Below, one piece after another: positions 1 to 64,000 of a stretch of 64,000 nucleotides of DNA. Within the stretch, counting starts at the first letter, position 1. Every line of letters starts with the position of its first letter. Position numbers and translations under genes: made by a program. This stretch comes from Candidatus Zambryskiibacteriota bacterium (lineage in GTDB: Bacteria > Patescibacteriota > Minisyncoccia > Phycocordibacterales > WO2-35-19), in the NCBI GenBank assembly GCA_016932555.1, contig JAFGCQ010000004.1, forward strand, positions 990 to 64,989, given 5' to 3'. Under the pieces are notes generated by a model that worked only from the letters and a program-made list of their open reading frames with translations, had not been told where the DNA came from and ran no database searches.

Positions 1-875
1 AAAGCGGTAAATTCATCAAAAATAACAGCCTTGCCTTCAGCCATAGCTTTGGACAAAGGACCGTAAATCTCTACAGTTTCAATAGTTCCACCTTTAGCTG
101 GACGGATACCGGTTTTACCCCAAACATTTGACTCTTTGGTTTGGGGACTACAATAAACCATTTCTGGATCTCTAGCAGTGAAATCTCCGGCCACAAGACG
201 AGCTAAAGAAGTTTTACCAGTCCCTGTCGGTCCATGCAAAAATATCGGTTTGCCAGTAAGCATCCTTTCACCGACAGCGTCAGCATTATTTTTAACACTA
301 GGAGTCATACAAATGTGTCCCGTTTCTGAAAGTTCCTCTTTATATTTTATAAGTTCTGTTTCTCTTAAAACTAGCGGATCCATTTCTGACATTTTCCCCT
401 CACTTGTCTTAATCTCACTATTAGCCATTTTTATAACATTTTCGTTTCTTTTCTTAGTAGAAAACGAAACTGTCGGATCCAAAATTTCAAATTGACGACG
501 CATTCTAAATCTTTTTAATTCATCAATATTTTTTATTTCCTTCAAAACTGGATCAATTTCTGGTTCTGTTTTCAATATCTCTTCATAATCAATGTTTGCC
601 CTATTACCCAAAATTTCGGATTCGTATTCTGTTTTTTGCTTTTTCAAGGTTTCTTTAGCTTCACCGAAACTTTCGTAATCTTCTATTTTAAATTCCCTTG
701 CTTTCGCATTTATTTCTTCCATTGGTTCTTTGTAAAACTTCTCAAAAATTGCACCATTAGAACTTTTGAGATCCGTAATGGCTTTCCTTAATTCTTTTCT
801 CTGTTCAGAAATTTCGTGAAAATTAAGAGATTTTTCACTTTCGTTTGGTAGTGTTGAATTAGGTATTTTTTCCAT
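1..875 (-). CDS. AAA+ ATPase, N-terminal part. The gene starts at 875 and runs off the window start. It has a coiled-coil/K/E-rich N-terminus followed by a P-loop.
   Basis: Minus-strand translation from ATG (rc of 873-875) is open to position 1. It contains the Walker A motif LHGPTGTGKTSLARL and a Walker B-like motif AVIFDEF. It is absent from the ORF track because it is truncated. Confidence 0.6.
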   Translation of the reverse strand, partial: MEKIPNSTLPNESEKSLNFHEISEQRKELRKAITDLKSSNGAIFEKFYKEPMEEINAKAREFKIEDYESFGEAKETLKKQKTEYESEILGNRANIDYEEILKTEPEIDPVLKEIKNIDELKRFRMRRQFEILDPTVSFSTKKRNENVIKMANSEIKTSEGKMSEMDPLVLRETELIKYKEELSETGHICMTPSVKNNADAVGERMLTGKPIFLHGPTGTGKTSLARLVAGDFTARDPEMVYCSPQTKESNVWGKTGIRPAKGGTIETVEIYGPLSKAMAEGKAVIFDEFTA

Positions 876-904
876 AGCGATATTTTATCACAAATTTAAA
901 ATCT

Positions 905-979
905 TGGAGCCGTTGGTGAGAATTGAACTCACGACCTACTCCTTACCATGGAGTTGCTCTGCCCCTGAGCTACAACGGC
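905..979 (-). tRNA. tRNA-Thr (anticodon GGT)
   Basis: Cloverleaf on the minus strand: acceptor GCCGTTG/CAACGGC, D stem GCTC/GAGC, anticodon stem ACTCC/GGAGT with loop ATGGTAA, T arm GTGAG-TTCAATT-CTCAC, 3' CCA encoded. Confidence 0.8.
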
Positions 980-1001
980 TTATTTATTTTTATATCATAT
1001 T

Positions 1002-1928
1002 TTATTGAATCTTGCAGACTCTTTGAAGTTCCGCTAGATCTTCTGGGGTGAGATTCAGAGAAGTTTGATTATCGCCGCTTGATAGATAATACATAATCGA
1101 ATCTGGATTATCGACATGCTCTAAACCTAGGGCGTGACCAAATTCGTGTGTTAGAGCTAATATCAAGTCTTTTTTATTGCCATATTGATAAACATTTATC
1201 TCTTGACCATTATATTCGGCTTGGTTGAACTCTAGCCCTCTATCGTATCGTTTATTATAATCTCTGGCTATTTGATTGTATTCAGATGCTTTATTGTTGC
1301 GAGTCTTTAAAAGTGTATTTAATTCAACACCCATTTGGTTTACAGCAGAAGCTTCGGTGTTTAATCTTAAAGCTTCAGAGTTTAAATAATGTCTTTCTGC
1401 TTCCAAAGATTCAAATATGGCTTGTAAGGCACCTGCCTGCGCAGGCAGGCCGCCTCTACTATTCCAATCTTGGACTTCGGCTTCATAAGCTGCTTTGCGA
1501 CTTTGAAATATAGCTAAAGCTTTTTCATAAGCGGAAACTCGGCTTTCATATTGGTTTTTAAAACTATTGAATTCCTGATCCAATTTTTTAAAAACTTCTT
1601 CAATAGCTGAAAGACCAAATTCAGTTCTCTGTTTTTGCAAGGTAGCCAGCTGTCTTTCATCGTAAACTAAATTAACCTTAAAATCGGCTCCCTCTTCGTA
1701 AGAAAAAACATTTTTATTCAAGGCCCTCTCCCAAACTTCCTCGGCTTCAAACAAATAAATTTTAAATTCAGCTTCAGTAATACCAAACTCTGTGTCAAAT
1801 CGACCAATTTCGTATTTAAGAGCCCGATCGCAAGGGTTTAAAGTCTTTTCATAAACAAAGTAGCCTGAAGCGCCGATGAGCGCCAAAAGCGCTATTATCG
1901 CCAAGCCATTTCCCAGTTTTTTTAGCAT
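1002..1928 (-). CDS. Membrane-anchored metzincin (matrixin/M10-like) zinc metalloprotease
   Basis: HEFGHALGLEH (HEXXHXXGXXH) followed by a Met-turn SIMYY. N-terminal TM helix, then coiled-coil-rich region. Confidence 0.7.
   Translation of the reverse strand: MLKKLGNGLAIIALLALIGASGYFVYEKTLNPCDRALKYEIGRFDTEFGITEAEFKIYLFEAEEVWERALNKNVFSYEEGADFKVNLVYDERQLATLQKQRTEFGLSAIEEVFKKLDQEFNSFKNQYESRVSAYEKALAIFQSRKAAYEAEVQDWNSRGGLPAQAGALQAIFESLEAERHYLNSEALRLNTEASAVNQMGVELNTLLKTRNNKASEYNQIARDYNKRYDRGLEFNQAEYNGQEINVYQYGNKKDLILALTHEFGHALGLEHVDNPDSIMYYLSSGDNQTSLNLTPEDLAELQRVCKIQ
1432..1449. repeat. GC-rich perfect palindrome CCTGCCTGCGCAGGCAGG, copy 1. It lies in-frame inside the metzincin gene and encodes LPAQAG.
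   Basis: 18-mer identical to 61389-61406. With flanks it forms a 20-nt identity, GGCCTGCCTGCGCAGGCAGG, on the coding strand. It is GC-rich in an AT-rich gene. Confidence 0.85.
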
Positions 1929-2000
1929 AAATTAAATATATCATAAAAAAGCCGCCCCAATAAAAATAATTATCAAGGCAGCTCGCTTTTAAAAATAAAA

Positions 2001-2396
2001 CTAATGCACCTCTTTGGAAAAAACAAAGGACATAAAGAAATCTTGCTGCTCTTTTCTCGCTAGAGCATCTTTGATTGCTGGCCTTAGTATCTCAGACAAG
2101 GCTTCAGCCGCTTCAATAGTAAGTAATAATTTAATTCTTCTTTTACCGCCGCGCCTCACAAGTTCCAATTGCATAGGCTCAAGCTTGCCGTTTTTTACAT
2201 CTTGCGGTCCAATTTTTTGCTGGAAGACAAGTATTAAATCACTTGAATAAACTCCAGCTGGAAATACAGATACTTGTCGGCCACCACCAAGAAATCTGCA
2301 ATAAGCCATAGGTTTTTTGAGCATGTTGAAACAGTTAAAGAATGTTTTGAGCATAAAGACCTCCTTCTGCCTTAGATAATACCCAAAATTTCGCAA
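2001..2396 (-). CDS. hypothetical protein
   Basis: 131-aa ORF with no recognisable motif. The start may be an internal Met. Confidence 0.3.
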   Translation of the reverse strand: MRNFGYYLRQKEVFMLKTFFNCFNMLKKPMAYCRFLGGGRQVSVFPAGVYSSDLILVFQQKIGPQDVKNGKLEPMQLELVRRGGKRRIKLLLTIEAAEALSEILRPAIKDALARKEQQDFFMSFVFSKEVH

Positions 2397-2415
2397 AAAA
2401 CAATCTCCAACAAAG

Positions 2416-2448
2416 AAAAAAGGAGGAGGGCTCCCCTTCTCCTTTTTG
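2416..2448. terminator. Bidirectional Rho-independent terminator-like hairpin
   Basis: AAAAAGGAG...CTCCTTTTT stem with a GC-rich loop. It is flanked by A and T runs on both strands. Confidence 0.5.
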
Positions 2449-2646
2449 AGTGTGGTCTAATATTTTTTACCTTGACACAGACTACTTGTCCTGAGTTGAG
2501 CCGAAGGAGTGGTTTACTATGAGCCTGTCGAATAGACGATGCCCGCCACGTGATAAATTGTGTAGCAATTTATTTTACGTGGTTAGAACTGCAATTATGA
2601 GTAACCACACGCATTTTCCTGAAATAATTTATGCTAAAATAACTTC

Positions 2647-3129
2647 ATGAAGAAAATCAATATTTATATTGATGGAAATAATCTTTATCGCAGTGCCAAA
2701 GAACTCGGATTTGAAATTGATTATAAAAAATTTAGAGGCTGGCTTCGCCAAAAATACAATCCGCAATTTGTTTATCTTTTCATAGGTCTCGTTCCAGAAA
2801 GGGCAAAATTCTATGAATATTTGCAAAAATCAGGGTTTATTTTGGTTTTCAAACAAACCGTATCGGTTGGAGAAAAAATAAAGGGAAATTGCGATGCAGA
2901 ATTAGTGTTAAAAACCACTTCTGATTTTTATACCAAAGCTTTTGATTCCTGTATTTTAATAACAGGAGATGGGGATTTCGGCTGTTTGGTAGAATTCTTG
3001 CAAGAAAATAAATCGATGAATCGTGTTATAGCTCCCGATGAAAATAAATGCTCTTTTTTATTAAGAAATAAAAATGTTGAGATAACATTCTTAAACGACC
3101 ACTACCACAAGTTTTCTAAAAAGATATAA
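2647..3129 (+). CDS. NYN-domain (LabA-like / DUF88) predicted nuclease
   Basis: IYIDGNNLY ... NCDAELVLK ... ITGDGDFGCLVEFL pattern typical of NYN/LabA domains. Confidence 0.6.
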   Translation: MKKINIYIDGNNLYRSAKELGFEIDYKKFRGWLRQKYNPQFVYLFIGLVPERAKFYEYLQKSGFILVFKQTVSVGEKIKGNCDAELVLKTTSDFYTKAFDSCILITGDGDFGCLVEFLQENKSMNRVIAPDENKCSFLLRNKNVEITFLNDHYHKFSKKI

Positions 3130-3258
3130 AAGAAAAAGCCCCCGGTGCAGACGAATCTACACAAGGGTCTTTTTCATAGTGATACCTAGAGTATATACCT
3201 AAAAAAATATCTGTCAAGCAAAGTTGTGGATGATGTTAGAACTGATATATTAAAAAGA

Positions 3259-3293
3259 AAAAGCCCGTTGATATTATCTCTGGGCTTTGTTTA
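3259..3293. terminator. Rho-independent terminator-like hairpin (AAAAGCCC-loop-GGGCTTTGTTT)
   Basis: GC stem flanked by A/T runs, between the convergent NYN gene and ORF 3334-3705. Confidence 0.5.
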
Positions 3294-3333
3294 CCGAGAA
3301 GAGTTTTTAACCCAATCCTCCTCGCCCTTAACT

Positions 3334-3705
3334 TCATGCAGGGCTTTGAACACTGAGTGTTGAGTATATGTTTTCCAGAGATATTCGGTTTTCTATCCCT
3401 GCTGCACCAGGAGCATCTGCACTTCCACGAATTTCAGGATGCTGATAATGCCAGTTGCGAGTCCATTCTTTGTCAGTCTCAACAATAACTGCATCAACTG
3501 GTATTCCATGTTCTTTAGCAAAGACAAAAATACTCGCTACAGCAATCTGACCGTTCAAACAGAATGCTTTATTTCCCAAGTATTCAATAACCTGTTCAGC
3601 GTTATTGTTCAGATTCTGGCGCAAATAAAAATAAGAGTATTTTGGTGAAATATTCGTTGGCGCGACCGATGGGATTTGGTCAGGAATATCCCACCCTTCA
3701 GTCAA
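3334..3705 (-). CDS. Hypothetical protein, GC-richer than its surroundings. Possibly horizontally acquired or a gene remnant.
   Basis: 123-aa ORF with local GC near 50 percent against about 33 percent background. Its 5' end overlaps a partial duplicate of the tRNA-Asp 3' end. No recognisable family. Confidence 0.35.
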   Translation of the reverse strand: MTEGWDIPDQIPSVAPTNISPKYSYFYLRQNLNNNAEQVIEYLGNKAFCLNGQIAVASIFVFAKEHGIPVDAVIVETDKEWTRNWHYQHPEIRGSADAPGAAGIENRISLENIYSTLSVQSPA

Positions 3706-3862
3706 GGGCGGGATTTCACGACCCTGGCTCGCCTGTTTTGATTGCTATCAAAACATAGCTGTGCCTTTCAAGTCACCAACGCAAGCCAGAGCAGTCTGGC
3801 TTGCTTCTGTTCCGAGCATAGACACAAAAATCACTAGCAGAAACTAGTGATTTTTGGTCTTG

Positions 3863-3937
3863 CGCGACCGATGGGACTTGAACCCACAACCTCCCGCGTG
3901 ACAGGCGGGTGCTCTAACCAAGTTGAGCTACGATCGC
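3863..3937 (-). tRNA. tRNA-Asp (anticodon GTC)
   Basis: Acceptor GCGATCG/CGGTCGC, D arm GCTC..GAGC, anticodon stem CCCGC/GCGGG with loop CTGTCAC, T arm GTGGG-TTCAAGT-CCCAT. CCA is not encoded. Two hairpins follow on the minus strand. Confidence 0.8.
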
Positions 3938-4052
3938 ATTTTTATATATTTTTCAAAAATCTCTCTTTTCCTTTTTAGAAATAATTTTGAAAAACCTATC
4001 CTATTATACATAAAATCATAGAGTTTTAAAGACCCTATGCTATAATTTAAAC

Positions 4053-4256
4053 ATGCAACCAGAAGAACAAAATAAAATAGCCGAACTAGAGGCTAAGATT
4101 GACGCAATTTATAAGTCAGTCGAGAAAACTCGTAAAATAATGCTTTGGACGAGCATAATTACTGCAGCAGTCATCATTTTGCCACTAATCGGGCTCTTAT
4201 TCGTGATACCTTCGTTTATAGATTCTTACACTACTGCTCTAGACGGCCTTCTGTAA
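4053..4256 (+). CDS. Small membrane protein (one TM helix), hypothetical
   Basis: 67-aa ORF with a C-terminal hydrophobic helix. A TATAAT box ends only 6-7 nt upstream of the ATG, suggesting a leaderless transcript. Confidence 0.4.
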   Translation: MQPEEQNKIAELEAKIDAIYKSVEKTRKIMLWTSIITAAVIILPLIGLLFVIPSFIDSYTTALDGLL

Positions 4257-4467
4257 GCTTATTCCTCATTTCTATAATCATAGTAGTAAACCAAGTTAAG
4301 AAAGAAGCCAGGCCAACAACAAAAAAAGTTAGAACATATTGCATGATAGTGTTTGGCCCTTGAGATGACTGCTCCATAGGGCCCCAAATAGCTATGAGCA
4401 TGAGAATAGCGGTAATCACCATGCAGGAAAGGAATATTCTTAATGTGGCTTTTTGTAATTTGCGCAT
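4231..4467 (-). CDS. Small membrane protein (two TM helices), hypothetical
   Basis: 78-aa ORF, convergent with 4053-4256 and overlapping its end. Confidence 0.35.
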   Translation of the reverse strand: MRKLQKATLRIFLSCMVITAILMLIAIWGPMEQSSQGPNTIMQYVLTFFVVGLASFLTWFTTMIIEMRNKLTEGRLEQ

Positions 4468-4542
4468 ATTTTATTAAATTATTTTTAATGGCTTGTCATG
4501 TGGGACGTGAATTTGCGAAGTGAATTTTTACGTTCTTTACGT

Positions 4543-4618
4543 GGTGCCGACGATTGGACTCGAACCAATGACCTGGCGCTTATGAAACACCCGCTCTAAC
4601 CACCTGAGCTACGTCGGC
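4543..4618 (-). tRNA. tRNA with CAT anticodon. Elongator Met or Ile2-lysidine type, not initiator.
   Basis: Acceptor GCCGACG/CGTCGGC, D arm GCTC-AGGTGGTT-AGAGC, anticodon loop TTCATAA, T arm ATTGG-TTCGAGT-CCAAT, CCA encoded. No GGG/CCC in the anticodon stem, so not initiator. Confidence 0.75.
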
Positions 4619-4716
4619 AATATATCCTTAAATTATCCACATTTTTGGTCATTTTGCAAAGCTTTGTTTCTTAATTTTTTTATGGTAAACTGCAATTTAC
4701 AGATTGGTTTTGTTAT

Positions 4717-4787
4717 TGCGGGGTAGAGTAATAGTAACTCGCAAGGCTCATAACCTTGAAATTTTGGTGCAAATCCAAACTCCGCAA
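4717..4787 (+). tRNA. Second CAT-anticodon tRNA or tRNA-like. Atypical T-loop TGCAAAT. Possibly tRNA-Ile2 or Met, or a pseudo-tRNA.
   Basis: Cloverleaf: acceptor TGCGGGG/CTCCGCA (7 bp, one GU), D stem GAGT/ACTC, anticodon stem CAAGG/CCTTG with loop CTCATAA, T stem TTTGG/CCAAA. Position 55 is G, which is unusual. A terminator hairpin follows at about 4836-4865. Confidence 0.5.
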
Positions 4788-4922
4788 CCGCGTAAAAGAA
4801 TTGCTGCGCAATTCTCACGCGGCTGCGCCAGCAAGCCGAGTGAACAAAAACACCCATGTTGGGTGTTTTTGTTTTAAGCGAGCCACGTTATGAGCGATAG
4901 CAAATTTTACATGGCCATGATT

Positions 4923-5597
4923 TTAAATAAGATAAAACTCTTTAAAGACCGCTTCATAGAGGGAGATGATGCGGCGAATTTCACGCTGATTGACCAAAAA
5001 ATCGTTGCCTTCGTGAGCAATCTTATTGCGCGCTTTATGAGCTTCCCAGGCTAAGTCTATGGTTACAAAATCGCTTTTTTCTACAACTTTCATTTTGTCT
5101 GCCATTGTGTCACCTGGCAGTTTAAGTTTTTCCAAGAGTTCATCAAGCATGATATCAGCTTCTATGATAGCAAGTCTCCAATCTGAAGAGTTTTCTGATT
5201 CTGAAAGTTTTACAATTCTTTCCCATTTTTCATTTTTTTTATCTTTACTTGAACTTTCCATTGGAATATTTGCTAGCATATCTGATGGATAAACTTTAGC
5301 TCTTTCTTCCCGTGAGATTCGATTCCATTTCTGGGTGAATACATAAGCAGCAAACATAGCAAAAAGAGCAATAATTAAACTAAGGATTTTCCACCAAAAA
5401 GCAGTGGATTTAAAGAAAGCTATTATACCAACTAGTTTAATACCATAAAAAGAAATTTCTCCAGAAATAAAATAATTTATGATATTTGGCACTATAGCGC
5501 CGACAATAGCGGTCAAAAATAAAAGTACTACCGTCATTTCTACAGCATCAAAATTCCAACCCTCTAACCAACTCTCTGATTCTTTGTCATTATTCAT
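4923..5597 (-). CDS. Membrane-anchored protein with a C-terminal DUF4145/HEPN-like domain
   Basis: Three N-terminal TM helices. The C-terminal region GDTMADKMKVV...LAWEAHKARNKIAHEGNDF fits the DUF4145/HEPN Rx4H signature. Confidence 0.5.
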   Translation of the reverse strand: MNNDKESESWLEGWNFDAVEMTVVLLFLTAIVGAIVPNIINYFISGEISFYGIKLVGIIAFFKSTAFWWKILSLIIALFAMFAAYVFTQKWNRISREERAKVYPSDMLANIPMESSSKDKKNEKWERIVKLSESENSSDWRLAIIEADIMLDELLEKLKLPGDTMADKMKVVEKSDFVTIDLAWEAHKARNKIAHEGNDFLVNQREIRRIISLYEAVFKEFYLI

Positions 5598-5609
5598 ATT
5601 TTAAAATTA

Positions 5610-7079
5610 TTAAGTTGTCTCTCCCAGAAAATTTTTGCCAATTTCGAATAAAACATTTTCATTGCCATGAGCAGACATAAGTTGTATGCCAATCGGCAGA
5701 TCTTTGTCATTTATTTTAGCAAATCCAGACGGGATCGAAATAGCGGGTATGCCGGCGATATTAGCTGTAACCGTAAAAATATCAGCCAGATAATTTTCTA
5801 AGGGGCTAGTTTTTTCTCCTATCTTCCAGGCTGGTGTCGGAGCCGTCGGAGTTAAAACTACATTTACTTCATTAAAAGCTTTATTGAATTCATTCTTAAT
5901 AACTTCTCTAGCTGCCATAGCTTTGCCATAATAAGCGTCATAATAGCCGGCTGAGAGCACGTAGGTGCCAAGTATAATCCGCCTTCGTACTTCCGGACCT
6001 AAGCCTTCACCCCTAGTTTTTTTGTAAACTTCCATCAGATTACTTGTCCTGAGCGGAGTCGAAGGGTTGCCGTCCAAAGATAAACCGTATTTGATACCAT
6101 CATATCTGGCCATATTTGATGAGACTTCTGCCGGCATAATTATGTAATAAATAGTGAGTGATTTGTCTATATTTGGTAGTTTAATATCTTTAATTTCAAA
6201 ACCCAAATTTTTTAATTTTTCTACTGATTCTTCAAAATTTTCTTTCACTTCTCTCGAAATACCATCCTGCTCAAGTAAATGATAAGGCACGCCGATTCTT
6301 AAATCCCGAGATGAATCTTGGAGTGACCCGACCGATTTGCCGTCATGGCGGACAGGAATATGCGAAGTGCTATCATACTTGTCCTGACCTTTTATAACAT
6401 TAAAAATTATTTCAGCATCAGCAACTGATTTAGTGATAGGTCCTATTACATCAAGAGATGACCCCATGGCCATAAGGCCATAGCGAGATACGCTGCCGTA
6501 AGTTGGCTTCAACCCTACACAGCCACAAAAGCTGGCTGGTTCCCTGATTGAACCACCCGTATCCGATCCTAAGGCTCCTAGAGCCATATTAGCCGCTACA
6601 GCGGCCGCAGAGCCACCAGAAGAGCCACCAGCTACTTTTTCCGGATCATGGGGATTTCTGGTCACTCCAAACGCTGAATTCTCGGTAGAGCCACCCATAG
6701 CGAATTCATCCATATTGGTTCTGCCTATAAATATTCCATTTTGTTCAAGAATTTTCTTCGCTGCAGTAGCTGTGTATGTCGCTTTGTAATTTTCTAAAAT
6801 CTTAGAAGCAGCGCTGGCCTTCTTGCCTTTTATTAAAATATTATCCTTTATAGCTAAAGGTATACCGGTTAAATCTTTGGAATCGCCTTGATCAATGATT
6901 TTTTGAGCCAATTTGGCTTGCTCTAAAATATCATCATAAACTTCCAAATAAATATTAAGTTCTTTATTTTTATCTTCAATCTGCAGAAGGGCACCTTCTG
7001 TAAGTTCTTTAGCCGAAATCTCTTTGCTATCTAGCAATTTTCTCGCTTCTTTAATTGTCAAATCTTCTATTTGTGTCAT
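5610..7079 (-). CDS. gatA: Asp-tRNA(Asn)/Glu-tRNA(Gln) amidotransferase subunit A
   Basis: Amidase signature GGSSGGSAAAVAANMALGALGSDTGGSIREPASFCG. 489 aa. Confidence 0.9.
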   Translation of the reverse strand: MTQIEDLTIKEARKLLDSKEISAKELTEGALLQIEDKNKELNIYLEVYDDILEQAKLAQKIIDQGDSKDLTGIPLAIKDNILIKGKKASAASKILENYKATYTATAAKKILEQNGIFIGRTNMDEFAMGGSTENSAFGVTRNPHDPEKVAGGSSGGSAAAVAANMALGALGSDTGGSIREPASFCGCVGLKPTYGSVSRYGLMAMGSSLDVIGPITKSVADAEIIFNVIKGQDKYDSTSHIPVRHDGKSVGSLQDSSRDLRIGVPYHLLEQDGISREVKENFEESVEKLKNLGFEIKDIKLPNIDKSLTIYYIIMPAEVSSNMARYDGIKYGLSLDGNPSTPLRTSNLMEVYKKTRGEGLGPEVRRRIILGTYVLSAGYYDAYYGKAMAAREVIKNEFNKAFNEVNVVLTPTAPTPAWKIGEKTSPLENYLADIFTVTANIAGIPAISIPSGFAKINDKDLPIGIQLMSAHGNENVLFEIGKNFLGETT

Positions 7080-7107
7080 TCGTTTTTTATTTGTAATTAG
7101 TGTCGTG

Positions 7108-7395
7108 TTAAAGTATTTTTTTGACTTTCAAATAATCGCCTTCTCTCTCCGGAAATTCTCCAATGAGCTCTTCTCTACTATCAGGCTTCTCCGGATCAGA
7201 TTCGTCTTCACGCATTACATTTCGAATTTGATTTTCATCAAATTCGTCCCGCGAAGCTTTAGTGAAGTGGGAAATCTGGCCTATATAATCCAAAATGTCA
7301 TCAATTTCGGTACTGAGTTTCTCTATTTCTTTTTCGGTCATCTCTATCCTCGCCAAATCGGCCAGCTTTTTTATGTCTTCTTTAGAAATGCTCAT
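7108..7395 (-). CDS. gatC: Asp-tRNA(Asn)/Glu-tRNA(Gln) amidotransferase subunit C
   Basis: 95-aa GatC-like protein immediately upstream of gatA. Confidence 0.8.
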   Translation of the reverse strand: MSISKEDIKKLADLARIEMTEKEIEKLSTEIDDILDYIGQISHFTKASRDEFDENQIRNVMREDESDPEKPDSREELIGEFPEREGDYLKVKKIL

Positions 7396-7415
7396 ATTTG
7401 GATTATAGCATTTTC

Positions 7416-10052
<2,637 letters not shown>

Positions 10053-10065
<13 letters not shown>

Positions 10066-10628
10066 TTTATTAGATAAGTTTTTAACATAACATTCCTAGT
10101 TTCAGAGCCTTTAGTGTAATAAACCCATACTGTGACTTCTATTTCTCTCCCATTGGGTAATTCTTCAATTTGAATTTTTCTATTAAAAGTGGTACTGTTC
10201 CCACCTAAGGATTGACTATAAATAAATTGGGCATTTTGTTGTAAATTTGGGCAATTTCCGGCTGGGCAAAGTACTAAATCCAATGTCCCATTAGAATTTA
10301 CATTAGCTCGGCAAAATTGACCCGTAGAACAATCAGCAGCTCCCGTTATTCCATCCAGCCAATTGCCTCCTCCACCATTTATTATTTTAAGTTGATTTGA
10401 ATCTCTTATGTTCCTCACTATCTCCATACCTTCTTGAGCTAAATAAAAAGCGGTAATTTCATCTTTAGCTATAATATTTTGGGACAAGCTCTGCCTGACT
10501 GCTCCAAAAACTGCAGTGATGGCGAGAGTGACAGCTAATATAGCCACTATGGCTTCAAGCACTGTAAAACCACCCTGCGGATTTATATTGAATATTGAAT
10601 ATTGAATATTGAATATTTTTTTAATCAT
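10053..10628 (-). CDS. Type IV minor pilin (prepilin-type N-terminal cleavage/methylation domain)
   Basis: GGFTVLEAIVAILAV prepilin motif. A 7-bp tandem repeat lies in its leader-peptide coding region. Confidence 0.7.
10585..10616. repeat. Heptanucleotide tandem repeat (ATATTGA/TATTGAA) x about 4.5, inside the 5' coding region of the minor pilin gene
   Basis: The + strand reads atattgaatattgaatattgaatattgaatatt. It encodes IFNIQYSIFNI of the prepilin leader. The unit length is not a multiple of 3. Confidence 0.85.
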
Positions 10629-10632
10629 AATT

Positions 10633-11268
10633 TTATAAATCCAAAGTTCTCCTAGAAGCTACAGTCTGCAATGAAAATTCGGTTTTAGTGGTTGCATCTT
10701 CTCCGACATGGCCTTTTACGACAATGAGTACGTATGGTTGAATATCATCACCAGGATTACTACCATAAACATAAAATTTTAAATCATCAATGATGGCTTC
10801 TTGTGAAGTAATTCTTTCAAAATCTCCTCCATTGTAAGATTTTTCAATAGAATGTTTAATATCATTAAATTTATATTGTACTCTGACATTATTTGTTAAA
10901 TCGGTATCATAAAAAGTCACTGACAGCGTCCCACTTCCATCATTGTTAATATTGCAATCGCCCACATCAGGATCCGGACTGAGAGCACAATCATAATTTT
11001 TGCCAAACTTTATAATCCTGGCCATGTCTTCAACTACAATATTTAAATTGTCCACTACTGTCTTAGATGTCCTAGACTTTCGGTTAGCATCAATGATACT
11101 AATAATAGATCCAGCAGAAATAGCCACTACTAAAAGAAATAAAGTAATAGCTACCGTCATCTCTATCAGAGTAAAGCCCGCCCGCTTCGCAGGAATTTTC
11201 AATTTCCGATTTCCAATTTTCAATTTATTTCTCATAATTTTATTGTACTGAGACTTGACCGCTAGCAT
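10633..11268 (-). CDS. Type IV minor pilin (prepilin-type)
   Basis: KRAGFTLIEMTVAITLFLLVV motif. Confidence 0.7.
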   Translation of the reverse strand: MLAVKSQYNKIMRNKLKIGNRKLKIPAKRAGFTLIEMTVAITLFLLVVAISAGSIISIIDANRKSRTSKTVVDNLNIVVEDMARIIKFGKNYDCALSPDPDVGDCNINNDGSGTLSVTFYDTDLTNNVRVQYKFNDIKHSIEKSYNGGDFERITSQEAIIDDLKFYVYGSNPGDDIQPYVLIVVKGHVGEDATTKTEFSLQTVASRRTLDL

Positions 11269-11860
11269 CTACCGTTATGAGAGAAGTTTTACTCCCACCT
11301 GCAGATTGCAAAGTAATTTTTACTGGTGGAAAATCTTTATCAATTCCTCCAACATTGGTTAAAAGAATTTTTGCTGCAGTATCAGGCCTAAAAAACCGAA
11401 TATCTGCTTGAAACAAAGATCCACCGCCTTCAAAACACCAATTTTTTACAGAACCACAAACGTCCTTAATTGTTATTCCCTTATCAAATTTTGTTGTTTC
11501 GATTTCTTCCCCTGCATCATATTTTTCATTATGATTTTTATCTGCATAAAAAATATATTTATCAGATAAACCTTGTCTCATATAAATCCCATACCCCACA
11601 TTAAAAATATCCCCCGCCACACCTAGTTGGCCTTTTACGCCTAAACTATAAATTTGAGCTTGGCGAATCATTAAAGCTAATTCATAAGCTTCGGTATTTA
11701 CAGCCAACTGTTCATCCCATTGCCTTTGTTGCATCACAAAAACAGTTATAATAATCATCGCTATAGATATAGAGACCAAAAGTTCTATCAGAGTAAAACC
11801 TCCACTTCGCTGAAGCTTCACAGGATAAGCTATTTTTAATTTTAAATTTTTAAAAAACAT
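11240..11860 (-). CDS. Type IV minor pilin (prepilin-type)
   Basis: SGGFTLIELLVSISIAMIIITV motif. Confidence 0.7.
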   Translation of the reverse strand: MFFKNLKLKIAYPVKLQRSGGFTLIELLVSISIAMIIITVFVMQQRQWDEQLAVNTEAYELALMIRQAQIYSLGVKGQLGVAGDIFNVGYGIYMRQGLSDKYIFYADKNHNEKYDAGEEIETTKFDKGITIKDVCGSVKNWCFEGGGSLFQADIRFFRPDTAAKILLTNVGGIDKDFPPVKITLQSAGGSKTSLITVDASGQVSVQ

Positions 11861-12722
11861 TTAAGAGAAATTTAATCTGAAAAATATCCAGATTTAATAA
11901 AAAGCTCAAAATAATTCCCAAAGAAAGGAAAGGGCCGAAGGGAATTTCAGATTTAATTGTAAAATTATTACTGAAAAGGGGCAAGTTTATATGTGATTTA
12001 ATTTTCTTAATTAATAAAACTAAAACTGAAAAAACCGCTCCTATCCAAAAAGCCAAAATTATCGCCGATAATCCCATCGCCGGCCCCAAGAAAAAACCTA
12101 AAACCGCTATGTATTTAACATCACCAAAACCGAACCAACGTCCTTTGGATATGAGAAATATTAACAGAAATGGGAGAGCCAGAATAATGCCCGTTACTAA
12201 ATTAAACAAGATTGCAGGCAAGCTTAGAGCTAAAAGCTTAAAGCTTAGAGCAAAAACAAAAAAGGCGATAAGAAAAGCGTCGGGGATAATAAAATGTTTG
12301 AGATCGTAAATAGAAATAAGTAAAATAATCGAAAATAAAGCCGTAATCAAAAGAAAACTAATTCCCATCTCTAAGCTCCAAGCTCTAAGCTCTAAGCTTA
12401 AAAAACCTGTCTCAAACGCCACTAAGACAACTAGAATACCCATGATTATCTCTATAATTATTGCCGATATTGGTATTTTAGCTTGACAGTATCGACATCT
12501 ACCTTTCAAAAATAAAAAAGAAAAAATGGGAAACAAATCTTTATTTTTAAGTTTAGTATTGCAAGAAAAACAAATTGAACGGCCCTTAAAAAAAGGTAAA
12601 CCCGTATTATACCGATCTGCTATAACACCCACAAAACTTCCTAAAGCAGTTCCAAATAGAAATATGACAACATCCCACAAATATAACATTTTTTTATAAT
12701 CATACCATCTCGGCTCTCTCAA
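11850..12722 (-). CDS. pilD: Prepilin peptidase (A24 family)
   Basis: CRYC zinc-binding motif, GFGDVKY active-site region, multiple TM helices. 290 aa. Confidence 0.85.
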   Translation of the reverse strand: MREPRWYDYKKMLYLWDVVIFLFGTALGSFVGVIADRYNTGLPFFKGRSICFSCNTKLKNKDLFPIFSFLFLKGRCRYCQAKIPISAIIIEIIMGILVVLVAFETGFLSLELRAWSLEMGISFLLITALFSIILLISIYDLKHFIIPDAFLIAFFVFALSFKLLALSLPAILFNLVTGIILALPFLLIFLISKGRWFGFGDVKYIAVLGFFLGPAMGLSAIILAFWIGAVFSVLVLLIKKIKSHINLPLFSNNFTIKSEIPFGPFLSLGIILSFLLNLDIFQIKFLLNVF

Positions 12723-12840
12723 ATCTATATGTCAAAGGCAATCTTTAAAATGCTTTGATAATTTTAATTCTTCTTTTATAACACAAAACCCCGCGTATGC
12801 GGAGTTTTGTACCCAAATTTTCTAAATAATTATGTAGTGA

Positions 12841-13302
12841 TTATGGATTGTTACAAGTAACATCACCATCGGGCTGGATAGCGTCTTGCTGTTTTGATGC
12901 TCCACTGCTATCTATGCACCAATACTTGCCACTCTGAGAAAGCAAGTTAGCCGATACTGCATAAGCGGGGGCTGCAGTGGTAACACATTTAAGTGTTACA
13001 CCGGTTGGGAACGAGTCTGTTCTTGTATAAGGGGTCAGAACCGCATCGGCAAACATAGCAAGAGCTGGCGCGCCGTCATTACATGCAGGATCATTTCCTG
13101 CAGCACCATAATTCCCATTAGTATCGTAATAAAGTTCTGCAGCTGCTCTTATACCAGAAAGCTGGGCTTTGACTTTAGCATCATTACCTCTACTTCGAGC
13201 AGTATTAAGTGAAGCTAAAACAACTGAGGAAAGAATACCAATAATAGCGATAACAACTAGAAGTTCGATAAGCGTAAAACCTTTATTTTTTAATTTAGAC
13301 AT
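12841..13302 (-). CDS. pilA: Type IV major pilin (PilA-like)
   Basis: KGFTLIELLVVIAIIGILSSVVLASLNTAR N-terminus and C-terminal Cys pair. A terminator-like hairpin lies downstream at about 12783-12806. Confidence 0.85.
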   Translation of the reverse strand: MSKLKNKGFTLIELLVVIAIIGILSSVVLASLNTARSRGNDAKVKAQLSGIRAAAELYYDTNGNYGAAGNDPACNDGAPALAMFADAVLTPYTRTDSFPTGVTLKCVTTAAPAYAVSANLLSQSGKYWCIDSSGASKQQDAIQPDGDVTCNNP

Positions 13303-13325
13303 AATTTTAAAAATAAACTAATTAA

Positions 13326-13343
13326 TTCTCTCTCGAGAGAGAA
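13326..13343. promoter_or_regulatory. Perfect 18-bp palindrome TTCTCTCTCGAGAGAGAA between the two tandem pilin genes. Hairpin terminator or operator.
   Basis: The sequence is exactly self-complementary. It lies about 23 nt upstream of the pilA start and downstream of the second pilin gene. Confidence 0.5.
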
Positions 13344-13431
13344 GCTTGTGTATTATCGACCAATCAAGCTTTACTTATATTATATAAAACTCTCATATTT
13401 TGTTAAATAATATGTGGATAACACTAATAAT

Positions 13432-13878
13432 TTAAGGACAAGAAGTGACAGGACCTCCTATTTCTTCACTTATTACTCTAGAAGCACCTCGGTTATCAAC
13501 ACAATAATACTCATTACCAGAATATAGAGTAGCTTTTACAGCGTAATCAACACTATTGGCTCTACATCTTATTTCTGTAAAATCAGGTAGATTGCCAGCA
13601 GCAATTAAAATACCGGGTTTACCATTATTTGGATCAAAATCATTAAATATACCCTGACTACAATTGTTTGCATCGCTGTAGTTACCATTATTAGCATAAT
13701 ACATACTAGCCGCTGTTCGAAATTGGCTTAGTTGGCTTTTTATTTGAGTATCATAAGCTCTTTCTCTTGATTTGGAAAGACTATTTAAAATAACTGAAGC
13801 AATGATGCCTATGATAGTTATAGATATCAGTAATTCAATTAAAGAAAAACCCTCTGAAAAATTTGAATTTTTAAACAT
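13432..13878 (-). CDS. Type IV pilin paralog (PilA-like)
   Basis: EGFSLIELLISITIIGIIASVILNSLSKSR N-terminus and C-terminal cysteines. Confidence 0.8.
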   Translation of the reverse strand: MFKNSNFSEGFSLIELLISITIIGIIASVILNSLSKSRERAYDTQIKSQLSQFRTAASMYYANNGNYSDANNCSQGIFNDFDPNNGKPGILIAAGNLPDFTEIRCRANSVDYAVKATLYSGNEYYCVDNRGASRVISEEIGGPVTSCP

Positions 13879-13885
13879 ATTTTTA

Positions 13886-15094
13886 TCATATACCCGAAGC
13901 GATATTGTAAATCGGCATAAGCACCGAGGCTAACAAAACACCGACTCCAACGCCAAGCATCACGATCATTATCGGCTCAATCATACTTACCAAAGTATCA
14001 ACTGCTGCCATAACTTCTCTCTGATAGAATTTGGACATAGTTTTCATAATATTTCCCAACTCCCCAGTTTCTTCACCCACTTTTATCATTTGAGTAAGTA
14101 TATTGGGAATTTCTTCATTATCTTTCAAAGAAGCGGAAAGGGGTTGCCCGCCTCTTATTTTAATTTCTGCTTCTTCTAATATTTCTTTATATACTTCATT
14201 ATCTATAACTGAAGCAGTAACTTGAATGGCTTTTAACATTGGAATACCCGAAAGCACCATGGTGCTTAAGTTATCAGAAAAACGTGATAAATAAAGTTTG
14301 CGATATAAGTCGCCGACATAGGGTATGTAAAGTCTAGCGTTTGATATCCATCTCTTGCCCTCCTTAGTAGTACCATACCAAAACAGACCGCCAATTAAAG
14401 CAATTAGTCCAAAAACCATATACATCCAATAAGCGACAAAAAAATCACTTACCCAAAATACAATTTGAGTATAAAACGGCACTTCTTGAGCCGATTCTTT
14501 GATTATCAGGCCAATTTTCGGCACTATCACTGTAAACATGATGACCATAACTGCGATAAAGGTAAAGATAATAAAAGCCGGATATATGAGAGCATGTTTA
14601 GCTTTAGAACTAACTTCATAAGTACGATCTAAGTAATCAGCCAAGAATGAAAAAACTTGATCGAGATGTCCTGATTCTTCTCCTGATTTGACCATATTAA
14701 TATAGAAATTGGAGAAAACTTCGGGATGTTTAGAGAGAGCACCTGATATTGAAGATCCTGATTGTAAGTCATCAACTATTTGCAGTAAATGTTTTTTCAA
14801 AGCTGGATTTTCACTTTCGGTACCAAGTAATTTAAAAACTTTCAGAGCAGAAACCTGAGCCTCAAAAAGAGTGGACATCTGGCGAGATAATATGACAATT
14901 TCTCTATTGGAAACTTTGTTAAAAAAGGGAATTCTTTTGAGAATATCGCCATCACCTTCTTCTATTGGCTTTATTGAAGAAATAATTAAGCCTCTGTTTT
15001 GCAATGCAGAGATAGCGGCTTCCATACTGAAAGCTTCTACTTCACCTTCTTGTTTGATACCATTTCTATTAATTGTTTTATACGAAAAAAGCAT
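13886..15094 (-). CDS. pilC: Type IV pilus assembly inner-membrane platform protein (GspF/PilC family)
   Basis: 402 aa with two GspF repeats and three TM segments. Confidence 0.85.
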   Translation of the reverse strand: MLFSYKTINRNGIKQEGEVEAFSMEAAISALQNRGLIISSIKPIEEGDGDILKRIPFFNKVSNREIVILSRQMSTLFEAQVSALKVFKLLGTESENPALKKHLLQIVDDLQSGSSISGALSKHPEVFSNFYINMVKSGEESGHLDQVFSFLADYLDRTYEVSSKAKHALIYPAFIIFTFIAVMVIMFTVIVPKIGLIIKESAQEVPFYTQIVFWVSDFFVAYWMYMVFGLIALIGGLFWYGTTKEGKRWISNARLYIPYVGDLYRKLYLSRFSDNLSTMVLSGIPMLKAIQVTASVIDNEVYKEILEEAEIKIRGGQPLSASLKDNEEIPNILTQMIKVGEETGELGNIMKTMSKFYQREVMAAVDTLVSMIEPIMIVMLGVGVGVLLASVLMPIYNIASGI

Positions 15095-15097
15095 AGA

Positions 15098-16147
15098 TTA
15101 CAACATCTTTTCCAAAACATTTGGATTACTTGAGTAAAGGAAAGCGTTTTCTACACTGATATCTCCTTTATTTACCAGATTTACTAAACATCTATTAAAA
15201 TCAATCATACCCTCTTCCGAGCTAGTTTCTATCACAGTGTTTATCTCATGAGTTCTTTTATCTCGAACAAGATTTGCCACTGCTGTGTTGTTTATAAGAA
15301 GCTCATAGGCTGGTATTAAGCCCCCAGATATTCTTGGGATCAATCTTTGAGAAAAAATTCCAGATAAGGAGCTAGCTAATTGCAAGCGAATTTGGTTTTG
15401 TTGTTTAGAATCAAATGAGTCAATGATACGATCAACTGTTTGAGCGGCGTTATTAGTGTGTAGAGTCGAAAATACTAGGTGTCCAGTCTCAGCTGCTGAA
15501 ACTGCGGTAGCCATAGTTTCAGCGTCCCTCATTTCACCAACCATAATAACATTTACATCTGCCCTAAAAGAATCTCTAAGAGCCAAATTAAACCCTGGGG
15601 TATCTATACCGATTTCTCTTTGGTGAATAATAGACTTCTTAGGTGTAAATAAGTATTCTATTGGATCTTCTATGGTAATTATATTTTCCAATCTTTCGCC
15701 ATTTATAAGTTCAATTAAAGAAGCTAAGGTGGTAGATTTACCATGACCTGTAGGACCAACTACTAAAAAGAAACCTGATTTTAATCTAGCGAAGTTTTCT
15801 AAAGCTTTGGGTAGATTCAAATCAGATATAGAGAGTATTTCTTTGGGAATATGGCGAAGGCTTAAACAAATTCTTTTTTGTTCAACATAAACATGCACTC
15901 GAAATCTTTCTTTATTGTGTTCATAGGATACGTCAGCACTTTTCCTTTCCAGAAAAGATTTTTTCTTGGATTCTGAAAGTATTTTATCTAAAATGCTCTC
16001 TATGATTTCTCTAGAGAATTTTTCAATTTTGGAAATGGGCATTAAATGGCTGGCCACTCTAATATAGGGAATTCGACCTTCAGAAATGTGCAAATCAGAA
16101 GCTCCTTCTTTAACTAAAATTTCAATTAAATTGTCTAAATAATTCAT
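15098..16147 (-). CDS. pilT: Twitching-motility / pilus retraction ATPase
   Basis: Walker A GPTGHGKSTTLASLIE and the PilT-type Asp box. 349 aa. Confidence 0.85.
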   Translation of the reverse strand: MNYLDNLIEILVKEGASDLHISEGRIPYIRVASHLMPISKIEKFSREIIESILDKILSESKKKSFLERKSADVSYEHNKERFRVHVYVEQKRICLSLRHIPKEILSISDLNLPKALENFARLKSGFFLVVGPTGHGKSTTLASLIELINGERLENIITIEDPIEYLFTPKKSIIHQREIGIDTPGFNLALRDSFRADVNVIMVGEMRDAETMATAVSAAETGHLVFSTLHTNNAAQTVDRIIDSFDSKQQNQIRLQLASSLSGIFSQRLIPRISGGLIPAYELLINNTAVANLVRDKRTHEINTVIETSSEEGMIDFNRCLVNLVNKGDISVENAFLYSSNPNVLEKML

Positions 16148-16149
16148 AA

Positions 16150-16548
16150 TTAATTTTTTGAATTTTTAATAATTCTCATAGTTTCTTCGACTACTTCAAG
16201 GGGCGTAGCAGCGGATTTAATAATATAAGCAGCAACACCTAATTCTTTAGATATATTAATGTCTTCTTCATTGTTTTGGTTAGTGAGCATTACTATCGGA
16301 ATACCCTCTCCCAACTTCTCTTTTCTCATCTTTTTTAGAGCCTCTATACCGCTCATATCAGACATAACTATATCTAAAAGGATAAGATCGGCTTGCAATC
16401 CTGATTTAAGTTTTTCTATGAAAGAAGTTCCCGAGTTGCAAGCCTCAACTTCAACACCAGAGTTATTAAACTTAGTAACATACATATTAACCAAAAAATC
16501 ATCGTCATCAACTAATATTATTTTGTATTTTTTCTCTTCATTAGTCAT
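16150..16548 (-). CDS. CheY-like receiver-domain response regulator (PilH/PilG-like), embedded in the pilus cluster
   Basis: ILVDDDDF...DLILLDIVMSDMSG...K pattern. 132 aa with no output domain. Confidence 0.7.
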   Translation of the reverse strand: MTNEEKKYKIILVDDDDFLVNMYVTKFNNSGVEVEACNSGTSFIEKLKSGLQADLILLDIVMSDMSGIEALKKMRKEKLGEGIPIVMLTNQNNEEDINISKELGVAAYIIKSAATPLEVVEETMRIIKNSKN

Positions 16549-16596
16549 ATTTTTATATTGTTTATATTATATATTGAACTCATAAATACCACCATC

Positions 16597-18360
16597 TTAA
16601 AAGGTGTTAAATTCTTCGTAAGGGATAATTTTTTCAAAGGATTTTATCAAAGCATCATCTTTCATAGTCATCATACCTCTTTCTCTGGCATATTTCCAAA
16701 TAGATTGCTCTGTAGGATTTTTGAGAATTATCTCCTGCAAGCCCTTATCAACCTTCAATACTTCCATAATAGCAGCGCGGCCCTTTATACCACTTGGACA
16801 ATTAGGTGCTGGTGATATTTTATAAACTTCTTTACCAAAATTTATCTCCCCTCTAAATTGTTCCGGTAAATCTAAAAATTGTTTTTCTATTCTCATTCGT
16901 AAACTTTCATCTATTGGCATAGCTTCGCCAGCCCCCGGTGCTAAAGTCCTAGCTAACCTTTGGGCAATGGCCAAAATCAAAGTCGGAGCAATAAGATAAG
17001 GATCAACCCCCATATCAACCAAACGAGGAATAACTCCAATGGCATTATTGGTGTGAATAGTAGAAAACACCAAATGACCAGTTAAGGCTGCCTGAATAGC
17101 TAATTGGGCGGTTTCTTTGTCTCGAATCTCACCGACCATTATAATATCGGGGTCTTGCCTTAGAGTAGTGCGTAACCCTGAAGCAAAAGTATAACCAATT
17201 TCAGGCATTACTTGAGATTGACTCATACCTTCCATGTTATACTCCACTGGATCTTCAAGAGAAAGAACGTTTTTATGCTCTTTATCAACTTCATTCATCA
17301 TAGAATAAAGAGTGGTAGATTTACCACTACCGGTAGGACCAGATATTAAAATCAAACCATAATGCCTTTTTATGGCTTCTGTGATGTAATCTACATTTCT
17401 TTTGCTTAATCCTAAATCAATCAATTTACGAATACCCTTTTCCTGATCTAAAATACGGATAACTACCTTTTCACCAAAAGAAGTGGGAAAAGTAGAAACT
17501 CTGAAATCAATTTTCTTTTCATTTAATTTGGCACTAAATCTACCATCTTGAGGTTTTCTCTTTTCATCAAGGCGCATATTAGATATTATTTTAATCCTAG
17601 CTACTACTGCACTGTGGATTTTTGTCGGCAAGACAATACTAGTGTTCAAAATTCCATCTATTCTGAAACGCACTTTTACATTTACTGAGGTTGGTTCTAT
17701 GTGAATATCAGAAGCTAAACCGTCAATTGCATACCTCAAGATATTAGCTACTATTTTGGTAACTGGAGCATTTTCGATAACTCTGGTGCCTTTTTCTTTC
17801 TTAACAGTTAAATCAGTTTCGTTATCTTCTTCAATTTTAGTAAGTTTTTCTTGTTTTTCTTCAGATTTATTTTTATCTTTAGAATCAGAAGAAAATTCCA
17901 TCTCCAGTTCTGTCAGAGCTTTAGTCACTTCACCAGTAAGACCCTTATAAAGTTTAAGAACATCTTCAAAATCTTTTCTGGATATAAGAAAAGCTTTAAA
18001 AGGCATGTTTGCCTTAGAAGAAATAAAACTTAAAGCATCTCGAGCTAAAATATTATCAGGATCAACTATACCAACTTCCAAAACACCATCTTTGACAGCT
18101 AAGGGTACAAATTGGTAGTAAGCGGCAGATTCTTCTGCAATATAATCTAAAACTTTTTGATCTATTGAGGCTATTTCAACTTTTTTAACAGGGACAGTAT
18201 AATATTCTGATTTAGCCCTTAGAATATCTTCTTCGCTTATACCAAAAGAGACTAAAGCATCTTCAACATCTTCTTCTGAGTCGCTTTTCTTAATTTTTAT
18301 AGAAGAAAGATCTTTGGTCTCAATAACACCTTGTTTTACAAGAACATCTAATATACTCAT
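16597..18360 (-). CDS. pilB: Type IV pilus assembly ATPase (GspE/PilB family)
   Basis: N-terminal GSPII domain, Walker A GPTGSGKSTTLYSMMNEV, tetracysteine motif region. 587 aa. Confidence 0.9.
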   Translation of the reverse strand: MSILDVLVKQGVIETKDLSSIKIKKSDSEEDVEDALVSFGISEEDILRAKSEYYTVPVKKVEIASIDQKVLDYIAEESAAYYQFVPLAVKDGVLEVGIVDPDNILARDALSFISSKANMPFKAFLISRKDFEDVLKLYKGLTGEVTKALTELEMEFSSDSKDKNKSEEKQEKLTKIEEDNETDLTVKKEKGTRVIENAPVTKIVANILRYAIDGLASDIHIEPTSVNVKVRFRIDGILNTSIVLPTKIHSAVVARIKIISNMRLDEKRKPQDGRFSAKLNEKKIDFRVSTFPTSFGEKVVIRILDQEKGIRKLIDLGLSKRNVDYITEAIKRHYGLILISGPTGSGKSTTLYSMMNEVDKEHKNVLSLEDPVEYNMEGMSQSQVMPEIGYTFASGLRTTLRQDPDIIMVGEIRDKETAQLAIQAALTGHLVFSTIHTNNAIGVIPRLVDMGVDPYLIAPTLILAIAQRLARTLAPGAGEAMPIDESLRMRIEKQFLDLPEQFRGEINFGKEVYKISPAPNCPSGIKGRAAIMEVLKVDKGLQEIILKNPTEQSIWKYARERGMMTMKDDALIKSFEKIIPYEEFNTF

Positions 18361-18372
18361 AACAAAATGCGA

Positions 18373-18666
18373 CTAAAAATTAGAAAATGGGTTATCGCGA
18401 CCGACTGGTATTGATATTAGGGGGGTAGCTATACTTTTTAGCGATTCAAATTTTTCATTTATTATTATATCCATATCAAAACTTACCACTTCAATTTGAT
18501 CTAATAAACTTTCCATTCTTTGGCTAGCTGTAACATTTTCATCAATAAGCAACGCCTCCTCTTGATCAGGCATATACATTACTTTATAAGCAATAACAAG
18601 AAGTCCGATGAGAATTATCAGCATAATCTGTGTTCGTATTTTGCTTTTTGCTTTTTGGTCAGCCAT
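18373..18666 (-). CDS. Small pilus-cluster membrane protein (PilP-like?), hypothetical
   Basis: 97 aa with an N-terminal TM helix, lying between pilB and the PilO-like gene. Confidence 0.35.
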   Translation of the reverse strand: MADQKAKSKIRTQIMLIILIGLLVIAYKVMYMPDQEEALLIDENVTASQRMESLLDQIEVVSFDMDIIINEKFESLKSIATPLISIPVGRDNPFSNF

Positions 18667-18689
18667 TATCTTAATTTTTTAACAAATAA

Positions 18690-19235
18690 TTAATCAAACC
18701 AATAAGTTTCAAACTCCACGTCGTATGAATTTATGCCTTTGTTTGTAGTATTTAATTTCATGGATTTTATATCTAGTAACCTCAAACTTTTTTCAAGATC
18801 CAAGATGAAATAATTGAAATTCTGATGAGAAGTGTCAAAAGAAAAACCGATAATTGCAGATTTATAATTGTTTTGAACTATTGATTCATCCTCAGAATTC
18901 AGATTTTGAGATGTTTGAACTTCTATTAAACTTATCCCCCCTATTGATATACCGTACCTAGCTGCCACATCGGCGATTTGAGAAACCAGTCTCACAAAAT
19001 CTAAAGATTTTGGCAAAATAGTGTCTATTTTTTCCTTATCTTCATTTGATATTTTATTTAATTCGTCCAATAATTCCTGTTTTTTAATTTCAATATTTTG
19101 GGCCACACTTAGAGAATTTTCATAATCTTGCTTATCTTCTAAAGTCGCAAAAACATCTTGAACTGTCGGATAAGCAAAAAGATACCCAATGATTATGGCA
19201 AGCAGTATAAGTCCAAATTTAAAAACATTACTCAT
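18690..19235 (-). CDS. PilO-like pilus assembly protein
   Basis: N-terminal TM helix, coiled-coil segment, position in the pilMNO block. Confidence 0.5.
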   Translation of the reverse strand: MSNVFKFGLILLAIIIGYLFAYPTVQDVFATLEDKQDYENSLSVAQNIEIKKQELLDELNKISNEDKEKIDTILPKSLDFVRLVSQIADVAARYGISIGGISLIEVQTSQNLNSEDESIVQNNYKSAIIGFSFDTSHQNFNYFILDLEKSLRLLDIKSMKLNTTNKGINSYDVEFETYWFD

Positions 19236-19250
19236 AAATAAACTGATGTT

Positions 19251-19823
19251 TTATGGCGAATAAATGGCAATTTCCGGATCAACTTCAATCTTTAAAGAAA
19301 AAGATACTCTACCTTTATCGGTTAAATTCAAGTTAGAAAAAGTTACTGATCTGAAAAATTCGTTTTTATTAAAAATATCTTCCTGTAAAGCCAAAGTGGC
19401 ATAGCTTGAAGATTCACCTTCCAGATCAGCAGTTAAGCCCCCCTGCTCAGACATATTATAACTGAAGTTATCAAACCAAACACGACTAACTGTTGTGGAG
19501 GAGAGATTCTCCAAAAAATTTGATACTACTTTATGTTTGTTAATCAAAGTTTTAGTTAAATCTAATTTTCTATCAAAAGCCAGTATTTCGTTAATAATTT
19601 CTTTATCCATGTTTTTCTCAACTTCAGCTAACTGGGCCTGCAAATCTCGAATTTCTTTATCTAAAGTAAATTTATAGAAATAAACAAATCCAGAGACAAT
19701 GAGAGTCGACAAAAATAAAGCTACTGATAAAACACCTAAAAAACCAGTACCTTTTTTCTTATAGGTCTTTTCAGTATTTACTGAACCCTTGGGTATAAAT
19801 GATGATCTAAACTCGGGTGCCAT
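19251..19823 (-). CDS. PilN-like pilus assembly protein
   Basis: Short cytoplasmic N-terminus, TM helix, coiled coil. Immediately downstream of pilM. Confidence 0.55.
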   Translation of the reverse strand: MAPEFRSSFIPKGSVNTEKTYKKKGTGFLGVLSVALFLSTLIVSGFVYFYKFTLDKEIRDLQAQLAEVEKNMDKEIINEILAFDRKLDLTKTLINKHKVVSNFLENLSSTTVSRVWFDNFSYNMSEQGGLTADLEGESSSYATLALQEDIFNKNEFFRSVTFSNLNLTDKGRVSFSLKIEVDPEIAIYSP

Positions 19824-19888
19824 ATTGTTTTAATTATACTCTATCTAAATATAAGAATAAAAATAAAATTGTTAATTACTTTTCATTT

Positions 19889-20992
19889 TTAAATCTCCTG
19901 TAAACACCGAAGTGCTGATCCAGTAGCCACAGTAAATTCTGGTCCAGTTTCTTTGAGAATATTTTCTAAAAATGCAGGCACTTCGACATTTTCAAAAGGA
20001 TTGCCAGAAATAACTTCTACTTTAAAATTTTCTGCTGCTAAATTTCTAAAACCCTTTAAAGCTGAACCGCCACCAATTAGAAATATACTTTTGATGTTTT
20101 GTTTATTTCTTTTTTGGAAATCAAACAAAAATCTGTTAGCTTCAGAAAAAATGCTGCCAGCTACGAGAGAGACTGATTCTGACAAGTCGATGCCATCTTT
20201 GGTTTTATTCATTCCAATAGATCTTTTTGCTATCTCCGCATCTTCCAATGAGACATTTAAGGTTCTGGCAATATTAGCCGTAATATCCTGAGAACCTCTA
20301 TTTATGATATGAGAATTATAAACTAAACCTCTATCTATAATGTAAAGTTTAGTAGTAGAAGCACCCATATCAAGTATCATGATTGGACCTTTAATTCCTT
20401 CCAAAACTGATCTCATAGAAGCAAAAACTTCTATCTCAAAAAATTTAGGGTCAAGGCTTGTTCTTTCCGATATTTCTTTATATTGATCAATAATATTGTT
20501 ATGGATAGCCACTAAAAGAATATCTACTGTTTTAATACTCTCTTCACCTTTAATTAGAGGTTTTCTTTCAGTATCTTTTCTAGGAATAATAGACCAATCT
20601 AAAGTCACCTCAGAAATAGGTACCGGAATATATTTTCTAGCTTCCATTTTAACCATATTATCCATTTCCTCTTCTTCAATTTCAGGAGTTTCCACCACAG
20701 ATAAAAGAGAGGCTTTAAATGGAATAGCTAAACCACAAGTGCGAGTAGTTAATGCTACTTCTTTTTCAGTTAATAAATCATTCATCGCTTGAACTAATTT
20801 CTCGGTTGACAAATTAACAGATTGGCCAACTGAAGCCCCTCCATAGGGACCTAAAGATAGCTCTCCATAAGTTTCAAGTATTGCTTTGTCTCCTTTTTTC
20901 TTAAGTTGAACTATCTTAATTGAAGAAGAACCAATATCAATACCTAAAGCGTTAACAACTTTTCTTTTAAAAAGATTGGAAAAAAAACCCAT
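19889..20992 (-). CDS. pilM: Type IV pilus assembly ATPase-like protein PilM (actin fold)
   Basis: ALGIDIGSSSIKIVQL actin-like phosphate-1 motif. 367 aa. Confidence 0.8.
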   Translation of the reverse strand: MGFFSNLFKRKVVNALGIDIGSSSIKIVQLKKKGDKAILETYGELSLGPYGGASVGQSVNLSTEKLVQAMNDLLTEKEVALTTRTCGLAIPFKASLLSVVETPEIEEEEMDNMVKMEARKYIPVPISEVTLDWSIIPRKDTERKPLIKGEESIKTVDILLVAIHNNIIDQYKEISERTSLDPKFFEIEVFASMRSVLEGIKGPIMILDMGASTTKLYIIDRGLVYNSHIINRGSQDITANIARTLNVSLEDAEIAKRSIGMNKTKDGIDLSESVSLVAGSIFSEANRFLFDFQKRNKQNIKSIFLIGGGSALKGFRNLAAENFKVEVISGNPFENVEVPAFLENILKETGPEFTVATGSALRCLQEI

Positions 20993-21037
20993 ATATTAAA
21001 AAGTTATAAAGTTTTTAAACTTGCGTAAGACATTTTT

Positions 21038-21727
21038 TTGCCTTTTACTAATAATATCATAATGTCTTTATTTAAATTAGTAAATAACTGGATAAAGAAA
21101 ACTAGAGAGTTAATTTTTGATATCATTGCGCCCCATAATCAAAATATTCACAAACTTTTACAGCTTCCTCCAGAAACAATGAGAGATCTTCTGCCAAAAT
21201 CGGCAGTTTTTATGAAAGATGTTTTTGTACTCTTTGATTATCAAAACAAATTGGTCAGATTAATCATCAAAGCTATCAAATATAAAAATAACAATAATTT
21301 ACGTAGACGCATTGCTGGTATTTTATATGAAGAAATAATGGTTATGGCTTCTGATACTTCATTATTTGAAAATTCAAAAATTGTCCTTTTGCCTATGCCA
21401 ATGAGTAAATTAGAAAAAAGAAAAAAAAATTTCAATCAATGTGAAGAGCTTTGTAAAGAAATCAAAAAATTAGATAACCAAAATATAGAAATTTCTTTTA
21501 ATACTCTTAAAAAAATCAGAGAAACTAAAAGACAAACCGAGCTTAGCCGTTCTGAAAGAGAAAAAAATGTTAAAAATAGCATGAAAGCTACTCTTCAACA
21601 AGATCAGAGTCGCGTAGTTATCGTCTTAGATGATGTCTACACGACTGGTGCCTCTTTCAAAGAAGCTCGCCGAGCTCTTCTTTCTGCCGGTGCTCAGAGG
21701 ATAATTGGCCTTTTTATCGCCCATTAA
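21038..21727 (+). CDS. ComF-family phosphoribosyltransferase-domain protein (competence protein ComFC-like)
   Basis: C-terminal PRTase motif VVIVLDDVYTTGASFKEARRALLSAGA. Divergent from pilM. Confidence 0.55.
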   Translation: MPFTNNIIMSLFKLVNNWIKKTRELIFDIIAPHNQNIHKLLQLPPETMRDLLPKSAVFMKDVFVLFDYQNKLVRLIIKAIKYKNNNNLRRRIAGILYEEIMVMASDTSLFENSKIVLLPMPMSKLEKRKKNFNQCEELCKEIKKLDNQNIEISFNTLKKIRETKRQTELSRSEREKNVKNSMKATLQQDQSRVVIVLDDVYTTGASFKEARRALLSAGAQRIIGLFIAH

Positions 21728-22314
21728 TCTCTTTCGTAAATTCCTGTAAGACCACCGGAAGCGATAAGATGATTTCTTATAAATCCTTCGAGTTCATCGT
21801 TATTTGTCTCTACTGGCAAATCAAGTTTAGTATCTAAAGCATAAAATTTAAATAAATAATGATGACTACCCGATGGCGGACATGGCCCGCCATAACCAGA
21901 ATTACCGAAGCTGGTTTGACCTTCTATTGCGCCTTTGGGTACATTGCCTTCGGTTATTTTATTTATATTTGGATCAATATTCCAGACAGTCCAATGCACC
22001 CAAACACCCGATGGGGCATCAGGATCGTCAGCAATAAGAGCCAAACTTTTAGCTTCAGGTGGTATATTTTCAATTTTAAAAGGCGGATTTATATTTTCCC
22101 CATCACAAGTATATTTGGATGGGATTTTACCACCCTCTTCAAAGGCGACGCTGGTTATTTTTAATATTTTCATATCTCCAATATTAATCATATTTTTATT
22201 AGATTCAAAACTAACAATAAAATCTGCTAAAGGTTCTGACCAATATCCTTTAGTAAAAATTAATCCTAATCCTAAAACAATAATTAATAAAAGTATTATT
22301 TGTAATTTACTCAT
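21724..22314 (-). CDS. YbhB/YbcL (PEBP, Raf-kinase-inhibitor-like) family protein with an N-terminal signal/TM
   Basis: DDPDAPSGVWVHW ... GPCPPSGSHHYLFKFYALD signature. Confidence 0.75.
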   Translation of the reverse strand: MSKLQIILLLIIVLGLGLIFTKGYWSEPLADFIVSFESNKNMINIGDMKILKITSVAFEEGGKIPSKYTCDGENINPPFKIENIPPEAKSLALIADDPDAPSGVWVHWTVWNIDPNINKITEGNVPKGAIEGQTSFGNSGYGGPCPPSGSHHYLFKFYALDTKLDLPVETNNDELEGFIRNHLIASGGLTGIYERD

Positions 22315-22319
22315 AACTC

Positions 22320-22586
22320 TTATTTTGCGATAAAATTCTTAAAATTTTCAACTATTCCCTTTTCAGATTCAAATCTGGTAATCTTAGCTTGTTTAAAATC
22401 ACGCTGCAACCAATTTAAAAATCCTTCAACCGCTTCCTTTTTACCCTCAATTTCCATATAAACTGTATTATCCGGATCATTACGAATAAAACCTTTAATA
22501 TCAAACTTCCCAGCTTTAACTTTAGCCATATAACGTAGGCCTATGCCTTGTACTTCTCCCCAAATTTTTGCATTAATATGAATCAT
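22320..22586 (-). CDS. acyP: Acylphosphatase
   Basis: VQGIGLRY motif. 88 aa. Confidence 0.7.
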   Translation of the reverse strand: MIHINAKIWGEVQGIGLRYMAKVKAGKFDIKGFIRNDPDNTVYMEIEGKKEAVEGFLNWLQRDFKQAKITRFESEKGIVENFKNFIAK

Positions 22587-22665
22587 TTTTATTGGAAGAG
22601 TTGTCTGATTTTTTAAGCTCTTTTCTTACAATAAATAATTGAAGATTTGAAACAAGCTGTTTAAA

Positions 22666-23202
22666 TTATTTCTTCTTAAATGGGAAGCCGAGAGTTTTGA
22701 GGAATTCTAGAGTGTCAGATTTATTTTTGAGATTAGTGACAATAGTAACGGCAAAGCCGAAAACATCCTTGAGATCTTCGTCGGAGGTTTCGGGGAAAAC
22801 AGTATGCTCTTTGACAGCTAAAGTGTAATTGCCCATTTCATCAACAGCCCCGGAGAAAATACCCCTGAAATCTTTGGTTCGCGGCAAAGCTATATTTAAA
22901 AGACGATCCAAAAAACTCCACATCCTTTCACCCCGAAGAGTTACTTGGACGCCAACAATATCTCCTTCCCTAGTTTTGAAAGAAGCAATTGATTTTTTAG
23001 CACCTTTTTTAATCGGTCTCTGGCCAGTAATTTTAGAGAGTCGATCTATGACCACTTCTAAACGGTTTTTATCTTTCGATGAACCGGTGCCGGAGCTTAT
23101 AACTACTTTTTCAATCTTTGGTGCTTGCATAATATTCTTTAACTTGAATGTATCTTTCAAGTTTTTGTATGATTCTTTTGTTCTATCTTTCATCATTTTC
23201 AT
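22666..23202 (-). CDS. rplE: 50S ribosomal protein L5
   Basis: L5 signature region IMQAPKIEKVVISSGTG. 178 aa. Confidence 0.9.
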   Translation of the reverse strand: MKMMKDRTKESYKNLKDTFKLKNIMQAPKIEKVVISSGTGSSKDKNRLEVVIDRLSKITGQRPIKKGAKKSIASFKTREGDIVGVQVTLRGERMWSFLDRLLNIALPRTKDFRGIFSGAVDEMGNYTLAVKEHTVFPETSDEDLKDVFGFAVTIVTNLKNKSDTLEFLKTLGFPFKKK

Positions 23203-23211
23203 GTCAGCTTT

Positions 23212-23433
23212 TTAATTTTTAATTCTTTTAACATTTGATACATGTATCGGTGCGGCTTGATCAACTATTTTACCTTTTTCGTTACTCTTTTTTCTGCGTT
23301 GATGAACTTTTTTAATATTTATTCCTTCAATTAAAACCATGTCTGATTTAGGAAAGGCGCGTAAAATTATACCAGATTTACCTTTATCCTTACCAGTTAA
23401 TACTTTTACTTTATCTCCTTTTTTTACATGCAT
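23212..23433 (-). CDS. rplX: 50S ribosomal protein L24
   Basis: KOW motif [21 protein letters not shown]. Confidence 0.9.
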
Positions 23434-23438
23434 ACTCT

Positions 23439-23537
23439 CGAATATTACGAATAAGATCGAATAATACGAATCCTATTTTTGCTATTAATTTGATTGTTCT
23501 TTATTTGTAGCATTCGATTAAATTTGTGGTTATTCGC
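23439..23537. repeat. 99-bp intergenic repeat element (CGAATA-iteron type), copy A. It fills the rplN/rplX spacer.
   Basis: 98 of 99 positions are identical to 33288-33386. It contains TCGAATA units spaced 9-10 bp apart at one end and two inverted ATTCG units at the other. Confidence 0.9.
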
Positions 23538-23914
23538 TAGATGACTTCTGAAGCTAATGAAATAATGGCCTGATGGCCGGCCTCAGCAATTTCTCGAGGA
23601 ATAGGACCAAAGATTCTTCCTGCTCTTGGAGTAATTTCACCCTTCTTCTTATCTACTACAACTAATGCATTTTCATCAAATCGGATATAAGAACCATCTT
23701 TTCTGCGTAGTGGTGTCTTTTGGCGAATTACCATTCCTAATAGTACTGCTTTTTTCTTTATTTCTTTGCGAGGTTCAGCTTTTTGAACTGAAAATTTAAC
23801 CAGCTCGCCAATTCTAGCATAGCGCTTTTTAGAAGAACCTAATATTTTAAAAACCCGGCCGATTTTAGCACCTGAATTATCTGCTATTTTAACTATAGAA
23901 TTTGGCTGAATCAT
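23537..23914 (-). CDS. rplN: 50S ribosomal protein L14
   Basis: MIQPNSIVKIADNSGAK ... 125 aa. Confidence 0.9.
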   Translation of the reverse strand: MIQPNSIVKIADNSGAKIGRVFKILGSSKKRYARIGELVKFSVQKAEPRKEIKKKAVLLGMVIRQKTPLRRKDGSYIRFDENALVVVDKKKGEITPRAGRIFGPIPREIAEAGHQAIISLASEVI

Positions 23915-23940
23915 AATTTATGTTTTTACGATTTTACTAT

Positions 23941-24231
23941 TTACTTAATTATTATAAAATGCTTATCTTTTGATATTGGTTTAACTTCCTTGATTTCAAC
24001 TTTATCACCTATTTTCTTAGTATTACCAATATCATGGGTTTTATATTTTTTATTTACTTTGTAATATTTTCTGTATTTTTTATGTTTAACAAATCTTATT
24101 ACTGAAACCGTGCAAGTATCTTTCATTTTGTCTGATACTACAATACCCTTCAAGATTCTCGATCTGATTCCATTTTTCTTCTCTTCTGTTTTTTCTATTT
24201 TTTTATCCATAATTCTTAATTCATTATTCAT
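23941..24231 (-). CDS. rpsQ: 30S ribosomal protein S17
   Basis: S17 OB-fold core with an N-terminal extension. Confidence 0.85.
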   Translation of the reverse strand: MNNELRIMDKKIEKTEEKKNGIRSRILKGIVVSDKMKDTCTVSVIRFVKHKKYRKYYKVNKKYKTHDIGNTKKIGDKVEIKEVKPISKDKHFIIIK

Positions 24232-24406
24232 TATTTATCTTCGTCAAAATTCTAGCAATTTCTTTTTTCAGATTTTTCTGCCTTTTAACATCCTTACTTT
24301 TACTACCAGCTATACCAAATCTTATATCACGCAAGGCTAGCTTTTTTTCATCAAGCTCTTTTTGTAAATCTTGTGTGATATTTTTTTTTGGTTTTTCTTT
24401 TTTCAT
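24224..24406 (-). CDS. rpmC: 50S ribosomal protein L29
   Basis: 60-aa L29-like protein. Confidence 0.8.
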   Translation of the reverse strand: MKKEKPKKNITQDLQKELDEKKLALRDIRFGIAGSKSKDVKRQKNLKKEIARILTKINNE

Positions 24407-24413
24407 AATCGTC

Positions 24414-24434
24414 TTTTATTCGTATTATTCGATC
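24414..24434. repeat. Partial inverted copy of the CGAATA repeat (ttattcgtattattcgatcat) in the rplP/rpmC spacer
   Basis: Reverse complement of atgatcgaataatacgaataa. It matches the iteron end of the 99-bp repeat. Confidence 0.7.
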
Positions 24435-24444
24435 ATATTCACAG

Positions 24445-24864
24445 TTATTGGCGAGTAACTATTTTAGTTTTTACTGGCATTTTACAGCCACCTTTACGCA
24501 AAGATTCTCGGGCAATAATTTCCGAAGTGCTTTCAGCTTCAAAAAGAACTTGACCCGGTAAAATTCTTACTTGGTAACCTTCAATATCTCCTTTACCTTT
24601 ACCCATTTTCACTTCCGCCGGCTTTTTAGTAAAAGGCATATCTGGGAAAATACGGACCCAAACTCGGCCAGTTTTACCAAGATTTCGGCTAATAATTTTT
24701 CTAGCAGCTTCTATTTGATTAGAAGTAACTCGACCGGCAGAAATAGCTTTAAGACCATGTGAACCGAAAGAAATTTCTATCCCGCGAGTAGCTGGGCTTA
24801 TCTTGTTTGGATTTTTGCGCATTATATGCCATTTCCGATATTTAACTTTTTTAGGGAATAACAT
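24445..24864 (-). CDS. rplP: 50S ribosomal protein L16
   Basis: 139 aa, L16 pattern. Confidence 0.9.
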   Translation of the reverse strand: MLFPKKVKYRKWHIMRKNPNKISPATRGIEISFGSHGLKAISAGRVTSNQIEAARKIISRNLGKTGRVWVRIFPDMPFTKKPAEVKMGKGKGDIEGYQVRILPGQVLFEAESTSEIIARESLRKGGCKMPVKTKIVTRQ

Positions 24865-24895
24865 GATTTTAGGTTAATTGGTCAATTAAAATAAT

Positions 24896-25558
24896 TTATC
24901 CTTGCTTAGTAAAAATCTCACCCTTATAAATCCAAACCTTGATGCCAACTTTGCCGAGAGGCAATTTTGCTTCATAAAAAGCGTAATCAATGTCTGCCCG
25001 CAAAGTTTGCAAAGGAATTTGCCCAACCTTTTTACTCTCTACTCTAGCCATATTAGATCCTCCTAAGATACCAGAAAGAGTAATTTTCACACCTTTAACA
25101 TCACGGTTAGCAAAAGCTTTATCAATAATTGTTTTCATCACCCTACGAAAAGGCATCCTTTTTTCTAATCCTTCAGCTACCATCTGGGCAGCAATCATTG
25201 CACTAGACTCGGGTGACTTAACTTCTTTAATATCAATTTTTAATTCTTCGTTTAGATTAAATTTTTTGCGTTTTATAAAAACTAATATATCGCTTCTAAG
25301 TTTCTCCAACCCTTCACCATTGCGTCCAATAATAAAGCCGGGTCTAGATGATTCAATAATTATTCTAAAAGTTTTCACGCTTCTTTCTATTTCAATAGAA
25401 TTAACAAAAGATCCTTTCAAGCGTTTATATAAATATTCGTAAATTAAAACATCGCTTTTTAAATTTTCTTTATATTTATCTTTTACATCAAACCAGCGAG
25501 ACTTCCAATCACGAATGATGCCCAATCTATGAGAATATGGATGTACGGTGTGAGTCAT
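24896..25558 (-). CDS. rpsC: 30S ribosomal protein S3
   Basis: 220 aa with KH domain and S3 C-terminal domain. Confidence 0.9.
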   Translation of the reverse strand: MTHTVHPYSHRLGIIRDWKSRWFDVKDKYKENLKSDVLIYEYLYKRLKGSFVNSIEIERSVKTFRIIIESSRPGFIIGRNGEGLEKLRSDILVFIKRKKFNLNEELKIDIKEVKSPESSAMIAAQMVAEGLEKRMPFRRVMKTIIDKAFANRDVKGVKITLSGILGGSNMARVESKKVGQIPLQTLRADIDYAFYEAKLPLGKVGIKVWIYKGEIFTKQG

Positions 25559-25565
25559 AATAATA

Positions 25566-25913
25566 TTAGCTTTTAGTTTTTAATTCATCTGATAAAACAA
25601 GCTTAATTTTTGAGGTTCTTTTTTTGATGGGATGAGCAGCTCCATGAGCTACTGGGCGGCGCCTAAAAAGAGTTTGGCCTTTATTTACAGTGATCGATTT
25701 AATTTTCAAATTATCGGTTTCAATACCAATGTTTTTAGCATTAGCTAGAGCCGAATTTAAAAGCTTTTGCAAGGGGCCAGTGGTTTTTTTGGTAATAAAA
25801 TTTAGTCGATTTCTGGCTTCCTTTACTGACTTGCCTCGAATAGCATCTGCTACTAAACGGACTTTCCGAGGAGATTGGCGATAATTATTAAGCTGTGCTG
25901 CAACTTCAACCAT
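25566..25913 (-). CDS. rplV: 50S ribosomal protein L22
   Basis: KVRLVADAIRGKSVKEA motif. 115 aa. Confidence 0.9.
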   Translation of the reverse strand: MVEVAAQLNNYRQSPRKVRLVADAIRGKSVKEARNRLNFITKKTTGPLQKLLNSALANAKNIGIETDNLKIKSITVNKGQTLFRRRPVAHGAAHPIKKRTSKIKLVLSDELKTKS

Positions 25914-25918
25914 ATTTT

Positions 25919-26266
25919 TTATTTACCGCTAGTGTTTTCTGCAGCAGTTTTAGCAGCTTTAGCTTGATTTATTTCTTCTTCTTTCTTTTTAGCTTCAAGT
26001 TCTTTTTGCATCTTACCACCATGTTTGATGAATTTGCGGGTGGGAGAAAATTCGCCCAAGCGGTGTCCGACCATATCTTCACTGACTAAAACTTCGATGT
26101 GATCTTTCCCATTATGAACTCCAAAAGTAAAACCGACCATTTCTGGAGAAATTACACAAGATCTAGACCATGTTTTAATAACCTCGGTATCTTCCGGTTT
26201 TTTCCCTTCAATTTTTTTAAGAACCCTTACATCTACGTAAGGTCCTTTTTTTAGCGATCGAGACAT
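25919..26266 (-). CDS. rpsS: 30S ribosomal protein S19, with a K/E-rich C-terminal extension
   Basis: [12 protein letters not shown] ... HNGK ... GHRLGEF. The start is chosen at the internal Met matching the conserved S19 N-terminus. Confidence 0.85.
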
Positions 26267-26343
26267 TTTTTCAATATTAAACCCGCCTGGCGGGAATAGG
26301 TTATATACTAACAAATTAGGCCTCAAAGTCAATCCTTTTCTTA

Positions 26344-28023
26344 CTACATCTTATCAGGAACTTTGATAGCAAGGAGATTGAGACCAAATTTTAGAATGTT
26401 ATGAGTAGCTCGAGTGAGAGCGATTTTATAAGGCGAAGATAGGTCTTTTTCGTTTACTATCCTTTCTTTACCGTAAAAACTGTTAAAAGCTCCTGCTAAT
26501 TCGGTGAGATAAGTCACAATGTAATGTGGCGCATACTCCTCACCCGCCCTTTTGACTACTTCTGGAAATCGATAAATATATCTCTCAAGTTCAGTAATCT
26601 CAAAATCTTCCGGCCTTTTAGTTTTGGAATTTAAGAATTTGAATATTGTTTTGAAATTTGGATTTTGAAATTTGGATTTTTCAAGCACGGAGTTGGCTCG
26701 AACCGCTGTGTATTGTAAATACGGCCCTGAATCACCTTCAAAAGAAATGGATTTGTCAAAATCAAAAATAATGTCCCCGCCAATGGCTTGTTTCAGTATT
26801 GAATATTTAATAGCGCCAATTGCCACTATTTCGGAAATTTGCTTCTTTTCTTCTGGAGAAAGCTCTCTGTCCTTTAATTTTTCTTCCACTTTCATCTTTA
26901 TTTGATTAATTAAACTTTCAGCCATAATCACTTCTCCTGTCCTCGAAGACATCTTGCCGCCAGGTAAGCGCAACATACCGTGAGAGAGATGTAGCAGCTT
27001 GCCTTTAAGCTCAGGGAAAACTTCACCAATTGCTACCTCAACAACATCAAAAAAAGAATCTTGTTCATTGGCAGTAATGGTGATTGATTTATCATATATG
27101 TATTTCTCCTTTTTGAGCTTAGCGAGCCCTATTTCTTTAGCTTCGTAAGTGGGAATACCATCTGTATTTACAAAAACTCGAGTATGGGTCTTGGGCTTGA
27201 AATTTTCGCCGCGAAAAATTACCGCTCCATTCGATTTTTCAAATATTTTTTTTACCCCGTCATCTACATTAGCAGATTCTTCGGGGGACATGTTTTTTTC
27301 TACAATTTTTTTGCCCACTTGCCCAGCCTCACTTTCATAAAAATGAAAATCAAATTTACTACCTAACTGCTCATAAATTTTTTCAAAAGAATTCAGAGAG
27401 AACTTTTTACCCTCTTCATATAATTTATTTATTTTCGGATCAGATTTTTCGTAAATTTTTTTATTTATTTCTTTTATTTCCTCTTTATGATTCTCGTAAT
27501 TTATGCCGCCATAAACATAAGCTCCGCTCCAATCCAGCTCTGGTTTTTGAATTTTGCCCCAAATAGTCTTGGCCACATGAAGTCCCATGTCGCCGTGATA
27601 ACTTACTGGTATAGTTTTTGCTCCACTGACCTCTAAAATGCGTGTTATTGATTCACCAATAGCATTGTTCATTAAATGGCCGATATGAAATTCTTTGAAC
27701 GGATTAGGTGCTGTGTGGTCAATTAAAATTTTTCCTTTGCCCGATGTAGCTTTAGCGAATTTAGGTCCTTCTTTATTTATTTCGTTAACAGAGTCAGTAA
27801 AAAATTCTTTAGACAAATAAAAATTTATAAAGCCACCGACCCATTTCACTTTCTCTATTTCCGGAATTTTATGGTAAGAGAGCGGTTTACCGATTTCCTC
27901 AGCTTTATCTCCTGCAAAAAATGAAAAATCGCCATTTTGTAAATCCTTGGGATGCATTAGGATGATCTCTTCCATTTTAAGTTCTTTTTTAATCCAATCC
28001 TTTATCTTTTTTTGAATTTCCAT
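26344..28023 (-). CDS. argS: Arginine--tRNA ligase
   Basis: Class I HIGH motif (FHIGH), anticodon-binding DALR-like C-terminus. 559 aa. Confidence 0.85.
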
Positions 28024-28145
28024 ACTTTTATATTACCAATTTTTGATTCTAAAATCTTGTCTCATTATAGTTGACTAATTGTTATTAATATGGAGAATAC
28101 TATACGGAATAGATATTTGAAATAGGATATTTGAAAGGAGAAAAA

Positions 28146-29099
28146 ATGACAATAATCAAATATAAACCTTATCAAGAAAGATTGCTGGATTGGCAATATC
28201 AAAATTTGCTTAGATTTATTCGATGTTCATCTGAAACTTATCTTGCTAAAAATCCATATCAGGATAGAGGTCGTTGGACAAATTTAGAAACACCAAGAAT
28301 GGTTTTTAAATTTGAAAACGGTTTTCCTATAATTACTGAAAGAAAAATTTCTTTCTGGAAAACTGCCATTACAGAAATTATTCTTTTTTTAAACGGCGCC
28401 CGCAAATTTGAGGATATGTTAAAAGCCGGGTGCGGTTGGTGGGCTGAATGGACCTCATTGGAAAAATGTAAAGATTTGGGTCTTCAAGTTGGAGATTTGG
28501 GTCCGGGATCATATGGTCCAATTCTTCATAATTTACCAAATTTCGTATGGGATCAGCAACCATATGGTTGTTCAAGTTATAAAAATCAACCTTTCAATCA
28601 AATAGAACATCTGATTCAATCTCTCAAAGATGGGCCTGGACTTAATACCCATGTGATATCTACTTGGTATCCGCCGTTTGATATGCAACACAGCAAATTA
28701 CAGCGCCAAGTTTCGGTAGCGCCCTGCCATGGCACCAAAATGCAATTTACAGTAATCAATGGCAAAAAGCTTGTCTATACCATGACTCAGCGCTCTGGTG
28801 ATGTGCCGGTTGGTGTTGTCTCAAATATCATTCAGCATGCAGCACTTTGTATTATGGTAGCTCATGTCTGTAGATACGAGCCTTACAAATACATTCATGT
28901 CGTTGATGACGCTCAGATATACGAAAATCAAATAGAAAAAGTTGATGAGCTTTTAGACAGAATACCCTTTCGTTTACCCACTCTTCAACTCACCAAAGAG
29001 GGCCAAGAAATCAAAAATATTTTTGATTTCAAGGCCGATCACTTTGAACTTTCTGATTATGAATGTCATCCAGCTATGAAAATTCCAACTACACTTTAG
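28146..29099 (+). CDS. thyA: Thymidylate synthase (ThyA family)
   Basis: Active-site PCHG and the conserved Asn in SNIIQHAAL (dUMP-type). The start is set at the second ATG, which is preceded by AAAGGAG. Confidence 0.75.
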   Translation: MTIIKYKPYQERLLDWQYQNLLRFIRCSSETYLAKNPYQDRGRWTNLETPRMVFKFENGFPIITERKISFWKTAITEIILFLNGARKFEDMLKAGCGWWAEWTSLEKCKDLGLQVGDLGPGSYGPILHNLPNFVWDQQPYGCSSYKNQPFNQIEHLIQSLKDGPGLNTHVISTWYPPFDMQHSKLQRQVSVAPCHGTKMQFTVINGKKLVYTMTQRSGDVPVGVVSNIIQHAALCIMVAHVCRYEPYKYIHVVDDAQIYENQIEKVDELLDRIPFRLPTLQLTKEGQEIKNIFDFKADHFELSDYECHPAMKIPTTL

Positions 29100-29110
29100 A
29101 AAGGAAAGAT

Positions 29111-29692
29111 ATGTTATTGGGAAAAACTATCTCAATTATCTTTACCGCTCCCGTTTATGCTAAAAATAATCGTCTGATTATTGGCAATGGTAAATTTATT
29201 CCTTGGTTAGGTAAAGTTTCTTCAGATTTAAAGAGATTTAAAAAACTTACCTTAAATCAAACTGTGATTATGGGACGCAAAACCTGGGACTCTTTGGAAC
29301 ACAAACCTTTGCCAGATAGACAAAACATAATTCTTAGCAGAAACCCAGATATAATCTTCGAACCAAGCGATATTCCACTCAAAGATTGGACTTTTCTAGA
29401 AATAGGAGTGACCAAATCTTTTGAAAGTGCTATTTTAATGGCAAAATCTCAAACAGTATGGATAATAGGCGGTGCTGAAATTTACAAATTAGCTTTGCCT
29501 TATGTTGATTATATTCACAGAACTCTTATTTCTGGAAGATTTGATGGAGACATCTTCTTTCCAGAATATAACCTAAATGAATGGAGAAAAGATAAAGAAA
29601 AATCTATCTTTTTAAAAGCCAAAGAATTAGAAAATACGATGGATGAATATGATTCTTTTTATGAAGTTTTTGAAAGAAAGGAGGTGATATGA
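29111..29692 (+). CDS. folA: Dihydrofolate reductase
   Basis: IGNGKFIPW ... VIMGRKTWDSL ... WIIGGAEIY. The start is set at the ATG preceded by GAAAGGAAAG. Confidence 0.8.
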   Translation: MLLGKTISIIFTAPVYAKNNRLIIGNGKFIPWLGKVSSDLKRFKKLTLNQTVIMGRKTWDSLEHKPLPDRQNIILSRNPDIIFEPSDIPLKDWTFLEIGVTKSFESAILMAKSQTVWIIGGAEIYKLALPYVDYIHRTLISGRFDGDIFFPEYNLNEWRKDKEKSIFLKAKELENTMDEYDSFYEVFERKEVI

Positions 29693-30174
29693 CAGAAAAA
29701 AAAATAATGGAAATGATTCATGCCAGAGTCGATGCCCAGCGTAAAAAAATGGAAGAATGCATTCGTCTTGGTATATGTCCACTTTGTTGGGAAAATTTAG
29801 CAAAATGGCATAATGCTCCAATATTAAGATATGGAGATTTTTGGGCCATTACAGCTAATGATCATCCTTATGAAGGTACGAAAATTCATCTCTTGGCGAT
29901 TTATAAGCATCATATAAATTCAATTGACCAAGTAGAAGTAGCTGCAGAGAATGAACTTTTCAGACTTTTTTCTCTGTTCTGTAAAAAAAATAAAATTGTT
30001 GGTGCTTCGATATTAATGCGTACAGGTGAAATGAACTACACTGGAGCAACTTTGGCACATCTTCATGCCCATTTTATTTCTGGGGTTTCTAGAGAAGAAG
30101 TAGAGAAATTTTCAGAAATCAAATATCCAAATTCATTTATCATATCGGTTCTTGGTTACAAGATTCCGAAATGA
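29689..30174 (+). CDS. HIT-family (histidine triad) hydrolase
   Basis: HLHAHFI histidine-triad motif near the C-terminus. 161 aa. Confidence 0.7.
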   Translation: MTEKKIMEMIHARVDAQRKKMEECIRLGICPLCWENLAKWHNAPILRYGDFWAITANDHPYEGTKIHLLAIYKHHINSIDQVEVAAENELFRLFSLFCKKNKIVGASILMRTGEMNYTGATLAHLHAHFISGVSREEVEKFSEIKYPNSFIISVLGYKIPK

Positions 30175-30180
30175 AAATTA

Positions 30181-30211
30181 CCCCGCACTTTTTATAAAAG
30201 TGCGGGGCTTT
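30181..30211. terminator. Strong bidirectional Rho-independent terminator (CCCCGCACTTTT-loop-AAAAGTGCGGGG)
   Basis: 11-12-bp GC-rich stem between the convergent HIT and deaminase genes, followed by a T run. Confidence 0.7.
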
Positions 30212-31060
30212 TTATTTTTTCACTTTTAATATTTTGACTTCAGCAGCTTTTAAAGTCTCGAAGCCTTTAAGCACACTGTAGCCCTGATTAAAGATTAATC
30301 TTTTGATTTGGCATTTAGCTAACATACGAGCACAATCAGCACAAGGAAAATCTGTGACGTAAACTGTTGCACCCTTAAGAGAAATACCCTCGCGAGCACA
30401 GGTTGCAATGATTCCTTTTTCGGCGTGAAGTGATAGATAAATTTCAGATCCAGCTATATCGCCTGCATCAAAATTTATCCGCGGATCACTAAAAATTGCG
30501 GTTTCGTATTCGTTTGGATAATGCTTATTGTAGGCACAGGCAATCATCTTCCCGTCACGAAAAGCCAGAGCTCCAATTTGTCGCCACCAATCTGGTGATT
30601 TTTTACCGAGGTTAAAAGCTGCTATCATACGAAGAGTGTCGATTTCTTCGTAAGTTATCTCCATATCCGGCATAATTGGTTCTTGCCTTTTGACTGCAGT
30701 CATATCCCACCTAGCCCAGATCGGCTCAAATTTCACCTCACAATCACAATTTTTGAGATATTTCTCGGCAAAAACATGAGAAATATCCTCATCCGGCATT
30801 AAACAATCCTCTTCTATAGATATAGAATCTTCCAGAAAAAAAATTTTGACGGAGTTTTTTATAGACGGATTTCTTTTAAGACCGGAAATTATAGTGTAGA
30901 CATCAACTGCAGGCAAAGCGCAGATATTCCTTTTTAATCTGGGAATAAGAGCTTCTGCCAAATCTTGAGATATAAGATGCAAGTGAAAGGGCTCGTGGTC
31001 CTTAAGCCAAAGAAGATATTGCCGATTTATAACCGGCATATAGGCAATGAGATTATTCAT
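30212..31060 (-). CDS. dCMP/cytidine deaminase-domain protein with an unrecognised N-terminal domain of about 135 aa
   Basis: C-terminal HAEKG ... PCADC zinc-binding deaminase motifs. The N-terminal half matches nothing I recognise. Confidence 0.65.
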   Translation of the reverse strand: MNNLIAYMPVINRQYLLWLKDHEPFHLHLISQDLAEALIPRLKRNICALPAVDVYTIISGLKRNPSIKNSVKIFFLEDSISIEEDCLMPDEDISHVFAEKYLKNCDCEVKFEPIWARWDMTAVKRQEPIMPDMEITYEEIDTLRMIAAFNLGKKSPDWWRQIGALAFRDGKMIACAYNKHYPNEYETAIFSDPRINFDAGDIAGSEIYLSLHAEKGIIATCAREGISLKGATVYVTDFPCADCARMLAKCQIKRLIFNQGYSVLKGFETLKAAEVKILKVKK

Positions 31061-31646
31061 TTTTCACCCCGATTTCTTTCAGATGGTCATTGATAGTTTT
31101 TTGAATTTTTTCAGGTAAACCTTCAACTCCATCCGACATGAGTCGAAGAGTTTTGGCAGTAGTCGAAGTAGCTGCTTTAGCTTCCAGATGTTTTATTTCT
31201 CCGCAAAAAGCGCTCAGTTCTTTTTTGTCTTGATCTGTAAAAGAACTGGTGGTTTTAGACATAATAAGCACATCAGGTCGAACTAGTTTGATAAGATCAT
31301 ACTTATCTTGATCTGTATCTCTGCGAGTAATGACATTTACCGAAGAGAGCATCGAAAGAACTTCTATTCTTTCTTCAAAAATATCAAAAGGTCTCTTGGG
31401 GCCTTTCATTTTTCTGGTTAATTCATCAGAGTCAACTCCAACAATAAGTATATCCCCGTATGATCTGGCTTCGGCTAGATAGCGACCATGACCAACATGG
31501 AACATATCCCAAACACCTTGAGTTAAAGCGATTCTCCAACCACCTTCTTTGAGTTGTTGGACAATATTTTTTAAATCCTCAAAATTAGGTATGTATTTAT
31601 CATCTAAACGATTTTCACCCTGCAGAATACTCTTCAATGTAGACAT
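31053..31646 (-). CDS. Cytidylyl/adenylyltransferase-fold protein (HIGH-motif nucleotidyltransferase, RfaE-domain-II / TagD-like)
   Basis: GVWDMFHVGHGRYLAEAR..GDILIVGVDSD. The start is set at the internal ATG preceded by AAAGGAGG. Confidence 0.6.
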   Translation of the reverse strand: MSTLKSILQGENRLDDKYIPNFEDLKNIVQQLKEGGWRIALTQGVWDMFHVGHGRYLAEARSYGDILIVGVDSDELTRKMKGPKRPFDIFEERIEVLSMLSSVNVITRRDTDQDKYDLIKLVRPDVLIMSKTTSSFTDQDKKELSAFCGEIKHLEAKAATSTTAKTLRLMSDGVEGLPEKIQKTINDHLKEIGVKNE

Positions 31647-31806
31647 AACTCCTCCTTTCAAATCAAAGATTATTTCAAAATAACTCCTATCCAGTTTTCT
31701 ATCATAAACACAATTAAAAGACAAACCCCGATTGCAAATCTGCAATCGGAGTTATTTTAGAGTCTTGTTACTACCCTAAGTTCTTTAAGGTGGTGAACTG
31801 GGTTGT

Positions 31807-32142
31807 CTATAGTTTTTTATCTTTTAACATTTTCGCCACTGCTATCAGTAAAATTTTTTCATCATCGTCAAATTGGCTATATCTCTCTTTGATTGTTTCT
31901 TCAATAGCAGTTGAGAGAGAAATAGGTTCATCACTCATGAGTTCTGTCAGATCACCCTCAATAATATTAATCTTATTGCAATTACCAAGTTGGCAAAATT
32001 TTTCAGGACGAAGATTAAATTGCCCCTCAGGATTACCGTAAGGACAATTTGAACCATCTACCCAACACTTTTGCTGTTCGTTACACTTGAGTTGTTGAAC
32101 AAAACTCAAAGACAATAAATGTTCCTTAATACTTGATTCCAT
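31807..32142 (-). CDS. Small cysteine-rich protein, hypothetical. It occupies the position normally held by rplA after rplK.
   Basis: 111 aa with six Cys (CxxxxxC ... CxxxxC). GGAGG RBS upstream. Confidence 0.4.
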   Translation of the reverse strand: MESSIKEHLLSLSFVQQLKCNEQQKCWVDGSNCPYGNPEGQFNLRPEKFCQLGNCNKINIIEGDLTELMSDEPISLSTAIEETIKERYSQFDDDEKILLIAVAKMLKDKKL

Positions 32143-32306
32143 GAGAAACCTCCAATGAAAATAAAGATCAAAATTCCTTTTAAATTTTTAGCATACTACC
32201 CAAAAAACAAAAAGACTTGTAGAAAAGTCTTTTTGTTTTGTAATTTATTTTTGTTTTTCCCCTCTCCTGCATCTAGAGGAGGGCAACTTGTGAAGCAAGT
32301 GGGAGG

Positions 32307-32726
32307 TTATCGCACTTCCACTCCCATACTCCTACATTGTCCAGCAATGATCTCTATGGCAGCATCGATGTTATTAGCGTTAAGATCTGGCATTTTAATT
32401 TGAGCTATTTCTTCAAGTTGTTTTCTGGTGATAGTGCCCACCTTTTGAGCTGGCGTTTTGCCAGCACCCTTTTCCAGACCTAAAGCTTTTTTAATAAGAC
32501 TTGAAGCTGGTGGAGTTTTTAATATGAAATCAAAAGTTCGATCTTCATAAACATTAAGTTCAGCCGGAACTAGACCTTCCATATTTTTGGTAGCTTCATT
32601 AAATTTAGTGATAAATTCACCGATATTGATACCAGCCGGACCCAAAGCTGTACCCACCGGCGGAGCCGGCGTAGCTTTTTTTGCTTCTATTACCAACTTT
32701 ATTTTTTTAACTACTTTCTTTGCCAT
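32307..32726 (-). CDS. rplK: 50S ribosomal protein L11
   Basis: [17 protein letters not shown]11 signature. Confidence 0.9.
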
Positions 32727-32736
32727 AATTGTTAAT

Positions 32737-33282
32737 TTATATCTTCTTTACCTGCAAAAAGTCAAGCTCTACTGGAGTTTCGCGACCAAACATTGGGACC
32801 AAAACTTTAACCTTACCTTGTTCTTCATTAACTTCACCCACCTTGCCTTCCAAATCTTTAAAGGGTCCATCTATAATCCTTACTGATTCATCAAGAGAAA
32901 GATCAATATTATGTTTTACTTTATCAGAATGCATCCTGTTAAATAGCTCCTCTATTTCTTTTTTATCCAAAGGTACCGGAAAAACTCCAGCGCCAACAAA
33001 TCCTGTTACTCGAGGAGTGTTTCGAACCACATACCAAGAATCATCAGTTACAATCATATCTACCAGTACATAACCTGGATAAATTTTTTCTTCCTCTTCA
33101 ACTCGTTTATTACCCTTTATCTTGATCTTTTTTTCAGTTGGGACAATAACATCAAAAATTTTATCCTCCATACCCAAAGATTCTATGCGCTGTTTTAGAT
33201 TTCTCATTACAGCATTTTCATAACCAGAATAAGTATGAACAGCATACCAATTTCTTTCGCTTCTTATTTGTTGTTTGCTCAT
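32737..33282 (-). CDS. nusG: Transcription termination/antitermination factor NusG
   Basis: NGN domain [12 protein letters not shown] and C-terminal KOW. Confidence 0.9.
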
Positions 33283-33287
33283 ATGAT

Positions 33288-33386
33288 CGAATATTACGAA
33301 TAAGATCGAATGATACGAATCCTATTTTTGCTATTAATTTGATTGTTCTTTATTTGTAGCATTCGATTAAATTTGTGGTTATTCGC
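33288..33386. repeat. 99-bp intergenic repeat element (CGAATA-iteron type), copy B. It fills the secE/nusG spacer.
   Basis: 98 of 99 positions are identical to 23439-23537. Confidence 0.9.
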
Positions 33387-33389
33387 AGA

Positions 33390-33566
33390 TTAAATAAAGA
33401 AACTAAGAATTTTAGAAAATATAAAATCAAAAAAACCTAAAAATATAGACACCAAAATAGATATTACAACCACTACTATTGAAAAAATTATAGACTGTTT
33501 TCTAGTAGGCCAGTTAACATGAGAAAGTTCGTTTTTAGTTTCTTTTATGTAATTTGTTAAAGACAT
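33390..33566 (-). CDS. secE: Preprotein translocase subunit SecE (58 aa; below the ORF-track length cutoff)
   Basis: Minus-strand ORF MSLTNYIKETKNELSHVNWPTRKQSIIFSIVVVVISILVSIFLGFFDFIFSKILSFFI with a single TM helix. Conserved position upstream of nusG. TTGACA-17-TATTAT promoter upstream. Confidence 0.7.
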   Translation of the reverse strand: MSLTNYIKETKNELSHVNWPTRKQSIIFSIVVVVISILVSIFLGFFDFIFSKILSFFI

Positions 33567-33706
33567 AGTATAAATTTCTAATTTTAATTAATTCTATCAA
33601 AAAACCCCGTCTGGGGTTGTTTGATTATACTTCAATAATACACAAACCACAATTCTTGTCAAATTTATATTCATGACATTTGATCTCATTCACGGTTATT
33701 CGAGAG

Positions 33707-34519
33707 TTATTTGATTTCGTAAGTAATAGTTATATTAGAAGTAATCTTGGTTTCTCCGGCAGGCAAATCAGCCGCCATCGGTACCGCAGATACAGCCATC
33801 TCTTCCACTCCACCACCTCGGCCATAAGCTTCGTAAGGATAAACTCCATTTTCATTATAGTACATAATTTTACCTAAGCGCACTCCAAGTTGGTTAGCTA
33901 GAATTTTAGCTTTTTCTTTGGCTTTTTTGATAGCCTCTTCTCTAGCTTCTGCGATATATTTATCCCTATTATCAACAGTGAATTCCATTCCGCTTATATT
34001 TGAAACACCAATATTGCCGATTTTAGTTACTAAATTGCCAGCTTTATCAGTTTCTTTAATTTTAACAGTAATAGTTTGATTAACTTCATAGCCCACTAAA
34101 ACTTGTTTGCTAGTTGGGCAAGGGTAGGTAACGCAAGCTACTCTATTCCATTCATATTTAGGATAAACATTATAACCGATAGTTTTGATATCTTTATCTT
34201 CTATCCCCTCTTCCTCAAGAATAGACAGGGCTTTATTAATTTTTTGCTCAGCTTTCTCTTGAGCACCAGCTACAGTATCACTAATCTCAACTACAGAAAA
34301 ATTAAATGTAGCGATATCAGGAATAGCATAAGCTTCACCCTCACCAGAAACTGAAATTGTAGATTGAGGATAAAATTCATCACCGATAGTTGGTATAGTC
34401 TTAAGTTCACTTATAACTTTAGTTAAGAGAAAAGCCGAAAGCAACATTAAAGAAATAGCTGCCCACTTAGAGATTCTTTTAAATCCTTCTTCACCTAAAA
34501 ACTGATTAAACATATTCAT
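33707..34519 (-). CDS. SIMPL-domain (DUF541) secreted/periplasmic protein
   Basis: N-terminal TM/signal segment, ISVSGEGEAYAIPDIATFNFSV pattern. Confidence 0.55.
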   Translation of the reverse strand: MNMFNQFLGEEGFKRISKWAAISLMLLSAFLLTKVISELKTIPTIGDEFYPQSTISVSGEGEAYAIPDIATFNFSVVEISDTVAGAQEKAEQKINKALSILEEEGIEDKDIKTIGYNVYPKYEWNRVACVTYPCPTSKQVLVGYEVNQTITVKIKETDKAGNLVTKIGNIGVSNISGMEFTVDNRDKYIAEAREEAIKKAKEKAKILANQLGVRLGKIMYYNENGVYPYEAYGRGGGVEEMAVSAVPMAADLPAGETKITSNITITYEIK

Positions 34520-34544
34520 ATTTTTATAATTAATAAATGATAAT

Positions 34545-35363
34545 TTATAGATTATAGTAGCATAAATCTGATAAATTTTGAAATAAACAAGCTATAGTTA
34601 GAGGTCCGATACCTCCCGGTACTGGTGAAATTGCTTTTAATTTATTAACTAATTCAGTAAAATCAACATCGCCCACTATTCTATCTTTCATCTTGTTTAT
34701 TCCTACATCAATAACTACCTGTTCTGGATTTATAAATTTCTCCGTTATAATACCTGCTTTACCGACAGCTGAAATTAATAAGTCGCATTTTTTTGCAATT
34801 TTTTCCGGATTTTTGGTATTGATGTCACAGCGAAAAACTTTTGCACCTCTTTTTTCAAGCTCATCAGCTATAGGTTTACCAGCTAAAATTGACTGGCCTA
34901 TAACTGCCGCTTTTTTGTCTTTAATTTCAAAATTATAAAAATTTAACAACGATATAACTGCACGTGCTGTGGCTGGAATAATTCCACTTCCTGATACTAG
35001 CCCGTCTACATCTTTTCTTTTATCAATCAAATTTATTATCTTTTCTGAATCAAAACCTTTAGACCTGCCTGCGCAAGCAGGTAATGGTAACTGTACAATA
35101 ATTCCATCTACGCTTTTATCTCCATTTAATTTTTTAATCTCTTCTATTAATTCTTTCTCAGTAATATCTTCGTTAAAATTCTTTAACAAAACTTCTACTC
35201 CGATCTCCTCTCCAAATTTGCGCTTGTTTTTAATATAAATACTTGAATCCGGCCGATCTCCAACTTGCACAATGGCTAAACAAGGCTTGCAGCCCAATTT
35301 TTTTACCCTCCTTATTAAATCTTCTTTAATTTTCTCCTTAACAGGAGCCCCATATAAAATCAT
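34545..35363 (-). CDS. folD: Bifunctional methylenetetrahydrofolate dehydrogenase/cyclohydrolase
   Basis: FolD patterns IVQVGDRPDS, LPLP, DVDG, GIGP. 272 aa. Confidence 0.85.
   Translation of the reverse strand: MILYGAPVKEKIKEDLIRRVKKLGCKPCLAIVQVGDRPDSSIYIKNKRKFGEEIGVEVLLKNFNEDITEKELIEEIKKLNGDKSVDGIIVQLPLPACAGRSKGFDSEKIINLIDKRKDVDGLVSGSGIIPATARAVISLLNFYNFEIKDKKAAVIGQSILAGKPIADELEKRGAKVFRCDINTKNPEKIAKKCDLLISAVGKAGIITEKFINPEQVVIDVGINKMKDRIVGDVDFTELVNKLKAISPVPGGIGPLTIACLFQNLSDLCYYNL
35064..35081. repeat. GC-rich palindrome CCTGCCTGCGCA(a)GCAGG, copy 2 (one mismatch). It lies in-frame inside folD and encodes PACAGR.
   Basis: 17 of 18 positions match the 1432-1449 and 61389-61406 palindrome. It sits where orthologous FolD has a shorter LPLPA-G segment. 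Confidence 0.75.
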
Positions 35364-35366
35364 GAT

Positions 35367-35963
35367 ATGATGATATATATGGATCCCAAAGAAATCAAAT
35401 GGCAGAGATTAAAGAAAATTGTTTTTATTGCTTTTTTGGTTGCTATTGTTGCCAGTCTCATTATTTATTGGGTGTATGGTGAAAATTTTGAGCTGGAAAA
35501 TTTAAAATATCATATAAGCGAATTTGGTATTTGGGCGCCTCTTATTTTTATAATTCTTTTCACTATCAGCACCATTTTCATTCCCTCCACACCATTTATG
35601 ATAATTGGTGGTATTTTGTTCGGCTTTAAATTAGGGTTTTTCTATTCTATAACTGGAGGAATGGCAAGCGCCATTATAGTTTTTTACATTGCCAGAAGTT
35701 TGGGTAAATCAAATATAGAAAAAATACTGGAAAATAAATATCTAAAACCTCTAGATAAATATAACGGCCGTTTAGAATCAGGAGGAATTTGGGATCTTAT
35801 ATTCTTAAGGCTTTTGCCGATAATGCCTTTTAATGTTTTGAATATCTTAATGGGAGTTTCTAAAATAAATTTAAGGAATTATATAATAGGAACTCTCATA
35901 GGGTTCCTGCCAAATAATGCTTTAACTATTTATCTGGGAATTTTAGCTATAAAATTATTTTGA
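35367..35963 (+). CDS. DedA/TVP38/TMEM64-family membrane protein
   Basis: Multi-TM protein with the TVP38-like loop region GGILFGFKLGFFYS. Confidence 0.6.
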   Translation: MMIYMDPKEIKWQRLKKIVFIAFLVAIVASLIIYWVYGENFELENLKYHISEFGIWAPLIFIILFTISTIFIPSTPFMIIGGILFGFKLGFFYSITGGMASAIIVFYIARSLGKSNIEKILENKYLKPLDKYNGRLESGGIWDLIFLRLLPIMPFNVLNILMGVSKINLRNYIIGTLIGFLPNNALTIYLGILAIKLF

Positions 35964-36353
35964 GTTATTACTATTTTTTCTATCTGCTTCGCCTATTACT
36001 CTCTCTATATCTTGAGCAATAGACTGCAAACTTTCATCTGACTTTATGACATAACCAACTGCACCCATAGACATTACATCACTTATCTTTTTAACGCTGG
36101 AAAGGTTTGAAGAAACCAAAATAGGCACTTTGGGCAAATCTTTTGACTCTTGAAGTTTTCTCAAGAATGCGGTGCCATCTAACTTAGGCATCATAAGATC
36201 TAGAATTATTAAATCAGGTTTTTCAGATTTAAGTTTTTCTAAGCCTACTTCTCCATCTTCCGCTACTAGTAATTCATATTTTTCCGCCGGCAAAGCTTTT
36301 TCTAAGGTTTTTGCAAAAAATTGATCGTCATCTATAACTAAAATTTTCTTCAT
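35955..36353 (-). CDS. Stand-alone receiver-domain response regulator
   Basis: ILVIDDDQFF ... DLIILDLMMPKLDG. Confidence 0.75.
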   Translation of the reverse strand: MKKILVIDDDQFFAKTLEKALPAEKYELLVAEDGEVGLEKLKSEKPDLIILDLMMPKLDGTAFLRKLQESKDLPKVPILVSSNLSSVKKISDVMSMGAVGYVIKSDESLQSIAQDIERVIGEADRKNSNNSK

Positions 36354-36389
36354 ATTGAATTATTATTTTGTAATATTTTTATATTAACA

Positions 36390-38165
36390 TTAACTGAGCG
36401 GGATAGTAAAGAAGAAGCTTGAACCTATACCTTCTCTTGAAACCACTCCAACATTGCCACTGTGAGCTTCAGCAATGCCTTTAGCAATTACCAATCCTAA
36501 TCCTGTACCTTTACTTTCATCGTCAATCTGATCCATCTTAACCTGCTTGTAGGTTTGGAATAAATCTTTTAAATGATCTTGAGAAATACCTATTCCCGTA
36601 TCTGAAACTACAACACAAAGAGACGGTTTTCTTATTCTAAAATTAGAAATTTCGGGAAAAACCTTAAATTTATCCTTGTTTATGTTTATAGAAAAATTGC
36701 TTTTAGAATCTAGAGTAAAAGCAGAAACTAAAATAGAACCACCTTGGGAAGTAAATTTCATAGCATTGGAAATAAAGTTATTCAGGATTTGTTTAACTGC
36801 TTGAGGATCGAATTTGATTATTTCTGGAATATTTTCACTAAGAGAACTTTCTAGAGACAAATTTTTACTGTTAGCTGAAATTTTAAAGAAGGTGATTCTA
36901 TTTTCTATCACATTTTTTATGTTTGCATCTTCTTTGTTTATCTCAAATTTACCGGCCTGCAATTTAGAGAGATCTAGAATATCATTGACCATCTCCAGCA
37001 TAGACGATGAGCTTTGATGAGCCATGTTCAAATATTCTTTATACTCATCAGAATCGGCTTTGATAGAACCAGCAACCATAAGTTCTATAATTTTCTTTAT
37101 GCTATCTAGAGGTGATCGGAGTTCGTGAACAATCATAGAAGTGAATTCTTCTCTGACTTTTTCAAGTTCTATGTCATGAGTAATATCATGAAAAACTACT
37201 ACTGCTCCAAGGTTTTTGTTTTTATTTTTTTCTGGAGAATGGACTACTGGATAAACGCCAATTTCAAAAAATGTATTATCAATTTCTATTCTTTTTGAAA
37301 TATAGGGCTCATTTTTAGAAATAGCTTCTTCTAAACGGCCATGAATATCAAATTTGCCCCCTAAATTATCTACAAAATCAAAAATGCTCAAAACTTTATC
37401 CTTTTCAGAATAATTAAAATTTATAATTCTCTTAACTGCCGGGTTGGCGACTACTATTCTATATTCCGGATCAACCATTAAAACTCCATCGCCCATACTT
37501 TCAACCATAGCATTCAATTTACCCTGCTCTATTTTAACTACTTCTTGCAACCTAGAAACTGCTTCTGAAGCTTGTCCTGTAATTTTGTAGAGGATAGTCA
37601 TATCTTCCTCTTTATAAAGACCGGTTTCTGTATGAGCAATAGTTAAAACACCAGCCACTTGACCACTAATAACTAATGGAATATTAAATAAGGAACCGAC
37701 TTTCTTTTTTACTTCATCTACGATAATAGCTCCCGAAATTACTTCATCAAAATCTGAAAGTTTTATATTTTTATTAGTTAAAGCAGAAAGAGAAGCCGCC
37801 ATGCTTTTTTTTATATCATTTAAAAACTTGTAGTTAACGGATTTTTCAATATGAATATTTACTTTTATCTTTTCAGGAGTAGTGACCGCATAACCCACAG
37901 CTGTGTAATCAATAAATTGAATGAGTGAGCCAGTAATAATTTGTAATATTTCTTCAACATTTAAAGAATAGCCCGCCCTTACACCTAACTCTTTAAGAAT
38001 AGACAGTTCATAAAGTCGGCGACTAGATTCTTCTCTTTCCTTAACAATAGCTTTTTTTTGGTTTATTAAATAAAAAATCAAATAAAAAACTAGGCCTAAA
38101 AGTACTAATAGGCCTACTAGACACGAAATTAGAGTGCCTGAAGAAAAAGCTAGCATTTTAGACAT
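36390..38165 (-). CDS. Sensor histidine kinase (TM + PAS/GAF-like + HisKA + HATPase_c)
   Basis: H-box MIVHELRSPL, N/G1/G2 boxes (DTGIGIS, GTGLGL). Confidence 0.85.
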   Translation of the reverse strand: MSKMLAFSSGTLISCLVGLLVLLGLVFYLIFYLINQKKAIVKEREESSRRLYELSILKELGVRAGYSLNVEEILQIITGSLIQFIDYTAVGYAVTTPEKIKVNIHIEKSVNYKFLNDIKKSMAASLSALTNKNIKLSDFDEVISGAIIVDEVKKKVGSLFNIPLVISGQVAGVLTIAHTETGLYKEEDMTILYKITGQASEAVSRLQEVVKIEQGKLNAMVESMGDGVLMVDPEYRIVVANPAVKRIINFNYSEKDKVLSIFDFVDNLGGKFDIHGRLEEAISKNEPYISKRIEIDNTFFEIGVYPVVHSPEKNKNKNLGAVVVFHDITHDIELEKVREEFTSMIVHELRSPLDSIKKIIELMVAGSIKADSDEYKEYLNMAHQSSSSMLEMVNDILDLSKLQAGKFEINKEDANIKNVIENRITFFKISANSKNLSLESSLSENIPEIIKFDPQAVKQILNNFISNAMKFTSQGGSILVSAFTLDSKSNFSININKDKFKVFPEISNFRIRKPSLCVVVSDTGIGISQDHLKDLFQTYKQVKMDQIDDESKGTGLGLVIAKGIAEAHSGNVGVVSREGIGSSFFFTIPLS

Positions 38166-38595
38166 TCATTACGCCTTTGAGTAGTTTATTAGCACCAACA
38201 ACCATAAAAATATACCCCATTGCAAAAAAGGCGGTGCTTATAATATTAAACCAGATACCAGGGAACCAAGAGTTCATGAAAACCGCAATAGTGCCTAAGA
38301 CAATAAATAACATCCCCAAGCTGATAAAATTCAAGATAGAACCAAAAAGACCTCCTTTAAGCTTTTTAACTGCCCTAAAAACCAAATAAGTAGCAATAAG
38401 ACCAATAACAACAGAAAGTAATAACGAAAGATCACTAGTAAAACGAGAAGCATAAGCGATACCATCATTAGAAATGGAAAAATTAACTTGTTGGGCTAAA
38501 ACTAATTTCGGTGAGATGATTCCTATCATACTTATCAATAAAAACTTCTTCATTTTGTTAGAAGCCTTTATTTTTTTGTTTTTTTGCTTTTTCAT
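38158..38595 (-). CDS. Membrane protein, hypothetical
   Basis: 145 aa with signal peptide and multiple TM helices. Confidence 0.4.
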   Translation of the reverse strand: MKKQKNKKIKASNKMKKFLLISMIGIISPKLVLAQQVNFSISNDGIAYASRFTSDLSLLLSVVIGLIATYLVFRAVKKLKGGLFGSILNFISLGMLFIVLGTIAVFMNSWFPGIWFNIISTAFFAMGYIFMVVGANKLLKGVMNV

Positions 38596-38647
38596 TTTTG
38601 TTTAACCCGTTAGTTTTTTAGTCTCTAACGGGATTCATATTTTTTAT

Positions 38648-38920
38648 TTACTTATTAAATTGAATTGATGGATATTTTTCAAAAATAGAGTTGACAGCAT
38701 TTCTAACAATTTCACCAGAAAGCGCTACATATTCATCTATCAATTTCTGCAATATCGCTTGTTCAGAATCGTTAATCTCAGTTACTTCTCCATCGTCAGT
38801 AACTTTTAAACCCTGAATATTTCGAGCTTTAAGTACTGCAATTTGCGGACCCAAAATAACAATTTGTTTCTTGATAATTTCAGTCAATATTTGTTTGTAA
38901 TCTACATTTTGATTATCCAT
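38648..38920 (-). CDS. hypothetical protein
   Basis: 90-aa ORF with no recognisable motif. Confidence 0.3.
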   Translation of the reverse strand: MDNQNVDYKQILTEIIKKQIVILGPQIAVLKARNIQGLKVTDDGEVTEINDSEQAILQKLIDEYVALSGEIVRNAVNSIFEKYPSIQFNK

Positions 38921-39026
38921 TCCGTTTTTAAATTAGGTGGTAATGTGTTATTTACATTATATCAAAATAATTCTCTTGCATTTTGTTGTTGTGGATTGCT
39001 CAAACAAAAATAGGGTCTATATCTTG

Positions 39027-39099
39027 GGGTGACTAGCCGGATTCGAACCGGCGAAGACGGCTCCACAAACCGTCGTGTTACCACTACACCATAGTCACC
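39027..39099 (-). tRNA. tRNA-His (anticodon GTG)
   Basis: Acceptor GGTGACT/AGTCACC, anticodon stem ACGGT/GCCGT with loop TTGTGGA, T arm GCCGG-TTCGAAT-CCGGC. No genomically encoded G-1. Confidence 0.75.
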
Positions 39100-39146
39100 A
39101 TAAAAACTTTAATATTCTGACACAAAAAACTTCAATTTGCCAGATT

Positions 39147-39797
39147 TTAAAGGTAATCCGGCGACTCTTCCGCAATACCTACTTTATGATTAGCATAGCG
39201 AGCCAAAGCGTAAAGAGCACTTGAAAGCCGATTGATATAAGCTTTAGTTTGTTTACTAATATGTTTTTTATGGTTTTCGGGCTTATTATCATTTTGGGAT
39301 ATTGGTAATTCTGGCTGTAATACTTCTTCCGATAAGGTAATTATTCTCCTTTCGGCCCTGCGAGCAATAGTGCGAGCAATATCAAAGAGAGTACTGAGCC
39401 CCGCTCCACCAAGCTGCCATTTGGTCATTTCTGCCGAACCACCAGCAATAAAAAAAGAATTTACTGGTGATAATTCTTTTTCAATTTCATCTATAATATC
39501 TTCTAGTTCTTTAACTTTTGTTTTATCAATTCTATTATTATTACCCCAAACTTCAGATTGGATTATGAAAAGATTCTTCTGCATTTCATGAACAATTTCT
39601 GCTAAAGTTCTTTTTCCCAATTTATAATCCAGATGGATAGACTGAACTTTACAAAGCCCTAAAAAAGAATTGATTTCATCTAATACACCAAGAGCTTCAG
39701 CGGTAGTTGAACTTTTAGCGATTCTTTGATCGCAACCCCAGTTCATTTTGCCATTATTCCCATTTTTTATGTAAAGCATATATTTAAATAAATCCAC
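39147..39797 (-). CDS. PduO-type ATP:cob(I)alamin adenosyltransferase-family protein
   Basis: VLDEINSFLGLC and C-terminal YINRLSSALYALARY patterns. Confidence 0.55.
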   Translation of the reverse strand: MDLFKYMLYIKNGNNGKMNWGCDQRIAKSSTTAEALGVLDEINSFLGLCKVQSIHLDYKLGKRTLAEIVHEMQKNLFIIQSEVWGNNNRIDKTKVKELEDIIDEIEKELSPVNSFFIAGGSAEMTKWQLGGAGLSTLFDIARTIARRAERRIITLSEEVLQPELPISQNDNKPENHKKHISKQTKAYINRLSSALYALARYANHKVGIAEESPDYL

Positions 39798-39841
39798 AAT
39801 TAAAAACCAGTAAGAAAATTTCTTATTAAATTTTGGAGTTA

Positions 39842-40081
39842 TTAAACTTTGTTAACTTCAGTCCCTTCCTTAACCAGATTATCTACCTTCATACCAACGA
39901 CATCACCAGCAGAAGCTTTCTCTACCGACTTGTGTTCAACCTGAAGTGAAGCTATTTCTTGCTCAAAATCAGCACCATGGCCCTCAAATTTGATTTTATC
40001 ACCAATCTTAATTGAAGCTTCAAGCTCGATAATAGCAACTCCAATATTATTAAAATAATGTATTACTTTCCCGACCTTCAT
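39842..40081 (-). CDS. Small hypothetical protein (EF-Tu domain-2-like beta-barrel?). The start is uncertain: TTG at 40081 or an in-frame ATG at 40108.
   Basis: 79-88-aa ORF. A TATAAT box sits 7 nt upstream of the TTG start. Confidence 0.35.
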   Translation of the reverse strand: MKVGKVIHYFNNIGVAIIELEASIKIGDKIKFEGHGADFEQEIASLQVEHKSVEKASAGDVVGMKVDNLVKEGTEVNKV

Positions 40082-40112
40082 AATAAGTGATTATACCACA
40101 AAAATTGCATAT

Positions 40113-40208
40113 GTGGTCTTTGTGCTCGGGACAGGACTTGCACCTGCACGTCTTACGACACACGCACCTCAAGCGTGCCTGGCTACTAAATTACAGCACC
40201 CGAGCATT
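40113..40208 (-). ncRNA. Candidate structured small RNA / 5' leader. GC-rich, with its own sigma70-like promoter.
   Basis: Minus-strand promoter TTGAAA (40242-40237), 16 nt spacer, TATACT (40220-40215). Transcript of about 95 nt enclosed by an 8-bp helix TGCTCGGG...CCCGAGCA. Internal GUAA-tetraloop hairpin with symmetric AGGUGC/AGGUGC internal loop. Confidence 0.4.
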
Positions 40209-40245
40209 CATTTTAAAGTATAGCTACTTTCCCAGGTTTTTCAAA

Positions 40246-40268
40246 TTTAAAATCACCCCTCGGGGTGA
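40246..40268 (-). terminator. Rho-independent terminator after rplS
   Basis: ATCACCCC-GA-GGGGTGAT stem followed by TTTT on the minus strand. Confidence 0.7.
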
Positions 40269-40272
40269 TCCT

Positions 40273-40752
40273 TTATTCTGATTTTTCTTCAGTTTTTTCC
40301 TCTGTTCCATTATCTGCTTTAGCAGATTCTTCAGAATCATTTACTTTTGTTTGTGTGTTTGTGTCAAATTCTTCTTCTACTTCAGGTACTTCCTTGATAT
40401 TTCTCATTTGCCTTCTAACTTCCTTGGTTGCCTTTTCGCGGATATGATAAAGCTTGGCGCGGCGGACCTTAGATCTTTTTATCACTTCTATTTTTTCAAT
40501 AGCTGGAGAATAAATTGGAAATATTCTTTCTACTCCTACTCCGCTAGCCATTTTACGAATAGTGAGAGTACCTCCAGCTTCTTTGCCATGCTTTACTGCC
40601 AAACAAAGACCTTCAAAATCTTGCAGGCGAGTTTTCGGCTTACCGGTTTTTTTATCCTTTTCAACAATTTTTTGAGTCACACAAATAGTATCTCCAGAAC
40701 GAATATCTAAGTTTTTGCGTTTCTCTATGTCTATTGGTGATATCTTGATCAT
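40273..40752 (-). CDS. rplS: 50S ribosomal protein L19, with an acidic C-terminal extension
   Basis: GDTICVTQKIVE ... RLQDFEGLCLAVKHG ... GVERIFPIYSPAIEKIEV. Unusual location directly after rplB. Confidence 0.8.
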   Translation of the reverse strand: MIKISPIDIEKRKNLDIRSGDTICVTQKIVEKDKKTGKPKTRLQDFEGLCLAVKHGKEAGGTLTIRKMASGVGVERIFPIYSPAIEKIEVIKRSKVRRAKLYHIREKATKEVRRQMRNIKEVPEVEEEFDTNTQTKVNDSEESAKADNGTEEKTEEKSE

Positions 40753-40824
40753 AATTTTTATTTTAAGTTTTCGAATTATGAATCTTGAATTATGCTTAAT
40801 TCTTAATTCATACCTCTTGCCTGA

Positions 40825-41673
40825 CTAGTGTTTCTTCCCCACTTTTCTTCGACTGACGATAAACTTCTCTGAATATTTCTTGGGCGATCTGGTTTTTTGA
40901 CCTTTGCCAGTCGGTTTACCCCATTTAGAAACAGCTCTCCTTCGGCCGCGACCCTGTCTCCCCTCACCACCACCATGCGGATGATCAACCGGATTTTGGG
41001 CGGTGCCTCTAACAGTTGGTCTTATGCCTTTCCATCGGCTTTTGCCAGCTTTACCATAATTTTCAAGTTTTTTTTCTTCATTAGAAACTTCTCCGACACT
41101 GGCCCAGCAAGTTTCTTTAACCTTTCTAACCTCAGACGATGGCATTTTGAGATCTACCATTCCAGCGTCTTTAGCAATTACTTGAACGAAATTACCAGCA
41201 CTGCGAGCAATTTTGGCTCCACTTTTGGGTTTTAGTTCAACATTATAAATAAAAGTGCCAATTGGAATATCTTTAAGCGGCATTCGATTGCCCGTTTTTA
41301 TTTCTGCTCCTTCGGCTGTTAAAAACTCCTCGTTAAGATTTATACCTTTAGGTAAAAGTATATATTTTTTTTCACCATCTCTATAAATTACAAGACCAAT
41401 AAAACCAGTGCGATTTGGGTCATATTCTATAGAAGTTACTCTGTAAGGAATACCAATTTTGTTATATTTAAAATCAACTTCTCTAAAAAGCCTTTTGTTT
41501 CCTGACCCTTTGTGGCGAGTAGTAATCCGACCAGCATTATTTCTGCCAACTGCTCTTTTGCGTCCAAAAGTTAAAGATTTTTCTGGTTTGGTTTTAGTTA
41601 GTAAAGACTTATAAAACACATTGGCCATATGCCTTCTGGATTTAGTTTTTGGTTTGTATTTTTTGATGCTCAT
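40825..41673 (-). CDS. rplB: 50S ribosomal protein L2
   Basis: 282 aa, C-terminal GGGEGR motif. Confidence 0.9.
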   Translation of the reverse strand: MSIKKYKPKTKSRRHMANVFYKSLLTKTKPEKSLTFGRKRAVGRNNAGRITTRHKGSGNKRLFREVDFKYNKIGIPYRVTSIEYDPNRTGFIGLVIYRDGEKKYILLPKGINLNEEFLTAEGAEIKTGNRMPLKDIPIGTFIYNVELKPKSGAKIARSAGNFVQVIAKDAGMVDLKMPSSEVRKVKETCWASVGEVSNEEKKLENYGKAGKSRWKGIRPTVRGTAQNPVDHPHGGGEGRQGRGRRRAVSKWGKPTGKGQKTRSPKKYSEKFIVSRRKVGKKH

Positions 41674-41711
41674 TTTATTTTCTTATTTCGTAACTCTTAA
41701 CTCGTATCCCG

Positions 41712-41999
41712 TTACTCTATCTTATCTCCTTTTTTCAGATAAACATAAGCTTTTTTCACTCCTGATTTGGTACCTTTTTTACCTCGTATAAAAACTCGCT
41801 TTGTTGGATTCTTAACAATATTAATTTTTATAGGCTTAATTTTGTAAAAAACTTCAATAGCTTTAGCAATTTGGTTTTTAGTGGCCTCTGAAGAAACCTC
41901 GAAGGTATGGGTATTCGCTTCTGCAGCTAAATTAGCCTTTTCAGTAATTCTAGGTCTTAAAATAATATTTGCGTATTTTGCTTTTAAATCTTTCATCAT
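41712..41999 (-). CDS. rplW: 50S ribosomal protein L23
   Basis: 95 aa, L23 pattern. Confidence 0.85.
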   Translation of the reverse strand: MMKDLKAKYANIILRPRITEKANLAAEANTHTFEVSSEATKNQIAKAIEVFYKIKPIKINIVKNPTKRVFIRGKKGTKSGVKKAYVYLKKGDKIE

Positions 42000-42008
42000 G
42001 TTTAAATT

Positions 42009-42677
42009 TTATTTAAGCTTTAAAGATAAAATTTCAATTGATTTTTTTGGATTAACAATAATAAGGTTCCTATATTGAAGCAAATCTAAAATATTCAAAT
42101 CTTTCACTTGTCCAATCTTCAGATTACTAAAATTACCGAAGCTCTTTAAAATATTGTTATCTTTTTCTCCCAAAATTAAAAAGCATGCATTTTTTCTTCC
42201 CTTCAACGAATCAAATCCTTTAATTTTAGTTAATGAAGTCAAGATGTTTTTAGCTTCTTTAGCTTTCGGCTCTTTAAAGACAAAATTGTCAATTAAAATA
42301 ATTTCGCCATCGCTAAGTTTTTTAGAAAGTATACTGAAAAGCGCTTTGACCTTCATTTTTTTATTTATTTTTCTAGAATAATTTTTGTCAGCTCTGGGTC
42401 CGTGAGCTACACCGCCGCCGATCCAGATAGGTGACCGGCGAGAACCATGCCTAGCTTGACCAGTACCTTTTTGTTTCCAAGGCTTCCTGCCAGTACCGGA
42501 AACTTCACCTCGAATCTTAGCGTGAGCGGTACCAGTACGTTTATTCGTCATCATGGAATCCACCATTTGACGAACCAGTCTTTCAGTTTTGGTATTCCAA
42601 GATAAACCAAAAACTTCTAGGGGAAGTTTTATTTCTCCTGTTTCTTTCCCTTCTTGATTGTAAATTTTTGCTTCCAT
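42009..42677 (-). CDS. rplD: 50S ribosomal protein L4
   Basis: 222 aa, L4 pattern. Confidence 0.9.
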   Translation of the reverse strand: MEAKIYNQEGKETGEIKLPLEVFGLSWNTKTERLVRQMVDSMMTNKRTGTAHAKIRGEVSGTGRKPWKQKGTGQARHGSRRSPIWIGGGVAHGPRADKNYSRKINKKMKVKALFSILSKKLSDGEIILIDNFVFKEPKAKEAKNILTSLTKIKGFDSLKGRKNACFLILGEKDNNILKSFGNFSNLKIGQVKDLNILDLLQYRNLIIVNPKKSIEILSLKLK

Positions 42678-42713
42678 AATTTTAATCTCGAGTTACGATA
42701 AACAAGTCAAGAG

Positions 42714-43346
42714 TTACGATTTCGAATTTCGTGTTTCGTTACTCACATTTTTTACTTCAACTAATGTTCCTCTTCTACCGGGTATTGCTCCAGAGACCAA
42801 TAAATTGTTGTTCTCCATATCAATACCTACTACTTTAAGATTTTTAACTGTTATTCTTTTACCTCCCATGCGACCAGCCATTCTAGTACCTTTAAGAACT
42901 CTTTGTACACCACCAACTCCGATAGAACCCGGTTCTCTTTCAGAATGTTTCTGGCCATGAGTACGGGGACCACCATGAAAACCATGTCTCTTCACAACCC
43001 CCTGAAAACCTTTAGCTTTAGATATGGCTGAAACAGCAACAGTATCTCCTATTTCAAAAATATCAGCTAAAATCTTTTCATTTTTTTTGAATTCTATATT
43101 TTCTACTCTAAACTCCTTAAGAACAGCTGGTTTTAATTCTCCCAAGTGGCCCTTAAGCGGTTTAGAGATTTTGTTCTCCTTGCGATAGCCGAAAGCGACT
43201 TGAACAGCATTATAGCCATCTTTTTCGTTAGTTTTGATGAAAGAGACTACATTAGGTTCCACGTTCAAAACAGTCACCGGAGTCACTCTGTTATCTTCCC
43301 CAAAGATTTGGGTCATATTTACCTTTTTGGCCAATAAAAATTTCAT
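42714..43346 (-). CDS. rplC: 50S ribosomal protein L3
   Basis: MKFLLAKKVNMTQIF conserved N-terminus. Confidence 0.9.
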   Translation of the reverse strand: MKFLLAKKVNMTQIFGEDNRVTPVTVLNVEPNVVSFIKTNEKDGYNAVQVAFGYRKENKISKPLKGHLGELKPAVLKEFRVENIEFKKNEKILADIFEIGDTVAVSAISKAKGFQGVVKRHGFHGGPRTHGQKHSEREPGSIGVGGVQRVLKGTRMAGRMGGKRITVKNLKVVGIDMENNNLLVSGAIPGRRGTLVEVKNVSNETRNSKS

Positions 43347-43365
43347 GCTACAAATTTCCACAAAT

Positions 43366-43416
43366 TAGATCGAATGATACGAATAAAGACTTTTTTATTC
43401 GCGCGAATAAAAAATG
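43366..43416. repeat. Cluster of CGAATA/TATTCG motifs, including the 16-bp perfect palindrome TTATTCGCGCGAATAA, in the rpsJ/rplC spacer. Partial member of the 99-bp repeat family.
   Basis: gatcgaatgatacgaata matches copy B of the repeat. It is followed by the palindrome and another ccgaataaa. Confidence 0.7.
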
Positions 43417-43460
43417 CCGCTCGGCTCCGAATAAATTAACAAATATTCCGTTAAATTGCA

Positions 43461-43481
43461 AGCCCCCGCCGAGGCGGGGGC
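43461..43481 (-). terminator. GC-rich hairpin (GCCCCCGCC-GAG-GCGGGGGC) between rpsJ and rplC. Terminator/attenuator-like.
   Basis: 9-bp G/C stem immediately after the rpsJ stop on the minus strand. Confidence 0.5.
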
Positions 43482-43488
43482 TTAAGAG

Positions 43489-43914
43489 TTACATTATCTT
43501 TACATCTATGTTCACCCCTGAGGGTAAAGATAGATTGGTCAGAGAGTCCATTATTTTAGGAGAAGGATTGATAATATCAATCACCCTGCGATGAATTCGC
43601 ATTTCAAACTGTTCTCTCGCATTTTTATAGATAAATGGCGAGCGATTAACGGTATATTTCTTAATTTGAGTAGGTAAAGGGATAGGCCCCACTACCTGAG
43701 CATCATAACGCAAAGCGGTATCTATAATCTGCTTTACTGAAATATCAAGCACTTTGTATTCATAAGCCATTACCCTGATACGAAGCTTAGAAATTAAGTC
43801 TTCTTTCTTTTTTTTAGAAGATTTTTTTGCAATAGTTTTCTTCTCCTTTTTATCTTTTTCTTGCCCGACTTTGTTTTTCAGGCGGGTTTCTTTTTTTAAT
43901 GTGCTCTCTGCCAT
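43489..43914 (-). CDS. rpsJ: 30S ribosomal protein S10, with a lysine-rich N-terminal extension of about 40 aa
   Basis: Core LRIRVMAYEYKVLD ... GPIPLPT ... S10 pattern. The extension is KKEKK-rich. Confidence 0.85.
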   Translation of the reverse strand: MAESTLKKETRLKNKVGQEKDKKEKKTIAKKSSKKKKEDLISKLRIRVMAYEYKVLDISVKQIIDTALRYDAQVVGPIPLPTQIKKYTVNRSPFIYKNAREQFEMRIHRRVIDIINPSPKIMDSLTNLSLPSGVNIDVKIM

Positions 43915-43928
43915 ATCAATAAATTTTA

Positions 43929-45131
43929 CTAGGCAACAATTTTGGTTACTACTCCAGCTCCAACAGTCTTGCCTCCTTCACGAATAGCAAATCTTTGCTG
44001 TTCTTCAAGGGCCACTGGAGCTACTAATTTTACTTTAAAAGTAACAGTATCACCCGGCATTACCATTTCCACTCCTTCAGCAAGAGTAACTTCACCGGTT
44101 ACATCAGTAGTCCTGATGTAAAATTGAGGTTTATAGCCAGTAAAGAATGGAGTATGTCGACCGCCTTCTTCTTTCTTTAATACATAAACTTCAGCTTCAA
44201 AATCGGTATGAGGAGTGACAGTACCCGGTTTAGCAATAACTTGGCCACGATGGACATCTTCTTTTTTGAGACCGCGTAAAAGAATACCAGCGTTGTCGCC
44301 ACATTGACCTTCTTGAAGTTGTTTATTGAACATTTCTACACCAGTAACAGTAGTTTTCTGGGCATCTTTAAGCCCAATAACTTCAACTTCCTCACCAACC
44401 TTAACAACACCTCTTTCTATCTTACCAGTAACTACAGTACCTCTGCCTTCAATAGAAAATATGTCTTCAATGGGCATAAGAAATGGTTTATCTAGATCTC
44501 TTTCAGGAGTCGGGAAGTAAGTGTCAAGGGCATTGACCAATTCCATAATTTTTTGCGCCCATTCATCACTAGCATCTTTAGCTTCTAAAGCTTTAAGGCC
44601 AGAACCTCTAATAATCGGAGTATTCTTACCATCATACTGGTTTTTGTCCAAAAGCTCTCGGATTTCTTCTTCAACTAAATCAATTAAATCAGCTTCTTGA
44701 ACCATATCACACTTGTTTAGAAAAACGATAATTTTTGGTACACCCACTTGGCGGGCCAAAAGGATATGCTCTCTGGTTTGAGGCATCACACCATCAGTAG
44801 CGGCAACTACTAGAACAGCCCCGTCCATTTGAGCCGCCCCAGTAATCATGTTTTTGATATAGTCGGCGTGTCCTGGAGCATCAACGTGAGCATAGTGTCT
44901 AGTTGGGGTCCAATATTCACTGTGGTGCAGAGCAATAGTAATACCTCTAGCTTTTTCTTCAGGAGCATTGTCAATATTACTAATATCTTCCACCCTAGCT
45001 CCATAACCCTCATCTTTTTTCATATCAAGAATCTTGAGGATAGCAGCTGTTAAGGTAGTTTTACCGTGGTCAACGTGGCCCACAGTACCAACATTTATAT
45101 GTGGTTTTGAACGATCAAATTGTTCTGCCAT
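43929..45131 (-). CDS. tuf: Elongation factor Tu
   Basis: [25 protein letters not shown] motifs. 400 aa. Confidence 0.95.
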
Positions 45132-45274
45132 AATTTTTGATTAAAATTTATTATTAATTTATTTTTTAAAATAAGCGTTAAAAACGCAACTCGCAATCCT
45201 CCCACTTTCGCGGGCAAGCGAGTCTTTTATTTCAATAAGTTAAATATTAACAAATCTACAAAACAAGTCAAATT

Positions 45275-45847
45275 TTACCAACAATTTTCCAGTGGAACGG
45301 CTTGGCAGCCAATAGGATCATTTGTTACGGCAGGATTACTAGTTATTTGCCAAGACCAAATTTCGTTAGTCGCGGGAATATATCTGTGATAATCAAAAAA
45401 TTTAGTTCCATAAGCAGGCCAACTATCTGCGACACTTTCTATTATGAACTTATAATTAAATCCATCAGAACAATATAAATAACCACTCCATTCGACAGTA
45501 ATCCCCGAGGGGTCAACTGGTAATTCTGATATGTAAGTTGGGGCAAGGTCTGGTATATAACCATTTAGTCCGCTAGTATTTTTAAAAGCATCGGGACAAA
45601 GATTACAAAAACCATACCAATCTTTGTCTGGAAGCTGACAAGCGCCAGTAAAGGGGTATGATCCATGATCTAAATGATAAAGCTCTAGAGCAGTTTGTAT
45701 TGCTAACATATCTTCTTTTCTTTTGGCATCTCTAGCGTTACCCTTAACTTCATCTAGATTTGCAATTGTAATACTGGATAAAATACCAATAATGGCAATA
45801 ACTACCAGAAGTTCCACTAATGTAAAACCCTTTTTATATTTTTTCAT
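45275..45847 (-). CDS. Type IV pilin-like protein (third pilin paralog)
   Basis: KKGFTLVELLVVIAIIGILSSITIANL N-terminus. Confidence 0.75.
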   Translation of the reverse strand: MKKYKKGFTLVELLVVIAIIGILSSITIANLDEVKGNARDAKRKEDMLAIQTALELYHLDHGSYPFTGACQLPDKDWYGFCNLCPDAFKNTSGLNGYIPDLAPTYISELPVDPSGITVEWSGYLYCSDGFNYKFIIESVADSWPAYGTKFFDYHRYIPATNEIWSWQITSNPAVTNDPIGCQAVPLENCW

Positions 45848-46119
45848 TGTTTCGGTTGAATAAAAGGCGGACCCTGATTATAAATAACTTCATATCCGGC
45901 GGGTGCTTTAATTTCTAAACTAGGACCCATAACTCTTTTTATGAAAAAAGAACCAATGAGAACTAGAGTGGCTATTAATACTAGTATTGTCAAAAATGAT
46001 TCTAAATTCAATTTAGAGAAAAAACTTCCATAATGCTTTTTTTTGATTTCTGGTTTATTTGGTCTACCGCCTATTTTTATAGCAGGATACTCAATTTTCT
46101 CTTCATTGTTATTAAACAT
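45844..46119 (-). CDS. Small membrane protein, hypothetical
   Basis: 91 aa with one TM helix. Start/stop overlap (ATGA) with the pilin gene. Confidence 0.35.
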   Translation of the reverse strand: MFNNNEEKIEYPAIKIGGRPNKPEIKKKHYGSFFSKLNLESFLTILVLIATLVLIGSFFIKRVMGPSLEIKAPAGYEVIYNQGPPFIQPKQ

Positions 46120-46154
46120 AAAATTAAGCCGCTTTTTGTAAACGATTATTTCTA

Positions 46155-46985
46155 TTAATAGCCATAAGATGTTCGCCTAAACGCTTGGTTAAATTTTACC
46201 TCTTTATTAGTTGAATCTGTTCTTAATTCCGGAGTTTTATTAATCTTTTTTATTAAACTTTCATCAGCTATTAATTTAAAAGCTGGTTTCTCGGTTTTAA
46301 TTTCAACTGCAGTTTCTGGTTTAGGATTTAATATTTCAGGCACTTTATCTTCAATTAAAGCTTCATTGGGATGAGCTTTGACCCAATCTGAAATTTTTCT
46401 GTCATTCTCTAAATCGATATCTTCTCTAGCGCTGCCGGGTTTTATTATATCCCTAGCTTTTTGCAGTAGATTATTTATTTTATCTGCATCCCTAAAAAGC
46501 TCGGATAAATCAAGTTTATTGCCTACTCTTAAAGTATCACCACCCAAACCATATTTGGCCGGATCTTGAAATAATTTGTTTGTTAGTGCCCTTAACGTGT
46601 ATGATTTTTGGGTCTCCGTTAATTCGCTAAATTTTTCAGTAAACTCATTTAAATCTTCTTTCAAAAAATTCCATACTGAGTCTCCTGACACTACCTTATG
46701 CTCAAACGAAGACTTTGGCGAAGCTTCAATTTGACTTTCTTCTAAAACAGGCTGAAAACTTTGTCTCGACAGCAATCTATTTTCCGTAAAGTTAGGTGCT
46801 TCTTTTCTTTCTTCCTGAGATTTAGAGATTTCTATACCATTTTCTAAAGTAGATTTTGGTTCAGATTCTATTTCTTCAGATATTATAGAATTTTTCTGCT
46901 CTTCTAACCATTTTTGCTTATCTTGAATGCTCCAATTCTCAAAATCTTCGGGGAATGATTTTTTATTTTGGGATACAGATTCCAT
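46155..46985 (-). CDS. Hypothetical acidic/charged protein
   Basis: 276-aa ORF with low-complexity E/K-rich sequence. Confidence 0.35.
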   Translation of the reverse strand: MESVSQNKKSFPEDFENWSIQDKQKWLEEQKNSIISEEIESEPKSTLENGIEISKSQEERKEAPNFTENRLLSRQSFQPVLEESQIEASPKSSFEHKVVSGDSVWNFLKEDLNEFTEKFSELTETQKSYTLRALTNKLFQDPAKYGLGGDTLRVGNKLDLSELFRDADKINNLLQKARDIIKPGSAREDIDLENDRKISDWVKAHPNEALIEDKVPEILNPKPETAVEIKTEKPAFKLIADESLIKKINKTPELRTDSTNKEVKFNQAFRRTSYGY

Positions 46986-47024
46986 ATTTAGATTATAAAT
47001 TAAAAAACCGATAAATTAAACTCT

Positions 47025-47052
47025 TGACTTGTTAATTACTCAGGTATATAAT
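47025..47052 (+). promoter_or_regulatory. Sigma70-type promoter (TTGACT - 16 nt - TATAAT) upstream of nusA
   Basis: Hexamers at 47025-47030 and 47047-47052. Confidence 0.6.
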
Positions 47053-47072
47053 AGTTGTAATACTGAAAGATA

Positions 47073-47105
47073 GAAATTCCGCTTAACCCGCGGAATTTTT
47101 ATTTC
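47073..47105 (+). terminator. Intrinsic terminator hairpin in the nusA leader (AAATTCCGC-TTAACC-GCGGAATTT + T run). Attenuator candidate.
   Basis: 9-bp stem followed by TTTTTATTT. It lies about 20 nt downstream of the promoter -10 and about 75 nt upstream of the nusA ATG. Confidence 0.55.
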
Positions 47106-47182
47106 AAGTTTTTATTCATATCATTCGACTTGTCCGTTCGTAGTTTTAGTGAAGTTGAATCTTATCCGTAAAATTCACAAAC

Positions 47183-48319
47183 ATGTTTGATTTGAAAGTT
47201 ATAAATTCGGTTCTAGACCAATTAGAAGAAGAGCGCGGTATACCAAAAGAGAAAGTCATCGAAGCTATCGGGGAAGCTTTAGCTTTTGCCTACAAAAAAG
47301 AGTATGGTAAACGTGGACAGATTATTCGAGCCAATTTTGACATAAAAACCGGTAGCGTAGAAATGAATCAAATTAAAATTGTAGTCGACAATTCCAAAGT
47401 TTTTATGAACAAAGAAGATCTGGAAAAAGCCATTGAAACTGCTGAAGAAGATGATGATGATCGAGTACTTTTTAATACTGAACATCATATCCTTTTGCCT
47501 GACGCTAAAAAGATCAAAAAAGATGCCGTAGTTGGAGATGAAATAATTTTCCCACTTGAATCCAAAAACGACTATGGCCGTATTGCTTCACAAACAGCTA
47601 AACAAGTTATTATTCAAAAAATTAGAGAAGCTGAAAGAAATTCGGTTCTTAAAGAATTTGGGGAAAGAGAAGGCGATATTATCACTGGCACTGTCCAGAG
47701 GATAGAAAGAGGAAATATTTTTATAGATGTTGGCCGAGCTGTCGGTATTTTGCCTTACGAAGAACAAATACCCGGAGAAAGATTCGGTCAAGGTGAAAGA
47801 ATCAGATCCTATCTCTATAAAGTAGAAGATGGCCCCAAGGGTGTAGCTCTGAGACTTTCACGTTCTCATCCGCGTTTTCTTATAAAACTCTTTGAGAATG
47901 AAGTTCCGGAACTCAGCAGTGGTGCCATTGAAATTAAATCTGTAGCCAGAGAGGCTGGTTCGAGATCTAAAGTAGCTGTAGTTTCTAACGATGATTATAT
48001 AGACCCAGTAGGATCATTAGTTGGACAAAGAGGTGTCAGGGTAGCTACAGTTACAAGTGAGCTTGGTGGTGAGAAAATTGACATTATTGAATGGTCTCCC
48101 GATTCAGCTGAGTTCATAGAAGATGCACTCTCTCCGGCTAAAATAGTTTCTATTAATATAGATGAAGAAAATAGACAAGCTAGCGTAGTGGTAGCCGAAG
48201 ATCAACAATCATTAGCTATTGGTAAAGGTGGCCAAAATGTACGCTTAGCTGCTAAATTAACTGGTTGGCGAATAGACATTAAGTCAATTGAAGGTGAAAA
48301 ATTAGAAACTGCCGTATAG
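47183..48319 (+). CDS. nusA: Transcription termination/antitermination protein NusA
   Basis: NusA N-terminal domain, S1 and two KH domains (GKGGQNVRLAAKLTGWRIDI). Confidence 0.9.
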   Translation: MFDLKVINSVLDQLEEERGIPKEKVIEAIGEALAFAYKKEYGKRGQIIRANFDIKTGSVEMNQIKIVVDNSKVFMNKEDLEKAIETAEEDDDDRVLFNTEHHILLPDAKKIKKDAVVGDEIIFPLESKNDYGRIASQTAKQVIIQKIREAERNSVLKEFGEREGDIITGTVQRIERGNIFIDVGRAVGILPYEEQIPGERFGQGERIRSYLYKVEDGPKGVALRLSRSHPRFLIKLFENEVPELSSGAIEIKSVAREAGSRSKVAVVSNDDYIDPVGSLVGQRGVRVATVTSELGGEKIDIIEWSPDSAEFIEDALSPAKIVSINIDEENRQASVVVAEDQQSLAIGKGGQNVRLAAKLTGWRIDIKSIEGEKLETAV

Positions 48320-48427
48320 TAAAAATTATTTAATAAAAGATATCAAGGTATTGGAATATTGATCTTGATTTTTTGTGATATAATAATAAGCGTAGAATTT
48401 GGAATTAATTACAAATAATTTAAAATT

Positions 48428-49150
48428 ATGAAAAATAATATATTGGTTTTTATTGCTTTTATTTGTTTATTAGTTATACCAGTTTCGTTATTAGCCGTCA
48501 CCGTTAACAGTACGGGTACTCAAAATCAAGAACAAAAAGCGCCAGCTGAATCTGTTAGTGCTATCAAAGAGCAAGAGAGAAATCAAGTTGAAGAAATGAA
48601 GAGCGAAATAGAAGGCCAAATAGAAACTATCAGAAACAGGATAGAGGCGAAAAAAGAAGAATTAAAGCAAGAAATGGAACAAAAAAGAGAGGAGATTAGA
48701 AATTCTATTGAAGATAGGAGGCAAAATATAGCTAACCAGATTCAAAGTAATCTTAATCAGTTTATAGAAAAAATTATTGAGAGATTTGATGCCGCAATAG
48801 AGCGTTTAGAAATCTTAACAATCAGAATTGAATCACGAATTGAAAAAATAGAAGCTAGGGATATTGATGTCGAAGAAGCCAAAAGTTTGTTAGATATTGC
48901 CAATGATAAAATCGATACAGCTAAAGTTAGTGTTACTATTATTGGCTCCACACTTGAAAATGACGGAGTACCGACTACAAACACCGCAAAAGCTGAATAT
49001 GAGGCGTTTAAGATCCAAATTGCCCAAGCCAAATCTGACATAAAAGCAGCCCATACGTCACTTATAGACGTAGTAAATAGTCTCAAGCCGGGTGCTAACA
49101 AATTGAGAGAATTAGAAGAAGATACTCCAAACGAGATCTCTGATGAATAA
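48428..49150 (+). CDS. Secreted coiled-coil protein, hypothetical
   Basis: Signal peptide followed by an E/K/R-rich heptad-like region. Confidence 0.4.
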   Translation: MKNNILVFIAFICLLVIPVSLLAVTVNSTGTQNQEQKAPAESVSAIKEQERNQVEEMKSEIEGQIETIRNRIEAKKEELKQEMEQKREEIRNSIEDRRQNIANQIQSNLNQFIEKIIERFDAAIERLEILTIRIESRIEKIEARDIDVEEAKSLLDIANDKIDTAKVSVTIIGSTLENDGVPTTNTAKAEYEAFKIQIAQAKSDIKAAHTSLIDVVNSLKPGANKLRELEEDTPNEISDE

Positions 49151-49188
49151 TCTTTGAAATTTATTATTTATAATTTAAAATTAAAAAT

Positions 49189-49497
49189 ATGGATACATTC
49201 AACCCAAATCAAATGCCCCCGATTCAAGATAATCCTGAAAAAAAATCGATTGGGCCGCTTATCTCTGTTATTATAATTTTAGTGCTAATTATAGTAGGAG
49301 GTTTATATTTTCTAAAAACCAGATCTGAACGCAATGTTTATATTCCAAATACAGAAGAAGGCGCTGATTCTGTAGTTGAATCCTTAAAACAGCAAGAAGA
49401 ATCTGATGAGTTAGATTCTATAGAAGCCGACCTCTTAAATACTGATCTGGATAATCTCGATCAAGACGCCGCAGCCATAGAAGCAGAGTTGGAATAA
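49189..49497 (+). CDS. Small single-TM protein with an acidic C-terminus, hypothetical
   Basis: 102-aa ORF. Confidence 0.35.
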   Translation: MDTFNPNQMPPIQDNPEKKSIGPLISVIIILVLIIVGGLYFLKTRSERNVYIPNTEEGADSVVESLKQQEESDELDSIEADLLNTDLDNLDQDAAAIEAELE

Positions 49498-49519
49498 ACA
49501 AAATAAAAAACCGAAAAAA

Positions 49520-49548
49520 CCCCGTAATTCCCGGGGTTTTTTGATTAG
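49520..49548 (+). terminator. Rho-independent terminator (AAAACCCCG-TAATTC-CGGGGTTTTTT)
   Basis: GC stem flanked by A and T tracts. Confidence 0.75.
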
Positions 49549-49588
49549 TTATCTTGATTTATAAGCATTTTTAAGTTAGACTGCTAAA

Positions 49589-50692
49589 ATGAGGTACGAG
49601 ATAAAAATAGAAAAATTGCCAAAATCTGAGGTAAAACTGGAAATATCACTTCCAGCCGAATTTTTAGATGAAGCTAGAAAAAAAGCAATAAGGAAATTTT
49701 GCGCTGAATTGGAGGTACCGGGATTCAGAAAGGGTAATGTGCCGGAAAATATCGCCATCGAAAAAGTCGGTGAAAACAAAATATTACAGGAAGCAGTGAA
49801 TATCCTCCTACAGGAACATTTTCCAAAAGTGATAGAACAGGAAAAACTTGATATAATTGGTCGACCGAATATTTCTATAACTAAGCTAGGACTCGGCAGC
49901 CCAACAGAATTTAAGGTTGAGTTCGCTACTCTGCCCGTTTTCAAATTGCCAGATTATAAAGAGATAGCAAAAAAATTAAGAATTGCGAATAACGAATCAA
50001 GAAAAGAAAAAAAGATAGAAGTCACTGATAAAGAGGTTGACGATGTACTTTTACAAATCCGGAAAAATAAGGCTCATTTTGATTGGCATAAAAGTCATCC
50101 AGAAGAGAAATCCGCCCAAGGCGGATCCGCCTTGGACGGAGGCCACAATCATCCAGAAATAAGAGATGAGGATCTGCCGCCACTGGATGATAAATTAGCA
50201 GAGGAAGCTGGTAATTTCAAAAATTTGGATGAACTTAAGGCCAAAATCAAAGAAAACATAAAATTCGAAAAAGAAAATAAAGAAACCGAAAAATTAAGAG
50301 CCGAAATTATGGAAGAATTATTAAAAGCGACCAAAATAGAAGTTCCAGATATATTAATAGAGAGCGAAATCGATAAAGCTTTAGCCCAGATGAAAGGTGA
50401 TATTGGAAGAATAGGTGTTAAATTTGAAGATTATCTAAAGCAGGTCAAAAAAACTGAAGAGGATTTGAAGAAAGAATTAAGTAGTAGCTCAGAAAAAAAA
50501 GCCGGCATCCAGCTTATCTTTAATAAAATTGCCGAAGCTGAAAAACTTGAGCCTAACAAAGAAATTTTAGAAAATGAAATTAAACACCTGATGGAGCATT
50601 ACCCCGACGCCTCCGAACAAAACGCCCGCATTTATGTTACCACCATTCTCCTAAACCAAGAAGTATTAAAACTTTTAGAAAATCAAAAATAA
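49589..50692 (+). CDS. tig: Trigger factor (short form; no recognisable PPIase domain)
   Basis: N-terminal ribosome-binding domain with GFRKGNVP motif. 367 aa. Confidence 0.8.
50116..50135. repeat. 20-bp GC-rich perfect palindrome CCAAGGCGGATCCGCCTTGG, in-frame inside tig (encodes AQGGSAL in a linker)
   Basis: The sequence is exactly self-complementary. It is GC-rich inside an AT-rich gene. Confidence 0.8.
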
Positions 50693-50696
50693 AAAT

Positions 50697-51290
50697 ATGA
50701 AAAACGAAATCAAAAATCAAATATTAGTACCGACAGTGATTGAAAAGACCCACCAGGGCGAAAGAGCTTTTGATATTTACTCAAGACTTCTTAAAGACCG
50801 CATAATCTTCCTGGGCGGGCCAATCGAAGATACTATGGCCAACCTTATTATTGCCCAGTTGCTTTTCTTGCAGTCTGAAGACTCCAAGAAAGATATTTCC
50901 ATTTACATCAACTCCCCCGGCGGCGCCGTTACTTCAACTTTAGCTATTGTGGATACTATTAAATATATTAAACCGGATGTAGCCACTTACTGTGTGGGCA
51001 TTGCTGCAAGCGGCGCCGCTTTGGTGCTTTCGGCTGGTTCTAAAGGCAAAAGATATATTCTCAAAAATGCTGAGGTGATGATACATCAGCCCATCGGTGG
51101 CGCTGAAGGTCAGGCTACTGATATTGCTATCACTGCTAAACACATTTTAAAAACCAAAGAAAACTTAAATAAAATGCTGGCTGAAAATACCGCCCAGCCG
51201 CTTAAAAAAATCGAACAGGACGCCGAGCGTGATTACTTTATGTCAGCCGAGGAGGCAAAAAAATATGGCATCGTGGACAAGATCTTATAA
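50697..51290 (+). CDS. clpP: ATP-dependent Clp protease proteolytic subunit
   Basis: Ser-His-Asp context: [16 protein letters not shown]. Confidence 0.9.
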
Positions 51291-51476
51291 AATTTGCGAA
51301 ATTTAGATAAATTTTGTATAATAGTTTTGTTAATCATTATTTAATTTAAATTTCGTAATTTCGTTTAAGAAAAAAGGGTGCTAAAAAACTAAAATGTCTT
51401 TGTTTTTCAATACAAAAGTGAAACTATTGAAATAAATTTCACCGCTCTAAATTAAAGCGGAATTACAACAAAATAT

Positions 51477-53006
51477 ATGTCATTAAAAATAGCAATGCTA
51501 CTCGCGGGGCTGGCAGCTCTTATTGGTGTAGGGTTCGGGTATTTTTTGCGATGGATTATATCCCTAGGCCAGAGAGGATCAGTAGAATTACGCATAAAGC
51601 AGATGGAACTTCATGCTCGAGAAGAAGCCAAGAGAATCACTGAAGAAGCAGAAAAAAAAGCTGAAGAGACTATCAAAGAAACCCGTAAAGAATTTAAAGA
51701 AAAAGAAGAAAAAATCAAAAAAACTGAAGATCGACTTATTAAAAAGGAAGAATTTTTAGACAAAAGACAAATTGATATCGACAAAGAAACTGAGCAAATA
51801 AAAGAAAAAATCACAGAAATAAAAACTATCAAGAACAGAGCTGAAAAATTAGAAAAAGAAAAAGAAGAAGAATTGCAAAAAATTTCAGGATTATCTGAGG
51901 AAGAAGCTAAAAAAACTTTAATCAAAGAAATGGAGAGGAAATATGAAGAGGATATAAGTGTAAGATTGCAAAAACTTGAAAACGAGAGCAATGAGAAAAT
52001 AGAAAACCGAGCTAAAGAAATACTTACCACTTCTATCCAACGCTTAGCTAACTCAGTCTCTTCAGAAGTTTTTTCCACTACAGTTACTATACCCTCAGAT
52101 GAAATTAAGGGTAAAATTATCGGTAAAGAGGGCCGAAATATCAAAGCTTTTGAAAGAGTTTCCGGTGTGGAAATCATTGTTGATGATACGCCCGGACTCA
52201 TCACCATCTCATCTTACGATTCGGTAAGAAGACAGGTCGCCAAAGTAGCTTTAGAAAATTTGATAACTGATGGTAGAATTCAACCGGTCAAAATTGAAGA
52301 AATGGTAGAAAAGGCTAAACAAGAAATTAATAAAATAATTAAAGAAAAAGGTGAACAAGCTACTTATGAATGTGGAGTATTCAATCTCGACCCTCGGATT
52401 ATTTCGATTCTAGGCAGACTGCATTTCCGTACTTCATACGGCCAAAATGTTTTACAACATTCAATTGAAATGGCTCATATTGCTAGTATGTTAGCCACCG
52501 AAATCGGCGCTAATGAAAATATTGCCAAAGCGGGTGCCCTACTTCATGATATTGGCAAAGCTGTGGATCATGAAATTTCTGGAACTCACGTAGAAATTGG
52601 CCGCCGAATTCTTCAAAAATTCGGTGCTGATGAAAGAATAATACGAGCTATGGAAGCACATCATGGCGAGCATCCTTACACTTCTTTGGAATCTTACATT
52701 GTTCAAGCCGCTGATGCTATTTCTGGTGCCAGACCTGGAGCTAGACGCGACAGTGTAGAAAATTATTTAAAGCGTTTGACTGAACTTGAAGCTATCGCCA
52801 ACAGTTTTGAAGGTGTAGATAAATCTTATGCCCTGCAGGCCGGCCGCGAAATCAGAATCTTTGTCACTCCAACTGAAGTCAATGATTTACAAGCTAAAGA
52901 TATGGCTCGTGAAATTGCAATTCGCATTGAAAATGAACTTAAATACCCAGGCGAAATTCGTGTGGTCGTCATCCGTGAATCTCGCAATATCGAATTTGCG
53001 AGATAG
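51477..53006 (+). CDS. rny: Ribonuclease Y
   Basis: N-terminal TM helix, coiled coil, KH domain (IIGKEGRNIKAFE), HD domain (LLHDIGKA). Confidence 0.9.
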   Translation: MSLKIAMLLAGLAALIGVGFGYFLRWIISLGQRGSVELRIKQMELHAREEAKRITEEAEKKAEETIKETRKEFKEKEEKIKKTEDRLIKKEEFLDKRQIDIDKETEQIKEKITEIKTIKNRAEKLEKEKEEELQKISGLSEEEAKKTLIKEMERKYEEDISVRLQKLENESNEKIENRAKEILTTSIQRLANSVSSEVFSTTVTIPSDEIKGKIIGKEGRNIKAFERVSGVEIIVDDTPGLITISSYDSVRRQVAKVALENLITDGRIQPVKIEEMVEKAKQEINKIIKEKGEQATYECGVFNLDPRIISILGRLHFRTSYGQNVLQHSIEMAHIASMLATEIGANENIAKAGALLHDIGKAVDHEISGTHVEIGRRILQKFGADERIIRAMEAHHGEHPYTSLESYIVQAADAISGARPGARRDSVENYLKRLTELEAIANSFEGVDKSYALQAGREIRIFVTPTEVNDLQAKDMAREIAIRIENELKYPGEIRVVVIRESRNIEFAR

Positions 53007-53007
53007 A

Positions 53008-53030
53008 AAAAACGCCTTTAGGCGTTTTTC
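53008..53030. terminator. Bidirectional terminator (AAAAACGCC-TTTA-GGCGTTTTT)
   Basis: Hairpin between the convergent rny and MBL genes. Confidence 0.7.
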
Positions 53031-53095
53031 TTGAAAAAATCATCAACATTTTGGACGATCGTCAAATTTGTCAATGAAAAATTATATGATAAGCT

Positions 53096-54535
53096 CTAGA
53101 GTAAATCATAAGATTTTTCCTCCTTCGGATATACTGCATCAACATTCAAATAATCTTTAATGCGCTGGACTAAGAAAAGTGAAGATTTCGGCTCGCCCAT
53201 TATAACAAATACGCGCTTAAGTTTACTCTTTTTCTCCCTCTCCTTCGCAAAGAGAGAGCTACGTGTAGTGAGGGATGAGGTCGCTACCTTTTCTACAAAC
53301 TCCAGCAAATGCTCTGAGTCTTTGTGTGATGAATAACCAGTGATATTTTCTATGGTAGCCCTGACTTTCACTGCTTCTTTTTTCTTATTACCACCAGTGT
53401 TAATAAAAACTTTTTTTACTCCATCCTGTAGTGCTCTGCCCAAAGACCCGATAGATTGATAACCCACTAGAATAATTGTCGCTTTAGGATCAGGCAAATA
53501 ATTTGCCTCATGATTTACAATTCTACCCCCTTCCGACATGCCTGAACCGGCCATGATTATTTTAGTTCCTTCAGTTTTTTCTATTTCTTTGGATTCTTCA
53601 AAATTTTTAATAATTTTTAACCCAGGAAAATTAAAAATGTTATCACCTTGTTTAATTTCTTTTTGGATTAAATCTTTGAAATCAGAGGAATATTTTTGAT
53701 AAATAGCAGTTACCTTTTCAGCTAAAGGTGAGTCCAAAAATACCGGCACTTTGGCAATTTTTCCACCCTCTATCATCTCATTAAGTTCATAGAGTAAAAC
53801 TTGAGTTCTTTCTATGGAAAAAGCCGGTATAATAATCGCACCGCCTTTCTTTATACCTTCTTCTAGAGCTCTTTTAAATTTTTTTCTTCTGTCTTTTTTG
53901 TTTTCATGATTCCTATCGCCATAGACACTTTCCATAACAAGATAATCAACTTCTTTGGGAAATTCAGTATCAGGTAAAAGTAGTGATGGTGAATTACCTA
54001 AATCTCCAGTGAATGTTATTTTTGTTTTTGAAATCGTAACACTCAAAATAGCCGAACCTAAAATATGCCCGGCATTTTGCATTTCTAAAAAACAATCATC
54101 AAAAAGTTTTATCTTCTCTCCATATTTTTTACCTTCCCAAAAAGCAAAACTTCTTTCAATATCATTTTCATTAAAAAGTTCTTGTTTAGGGTATTTTGAA
54201 CGCATAACTTTAAGCGCATCTTGAAGCATGAGCTTCGCTAATTCCATTGTTTCTTTGGTAGAAATTATTTTGCCTTTGAAACCTTCCTTCACTAATTTTG
54301 GAATTCTACCAATATGGTCCATATGGGCATGGGTGATAAGTAAGAAATTTATACCTATCGGATTGTATTTAAAGGGTTTAAAATTTTTATCCTCGGCATA
54401 TTTTGTTCCTTGAAAAAGACCGCAATCAATCAGAATTTTTCTTTGATTGCATTCTAGCATTATATTAGCACCAGTAGTAGAACCTACGCCGCCAAAAAAT
54501 CTAAGTTTTTGGTCATCATTCATATTTTTCTTCAA
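53096..54535 (-). CDS. MBL-fold beta-CASP family RNA-metabolising metallo-hydrolase (RNase J/CPSF-like)
   Basis: HAHMDHIG metal-binding motif and beta-CASP C-terminal region. 479 aa. Confidence 0.7.
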   Translation of the reverse strand: MKKNMNDDQKLRFFGGVGSTTGANIMLECNQRKILIDCGLFQGTKYAEDKNFKPFKYNPIGINFLLITHAHMDHIGRIPKLVKEGFKGKIISTKETMELAKLMLQDALKVMRSKYPKQELFNENDIERSFAFWEGKKYGEKIKLFDDCFLEMQNAGHILGSAILSVTISKTKITFTGDLGNSPSLLLPDTEFPKEVDYLVMESVYGDRNHENKKDRRKKFKRALEEGIKKGGAIIIPAFSIERTQVLLYELNEMIEGGKIAKVPVFLDSPLAEKVTAIYQKYSSDFKDLIQKEIKQGDNIFNFPGLKIIKNFEESKEIEKTEGTKIIMAGSGMSEGGRIVNHEANYLPDPKATIILVGYQSIGSLGRALQDGVKKVFINTGGNKKKEAVKVRATIENITGYSSHKDSEHLLEFVEKVATSSLTTRSSLFAKEREKKSKLKRVFVIMGEPKSSLFLVQRIKDYLNVDAVYPKEEKSYDLL

Positions 54536-54956
54536 CTTTATAATTTTCTAACTTGAATCTTTTTAACTCTTTTATATAAGCGTAAAAACACATAACAGTT
54601 GCTCCTAATACACCCATAATAAGATCCAGAACGGTATCAAAAGGATATTTAGGGCCAAGCATTACAGCTTCTCCGATTACTAATTCGTAAATTTCCCACA
54701 TTAAAGCTACAGCTACTAAACCCAAGATAGAAATTTTTAAAAATTCTATTAAATTTCTTTTTTTTGGTTTAAAAAGCTCCGTAAAGAAATATAACAAAAG
54801 AGAAAGAGCGCCTAAAGCAGTTCCAGCTAAAAAATGAACTAAGCTATCAAATTCCCAAACTGTCCAATAGAGATCATAATGATAAGCTATCTGATTTAAA
54901 ATCCCCACCAGAGCAAATAAAACAAACATTTCCCTAAAAAGCGGTTTATTTATCAT
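54516..54956 (-). CDS. Integral membrane protein, hypothetical
   Basis: 146 aa with four TM helices. Confidence 0.4.
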   Translation of the reverse strand: MINKPLFREMFVLFALVGILNQIAYHYDLYWTVWEFDSLVHFLAGTALGALSLLLYFFTELFKPKKRNLIEFLKISILGLVAVALMWEIYELVIGEAVMLGPKYPFDTVLDLIMGVLGATVMCFYAYIKELKRFKLENYKVEEKYE

Positions 54957-55194
54957 TTAATAATATAATATCATAAAAACTTAAAATCCCATTTAAAAGC
55001 GCTCGCCGCAAAGGCAAAGCGCTTTTGTAGGATTGTTTGTGATTATTCCCTAATTGCAAAAATTAAGGTGGGTGACCTCAATTGTATTGATTAGTTCTCG
55101 ATTGTTATCGAGCATCACCTCTTTACAAAGATATTGGTCTCCCTAAAAAAGTTCAAACTAGAAAATATCCAAACAATCCTACTTTAATTATACT

Positions 55195-55803
55195 CTATTC
55201 CAGTATTCCATCCAAGTTTACATCATACAAAATCTGTTCGGCAATTAAACGATAATTTACAAGCTCATTTTCCTTAAACCAAAGTTTTATCTCTTTATTT
55301 GCCTCCTCAGTCGAACCAGAAGCGTGTATCAAGTTGCGAACTGCCCGACCATCAGTGTCAGACACTATATATGAATCCAAAACAAAGTCTCCACGAATAG
55401 TGCCCACATCTGAAGTTCGGGGTTCTGTTCCACCAGTTACTTTACGCACCACTTCCACCGCGTGCGCCCCTTGCCAAACTAGCGCTACCACCGGACCTGA
55501 AGTCATATATTTAATTAAAGTTTCCAAAACTCTGTTTCCAGCTTCTATTGGGTTTTTTAAAGGGGGCTCTATGCCCTTTTTTTGATAGCTAGCGATAGCT
55601 TTTTCACCAGCTTTTTTTTGCCATTCCGGATCAACCGTGTAGTGTTTTCTTACAAAACTTGCATCAGGAACAACCATTTTTATCGCAATCATTTTTAAAC
55701 CCATCTTTTCATACCTTTTAATAATTTCGCCAATAAGGGATCTTTGTACACCATCGGGCTTTATAATTACTAGCGTTCTCTCTTTACTTGGATGATTATT
55801 CAT
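55195..55803 (-). CDS. ndk: Nucleoside-diphosphate kinase (long form, 202 aa)
   Basis: LVIIKPDGVQR, NLIHASGS (active-site His). Insertions relative to the canonical 140-aa enzyme. Confidence 0.75.
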   Translation of the reverse strand: MNNHPSKERTLVIIKPDGVQRSLIGEIIKRYEKMGLKMIAIKMVVPDASFVRKHYTVDPEWQKKAGEKAIASYQKKGIEPPLKNPIEAGNRVLETLIKYMTSGPVVALVWQGAHAVEVVRKVTGGTEPRTSDVGTIRGDFVLDSYIVSDTDGRAVRNLIHASGSTEEANKEIKLWFKENELVNYRLIAEQILYDVNLDGILE

Positions 55804-55838
55804 GATTCTAATGACTCTAAAATTTTTAATTTTTAAAA

Positions 55839-56633
55839 CTATCTTGTCAAAACTTCTATTCCATTCTTTGTAACCGCTACTGTATGCTCAAAATGAGCAG
55901 AAAGAGATTTATCACGAGTAATAAAGGTATAGCCATCAGAGAGACGCTTGATTTCACGACTACCTAAAGAAAACATCGGCTCAATAGCAATAACTAGCCC
56001 TTCTCTAAGTTCCGGCCCTTCGCCCCTCTCGGCTCGATTGGGTACATACGGTTCTTCATGGACACTATAACCTACCCCGTGACCTGACAAGCCTTCTATT
56101 ATGCCCAAATTGTATTTCATAGCCACTTGCATAATAGCCGCCCCAATATCACCTATATGGCCACCGATTTGCATAGTGTTAATGCCTTTTTCTAAAGCTT
56201 CATAAGTCGCTCTAATGAGAGTCGCGGCATCATCGCTAATTTTACCAACTGGTACAGTAATGGCTGCGTCAGTAATCATGGGTCTTACTTGTGGTGAACC
56301 AGTCAAACTATAAGTAAAACCCATATCCAAAGAAACGATATCTCCTTCAAATAAAATCCGATTGCCGTCATGATTTGGAATACCGTGAACAATTTCTTCA
56401 TTTATGGAAACACAAAGCGAGGCCGGGTAGGGTTTTGAAGCATCATCAGATTGATAGCCAAAAAAAGAGCCGACGCCACCCGCTTCATCGATAAGTTTTT
56501 CGGCGTAATCATTAAGCTCTTGAGTTTTAACCCCTGCTTTAACTTTTTGGGCCACTTTTTTTAAAATCTTCGCGTGAATCTTACCTCCTTCCCGCATCAC
56601 TGCTATTTCTTCTTCTGTTTTGTATTTGATCAT
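55839..56633 (-). CDS. map: Type I methionine aminopeptidase
   Basis: Pita-bread-fold metal ligand pattern. 264 aa. Confidence 0.85.
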   Translation of the reverse strand: MIKYKTEEEIAVMREGGKIHAKILKKVAQKVKAGVKTQELNDYAEKLIDEAGGVGSFFGYQSDDASKPYPASLCVSINEEIVHGIPNHDGNRILFEGDIVSLDMGFTYSLTGSPQVRPMITDAAITVPVGKISDDAATLIRATYEALEKGINTMQIGGHIGDIGAAIMQVAMKYNLGIIEGLSGHGVGYSVHEEPYVPNRAERGEGPELREGLVIAIEPMFSLGSREIKRLSDGYTFITRDKSLSAHFEHTVAVTKNGIEVLTR

Positions 56634-57220
56634 AATCCAATTTTGCTTATTATCTCTTTATGAACTTCATCGATTGTTTGTTCGCCGTTTATTTCTATAA
56701 ATTTATAATAGTGATTGTTTTTGAGATATTCCACAGTTGGTAAAACTTTTTCTTTAAACCAATCTAGCCTGTTTTTTATATCTTCTTCATTGTCATCAGT
56801 CCTGCCTCTATCTTTCATTAGCTTGGTAACCCATTCATTTGAAGCATTTATCGAAATAACCATTGGGTTCTCTCTTTCATAAAATTTTAAAGCATCACTC
56901 AGTATATACGCTTCACCAAGTTTACGAGGTGTACCATCAAAGAAAATAGTCACATCTGGAGAAAGCTCTTCAACCAAGCGCTTAGTCCAAATGTAGATAG
57001 GCATAAACTCAGGAACTAATTCACCCTGATCTAAAATTTTTTTGACTCTTTGGGATGTGAAAGATTGGGTTTGGGTAAGTTTTCTAAATCCTTCCCCAGT
57101 TTCTATATAGATAATTTTTTGCTCAGGATATTTTTTCTTAATTTCTTCCTGTAGGAGCTTAGCTTGGGTACCCTTACCGCAACCAGATGGCCCTAAAAAT
57201 ATGAAAGTTTGCGGTTGCAT
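56630..57220 (-). CDS. adk: Adenylate kinase
   Basis: P-loop GPSGCGKGTQ. The start is chosen at the ATG matching the conserved N-terminus (MQPQTFIFLGPSG). Confidence 0.8.
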   Translation of the reverse strand: MQPQTFIFLGPSGCGKGTQAKLLQEEIKKKYPEQKIIYIETGEGFRKLTQTQSFTSQRVKKILDQGELVPEFMPIYIWTKRLVEELSPDVTIFFDGTPRKLGEAYILSDALKFYERENPMVISINASNEWVTKLMKDRGRTDDNEEDIKNRLDWFKEKVLPTVEYLKNNHYYKFIEINGEQTIDEVHKEIISKIGL

Positions 57221-57264
57221 GAAATAAGTATAACATAAATCCCCCACTCGGGACTAGTCCTCGA

Positions 57265-57285
57265 CCTCCCCTTGATCAGGGGAGG
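57265..57285. repeat. GC-rich hairpin element hp1 (CCTCCCC-TTGATCA-GGGGAGG)
   Basis: Same stem/loop family as 57680-57702, 58407-58429 and about 32262-32287. Preceded by a GGACTAGTCC palindrome. Confidence 0.7.
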
Positions 57286-57305
57286 CAATGCGCGATAATT
57301 AGGAA

Positions 57306-57656
57306 ATGACAAGAGTTCATAATATCCGCAAACTTTCAGATCGCAGGAAAGAATTACGAAAAAACCAAACAAAAACCGAAGAAAAACTCTGGTGGTATTT
57401 GAAAGATAAGAGGCTGGGAATTAAATTCAGAAGACAGCACAGTATAGGAGGATATATTTTAGATTTTATATGCAAAGAAAAGAAATTGATTATAGAAATT
57501 GATGGTAGAGTACATTTGAAAAAAGATAATAAAGAATACGATAAAGTTAGAGACAAATATTTTGAAGAGTTAAATTATAAAGTTCTGAGATTTACGAATG
57601 ATGAGGTTGAAAATGGGGTTAAAGAGATTATTGATGTTATAAAGCGGTATCTTTAA
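57306..57656 (+). CDS. DUF559-domain endonuclease-like protein (Vsr/PD-(D/E)XK-related)
   Basis: LWWYLKDKRL ... RRQHSIGGYILDFIC ... IIEIDGRVH ... D..R...L...GYKVLRF pattern typical of DUF559. Confidence 0.65.
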   Translation: MTRVHNIRKLSDRRKELRKNQTKTEEKLWWYLKDKRLGIKFRRQHSIGGYILDFICKEKKLIIEIDGRVHLKKDNKEYDKVRDKYFEELNYKVLRFTNDEVENGVKEIIDVIKRYL

Positions 57657-57657
57657 C

Positions 57658-57702
57658 CCCCACCCCTCAATTCGTGTAGCCCTTCTCTTGATCAGGGGAG
57701 GG
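57658..57702. repeat. Left terminal inverted repeat (26 bp, CCCCACCCCTCAATTCGTGTAGCCCT) plus hairpin hp2 (CCCTTCTC-TTGATCA-GGGGAGGG)
   Basis: 25 of 26 positions match the reverse complement of 58426-58451. It begins 1 nt after the DUF559 stop codon. Confidence 0.8.
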
Positions 57703-57721
57703 AAAACCAAAATCATACAAA

Positions 57722-57748
57722 AAGAAAACCGCCATTCAGCGGTTTTCG
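57722..57748. terminator. Bidirectional terminator (AACCGC-CATTCA-GCGGTT with flanking A/T runs)
   Basis: Lies between the convergent DUF559 gene and ORF 57771-58322. Confidence 0.6.
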
Positions 57749-57770
57749 GTTGAAAATCATTGAAGAGCGA

Positions 57771-58322
57771 TTATATCAAAATCCTCCCATTATACTCATG
57801 GAACCCGATTTCTCCACTGGTAGCCGTGAAAAAAATATGCTCCATTCCAGCAAAATTTTCGAATCCGCCCCCGAGAAAAATAGTGTTTTCATACTTAAGA
57901 AGGTTTTTATCATAGTTTCCTACACGAGTATCATTATAAAAACCGTGTGTAGCTAAACCTCGTCCACCATGGAATTCACGTTGTTTGTAGGCGTAATTAA
58001 GCGCCATTTTCAAAAAACTGATCACTTCCTTAGGATAACATCCAGAATAAGACATCCACCACACGGCCATCCATCTTCCTCTGGGTCTGAACCTATAAAA
58101 GATAGTGGTTGTACCGGCGGAAAAATCTGAAAGCGGTGTCACACAATAGTGATCTACCACTTTGTAGTTACCGGATACAAAAGTGATTCTTTTGTATCCG
58201 CTAGATTCTATGACTTTAACAGAATTCTTTTTGTTTCCAGCATATCCGTCAAGCATAGCATCGAAGAATACTTTTTCTGCTTTTTGAATGATTTTCTTTC
58301 TCTGTTTGGACTCTAGTTCCAC
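57771..58322 (-). CDS. Hypothetical protein carried on a TIR-bounded cassette. GC-richer than the host genes.
   Basis: 183-aa ORF at about 42 percent GC against a background of about 33 percent. No recognisable motif. Confidence 0.45.
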   Translation of the reverse strand: MELESKQRKKIIQKAEKVFFDAMLDGYAGNKKNSVKVIESSGYKRITFVSGNYKVVDHYCVTPLSDFSAGTTTIFYRFRPRGRWMAVWWMSYSGCYPKEVISFLKMALNYAYKQREFHGGRGLATHGFYNDTRVGNYDKNLLKYENTIFLGGGFENFAGMEHIFFTATSGEIGFHEYNGRILI

Positions 58323-58406
58323 TGTTGGCTCCTTTCACCCATTAGGTCTGACTCAGGTTATACAACAATATAAAAATTAAAGCAAGAATAAAAAATACCG
58401 CGCGTT

Positions 58407-58451
58407 CCCTCCCCCGTCCAGGGGGAGGGCTACACGAAGTGAGGGGTGGGG
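58407..58451. repeat. Hairpin hp3 (CCCTCCCCC-GTCCA-GGGGGAGGG) plus right terminal inverted repeat (26 bp)
   Basis: The reverse complement of 58426-58451 is CCCCACCCCTCACTTCGTGTAGCCCT. It ends 1 nt before the secY stop codon. On the minus strand the hairpin plus a T run also serves as the secY terminator. Confidence 0.8.
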
Positions 58452-58452
58452 A

Positions 58453-59724
58453 TTAATATTCTCTTGCAGAGATTTGAGCATCAACTTTTTTAACGAGATC
58501 AAGAACCACTGAAACTACGATAAGAAGTCCTGTACCGCCTATAGCCACTGCGCTGATACCAGTAGCCGCCCTTACTATTAAAGGCAAAACAGCAATTAAT
58601 CCCAAGAAAATAGCGCCAATCATGGTTAAACGGGAAAGGATTTTGGCTATATATGAGGAAGTCGAGGAACCGGGTCGAACTCCCGGAATAAAAGCACCGC
58701 CTCTCTGTAAATTTTTGGAAAGATTCTCCGGATCAAAAGTAATAGCTGTGTAGAAATAAGTAAAAACAAAAACTAATAAGAAGTAGGCAATGCCATAAAA
58801 AATCTGGTTAGAAAGCAAAGCAAGTAGAAATTCAGAAATCTTTTGGATTATAGTATTGTCTACATTAGCTAAAAAGCGGATTATCATTTGAGGAAAAAGT
58901 AATATGGAAAGAGCAAAAATTATAGGAATCACCCCAGCTTGATTAACTCTTAAAGGTAAATAAGTGGAAACTCCACCATACATTTTATTACCTCTAACTT
59001 GTTTAGCGTAAGTTATCGGTATGGGTCTTTCTGCTTCAGTAATAACTACTACACCCCAAATCACTGCTATGGCAGCCGCCAGAAAGCCAATATACATCGG
59101 CAATTGAGATGGATCAAAAGCAAATAAAAGCTGGCTAGTCGCACTGGGTAAAATAGCAACAATGCCGGCAAAAATGATAAGCGAGACTCCGTTACCAATA
59201 CCAAATTCAGATACTAACTCACCAAGCCACATAAGAAGCATTGAACCGGCAGCAATTACTATAAGATTTGTTAGCAATTCAAAACCAGCAAGTTTACTTA
59301 AAACATTCTGATTTTGAAGAAGAATAATAAAAGCATAACCTTGCATTAAAGCTAGAGGCACAGTCAAAAATCTTGAATATTGAGAAAATTTTCTGCGTCC
59401 TAATTCACCCTCTTCTTGATACATAGCCTTGAGTTTAGGAAACATAACAGTCATAAGCTGCATAATAATAGAAGCGGTAATATATGGCGACACACCGAGC
59501 ATAATAATTGAAAGATTAGACAAACCACCACCCGAAAAGATATTTAAAAGTCCAAAGAAATCATTATCAGACATAAACTGCTCTAATTTAAAAGTATCAA
59601 TACCGGGAATTGGGATAGAGGCCATCAAACGGAAGAGAGCCAACATTACAAGGGTAAAAATTATTCTCTTTCTTAAATTTTTATCCCCTAAGACTAATTT
59701 TATTTTGTGAATAAAATTTTGCAT
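58453..59724 (-). CDS. secY: Preprotein translocase subunit SecY
   Basis: 10-TM SecY pattern. 423 aa. Confidence 0.9.
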   Translation of the reverse strand: MQNFIHKIKLVLGDKNLRKRIIFTLVMLALFRLMASIPIPGIDTFKLEQFMSDNDFFGLLNIFSGGGLSNLSIIMLGVSPYITASIIMQLMTVMFPKLKAMYQEEGELGRRKFSQYSRFLTVPLALMQGYAFIILLQNQNVLSKLAGFELLTNLIVIAAGSMLLMWLGELVSEFGIGNGVSLIIFAGIVAILPSATSQLLFAFDPSQLPMYIGFLAAAIAVIWGVVVITEAERPIPITYAKQVRGNKMYGGVSTYLPLRVNQAGVIPIIFALSILLFPQMIIRFLANVDNTIIQKISEFLLALLSNQIFYGIAYFLLVFVFTYFYTAITFDPENLSKNLQRGGAFIPGVRPGSSTSSYIAKILSRLTMIGAIFLGLIAVLPLIVRAATGISAVAIGGTGLLIVVSVVLDLVKKVDAQISAREY

Positions 59725-59729
59725 TCAAT

Positions 59730-60149
59730 TTATTTGCTTAAATTTTTGACCTTTTTTGAAGTTTCAATATTTTCAAAAATAAAGTTTTTCTTTATTTCTT
59801 TATCAGCTAAAATTTTTGCTTTCGGAATTCGGCCGTTCTTTTTATTTATAATACCTTTTTCTAACAAAACTTGATGATTTATCTTATCTCCTGCAGAAAA
59901 ATTTTTATCTAAAATGGAAAGCTTTATTGGCATAGCTTTTTCAAGTCGAGACTTAAGAAAATTTTTACCTCGACCTCTTAATTTTGGTAATTTTTTAATT
60001 ATATCACGCATTTCTGGTCTTTTTTTCCTGCCGGCCCTGGCATTTTGGCCTTTGGTGCCGCGACCAGAAGTCTTGCCGCGTTTACCCCCCCGACCAATTT
60101 TTTTGGCTTTCCGATTAGTTCTATTTTTTTTTAAATTATGGAATTGCAT
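59730..60149 (-). CDS. rplO: 50S ribosomal protein L15
   Basis: GRGGKRGKTSGRGTKGQ glycine/arginine-rich N-terminus. Confidence 0.85.
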   Translation of the reverse strand: MQFHNLKKNRTNRKAKKIGRGGKRGKTSGRGTKGQNARAGRKKRPEMRDIIKKLPKLRGRGKNFLKSRLEKAMPIKLSILDKNFSAGDKINHQVLLEKGIINKKNGRIPKAKILADKEIKKNFIFENIETSKKVKNLSK

Positions 60150-60177
60150 TGCACGAATATTACTAATAAGATTAAGT

Positions 60178-60789
60178 CTAAGAATTAATTTTTACTTTTT
60201 CTTTATTTTTCTCTTTCAGTTGTAAAAGAGCTTTTACCGCAGCTCTGGCAATATTAAGCTTGTTTTTTGATCTGGAAAGAATTTTTGAAGAAACTTCTTT
60301 TATCCCAGCCAGTTCGAGAACTACTCTCACTGCACTGCCAGCAATCACTCCTTTCCCAGGAGCAGGATTAAGAAATATTTCAGCACTAGCGTATTTGGTA
60401 TTTACCGGATGAGCAATAGAGCCTTTGTCAGTTAAAGATACTTTAATTATATGTTTTTTTGCGTCTCGGATAGCTTTTTCTATGGCAATAGGAGTATCAC
60501 CAGCTTTACCAATACCCACACCCACTCTGCCTTTTCTATCGCCAATTACTACCACAATACTAAAACTGAACCTGCGACCACCGGCAACTACTCTGGTTAC
60601 TCTTCTAATGTCTATTATTTTATTATCAAACTCTTGTTTAACCCTTGCCGGACGTCGAGAAGGTCGGCGTTCATTTTTTTGTCGAAATTTAGTTTTATTT
60701 TCATTTTTAAAATTGTTGTTTATTTTAGTTTTTTTATCAGTTTTTTCAACTTCTTTTCTATCTTCTTTTTTTATTTCTTTTTCTTCCAT
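60178..60789 (-). CDS. rpsE: 30S ribosomal protein S5, with a K/E-rich N-terminal extension. No rpmD (L30) between S5 and L15.
   Basis: RVVAGGRRFSF ... GIGKAGDTPIAIEKA S5 core. Confidence 0.9.
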   Translation of the reverse strand: MEEKEIKKEDRKEVEKTDKKTKINNNFKNENKTKFRQKNERRPSRRPARVKQEFDNKIIDIRRVTRVVAGGRRFSFSIVVVIGDRKGRVGVGIGKAGDTPIAIEKAIRDAKKHIIKVSLTDKGSIAHPVNTKYASAEIFLNPAPGKGVIAGSAVRVVLELAGIKEVSSKILSRSKNKLNIARAAVKALLQLKEKNKEKVKINS

Positions 60790-60800
60790 AATAATTTTAA

Positions 60801-61148
60801 TTAAAACTCTAAACCAGCCTTCCTGGCACCCTGGGCTAAAGCAGCAATTCTACCAGTATAAAGATAGCCCTCTCTATCAAATACTACTTTAGTGATTTTT
60901 TTGGTTTTAGCTTGTTTAGCGATTTCTGCCCCAACTTCACCTGCTTTATCTAAAACCGATTTACTTTTAATGTTTTTGCTAGAAGCAAAAGCTAAACTTA
61001 CACCTTTTTCATCATCAATAAGTTGAGCAGAAATATATTTATTCGATCTAAAAACAGAGAGTCTGGGTCTTTCTGCTACACCAAAAATTTTAGCTTTTAT
61101 ACGCTTTTTTCTCCTGTTTCTTTTTTCTGTTTTTAATTTAGTATTCAT
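60801..61148 (-). CDS. rplR: 50S ribosomal protein L18
   Basis: [19 protein letters not shown] pattern. Confidence 0.9.
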
Positions 61149-61153
61149 AACTT

Positions 61154-61705
61154 TTAAACTGTTTTCTTACCTTGTTTTCTTCTTATAATTTCATTCTCAT
61201 AACGAAAACCCTTGCCTTTATAAGGTTCCGGTTTTTTTAAGCTTCTTACTTTGGCAGTAAAAGCTCCGACTAACTCTTTATCAAAACCAAATATAGTAAT
61301 GAGATTCTTTTCAGCTTTTACTTCCAAGCCGTCAGGGATTAGAACTTCTACCGGATGGGAAAAACCCAGAGAAAGAATCAACTTATTGCCTGCCTGCGCA
61401 GGCAGGCCATTAACTTGGGATTTAAAACCTACGCCTTCTAATACTAATTTTTTTTCAAAACCATCATTAACTCCTTTTATCATGTTTTTTATATGAGAGG
61501 CATAAGTACCCCATAGAGCCTTAGTTTGATTATTTTCTTTGGGTATAGAAAGATTGATATGATTTTCTTCAATTTTAATTACTACATCATCACGAAATTT
61601 TCTTTCCAATAAACCTTTTGGACCTTTCACAAAAAAAACGTTATCTTTTAAGGAGACTTCTGTACCTGGTAGTATCTTTATTTCTTTTTTACCTATTCTT
61701 GACAT
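61154..61705 (-). CDS. rplF: 50S ribosomal protein L6
   Basis: Two L6 repeats, LSLGFSHPV. Contains an inserted LPAQAG palindrome. Confidence 0.9.
61389..61406. repeat. GC-rich perfect palindrome CCTGCCTGCGCAGGCAGG, copy 3. In-frame inside rplF, encodes LPAQAG.
   Basis: Identical to 1432-1449. The coding strand shares the 20-mer GGCCTGCCTGCGCAGGCAGG with the metzincin gene. Confidence 0.85.
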
Positions 61706-61731
61706 AATTATTTATAGTGAGCGTAGTCGAA

Positions 61732-62124
61732 CTACCAAATATTAAACAAATGTTCTCCTCCTAAATTTTCTTTTTTAGCATCAACATCGGTTCTAATACC
61801 TTCAGGAGTCGAAAAAATCGACATGCCAAAACCTTTCTTAAAAATTTTTATGTCCTTAGCTTTAGTATATAAGCGTCTTGATGGCTTAGAAATTCTTTTA
61901 ACTTCAGAGATTACCGGTTTTCCATCCTCTTGATATAATAATTCTACCTCCAGAGATTTTGTGCTGCCGCGACTTTTTTGACTTACATTACCAAGATAAT
62001 TTTTAACAGACAAAAGTTCAGCAATAGCAAGCTTTAAATTGGAAAAAGGCACGGAAACTTTTTCCTTTTTCATAATACTTGCATTCTTCACTCTTATTAT
62101 AAAATCTCCTATTGGATCGTTCAT
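61732..62124 (-). CDS. rpsH: 30S ribosomal protein S8
   Basis: MNDPIGDFIIRVKNA N-terminus. Confidence 0.9.
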   Translation of the reverse strand: MNDPIGDFIIRVKNASIMKKEKVSVPFSNLKLAIAELLSVKNYLGNVSQKSRGSTKSLEVELLYQEDGKPVISEVKRISKPSRRLYTKAKDIKIFKKGFGMSIFSTPEGIRTDVDAKKENLGGEHLFNIW

Positions 62125-62163
62125 ATATTTTCTAGGCAGTATCCTGAGCGTTAGCTGAAGGAC

Positions 62164-62349
62164 TTACCAAGAAGCTTTTTTAACTCCTGGAATTCTTCCT
62201 TCGTTAGCAAGTTCTCGAAAACAAATCCGACACAAATCAAAATCTCTCATATAACCTCTACTGCGACCACATTTAAAACAGCGTCTTACAGCTCTGGTTT
62301 TAAATTTAGGCTTTTTTTGAGCCCTTGCTATAACTGAAGTTTTTGCCAT
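62164..62349 (-). CDS. rpsN: 30S ribosomal protein S14 (type Z, zinc-ribbon)
   Basis: [20 protein letters not shown] CxxC...CxxC motif. 61 aa. Confidence 0.9.
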
Positions 62350-62364
62350 TTCTATTATTAAATC

Positions 62365-62385
62365 CGTCCGTCAGCCGACGGACGA
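62365..62385 (-). other. GC-rich hairpin (CGTCCGTC-GGCT-GACGGACG) between the RT stop and the rpsN start
   Basis: 8-bp G/C stem with a 4-nt loop, about 20 nt upstream of the rpsN ATG on the minus strand. Confidence 0.5.
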
Positions 62386-62419
62386 GACCTTCTAAAACTA
62401 ACAAATATATTAAAAAAAA

Positions 62420-63424
62420 TCAAGCGCTTTGCTGTCTTGAGATAACAACGAAGCGTTTACCGTGTCTATTTTTTGGAATGTTTCTATTTAGTTTTTGCAG
62501 TAGTTTAATTTTTAAATCTCTGGAACGGCAGTGATGTAAAAGACCGTTATAAGATGAGAAATTTTTGTCAGTCACCCTATTAAATATTCTTCTTTTAGTT
62601 TTAGTTCTCAAAACTCTATGGTACGGGAAGCAAATATAACCCAAATAATCGATGCCGCTGGCATATGTTTTAAGGATAATTTTTTCAGGGTGGATTTTTA
62701 GCTTCAAATTCTGCCAGCAAAAATCTCGAATCTTAGGTATGCAAGATTCCAGAAAATTTTTATCAGGATGCATCAAAACAAAATCATCAGTATATCTAAT
62801 ATAGCCCTTTACTTTTAAATCATGCTTCACGAACTGATCAAATTTGTTCATAAAAATATTGGCAAATATTTGAGAAGTCAGATTGCCAAGAGGTATGCCG
62901 CAATTGAAACTTTCAACAATGTCCTTGGTTAGGATGATAAGCTCTTTATCAAAAGTCTTTTCCTCTAATATCCGCAGAAGCTTATTATGATCGACAGATT
63001 CAAAAAACTTTCTTATATCCAACTTCAGCACCCAGATAGTTTTGCTGTTATTTCGGGAAATTTTGAGTCCTATTTTGTGGAGTCTTTTAACCGCAGCATG
63101 AGTGCCTTTATATTTTCTGGAAGACCAAGAGTCAAAGATAAATTTTTTATCCCACATTGGCTCTATGACTCTGATTATGGCATGGTGCAAAAGTCTGTCT
63201 CTAACGCTGGCTTTGTTAATGTGCCTCCTTTTGGGATCACTTATATAGAAAGAAAAATATCCGCCATGCCTGTAATTACCGCTTTTCAAATCCTCATGCA
63301 GTTTGAAAATGTTATCTTCCAAACCAAGCTCGAATTCCGCCACATCTTTCTTGCCTCGCTTATCCTTGCGAAACTCAGCCCAAGCGTCGAAGAGATTTTT
63401 TAATGAAATAATTTTTTCAAACAT
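62420..63424 (-). CDS. Diversity-generating retroelement (DGR) reverse transcriptase
   Basis: RT motifs: motif 4 GIPLGNLTSQIFANIFMN, which I recall as the DGR-type I/LGxxxSQ signature rather than group II intron QGxxxSP, and motif 5 YTDDFVL. About 335 aa with no maturase/endonuclease domains. The start is chosen at the second Met (MFEKIISLKNLFDAWAEF) to avoid overlap with avd. Adjacent Avd and an A-rich repeat. Confidence 0.8.
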   Translation of the reverse strand: MFEKIISLKNLFDAWAEFRKDKRGKKDVAEFELGLEDNIFKLHEDLKSGNYRHGGYFSFYISDPKRRHINKASVRDRLLHHAIIRVIEPMWDKKFIFDSWSSRKYKGTHAAVKRLHKIGLKISRNNSKTIWVLKLDIRKFFESVDHNKLLRILEEKTFDKELIILTKDIVESFNCGIPLGNLTSQIFANIFMNKFDQFVKHDLKVKGYIRYTDDFVLMHPDKNFLESCIPKIRDFCWQNLKLKIHPEKIILKTYASGIDYLGYICFPYHRVLRTKTKRRIFNRVTDKNFSSYNGLLHHCRSRDLKIKLLQKLNRNIPKNRHGKRFVVISRQQSA

Positions 63425-63808
63425 ATGAATAGAAACAACAATAATAAAACAGCGGAGCAAACACCATTCTTTCAAGCAGTTTATAAATTGTATCTATCAT
63501 GGTATGTCAGATGCGGACAACTGCCAAAGAAAGACAGGTTTACCATTGGACAGAAGACGGAAAACTTGCTTCTGGAAATTCTCCTGTTAACGGTGACTGC
63601 CTACCACACAAGCAGCTTGGATTTAAAGAGACAATCATTACTCAAAGCCAATACTACTCTTGAATGCGTTAAAATCAGCATTAGATTGGCAAAGGACATC
63701 AAAGCTCTGGAGCAGCATTGGTACATAGATTATCAGAGAAGAATCCAAGAGATGGGCAAGATGCTCGGCGGCTGGATTGCCAGCACTTACAACAAAACGG
63801 GCAAGTAA
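63425..63808 (+). CDS. avd: DGR accessory variability determinant (Avd), four-helix-bundle protein
   Basis: 127 aa. The C-terminus EMGKMLGGWIASTYNKTGK resembles the Bordetella phage Avd C-terminus (VGRILGSWIARVNRKGQAGK) as I recall it. Helical pattern matches the Avd/bAvd family. Divergent from and abutting the RT start. Confidence 0.7.
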   Translation: MNRNNNNKTAEQTPFFQAVYKLYLSWYVRCGQLPKKDRFTIGQKTENLLLEILLLTVTAYHTSSLDLKRQSLLKANTTLECVKISIRLAKDIKALEQHWYIDYQRRIQEMGKMLGGWIASTYNKTGK

Positions 63809-63835
63809 TTTGCCCGTTTTGTCTGCATGAGAGCG
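63808..63835. terminator. Hairpin (AACGGGCAA-GTAAT-TTGCCCGTT). Serves as the avd terminator and lies immediately 3' of the TR/VR-like repeat on the minus strand.
   Basis: 9-bp stem, followed by a T-rich run on the + strand. Confidence 0.55.
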
Positions 63836-64000
63836 ACTTCGGAGGGAAACGACACCGAGATTGTCATTCCGATTGTCGGGGTTATTGCCATTGACGTTCA
63901 CGCCATTACGGTCAGCATTGCCGACATACACCAGATTGCCGTCAGAGGCGAGAGTCGTTTCTGCATCACTCCATCCGGATCAAAGGCCGTAACCGGACAG
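63836..64000 (-). repeat. DGR template-repeat (TR)- or variable-repeat (VR)-like element, partial (runs off the window edge)
   Basis: The minus-strand reading is rich in AAT/AAC codons: ...SGWSDAETTLASDGNLVYVGNADRNGVNVNGNNPDNRNDNLGVVSLRS, resembling the C-type-lectin-fold VR/TR consensus (GGSW...NNPDNRNNNxGFR). An in-frame TGA upstream at 63980-63982 argues that this copy is the non-coding TR. Local GC is about 52 percent. Confidence 0.6.

What the first reader, a model, noticed from the sequence alone, without database searches (positions are those of the whole stretch)
62365..64000. Diversity-generating retroelement (RT + divergent Avd + Asn-codon-rich TR/VR repeat) inserted directly upstream of rpsN, with the repeat running off the window
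The reverse transcriptase at 62420-63424 carries the motif-4 signature GNLTSQ. I recall this as the DGR type, as opposed to the group II intron QGxxxSP. It also has YTDD and lacks maturase or endonuclease domains.

A 127-aa four-helix-bundle protein at 63425-63808 has a C-terminus that resembles Bordetella phage Avd as I recall it.

Just beyond it, the minus strand carries a repeat whose reading (...GGSW-like SGWSD...NGNNPDNRNDNLGVV) matches the C-type-lectin-fold VR/TR consensus.

The arrangement is unusual in three ways:
- avd is divergent from the RT, and their start codons abut (cat|ATG at 63424/63425).
- The TR/VR-like copy lies on the strand antisense to avd.
- An in-frame TGA sits 5' of the repeat, so this copy is probably the template repeat. 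The diversified target gene is outside the window, beyond 64000 or elsewhere.

The avd terminator hairpin at 63808-63835 sits exactly where DGRs place a target-recognition hairpin, 3' of the repeat. A second GC hairpin with a 4-nt loop lies between the RT stop and rpsN.

The DGR sits at the break point where the spc operon is split (rplE and rpsN are separated).
Basis: partly seen in the sequence, partly recalled or inferred. Interest (0 to 1): 0.8.

Follow-up and report, generated by a model that had tools for sequence, protein, structure and literature searches.

The report
Diversity-generating retroelement beside rpsN operon
This is a real diversity-generating retroelement (reverse transcriptase, Avd helper protein and template repeat) of the layout already known to be usual in the tiny CPR bacteria; the gene it hypermutates lies just past the window, and its place next to ribosomal genes is incidental.

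Summary
The finding is real and its main reading is right. Window 62420-64000 holds the core of a diversity-generating retroelement (DGR) in a Candidatus Zambryskibacteria MAG.

- **Reverse transcriptase:** its best solved relative is the Bordetella phage DGR RT (E 2e-41, against about 1e-15 for group II intron RTs).
- **Avd:** it passes Pfam's bAvd threshold.
- **Template repeat (TR):** a 116-nt TR lies at 63840-63955 (-).
- **Cognate variable repeat:** I found it on a second contig from the same sequencing run. It forms the C-terminus of an AAA_5 ATPase. It differs from the TR at 16 positions, all of them TR adenines (0 of 90 non-A positions differ).
- **Relatives:** four related cassettes show the same bias (150 of 162 mismatches at A). 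The variable-repeat domain of one of their targets models as a TvpA/FGE-like C-type-lectin fold.

The features called unusual are ordinary. TR-(avd)-RT is the published "B3" layout of about 90% of CPR DGRs. The rplE|rpsN split is shared by relatives that have no DGR at that site. The hairpin before rpsN belongs to the rpsN leader.

One less-described feature is a conserved, structured leader of about 240-300 nt 5' of the TR. It lies mostly outside the window and is absent from Rfam.

Verdict: a new member of a known kind, mis-annotated in NCBI as a group II intron RT.

The parts
62420..63424 (-). DGR reverse transcriptase, 334 aa. It has the motif-4 signature LGNLTSQ and the catalytic YTDD. 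Its stop codon TGA (62420-62422) lies inside the -35 box of the rpsN promoter.
   Evidence: Its best solved relative is the Bordetella phage bRT 8ub7 (E 2.1e-41, residues 3-285 aligned); group II and retron-type RTs score 1e-15 or worse. Pfam finds RVT_1 only. The group II intron RT/maturase model TIGR04416 gives 130 bits against a cutoff of 300. Orthologues 78-79% identical sit in complete DGR cassettes.
63425..63808 (+). Avd accessory protein, 127 aa. It is divergent from the RT and the two start codons abut.
   Evidence: Pfam bAvd PF22296 gives 60.9 bits (gathering score 40). NCBIfam DivGenRetAVD gives 67.2 bits, below its cutoff of 80. The same head-to-head layout occurs in L003, L004, L005 and L008. 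No ATG/GTG/TTG start is possible further upstream in the window's ORF.
63792..63822 (.). Perfect 13-bp stem with a 5-nt loop, spanning the avd stop codon and lying 17 nt 3' of the TR. It looks like a bidirectional terminator (A-run/T-run arms). It is a candidate 3' end of the TR RNA and a candidate Avd-binding stem-loop.
   Evidence: The inverted repeat is I1. The stem is kept in 9 related elements, with compensatory changes (for example columns 457/471, GC in 4 and AU in 4). Handa et al. predict Avd-binding stem-loops just downstream of the TR in 207 of 278 Avd-type DGRs.
63826..63838 (-). AGUCGCUCUCAUG, immediately 3' of the TR. It is the predicted 3' strand of a 12-bp long-range duplex with the invariant leader motif UAUGAGAGAAGAACU, which lies outside the window.
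   Evidence: This is RNAalifold helix 3. It is 100% paired in 9 sequences, but both strands are almost invariant, so covariation gives no test. It is analogous to the 'cPRT Stop' duplex, which pairs sequences upstream and downstream of the TR.
63840..63955 (-). Template repeat (TR) core, 116 nt, with 26 adenines and 10 AAY (Asn) codons. It is not part of a full-length gene.
   Evidence: It is homologous to the TRs of L003, L004, L005 and L008. Against the VR of the AAA_5 target on contig L024 (same sample) it shows 16 mismatches, all at TR adenines; 0 of 90 non-A positions differ, and the homology ends sharply at both borders.
63840..63859 (-). Adenine-free 3' end of the TR (CTCGGTGTCGTTTCCCTCCG). 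It is identical in TR and VR and sits where the IMH/IMH* element would be.
   Evidence: Read directly from the sequence. It is identical in L024 and nearly invariant across the TRs and VRs of relatives. TR and VR diverge immediately after CCTCCG.
63956..64000 (-). Last 45 nt of the conserved non-coding leader of the TR RNA. It includes the in-frame TGA at 63980-63982. The leader continues to about 64240 beyond the window, with a promoter-like TGGTAGAAT at about 64247-64255 (L001 35-43).
   Evidence: L001 extends the window by 289 nt. L001 29-300 is 84-88% identical to the VR-TR spacer of L003/L004, more than the 76% seen across the TR-avd-RT stretch.

Best explanation
The window ends inside a chromosomal diversity-generating retroelement of the CPR type, with layout TR-(avd)-RT.

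**Shown**
- A DGR-clade RT and an Avd gene sit head to head.
- A 116-nt template repeat lies upstream of them, on the same strand as the RT.
- The TR's cognate variable repeat ends an AAA_5 (MoxR/midasin-like) ATPase gene on a contig from the same sample, and it differs from the TR only at TR adenines.
- Close relatives carry the whole cassette in this order: VWA/CobT_C protein, a 137-aa protein, an AAA_5-VR target, usually a 327-331-aa VR target, a conserved leader, TR, avd (reverse strand), RT.
- The VR domain of a relative's 327-aa target is predicted to be a TvpA/FGE-like C-type-lectin fold.

**Inferred, by analogy with the Bordetella phage DGR**
- A promoter between the last target gene and the TR drives an RNA of about 380-450 nt: a structured leader, the TR, a short tail and a stem-loop.
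- RT-Avd binds this RNA and copies the TR into cDNA, misincorporating opposite adenines.
- The cDNA replaces the VR. The adenine-free 3' end shared by TR and VR guides homing.
- The result is recoding of about a dozen Asn/Tyr/Asp codons in the ligand-binding face of the target proteins.

The position 70 nt upstream of rpsN is a by-product of the cassette lying in a variable region beside an operon break that predates it.
For: **RT.** The best PDB match is bRT 8ub7 at E 2e-41, against 1e-15 or worse for group II and retron-type RTs. The alignment includes IGxxxSQ and the catalytic Asp residues.

**Avd.** It scores above Pfam's gathering threshold.

**TR/VR pair for this element.**
- The C-terminus of P0194 is 39 of 39 codons compatible with A-to-N recoding of the window TR; the next best protein reaches 36 of 39.
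- Its contig L024 comes from the same run (SRR13394437) as L001, which overlaps the window.
- At DNA level, 16 of 16 mismatches fall at TR adenines, 16 of 26 A positions are changed and 0 of 90 non-A positions are changed. By hand calculation, the chance that all 16 fall on A is about (26/116)^16, or 4e-11.

**Family behaviour.** Across 10 VRs in 4 related cassettes, 150 of 162 mismatches are at TR adenines. 52% of A positions changed, against 0.4-1.9% for the other bases.

**Cassette synteny.**

**Published layout.** B3 = TR-(avd)-RT in 90% of CPR DGRs (PMC5758913).

**RNA.**
- A conserved extended -10 promoter-like element precedes the leader.
- On the consensus structure, 97.4% of cells are paired. 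15 pairs show changes on both sides, against 6.8 +/- 1.6 in shuffles (0 of 500 reach it) and 0-5 in the slid controls.
Against: - The physical link between the VR contig (L024) and the window is inferred from three things: the same sample, a perfect match at non-A positions, and cassette synteny. It was not read directly. The deposited 65,335-nt NCBI contig could not be retrieved. A gap of unknown length separates L024 from L001.
- No population or read data were available, so present-day activity is not shown; only past adenine mutagenesis is.
- NCBIfam's Avd model scores below its cutoff, and Avd gives no phmmer hit to solved Avd structures.
- The RNA model rests on 9 fairly similar sequences, and its key long-range helix never varies.
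- No promoter or Shine-Dalgarno sequence is evident for the abutting avd and RT genes. The only candidate is a weak promoter-like site inside avd, on the RT strand.
Confidence: 0.93

Rival explanations
1. The cassette is a fossil. RT, avd and TR are retained but no longer diversify the target, and the A-only differences record past activity.
For: Only one VR variant was recovered for this element. In relative L003, 1.46 kb carrying two genes is inserted between the TR and avd. In L026 the position after avd holds only two short ORFs with no Pfam hit, and no RT gene was called. Cassettes of this family therefore do decay.
Against: In the window, the RT and Avd ORFs are intact and the catalytic motifs are present. 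The TR keeps 26 adenines and 10 AAY codons. All 90 non-A positions still match the VR, which argues against long neutral drift. The Logan unitigs break at or close to the VR (L024 ends 2 nt after its stop codon; L001 starts shortly downstream of where a VR stop is expected), as expected for a variable or repeated region.
Confidence: 0.1
2. The RT is a group II intron reverse transcriptase, as the NCBI record names it (MBN2093865.1).
For: The NCBI product name says so. TIGR04416 is the top NCBIfam hit, at E 8e-38.
Against: The TIGR04416 score is 130 bits against a cutoff of 300. Pfam finds no maturase, X or endonuclease domain. No group II intron RNA appears in Rfam at gathering score across the window. 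The PDB match to the DGR RT is 26 orders of magnitude better than to group II RTs. An Avd gene and a TR with an A-mutated VR are present.
Confidence: 0.01
3. The RT belongs to a retron or a defence-associated RT (DRT) system, and the Asn-rich repeat is coincidental.
For: There are weak hits to the Drt3a, retron St85 and UG-type RT models.
Against: All those hits fall far below the curated NCBIfam cutoffs (70.7 against 200 for Drt3a; 54 against 235 for the retron RT). The best PADLOC hit is the generic 'RT' model. The TR/VR adenine signature cannot be explained by these systems.
Confidence: 0.01
4. Insertion of the DGR split the spc operon between rplE and rpsN, and/or the DGR is functionally tied to ribosomal protein expression.
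For: The RT stop codon lies 70 nt from the rpsN start and overlaps the -35 box. [quoted passage not shown]
Against: Four other Zambryskibacteria loci (L010-L013) have the same rpsN-to-ndk half-operon. In them it is preceded by unrelated genes (RecG; HTH/TrmB-like; GmrSD-HNH), never by rplE or a DGR. Their rpsN promoter and leader hairpin align with the window's. In the L004 genome the DGR lies about 21 kb from rpsN, and in L008 it lies next to the trigger factor gene.
Confidence: 0.04

Closest known systems
CPR (Patescibacteria) DGRs of architecture B3, TR-(avd)-RT (Wu et al. 2018, NAR, PMC5758913; Paul et al. 2017, Nat Microbiol, known to me but not readable here; 'DGR clade 2' of Roux et al. 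2021, PMC8144416)
   Same: The order and strands of TR, avd and RT are the same. The host phylum is the same. The targets carry an AAA/midasin-type NTPase domain upstream of the VR, as in 'UVR4' of Wu et al.. The L004 relative comes from one of the groundwater genome sets of that era.
   Different: Nothing essential differs. This copy is from a newer MAG (proteins MBN20938xx), is annotated there as a group II intron RT, and lies directly upstream of rpsN. Wu et al. left the fold of UVR4 targets undecided; the model here points to a TvpA/FGE-like C-type-lectin fold.
Bordetella phage BPP-1 DGR (mtd-avd-TR-Sp-brt; bRT-Avd-RNA structures 8ub7 and related entries; Handa et al., bioRxiv 10.1101/2023.10.23.563531)
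   Same: The RT family is the same (E 2e-41), including the IGxxxSQ and YxDD motifs. An Avd partner is present. TR-to-VR differences are adenine-only. The VR sits at the C-terminus of the target. TR and VR share an A-free 3' end. A duplex is predicted between sequences upstream and downstream of the TR, and a stem-loop follows just after the TR.
   Different: avd is inverted and lies between the TR and the RT. There is no 140-nt spacer 3' of the TR, because that space is antisense avd coding sequence. Instead, about 240-300 nt of conserved, structured RNA lies 5' of the TR. The priming nucleotide is unknown. The targets are cytoplasmic-looking ATPase-linked proteins, not a phage tail fibre.
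Treponema denticola TvpA (PDB 2y3c), a DGR variable protein with an FGE-type C-type-lectin fold
   Different: Sequence identity is only 15%. Foldseek finds nothing significant. The N-terminal helical part of the CPR target has no counterpart in TvpA.
DGR-diversified NTPase-linked 'antigen sensor' or conflict systems (PNAS 2024, PMC10907252; abstract only, seen)
   Same: A DGR diversifies a C-terminal ligand-binding domain fused to an NTPase.
   Different: Here the NTPase is AAA_5 (MoxR-like) and is paired with a VWA/CobT_C protein. PADLOC finds no defence family. The analogy is only a lead.

Membership tests
Diversity-generating retroelement (DGR) | A reverse transcriptase of the DGR clade, with the [LIV]GxxxSQ motif in place of the group II QGxxxSP and with YxDD | tested here: met
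   The best PDB match is bRT 8ub7 at E 2.1e-41, with GIPLGNLTSQ aligned to GIPIGSLTSQ and RYTDD aligned to RYMDD. Group II RTs score 1e-15 or worse. No formal RT phylogeny was run.
Diversity-generating retroelement (DGR) | A template repeat and a variable repeat that differ (almost) only at TR adenines | tested here: met
   Window TR 63840-63955 against the VR on L024 (same sample): 16 of 16 mismatches at A, 0 of 90 non-A positions changed. In relatives, 150 of 162 mismatches are at A. Physical linkage of L024 to the window is inferred, not read.
Diversity-generating retroelement (DGR) | The VR lies at the 3' end of a protein-coding target gene, while the TR is non-coding | tested here: met
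   The VR ends 0 nt before the stop codon of the 722-aa AAA_5 gene. The TR has an in-frame TGA at 63980-63982 and no full-length ORF.
Diversity-generating retroelement (DGR) | An accessory protein (Avd in most DGRs) | tested here: met
   Pfam bAvd gives 60.9 bits, above the gathering score of 40. NCBIfam DivGenRetAVD gives 67.2 bits, below its cutoff of 80. There is no pairwise hit to solved Avd structures.
Diversity-generating retroelement (DGR) | An IMH-like, A-free, GC-rich segment at the 3' end of the VR, with a diverging counterpart after the TR | tested here: met
   The last 20 nt (CTCGGTGTCGTTTCCCTCCG) contain no A and are identical in TR and VR. The sequences diverge immediately afterwards: AAGTCGC after the TR and CTGA after the VR.
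Diversity-generating retroelement (DGR) | A GC-rich inverted repeat (target-recognition hairpin) downstream of the VR | not testable with these tools
   Contig L024 stops 2 nt after the VR. Wu et al. find such repeats in only 34% of DGRs, so it is not a required feature.
Diversity-generating retroelement (DGR) | Ongoing hypervariability of the VR within the population | not testable with these tools
   No read-level data were available. Only one VR allele was recovered for this element.
DGR variable protein with a C-type-lectin (FGE-like) fold | The VR forms the C-terminal strands of a CLec/FGE-like domain | tested here: met
DGR RNA elements of Handa et al. (cPRT Stop duplex; Avd-binding stem-loop just 3' of the TR) | Sequences upstream and downstream of the TR pair with each other, and a stem-loop follows the TR | tested here: inconclusive
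   A 12-bp duplex is predicted between the invariant leader motif and window 63826-63838. It is 100% paired but does not vary. The stem-loop at 63792-63822 has compensatory changes. Binding and priming were not tested.
Group II intron RT/maturase | An RT with a maturase (X) domain, encoded inside a ribozyme with domains I-VI | tested here: not met
   TIGR04416 gives 130 bits against a cutoff of 300. Pfam finds RVT_1 only. No intron RNA family reaches the gathering score in the window.
Retron / DRT defence reverse transcriptases | A match to the curated retron or DRT RT models, plus their partner RNA or genes | tested here: not met
   Every NCBIfam retron and DRT hit is far below its cutoff. 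The PADLOC top hit is the generic RT model. There are no partner genes; the neighbours are avd and rpsN.

The most novel reading that the evidence does not exclude
In the TR-(avd)-RT DGRs of CPR bacteria, the RNA scaffold that recruits RT-Avd, positions the primer and stops cDNA synthesis may lie mainly 5' of the template. It would be a conserved leader of about 240-300 nt with its own promoter, closed onto the 3' side of the TR by a 12-bp long-range duplex. In the Bordetella phage paradigm the equivalent is a 140-nt spacer 3' of the TR, so this would be a permuted DGR RNA. The published survey of DGR RNA elements examined only 40 nt upstream of the TR, so it could not have seen this leader. 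Rfam has no family for it.
Probability: 0.35. Interest if true: 0.5.

Novelty: new member of a known kind. Interest (0 to 1): 0.3.

Why it matters
**Annotation.** The public record names the RT a group II intron RT and the Avd a "four helix bundle protein". The locus is in fact a complete DGR core, and its target is an AAA_5 ATPase with a hypervariable lectin-like tip.

**Biology.** It adds one more case of CPR bacteria investing in targeted hypermutation of apparently cytoplasmic, ATPase-linked binding proteins paired with a VWA protein. The ligands of these proteins are unknown.

**Possible wider interest.** The conserved 5' leader of the TR RNA could show how DGRs with an inverted avd build their ribonucleoprotein. 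That is a lead for experiment, not a result.

**Genomic position.** The location next to rpsN, and the split spc operon, carry no special meaning for the DGR.

Tried and rejected
- **Pattern scans.** I searched for the TR with every A replaced by N. Genome contigs, metagenome contigs and viral contigs each gave 0 hits. The pattern does match the window itself. The source contig and its VR are therefore not in those collections.
- **Search of the window.** blastn and tblastn found no VR and no other cassette gene.
- **First target search.** A profile of the 327-aa targets returned 66 proteins. None was compatible with this TR; the best reached 38 of 47 codons. P0018 and P0022 share "LVYVG/LVFVG" with this TR but have non-A conflicts with it. 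Their contigs turned out to be other cassettes, which were useful as relatives.
- **Source contig.** The deposited NCBI contig (65,335 nt) could not be retrieved. Look-ups by RT, Avd and S8 returned only the 4,275-nt Logan contig.
- **L001 1-177.** I considered whether this stretch is the C-terminus of the target gene and rejected it. The stretch aligns to the non-coding VR-TR spacer of relatives, and the window has a 62-nt (non-triplet) insertion there.
- **Avd against PDB by phmmer.** No true hit.
- **Distant relative L026.** Single-sequence folding of its leader-TR RNA was not different from shuffled sequence (z -0.9). Hand comparison suggests the core of the long-range helix is kept (ACACU/AGUGU against GA-CU/AGUC), but I do not count this as evidence.
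- **L025.** This is a target homologue in a phage-like gene row with no RT nearby, so it was uninformative for the RNA question.
- **Literature.** Paul et al. 2017 and the supplementary tables of Wu et al. are not held.
Full report
**What is in the window.** The minus strand of 62420-63424 encodes a 334-aa reverse transcriptase carrying GIPLGNLTSQ and RYTDD.
- Pfam finds only RVT_1.
- The group II intron RT/maturase model reaches 130 bits against a cutoff of 300, and all retron and DRT models fall far below their cutoffs.
- Among solved structures the best match by a wide margin is the Bordetella phage DGR reverse transcriptase bRT (8ub7, E 2.1e-41, residues 3-285 aligned). The next matches are group II and retron-type RTs at about 1e-15.

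The plus strand of 63425-63808 encodes a 127-aa protein.
- It passes Pfam's bAvd threshold (60.9 bits against 40).
- It falls short of NCBIfam's Avd cutoff (67.2 against 80).
- It has no pairwise hit to solved Avd structures.

The two ATG codons abut. The minus strand of 63836-64000 reads ...L*SGWSDAETTLASDGNLVYVGNADRNGVNVNGNNPDNRNDNLGVVSLRSRSH, with an in-frame TGA at 63980-63982.

**Extending the sequence.** The RT, Avd and S8 proteins are on record on a 4,275-nt Logan contig from run SRR13394437 (L001). L001 is identical to window 60015-64000 and adds 289 nt beyond position 64000. The same proteins carry NCBI accessions from a 65,335-nt contig of a Candidatus Zambryskibacteria MAG:
- S8 is MBN2093863.1.
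- The RT is MBN2093865.1, named [quoted passage not shown].
- Avd is MBN2093866.1, named "four helix bundle protein".

That contig could not be fetched. The window holds no second copy of the repeat and no other cassette gene.

**Relatives.** Two GTDB genomes (L003, L004) encode RTs 78-79% identical to the window's. Further contigs were reached through target proteins (L005-L009). All show one cassette, in this order:
1. a VWA/CobT_C protein of about 755 aa;
2. a 137-aa protein;
3. an AAA_5 ATPase of about 720-790 aa whose C-terminus is a VR;
4. usually a 327-331-aa protein whose C-terminus is another VR;
5. about 260 nt of non-coding DNA;
6. the TR;
7. a stem-loop;
8. avd on the opposite strand;
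9. the RT, with the avd and RT start codons 0-1 nt apart.

Across 10 VRs in four cassettes, 150 of 162 TR/VR mismatches fall at TR adenines. 52% of adenines changed, against 0.4-1.9% of the other bases. The window's repeat aligns with the TRs of these cassettes, not with their VRs. It shares their post-repeat sequence AAGTCRCTCTCAT and their upstream TGA. In that register the TR core is window 63840-63955 (-), 116 nt with 26 adenines, and it lies entirely inside the window.

**The decisive test for this element.**
- A search with the AAA_5 target of L004 returned P0194, a 722-aa protein known only from Logan. Its last 39 residues are 39 of 39 compatible with A-to-N recoding of the window TR; the next best protein reaches 36 of 39.
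- Its contig (L024, 2,674 nt) comes from the same run, SRR13394437. It carries the end of the VWA gene, the 137-aa gene and the AAA_5 gene, and it stops 2 nt after the stop codon.
- At DNA level the VR and the window TR match over exactly the 116-nt core. There are 16 mismatches: A>G 7, A>C 6, A>T 3. All 16 are at TR adenines, and none of the 90 non-A positions differs.
- Homology is lost abruptly upstream of the core. It also ends right after CCTCCG, where the TR continues AAGTCGC and the VR continues CTGA.
- By hand calculation, the chance that 16 random mismatches all fall on the 26 adenines is about 4e-11.

The remaining gap is physical linkage. L024 and L001 do not overlap, and L001 starts roughly 35-60 nt downstream of where a VR stop codon is expected from the relatives. 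I cannot say whether a second, 327-aa target lies between them.

**The "unusual" features.**
- *Inverted avd between TR and RT.* This is architecture B3, TR-(avd)-RT, of Wu et al. 2018. [quoted passage not shown]
- *The stem-loop at the avd stop.* It is at 63792-63822, not 63808-63835, and it follows the TR, not a VR. It therefore cannot be the target-site hairpin. It is a perfect 13-bp stem with A-run/T-run arms, and it is conserved with compensatory changes in nine related elements. This fits a bidirectional terminator. It also fits the Avd-binding stem-loop that Handa et al. predict just 3' of the TR in 207 of 278 Avd-type DGRs, CPR members included.
- *The GC hairpin at 62365-62384.* It lies in the rpsN leader. 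Upstream regions of rpsN from four other Zambryskibacteria loci align with the window's from just upstream of a TTGAyT-N14-TGT-TAGyTT promoter-like element through to the start codon. All have a small GC hairpin at the same place. The RT stop codon falls inside the -35 box.
- *The rplE|rpsN split.* It is real in the window: rpsQ-rplN-rplX-rplE at 22.7-24.2 kb is followed by a PBP-family gene and pilus genes, while rpsN through secY, adk, map and ndk lie at 55-62.3 kb. But L010-L013 have the same rpsN-led half-operon preceded by RecG, by HTH/TrmB-like genes, or by GmrSD-HNH genes, and never by rplE or a DGR. In the L004 genome the cassette is about 21 kb from rpsN on the same contig. In L008 it lies next to the trigger factor gene. 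In L005 it lies next to a large serine recombinase.

The split therefore predates the DGR. The cassette behaves as an island that sits in different places in different genomes.

**How it most likely works.**

*Shown:* a DGR-clade RT, an Avd, a TR, a cognate A-mutated VR, and the lectin-like fold of the family's VR domain.

*Inferred from the Bordetella phage system:*
- The TR is transcribed.
- RT-Avd copies it into cDNA with random incorporation opposite adenines.
- The cDNA replaces the VR. The adenine-free 20-nt 3' end shared by TR and VR (63840-63859) serves as the homing anchor.
- In the one allele seen, 12 codons differ from the TR: ten Asn, one Tyr and one Asp.

*For the RNA itself:*
- The spacer between the last target gene and the TR is better conserved (84-88% identity to L003/L004) than the TR-avd-RT stretch (76%).
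- It begins after an extended -10-like element (TGnTAtAAT; TGGTAGAAT in this element).
- With ten further loci from a metagenome scan, it gives nine distinct sequences.
- RNAalifold predicts a multi-helix leader. It also predicts a 12-bp duplex between the invariant leader motif UAUGAGAGAAGAACU and AGUCRCUCUCAUA immediately 3' of the TR (window 63826-63838), followed by the stem-loop.
- On that structure 97.4% of cells pair. 15 pairs show changes on both sides, against 6.8 +/- 1.6 in shuffles (0 of 500 reach it) and 0-5 when partners are slid.
- The caveats are that there are only nine related sequences, that the structure was derived from the same alignment, and that the long-range helix itself never varies.
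- No Rfam family matches.

In this layout the 100 nt after the TR are antisense avd coding sequence. It is therefore plausible that the scaffold which the phage keeps 3' of the TR (the 140-nt Sp) sits 5' of the TR here. Handa et al. examined only 40 nt upstream of the TR and would have missed it. The priming nucleotide and the promoters of avd and RT remain unknown. A weak promoter-like site on the RT strand lies inside avd at 63499-63527.

**Verdict.** This is a bona fide DGR core of the usual CPR type, with its target just outside the window. It is a new member of a known kind. Residual interest lies in the mis-annotation, in the AAA_5/VWA-linked targets of unknown function, and in the conserved 5' leader RNA.

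Noticed in passing
window 62350-62423 (-): There is a conserved rpsN promoter-like element: -35 TTGATT at 62418-62423, then TGT plus -10 TAGTTT at 62395-62400. A 5'-UTR GC hairpin follows at 62365-62384 (8-bp stem, 4-nt loop). The same layout occurs upstream of rpsN in four other Zambryskibacteria loci, with different stem sequences (GCCC-GAGA-GGGT, GCCC-GAAA-GGGC). It may be a regulatory leader of the rpsN-led half of the spc operon.
   Followed up: partly
window 22666-26332 (-) and 55195-62349 (-); loci L010-L013: The S10/spc ribosomal cluster is split between rplE and rpsN in this lineage as a whole. The rpsN-led half lies upstream of the rplE-ending half on the same strand. The region just upstream of rpsN differs between genomes: RecG; HTH/TrmB-like genes; GmrSD-HNH; and here the DGR. 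No L30 gene lies between rpsE and rplO.
   Followed up: partly
L001 152-214 (equivalent to window coordinates 64076-64138, beyond the window); window 38606-38635; L026 about 4980-5090: The DGR leader of this element carries a 62-63-nt insertion that relatives lack. Its ends are the inverted repeat CCCCGTTAGAG...CTCTAACGGGG. A shorter hairpin with the same stem motif (CCCGTTAG...CTAACGGG) lies in an intergenic region at 38.6 kb. A similar palindrome (CCCCGTTAGAAG...CTTCTAACGGGG) sits upstream of the DGR promoter in the Azambacteria locus L026. This may be a small REP/MITE-like palindromic element.
   Followed up: partly
window 57771-58322 (-): A 183-aa ORF with a weak DUF5680 match lies between secY and adk. 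Relatives L010-L013 go from secY (or rplO) to adk with no such gene. A DUF5680 gene also lies near the DGR cassette in L008.
   Followed up: no
L003 8235-9390 and 3031-3963: In relative L003, two reverse-strand genes are inserted between the TR and avd, about 1.46 kb in all. One of them, and another gene between two target genes, carries the Fic motif HPFxDGNGR. The TR is thereby moved about 1.8 kb from the RT.
   Followed up: no
L005 2856-4451; L008 6280-17642: The whole cassette of about 9-10 kb sits in different chromosomal contexts. In L005 it lies next to a large serine recombinase. In L008 it lies after clpP and a methyltransferase gene and before the trigger factor gene, whereas clpP and tig are adjacent in L011. 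It may move as an island.
   Followed up: partly
L025 4001-4873: A 290-aa homologue of the small target protein (P0037, ending ...LGVVSVR) lies in a row of many short same-strand ORFs with HNH and MT-A70 genes, which looks phage-like. No RT or avd lies within 4 kb.
   Followed up: no
window 62420-63808: The NCBI annotation of the source MAG names the RT a group II intron RT domain protein. It calls Avd a 106-aa four-helix-bundle protein, which implies a later start codon than the conserved ATG at 63425. The DGR is not annotated.
   Followed up: yes
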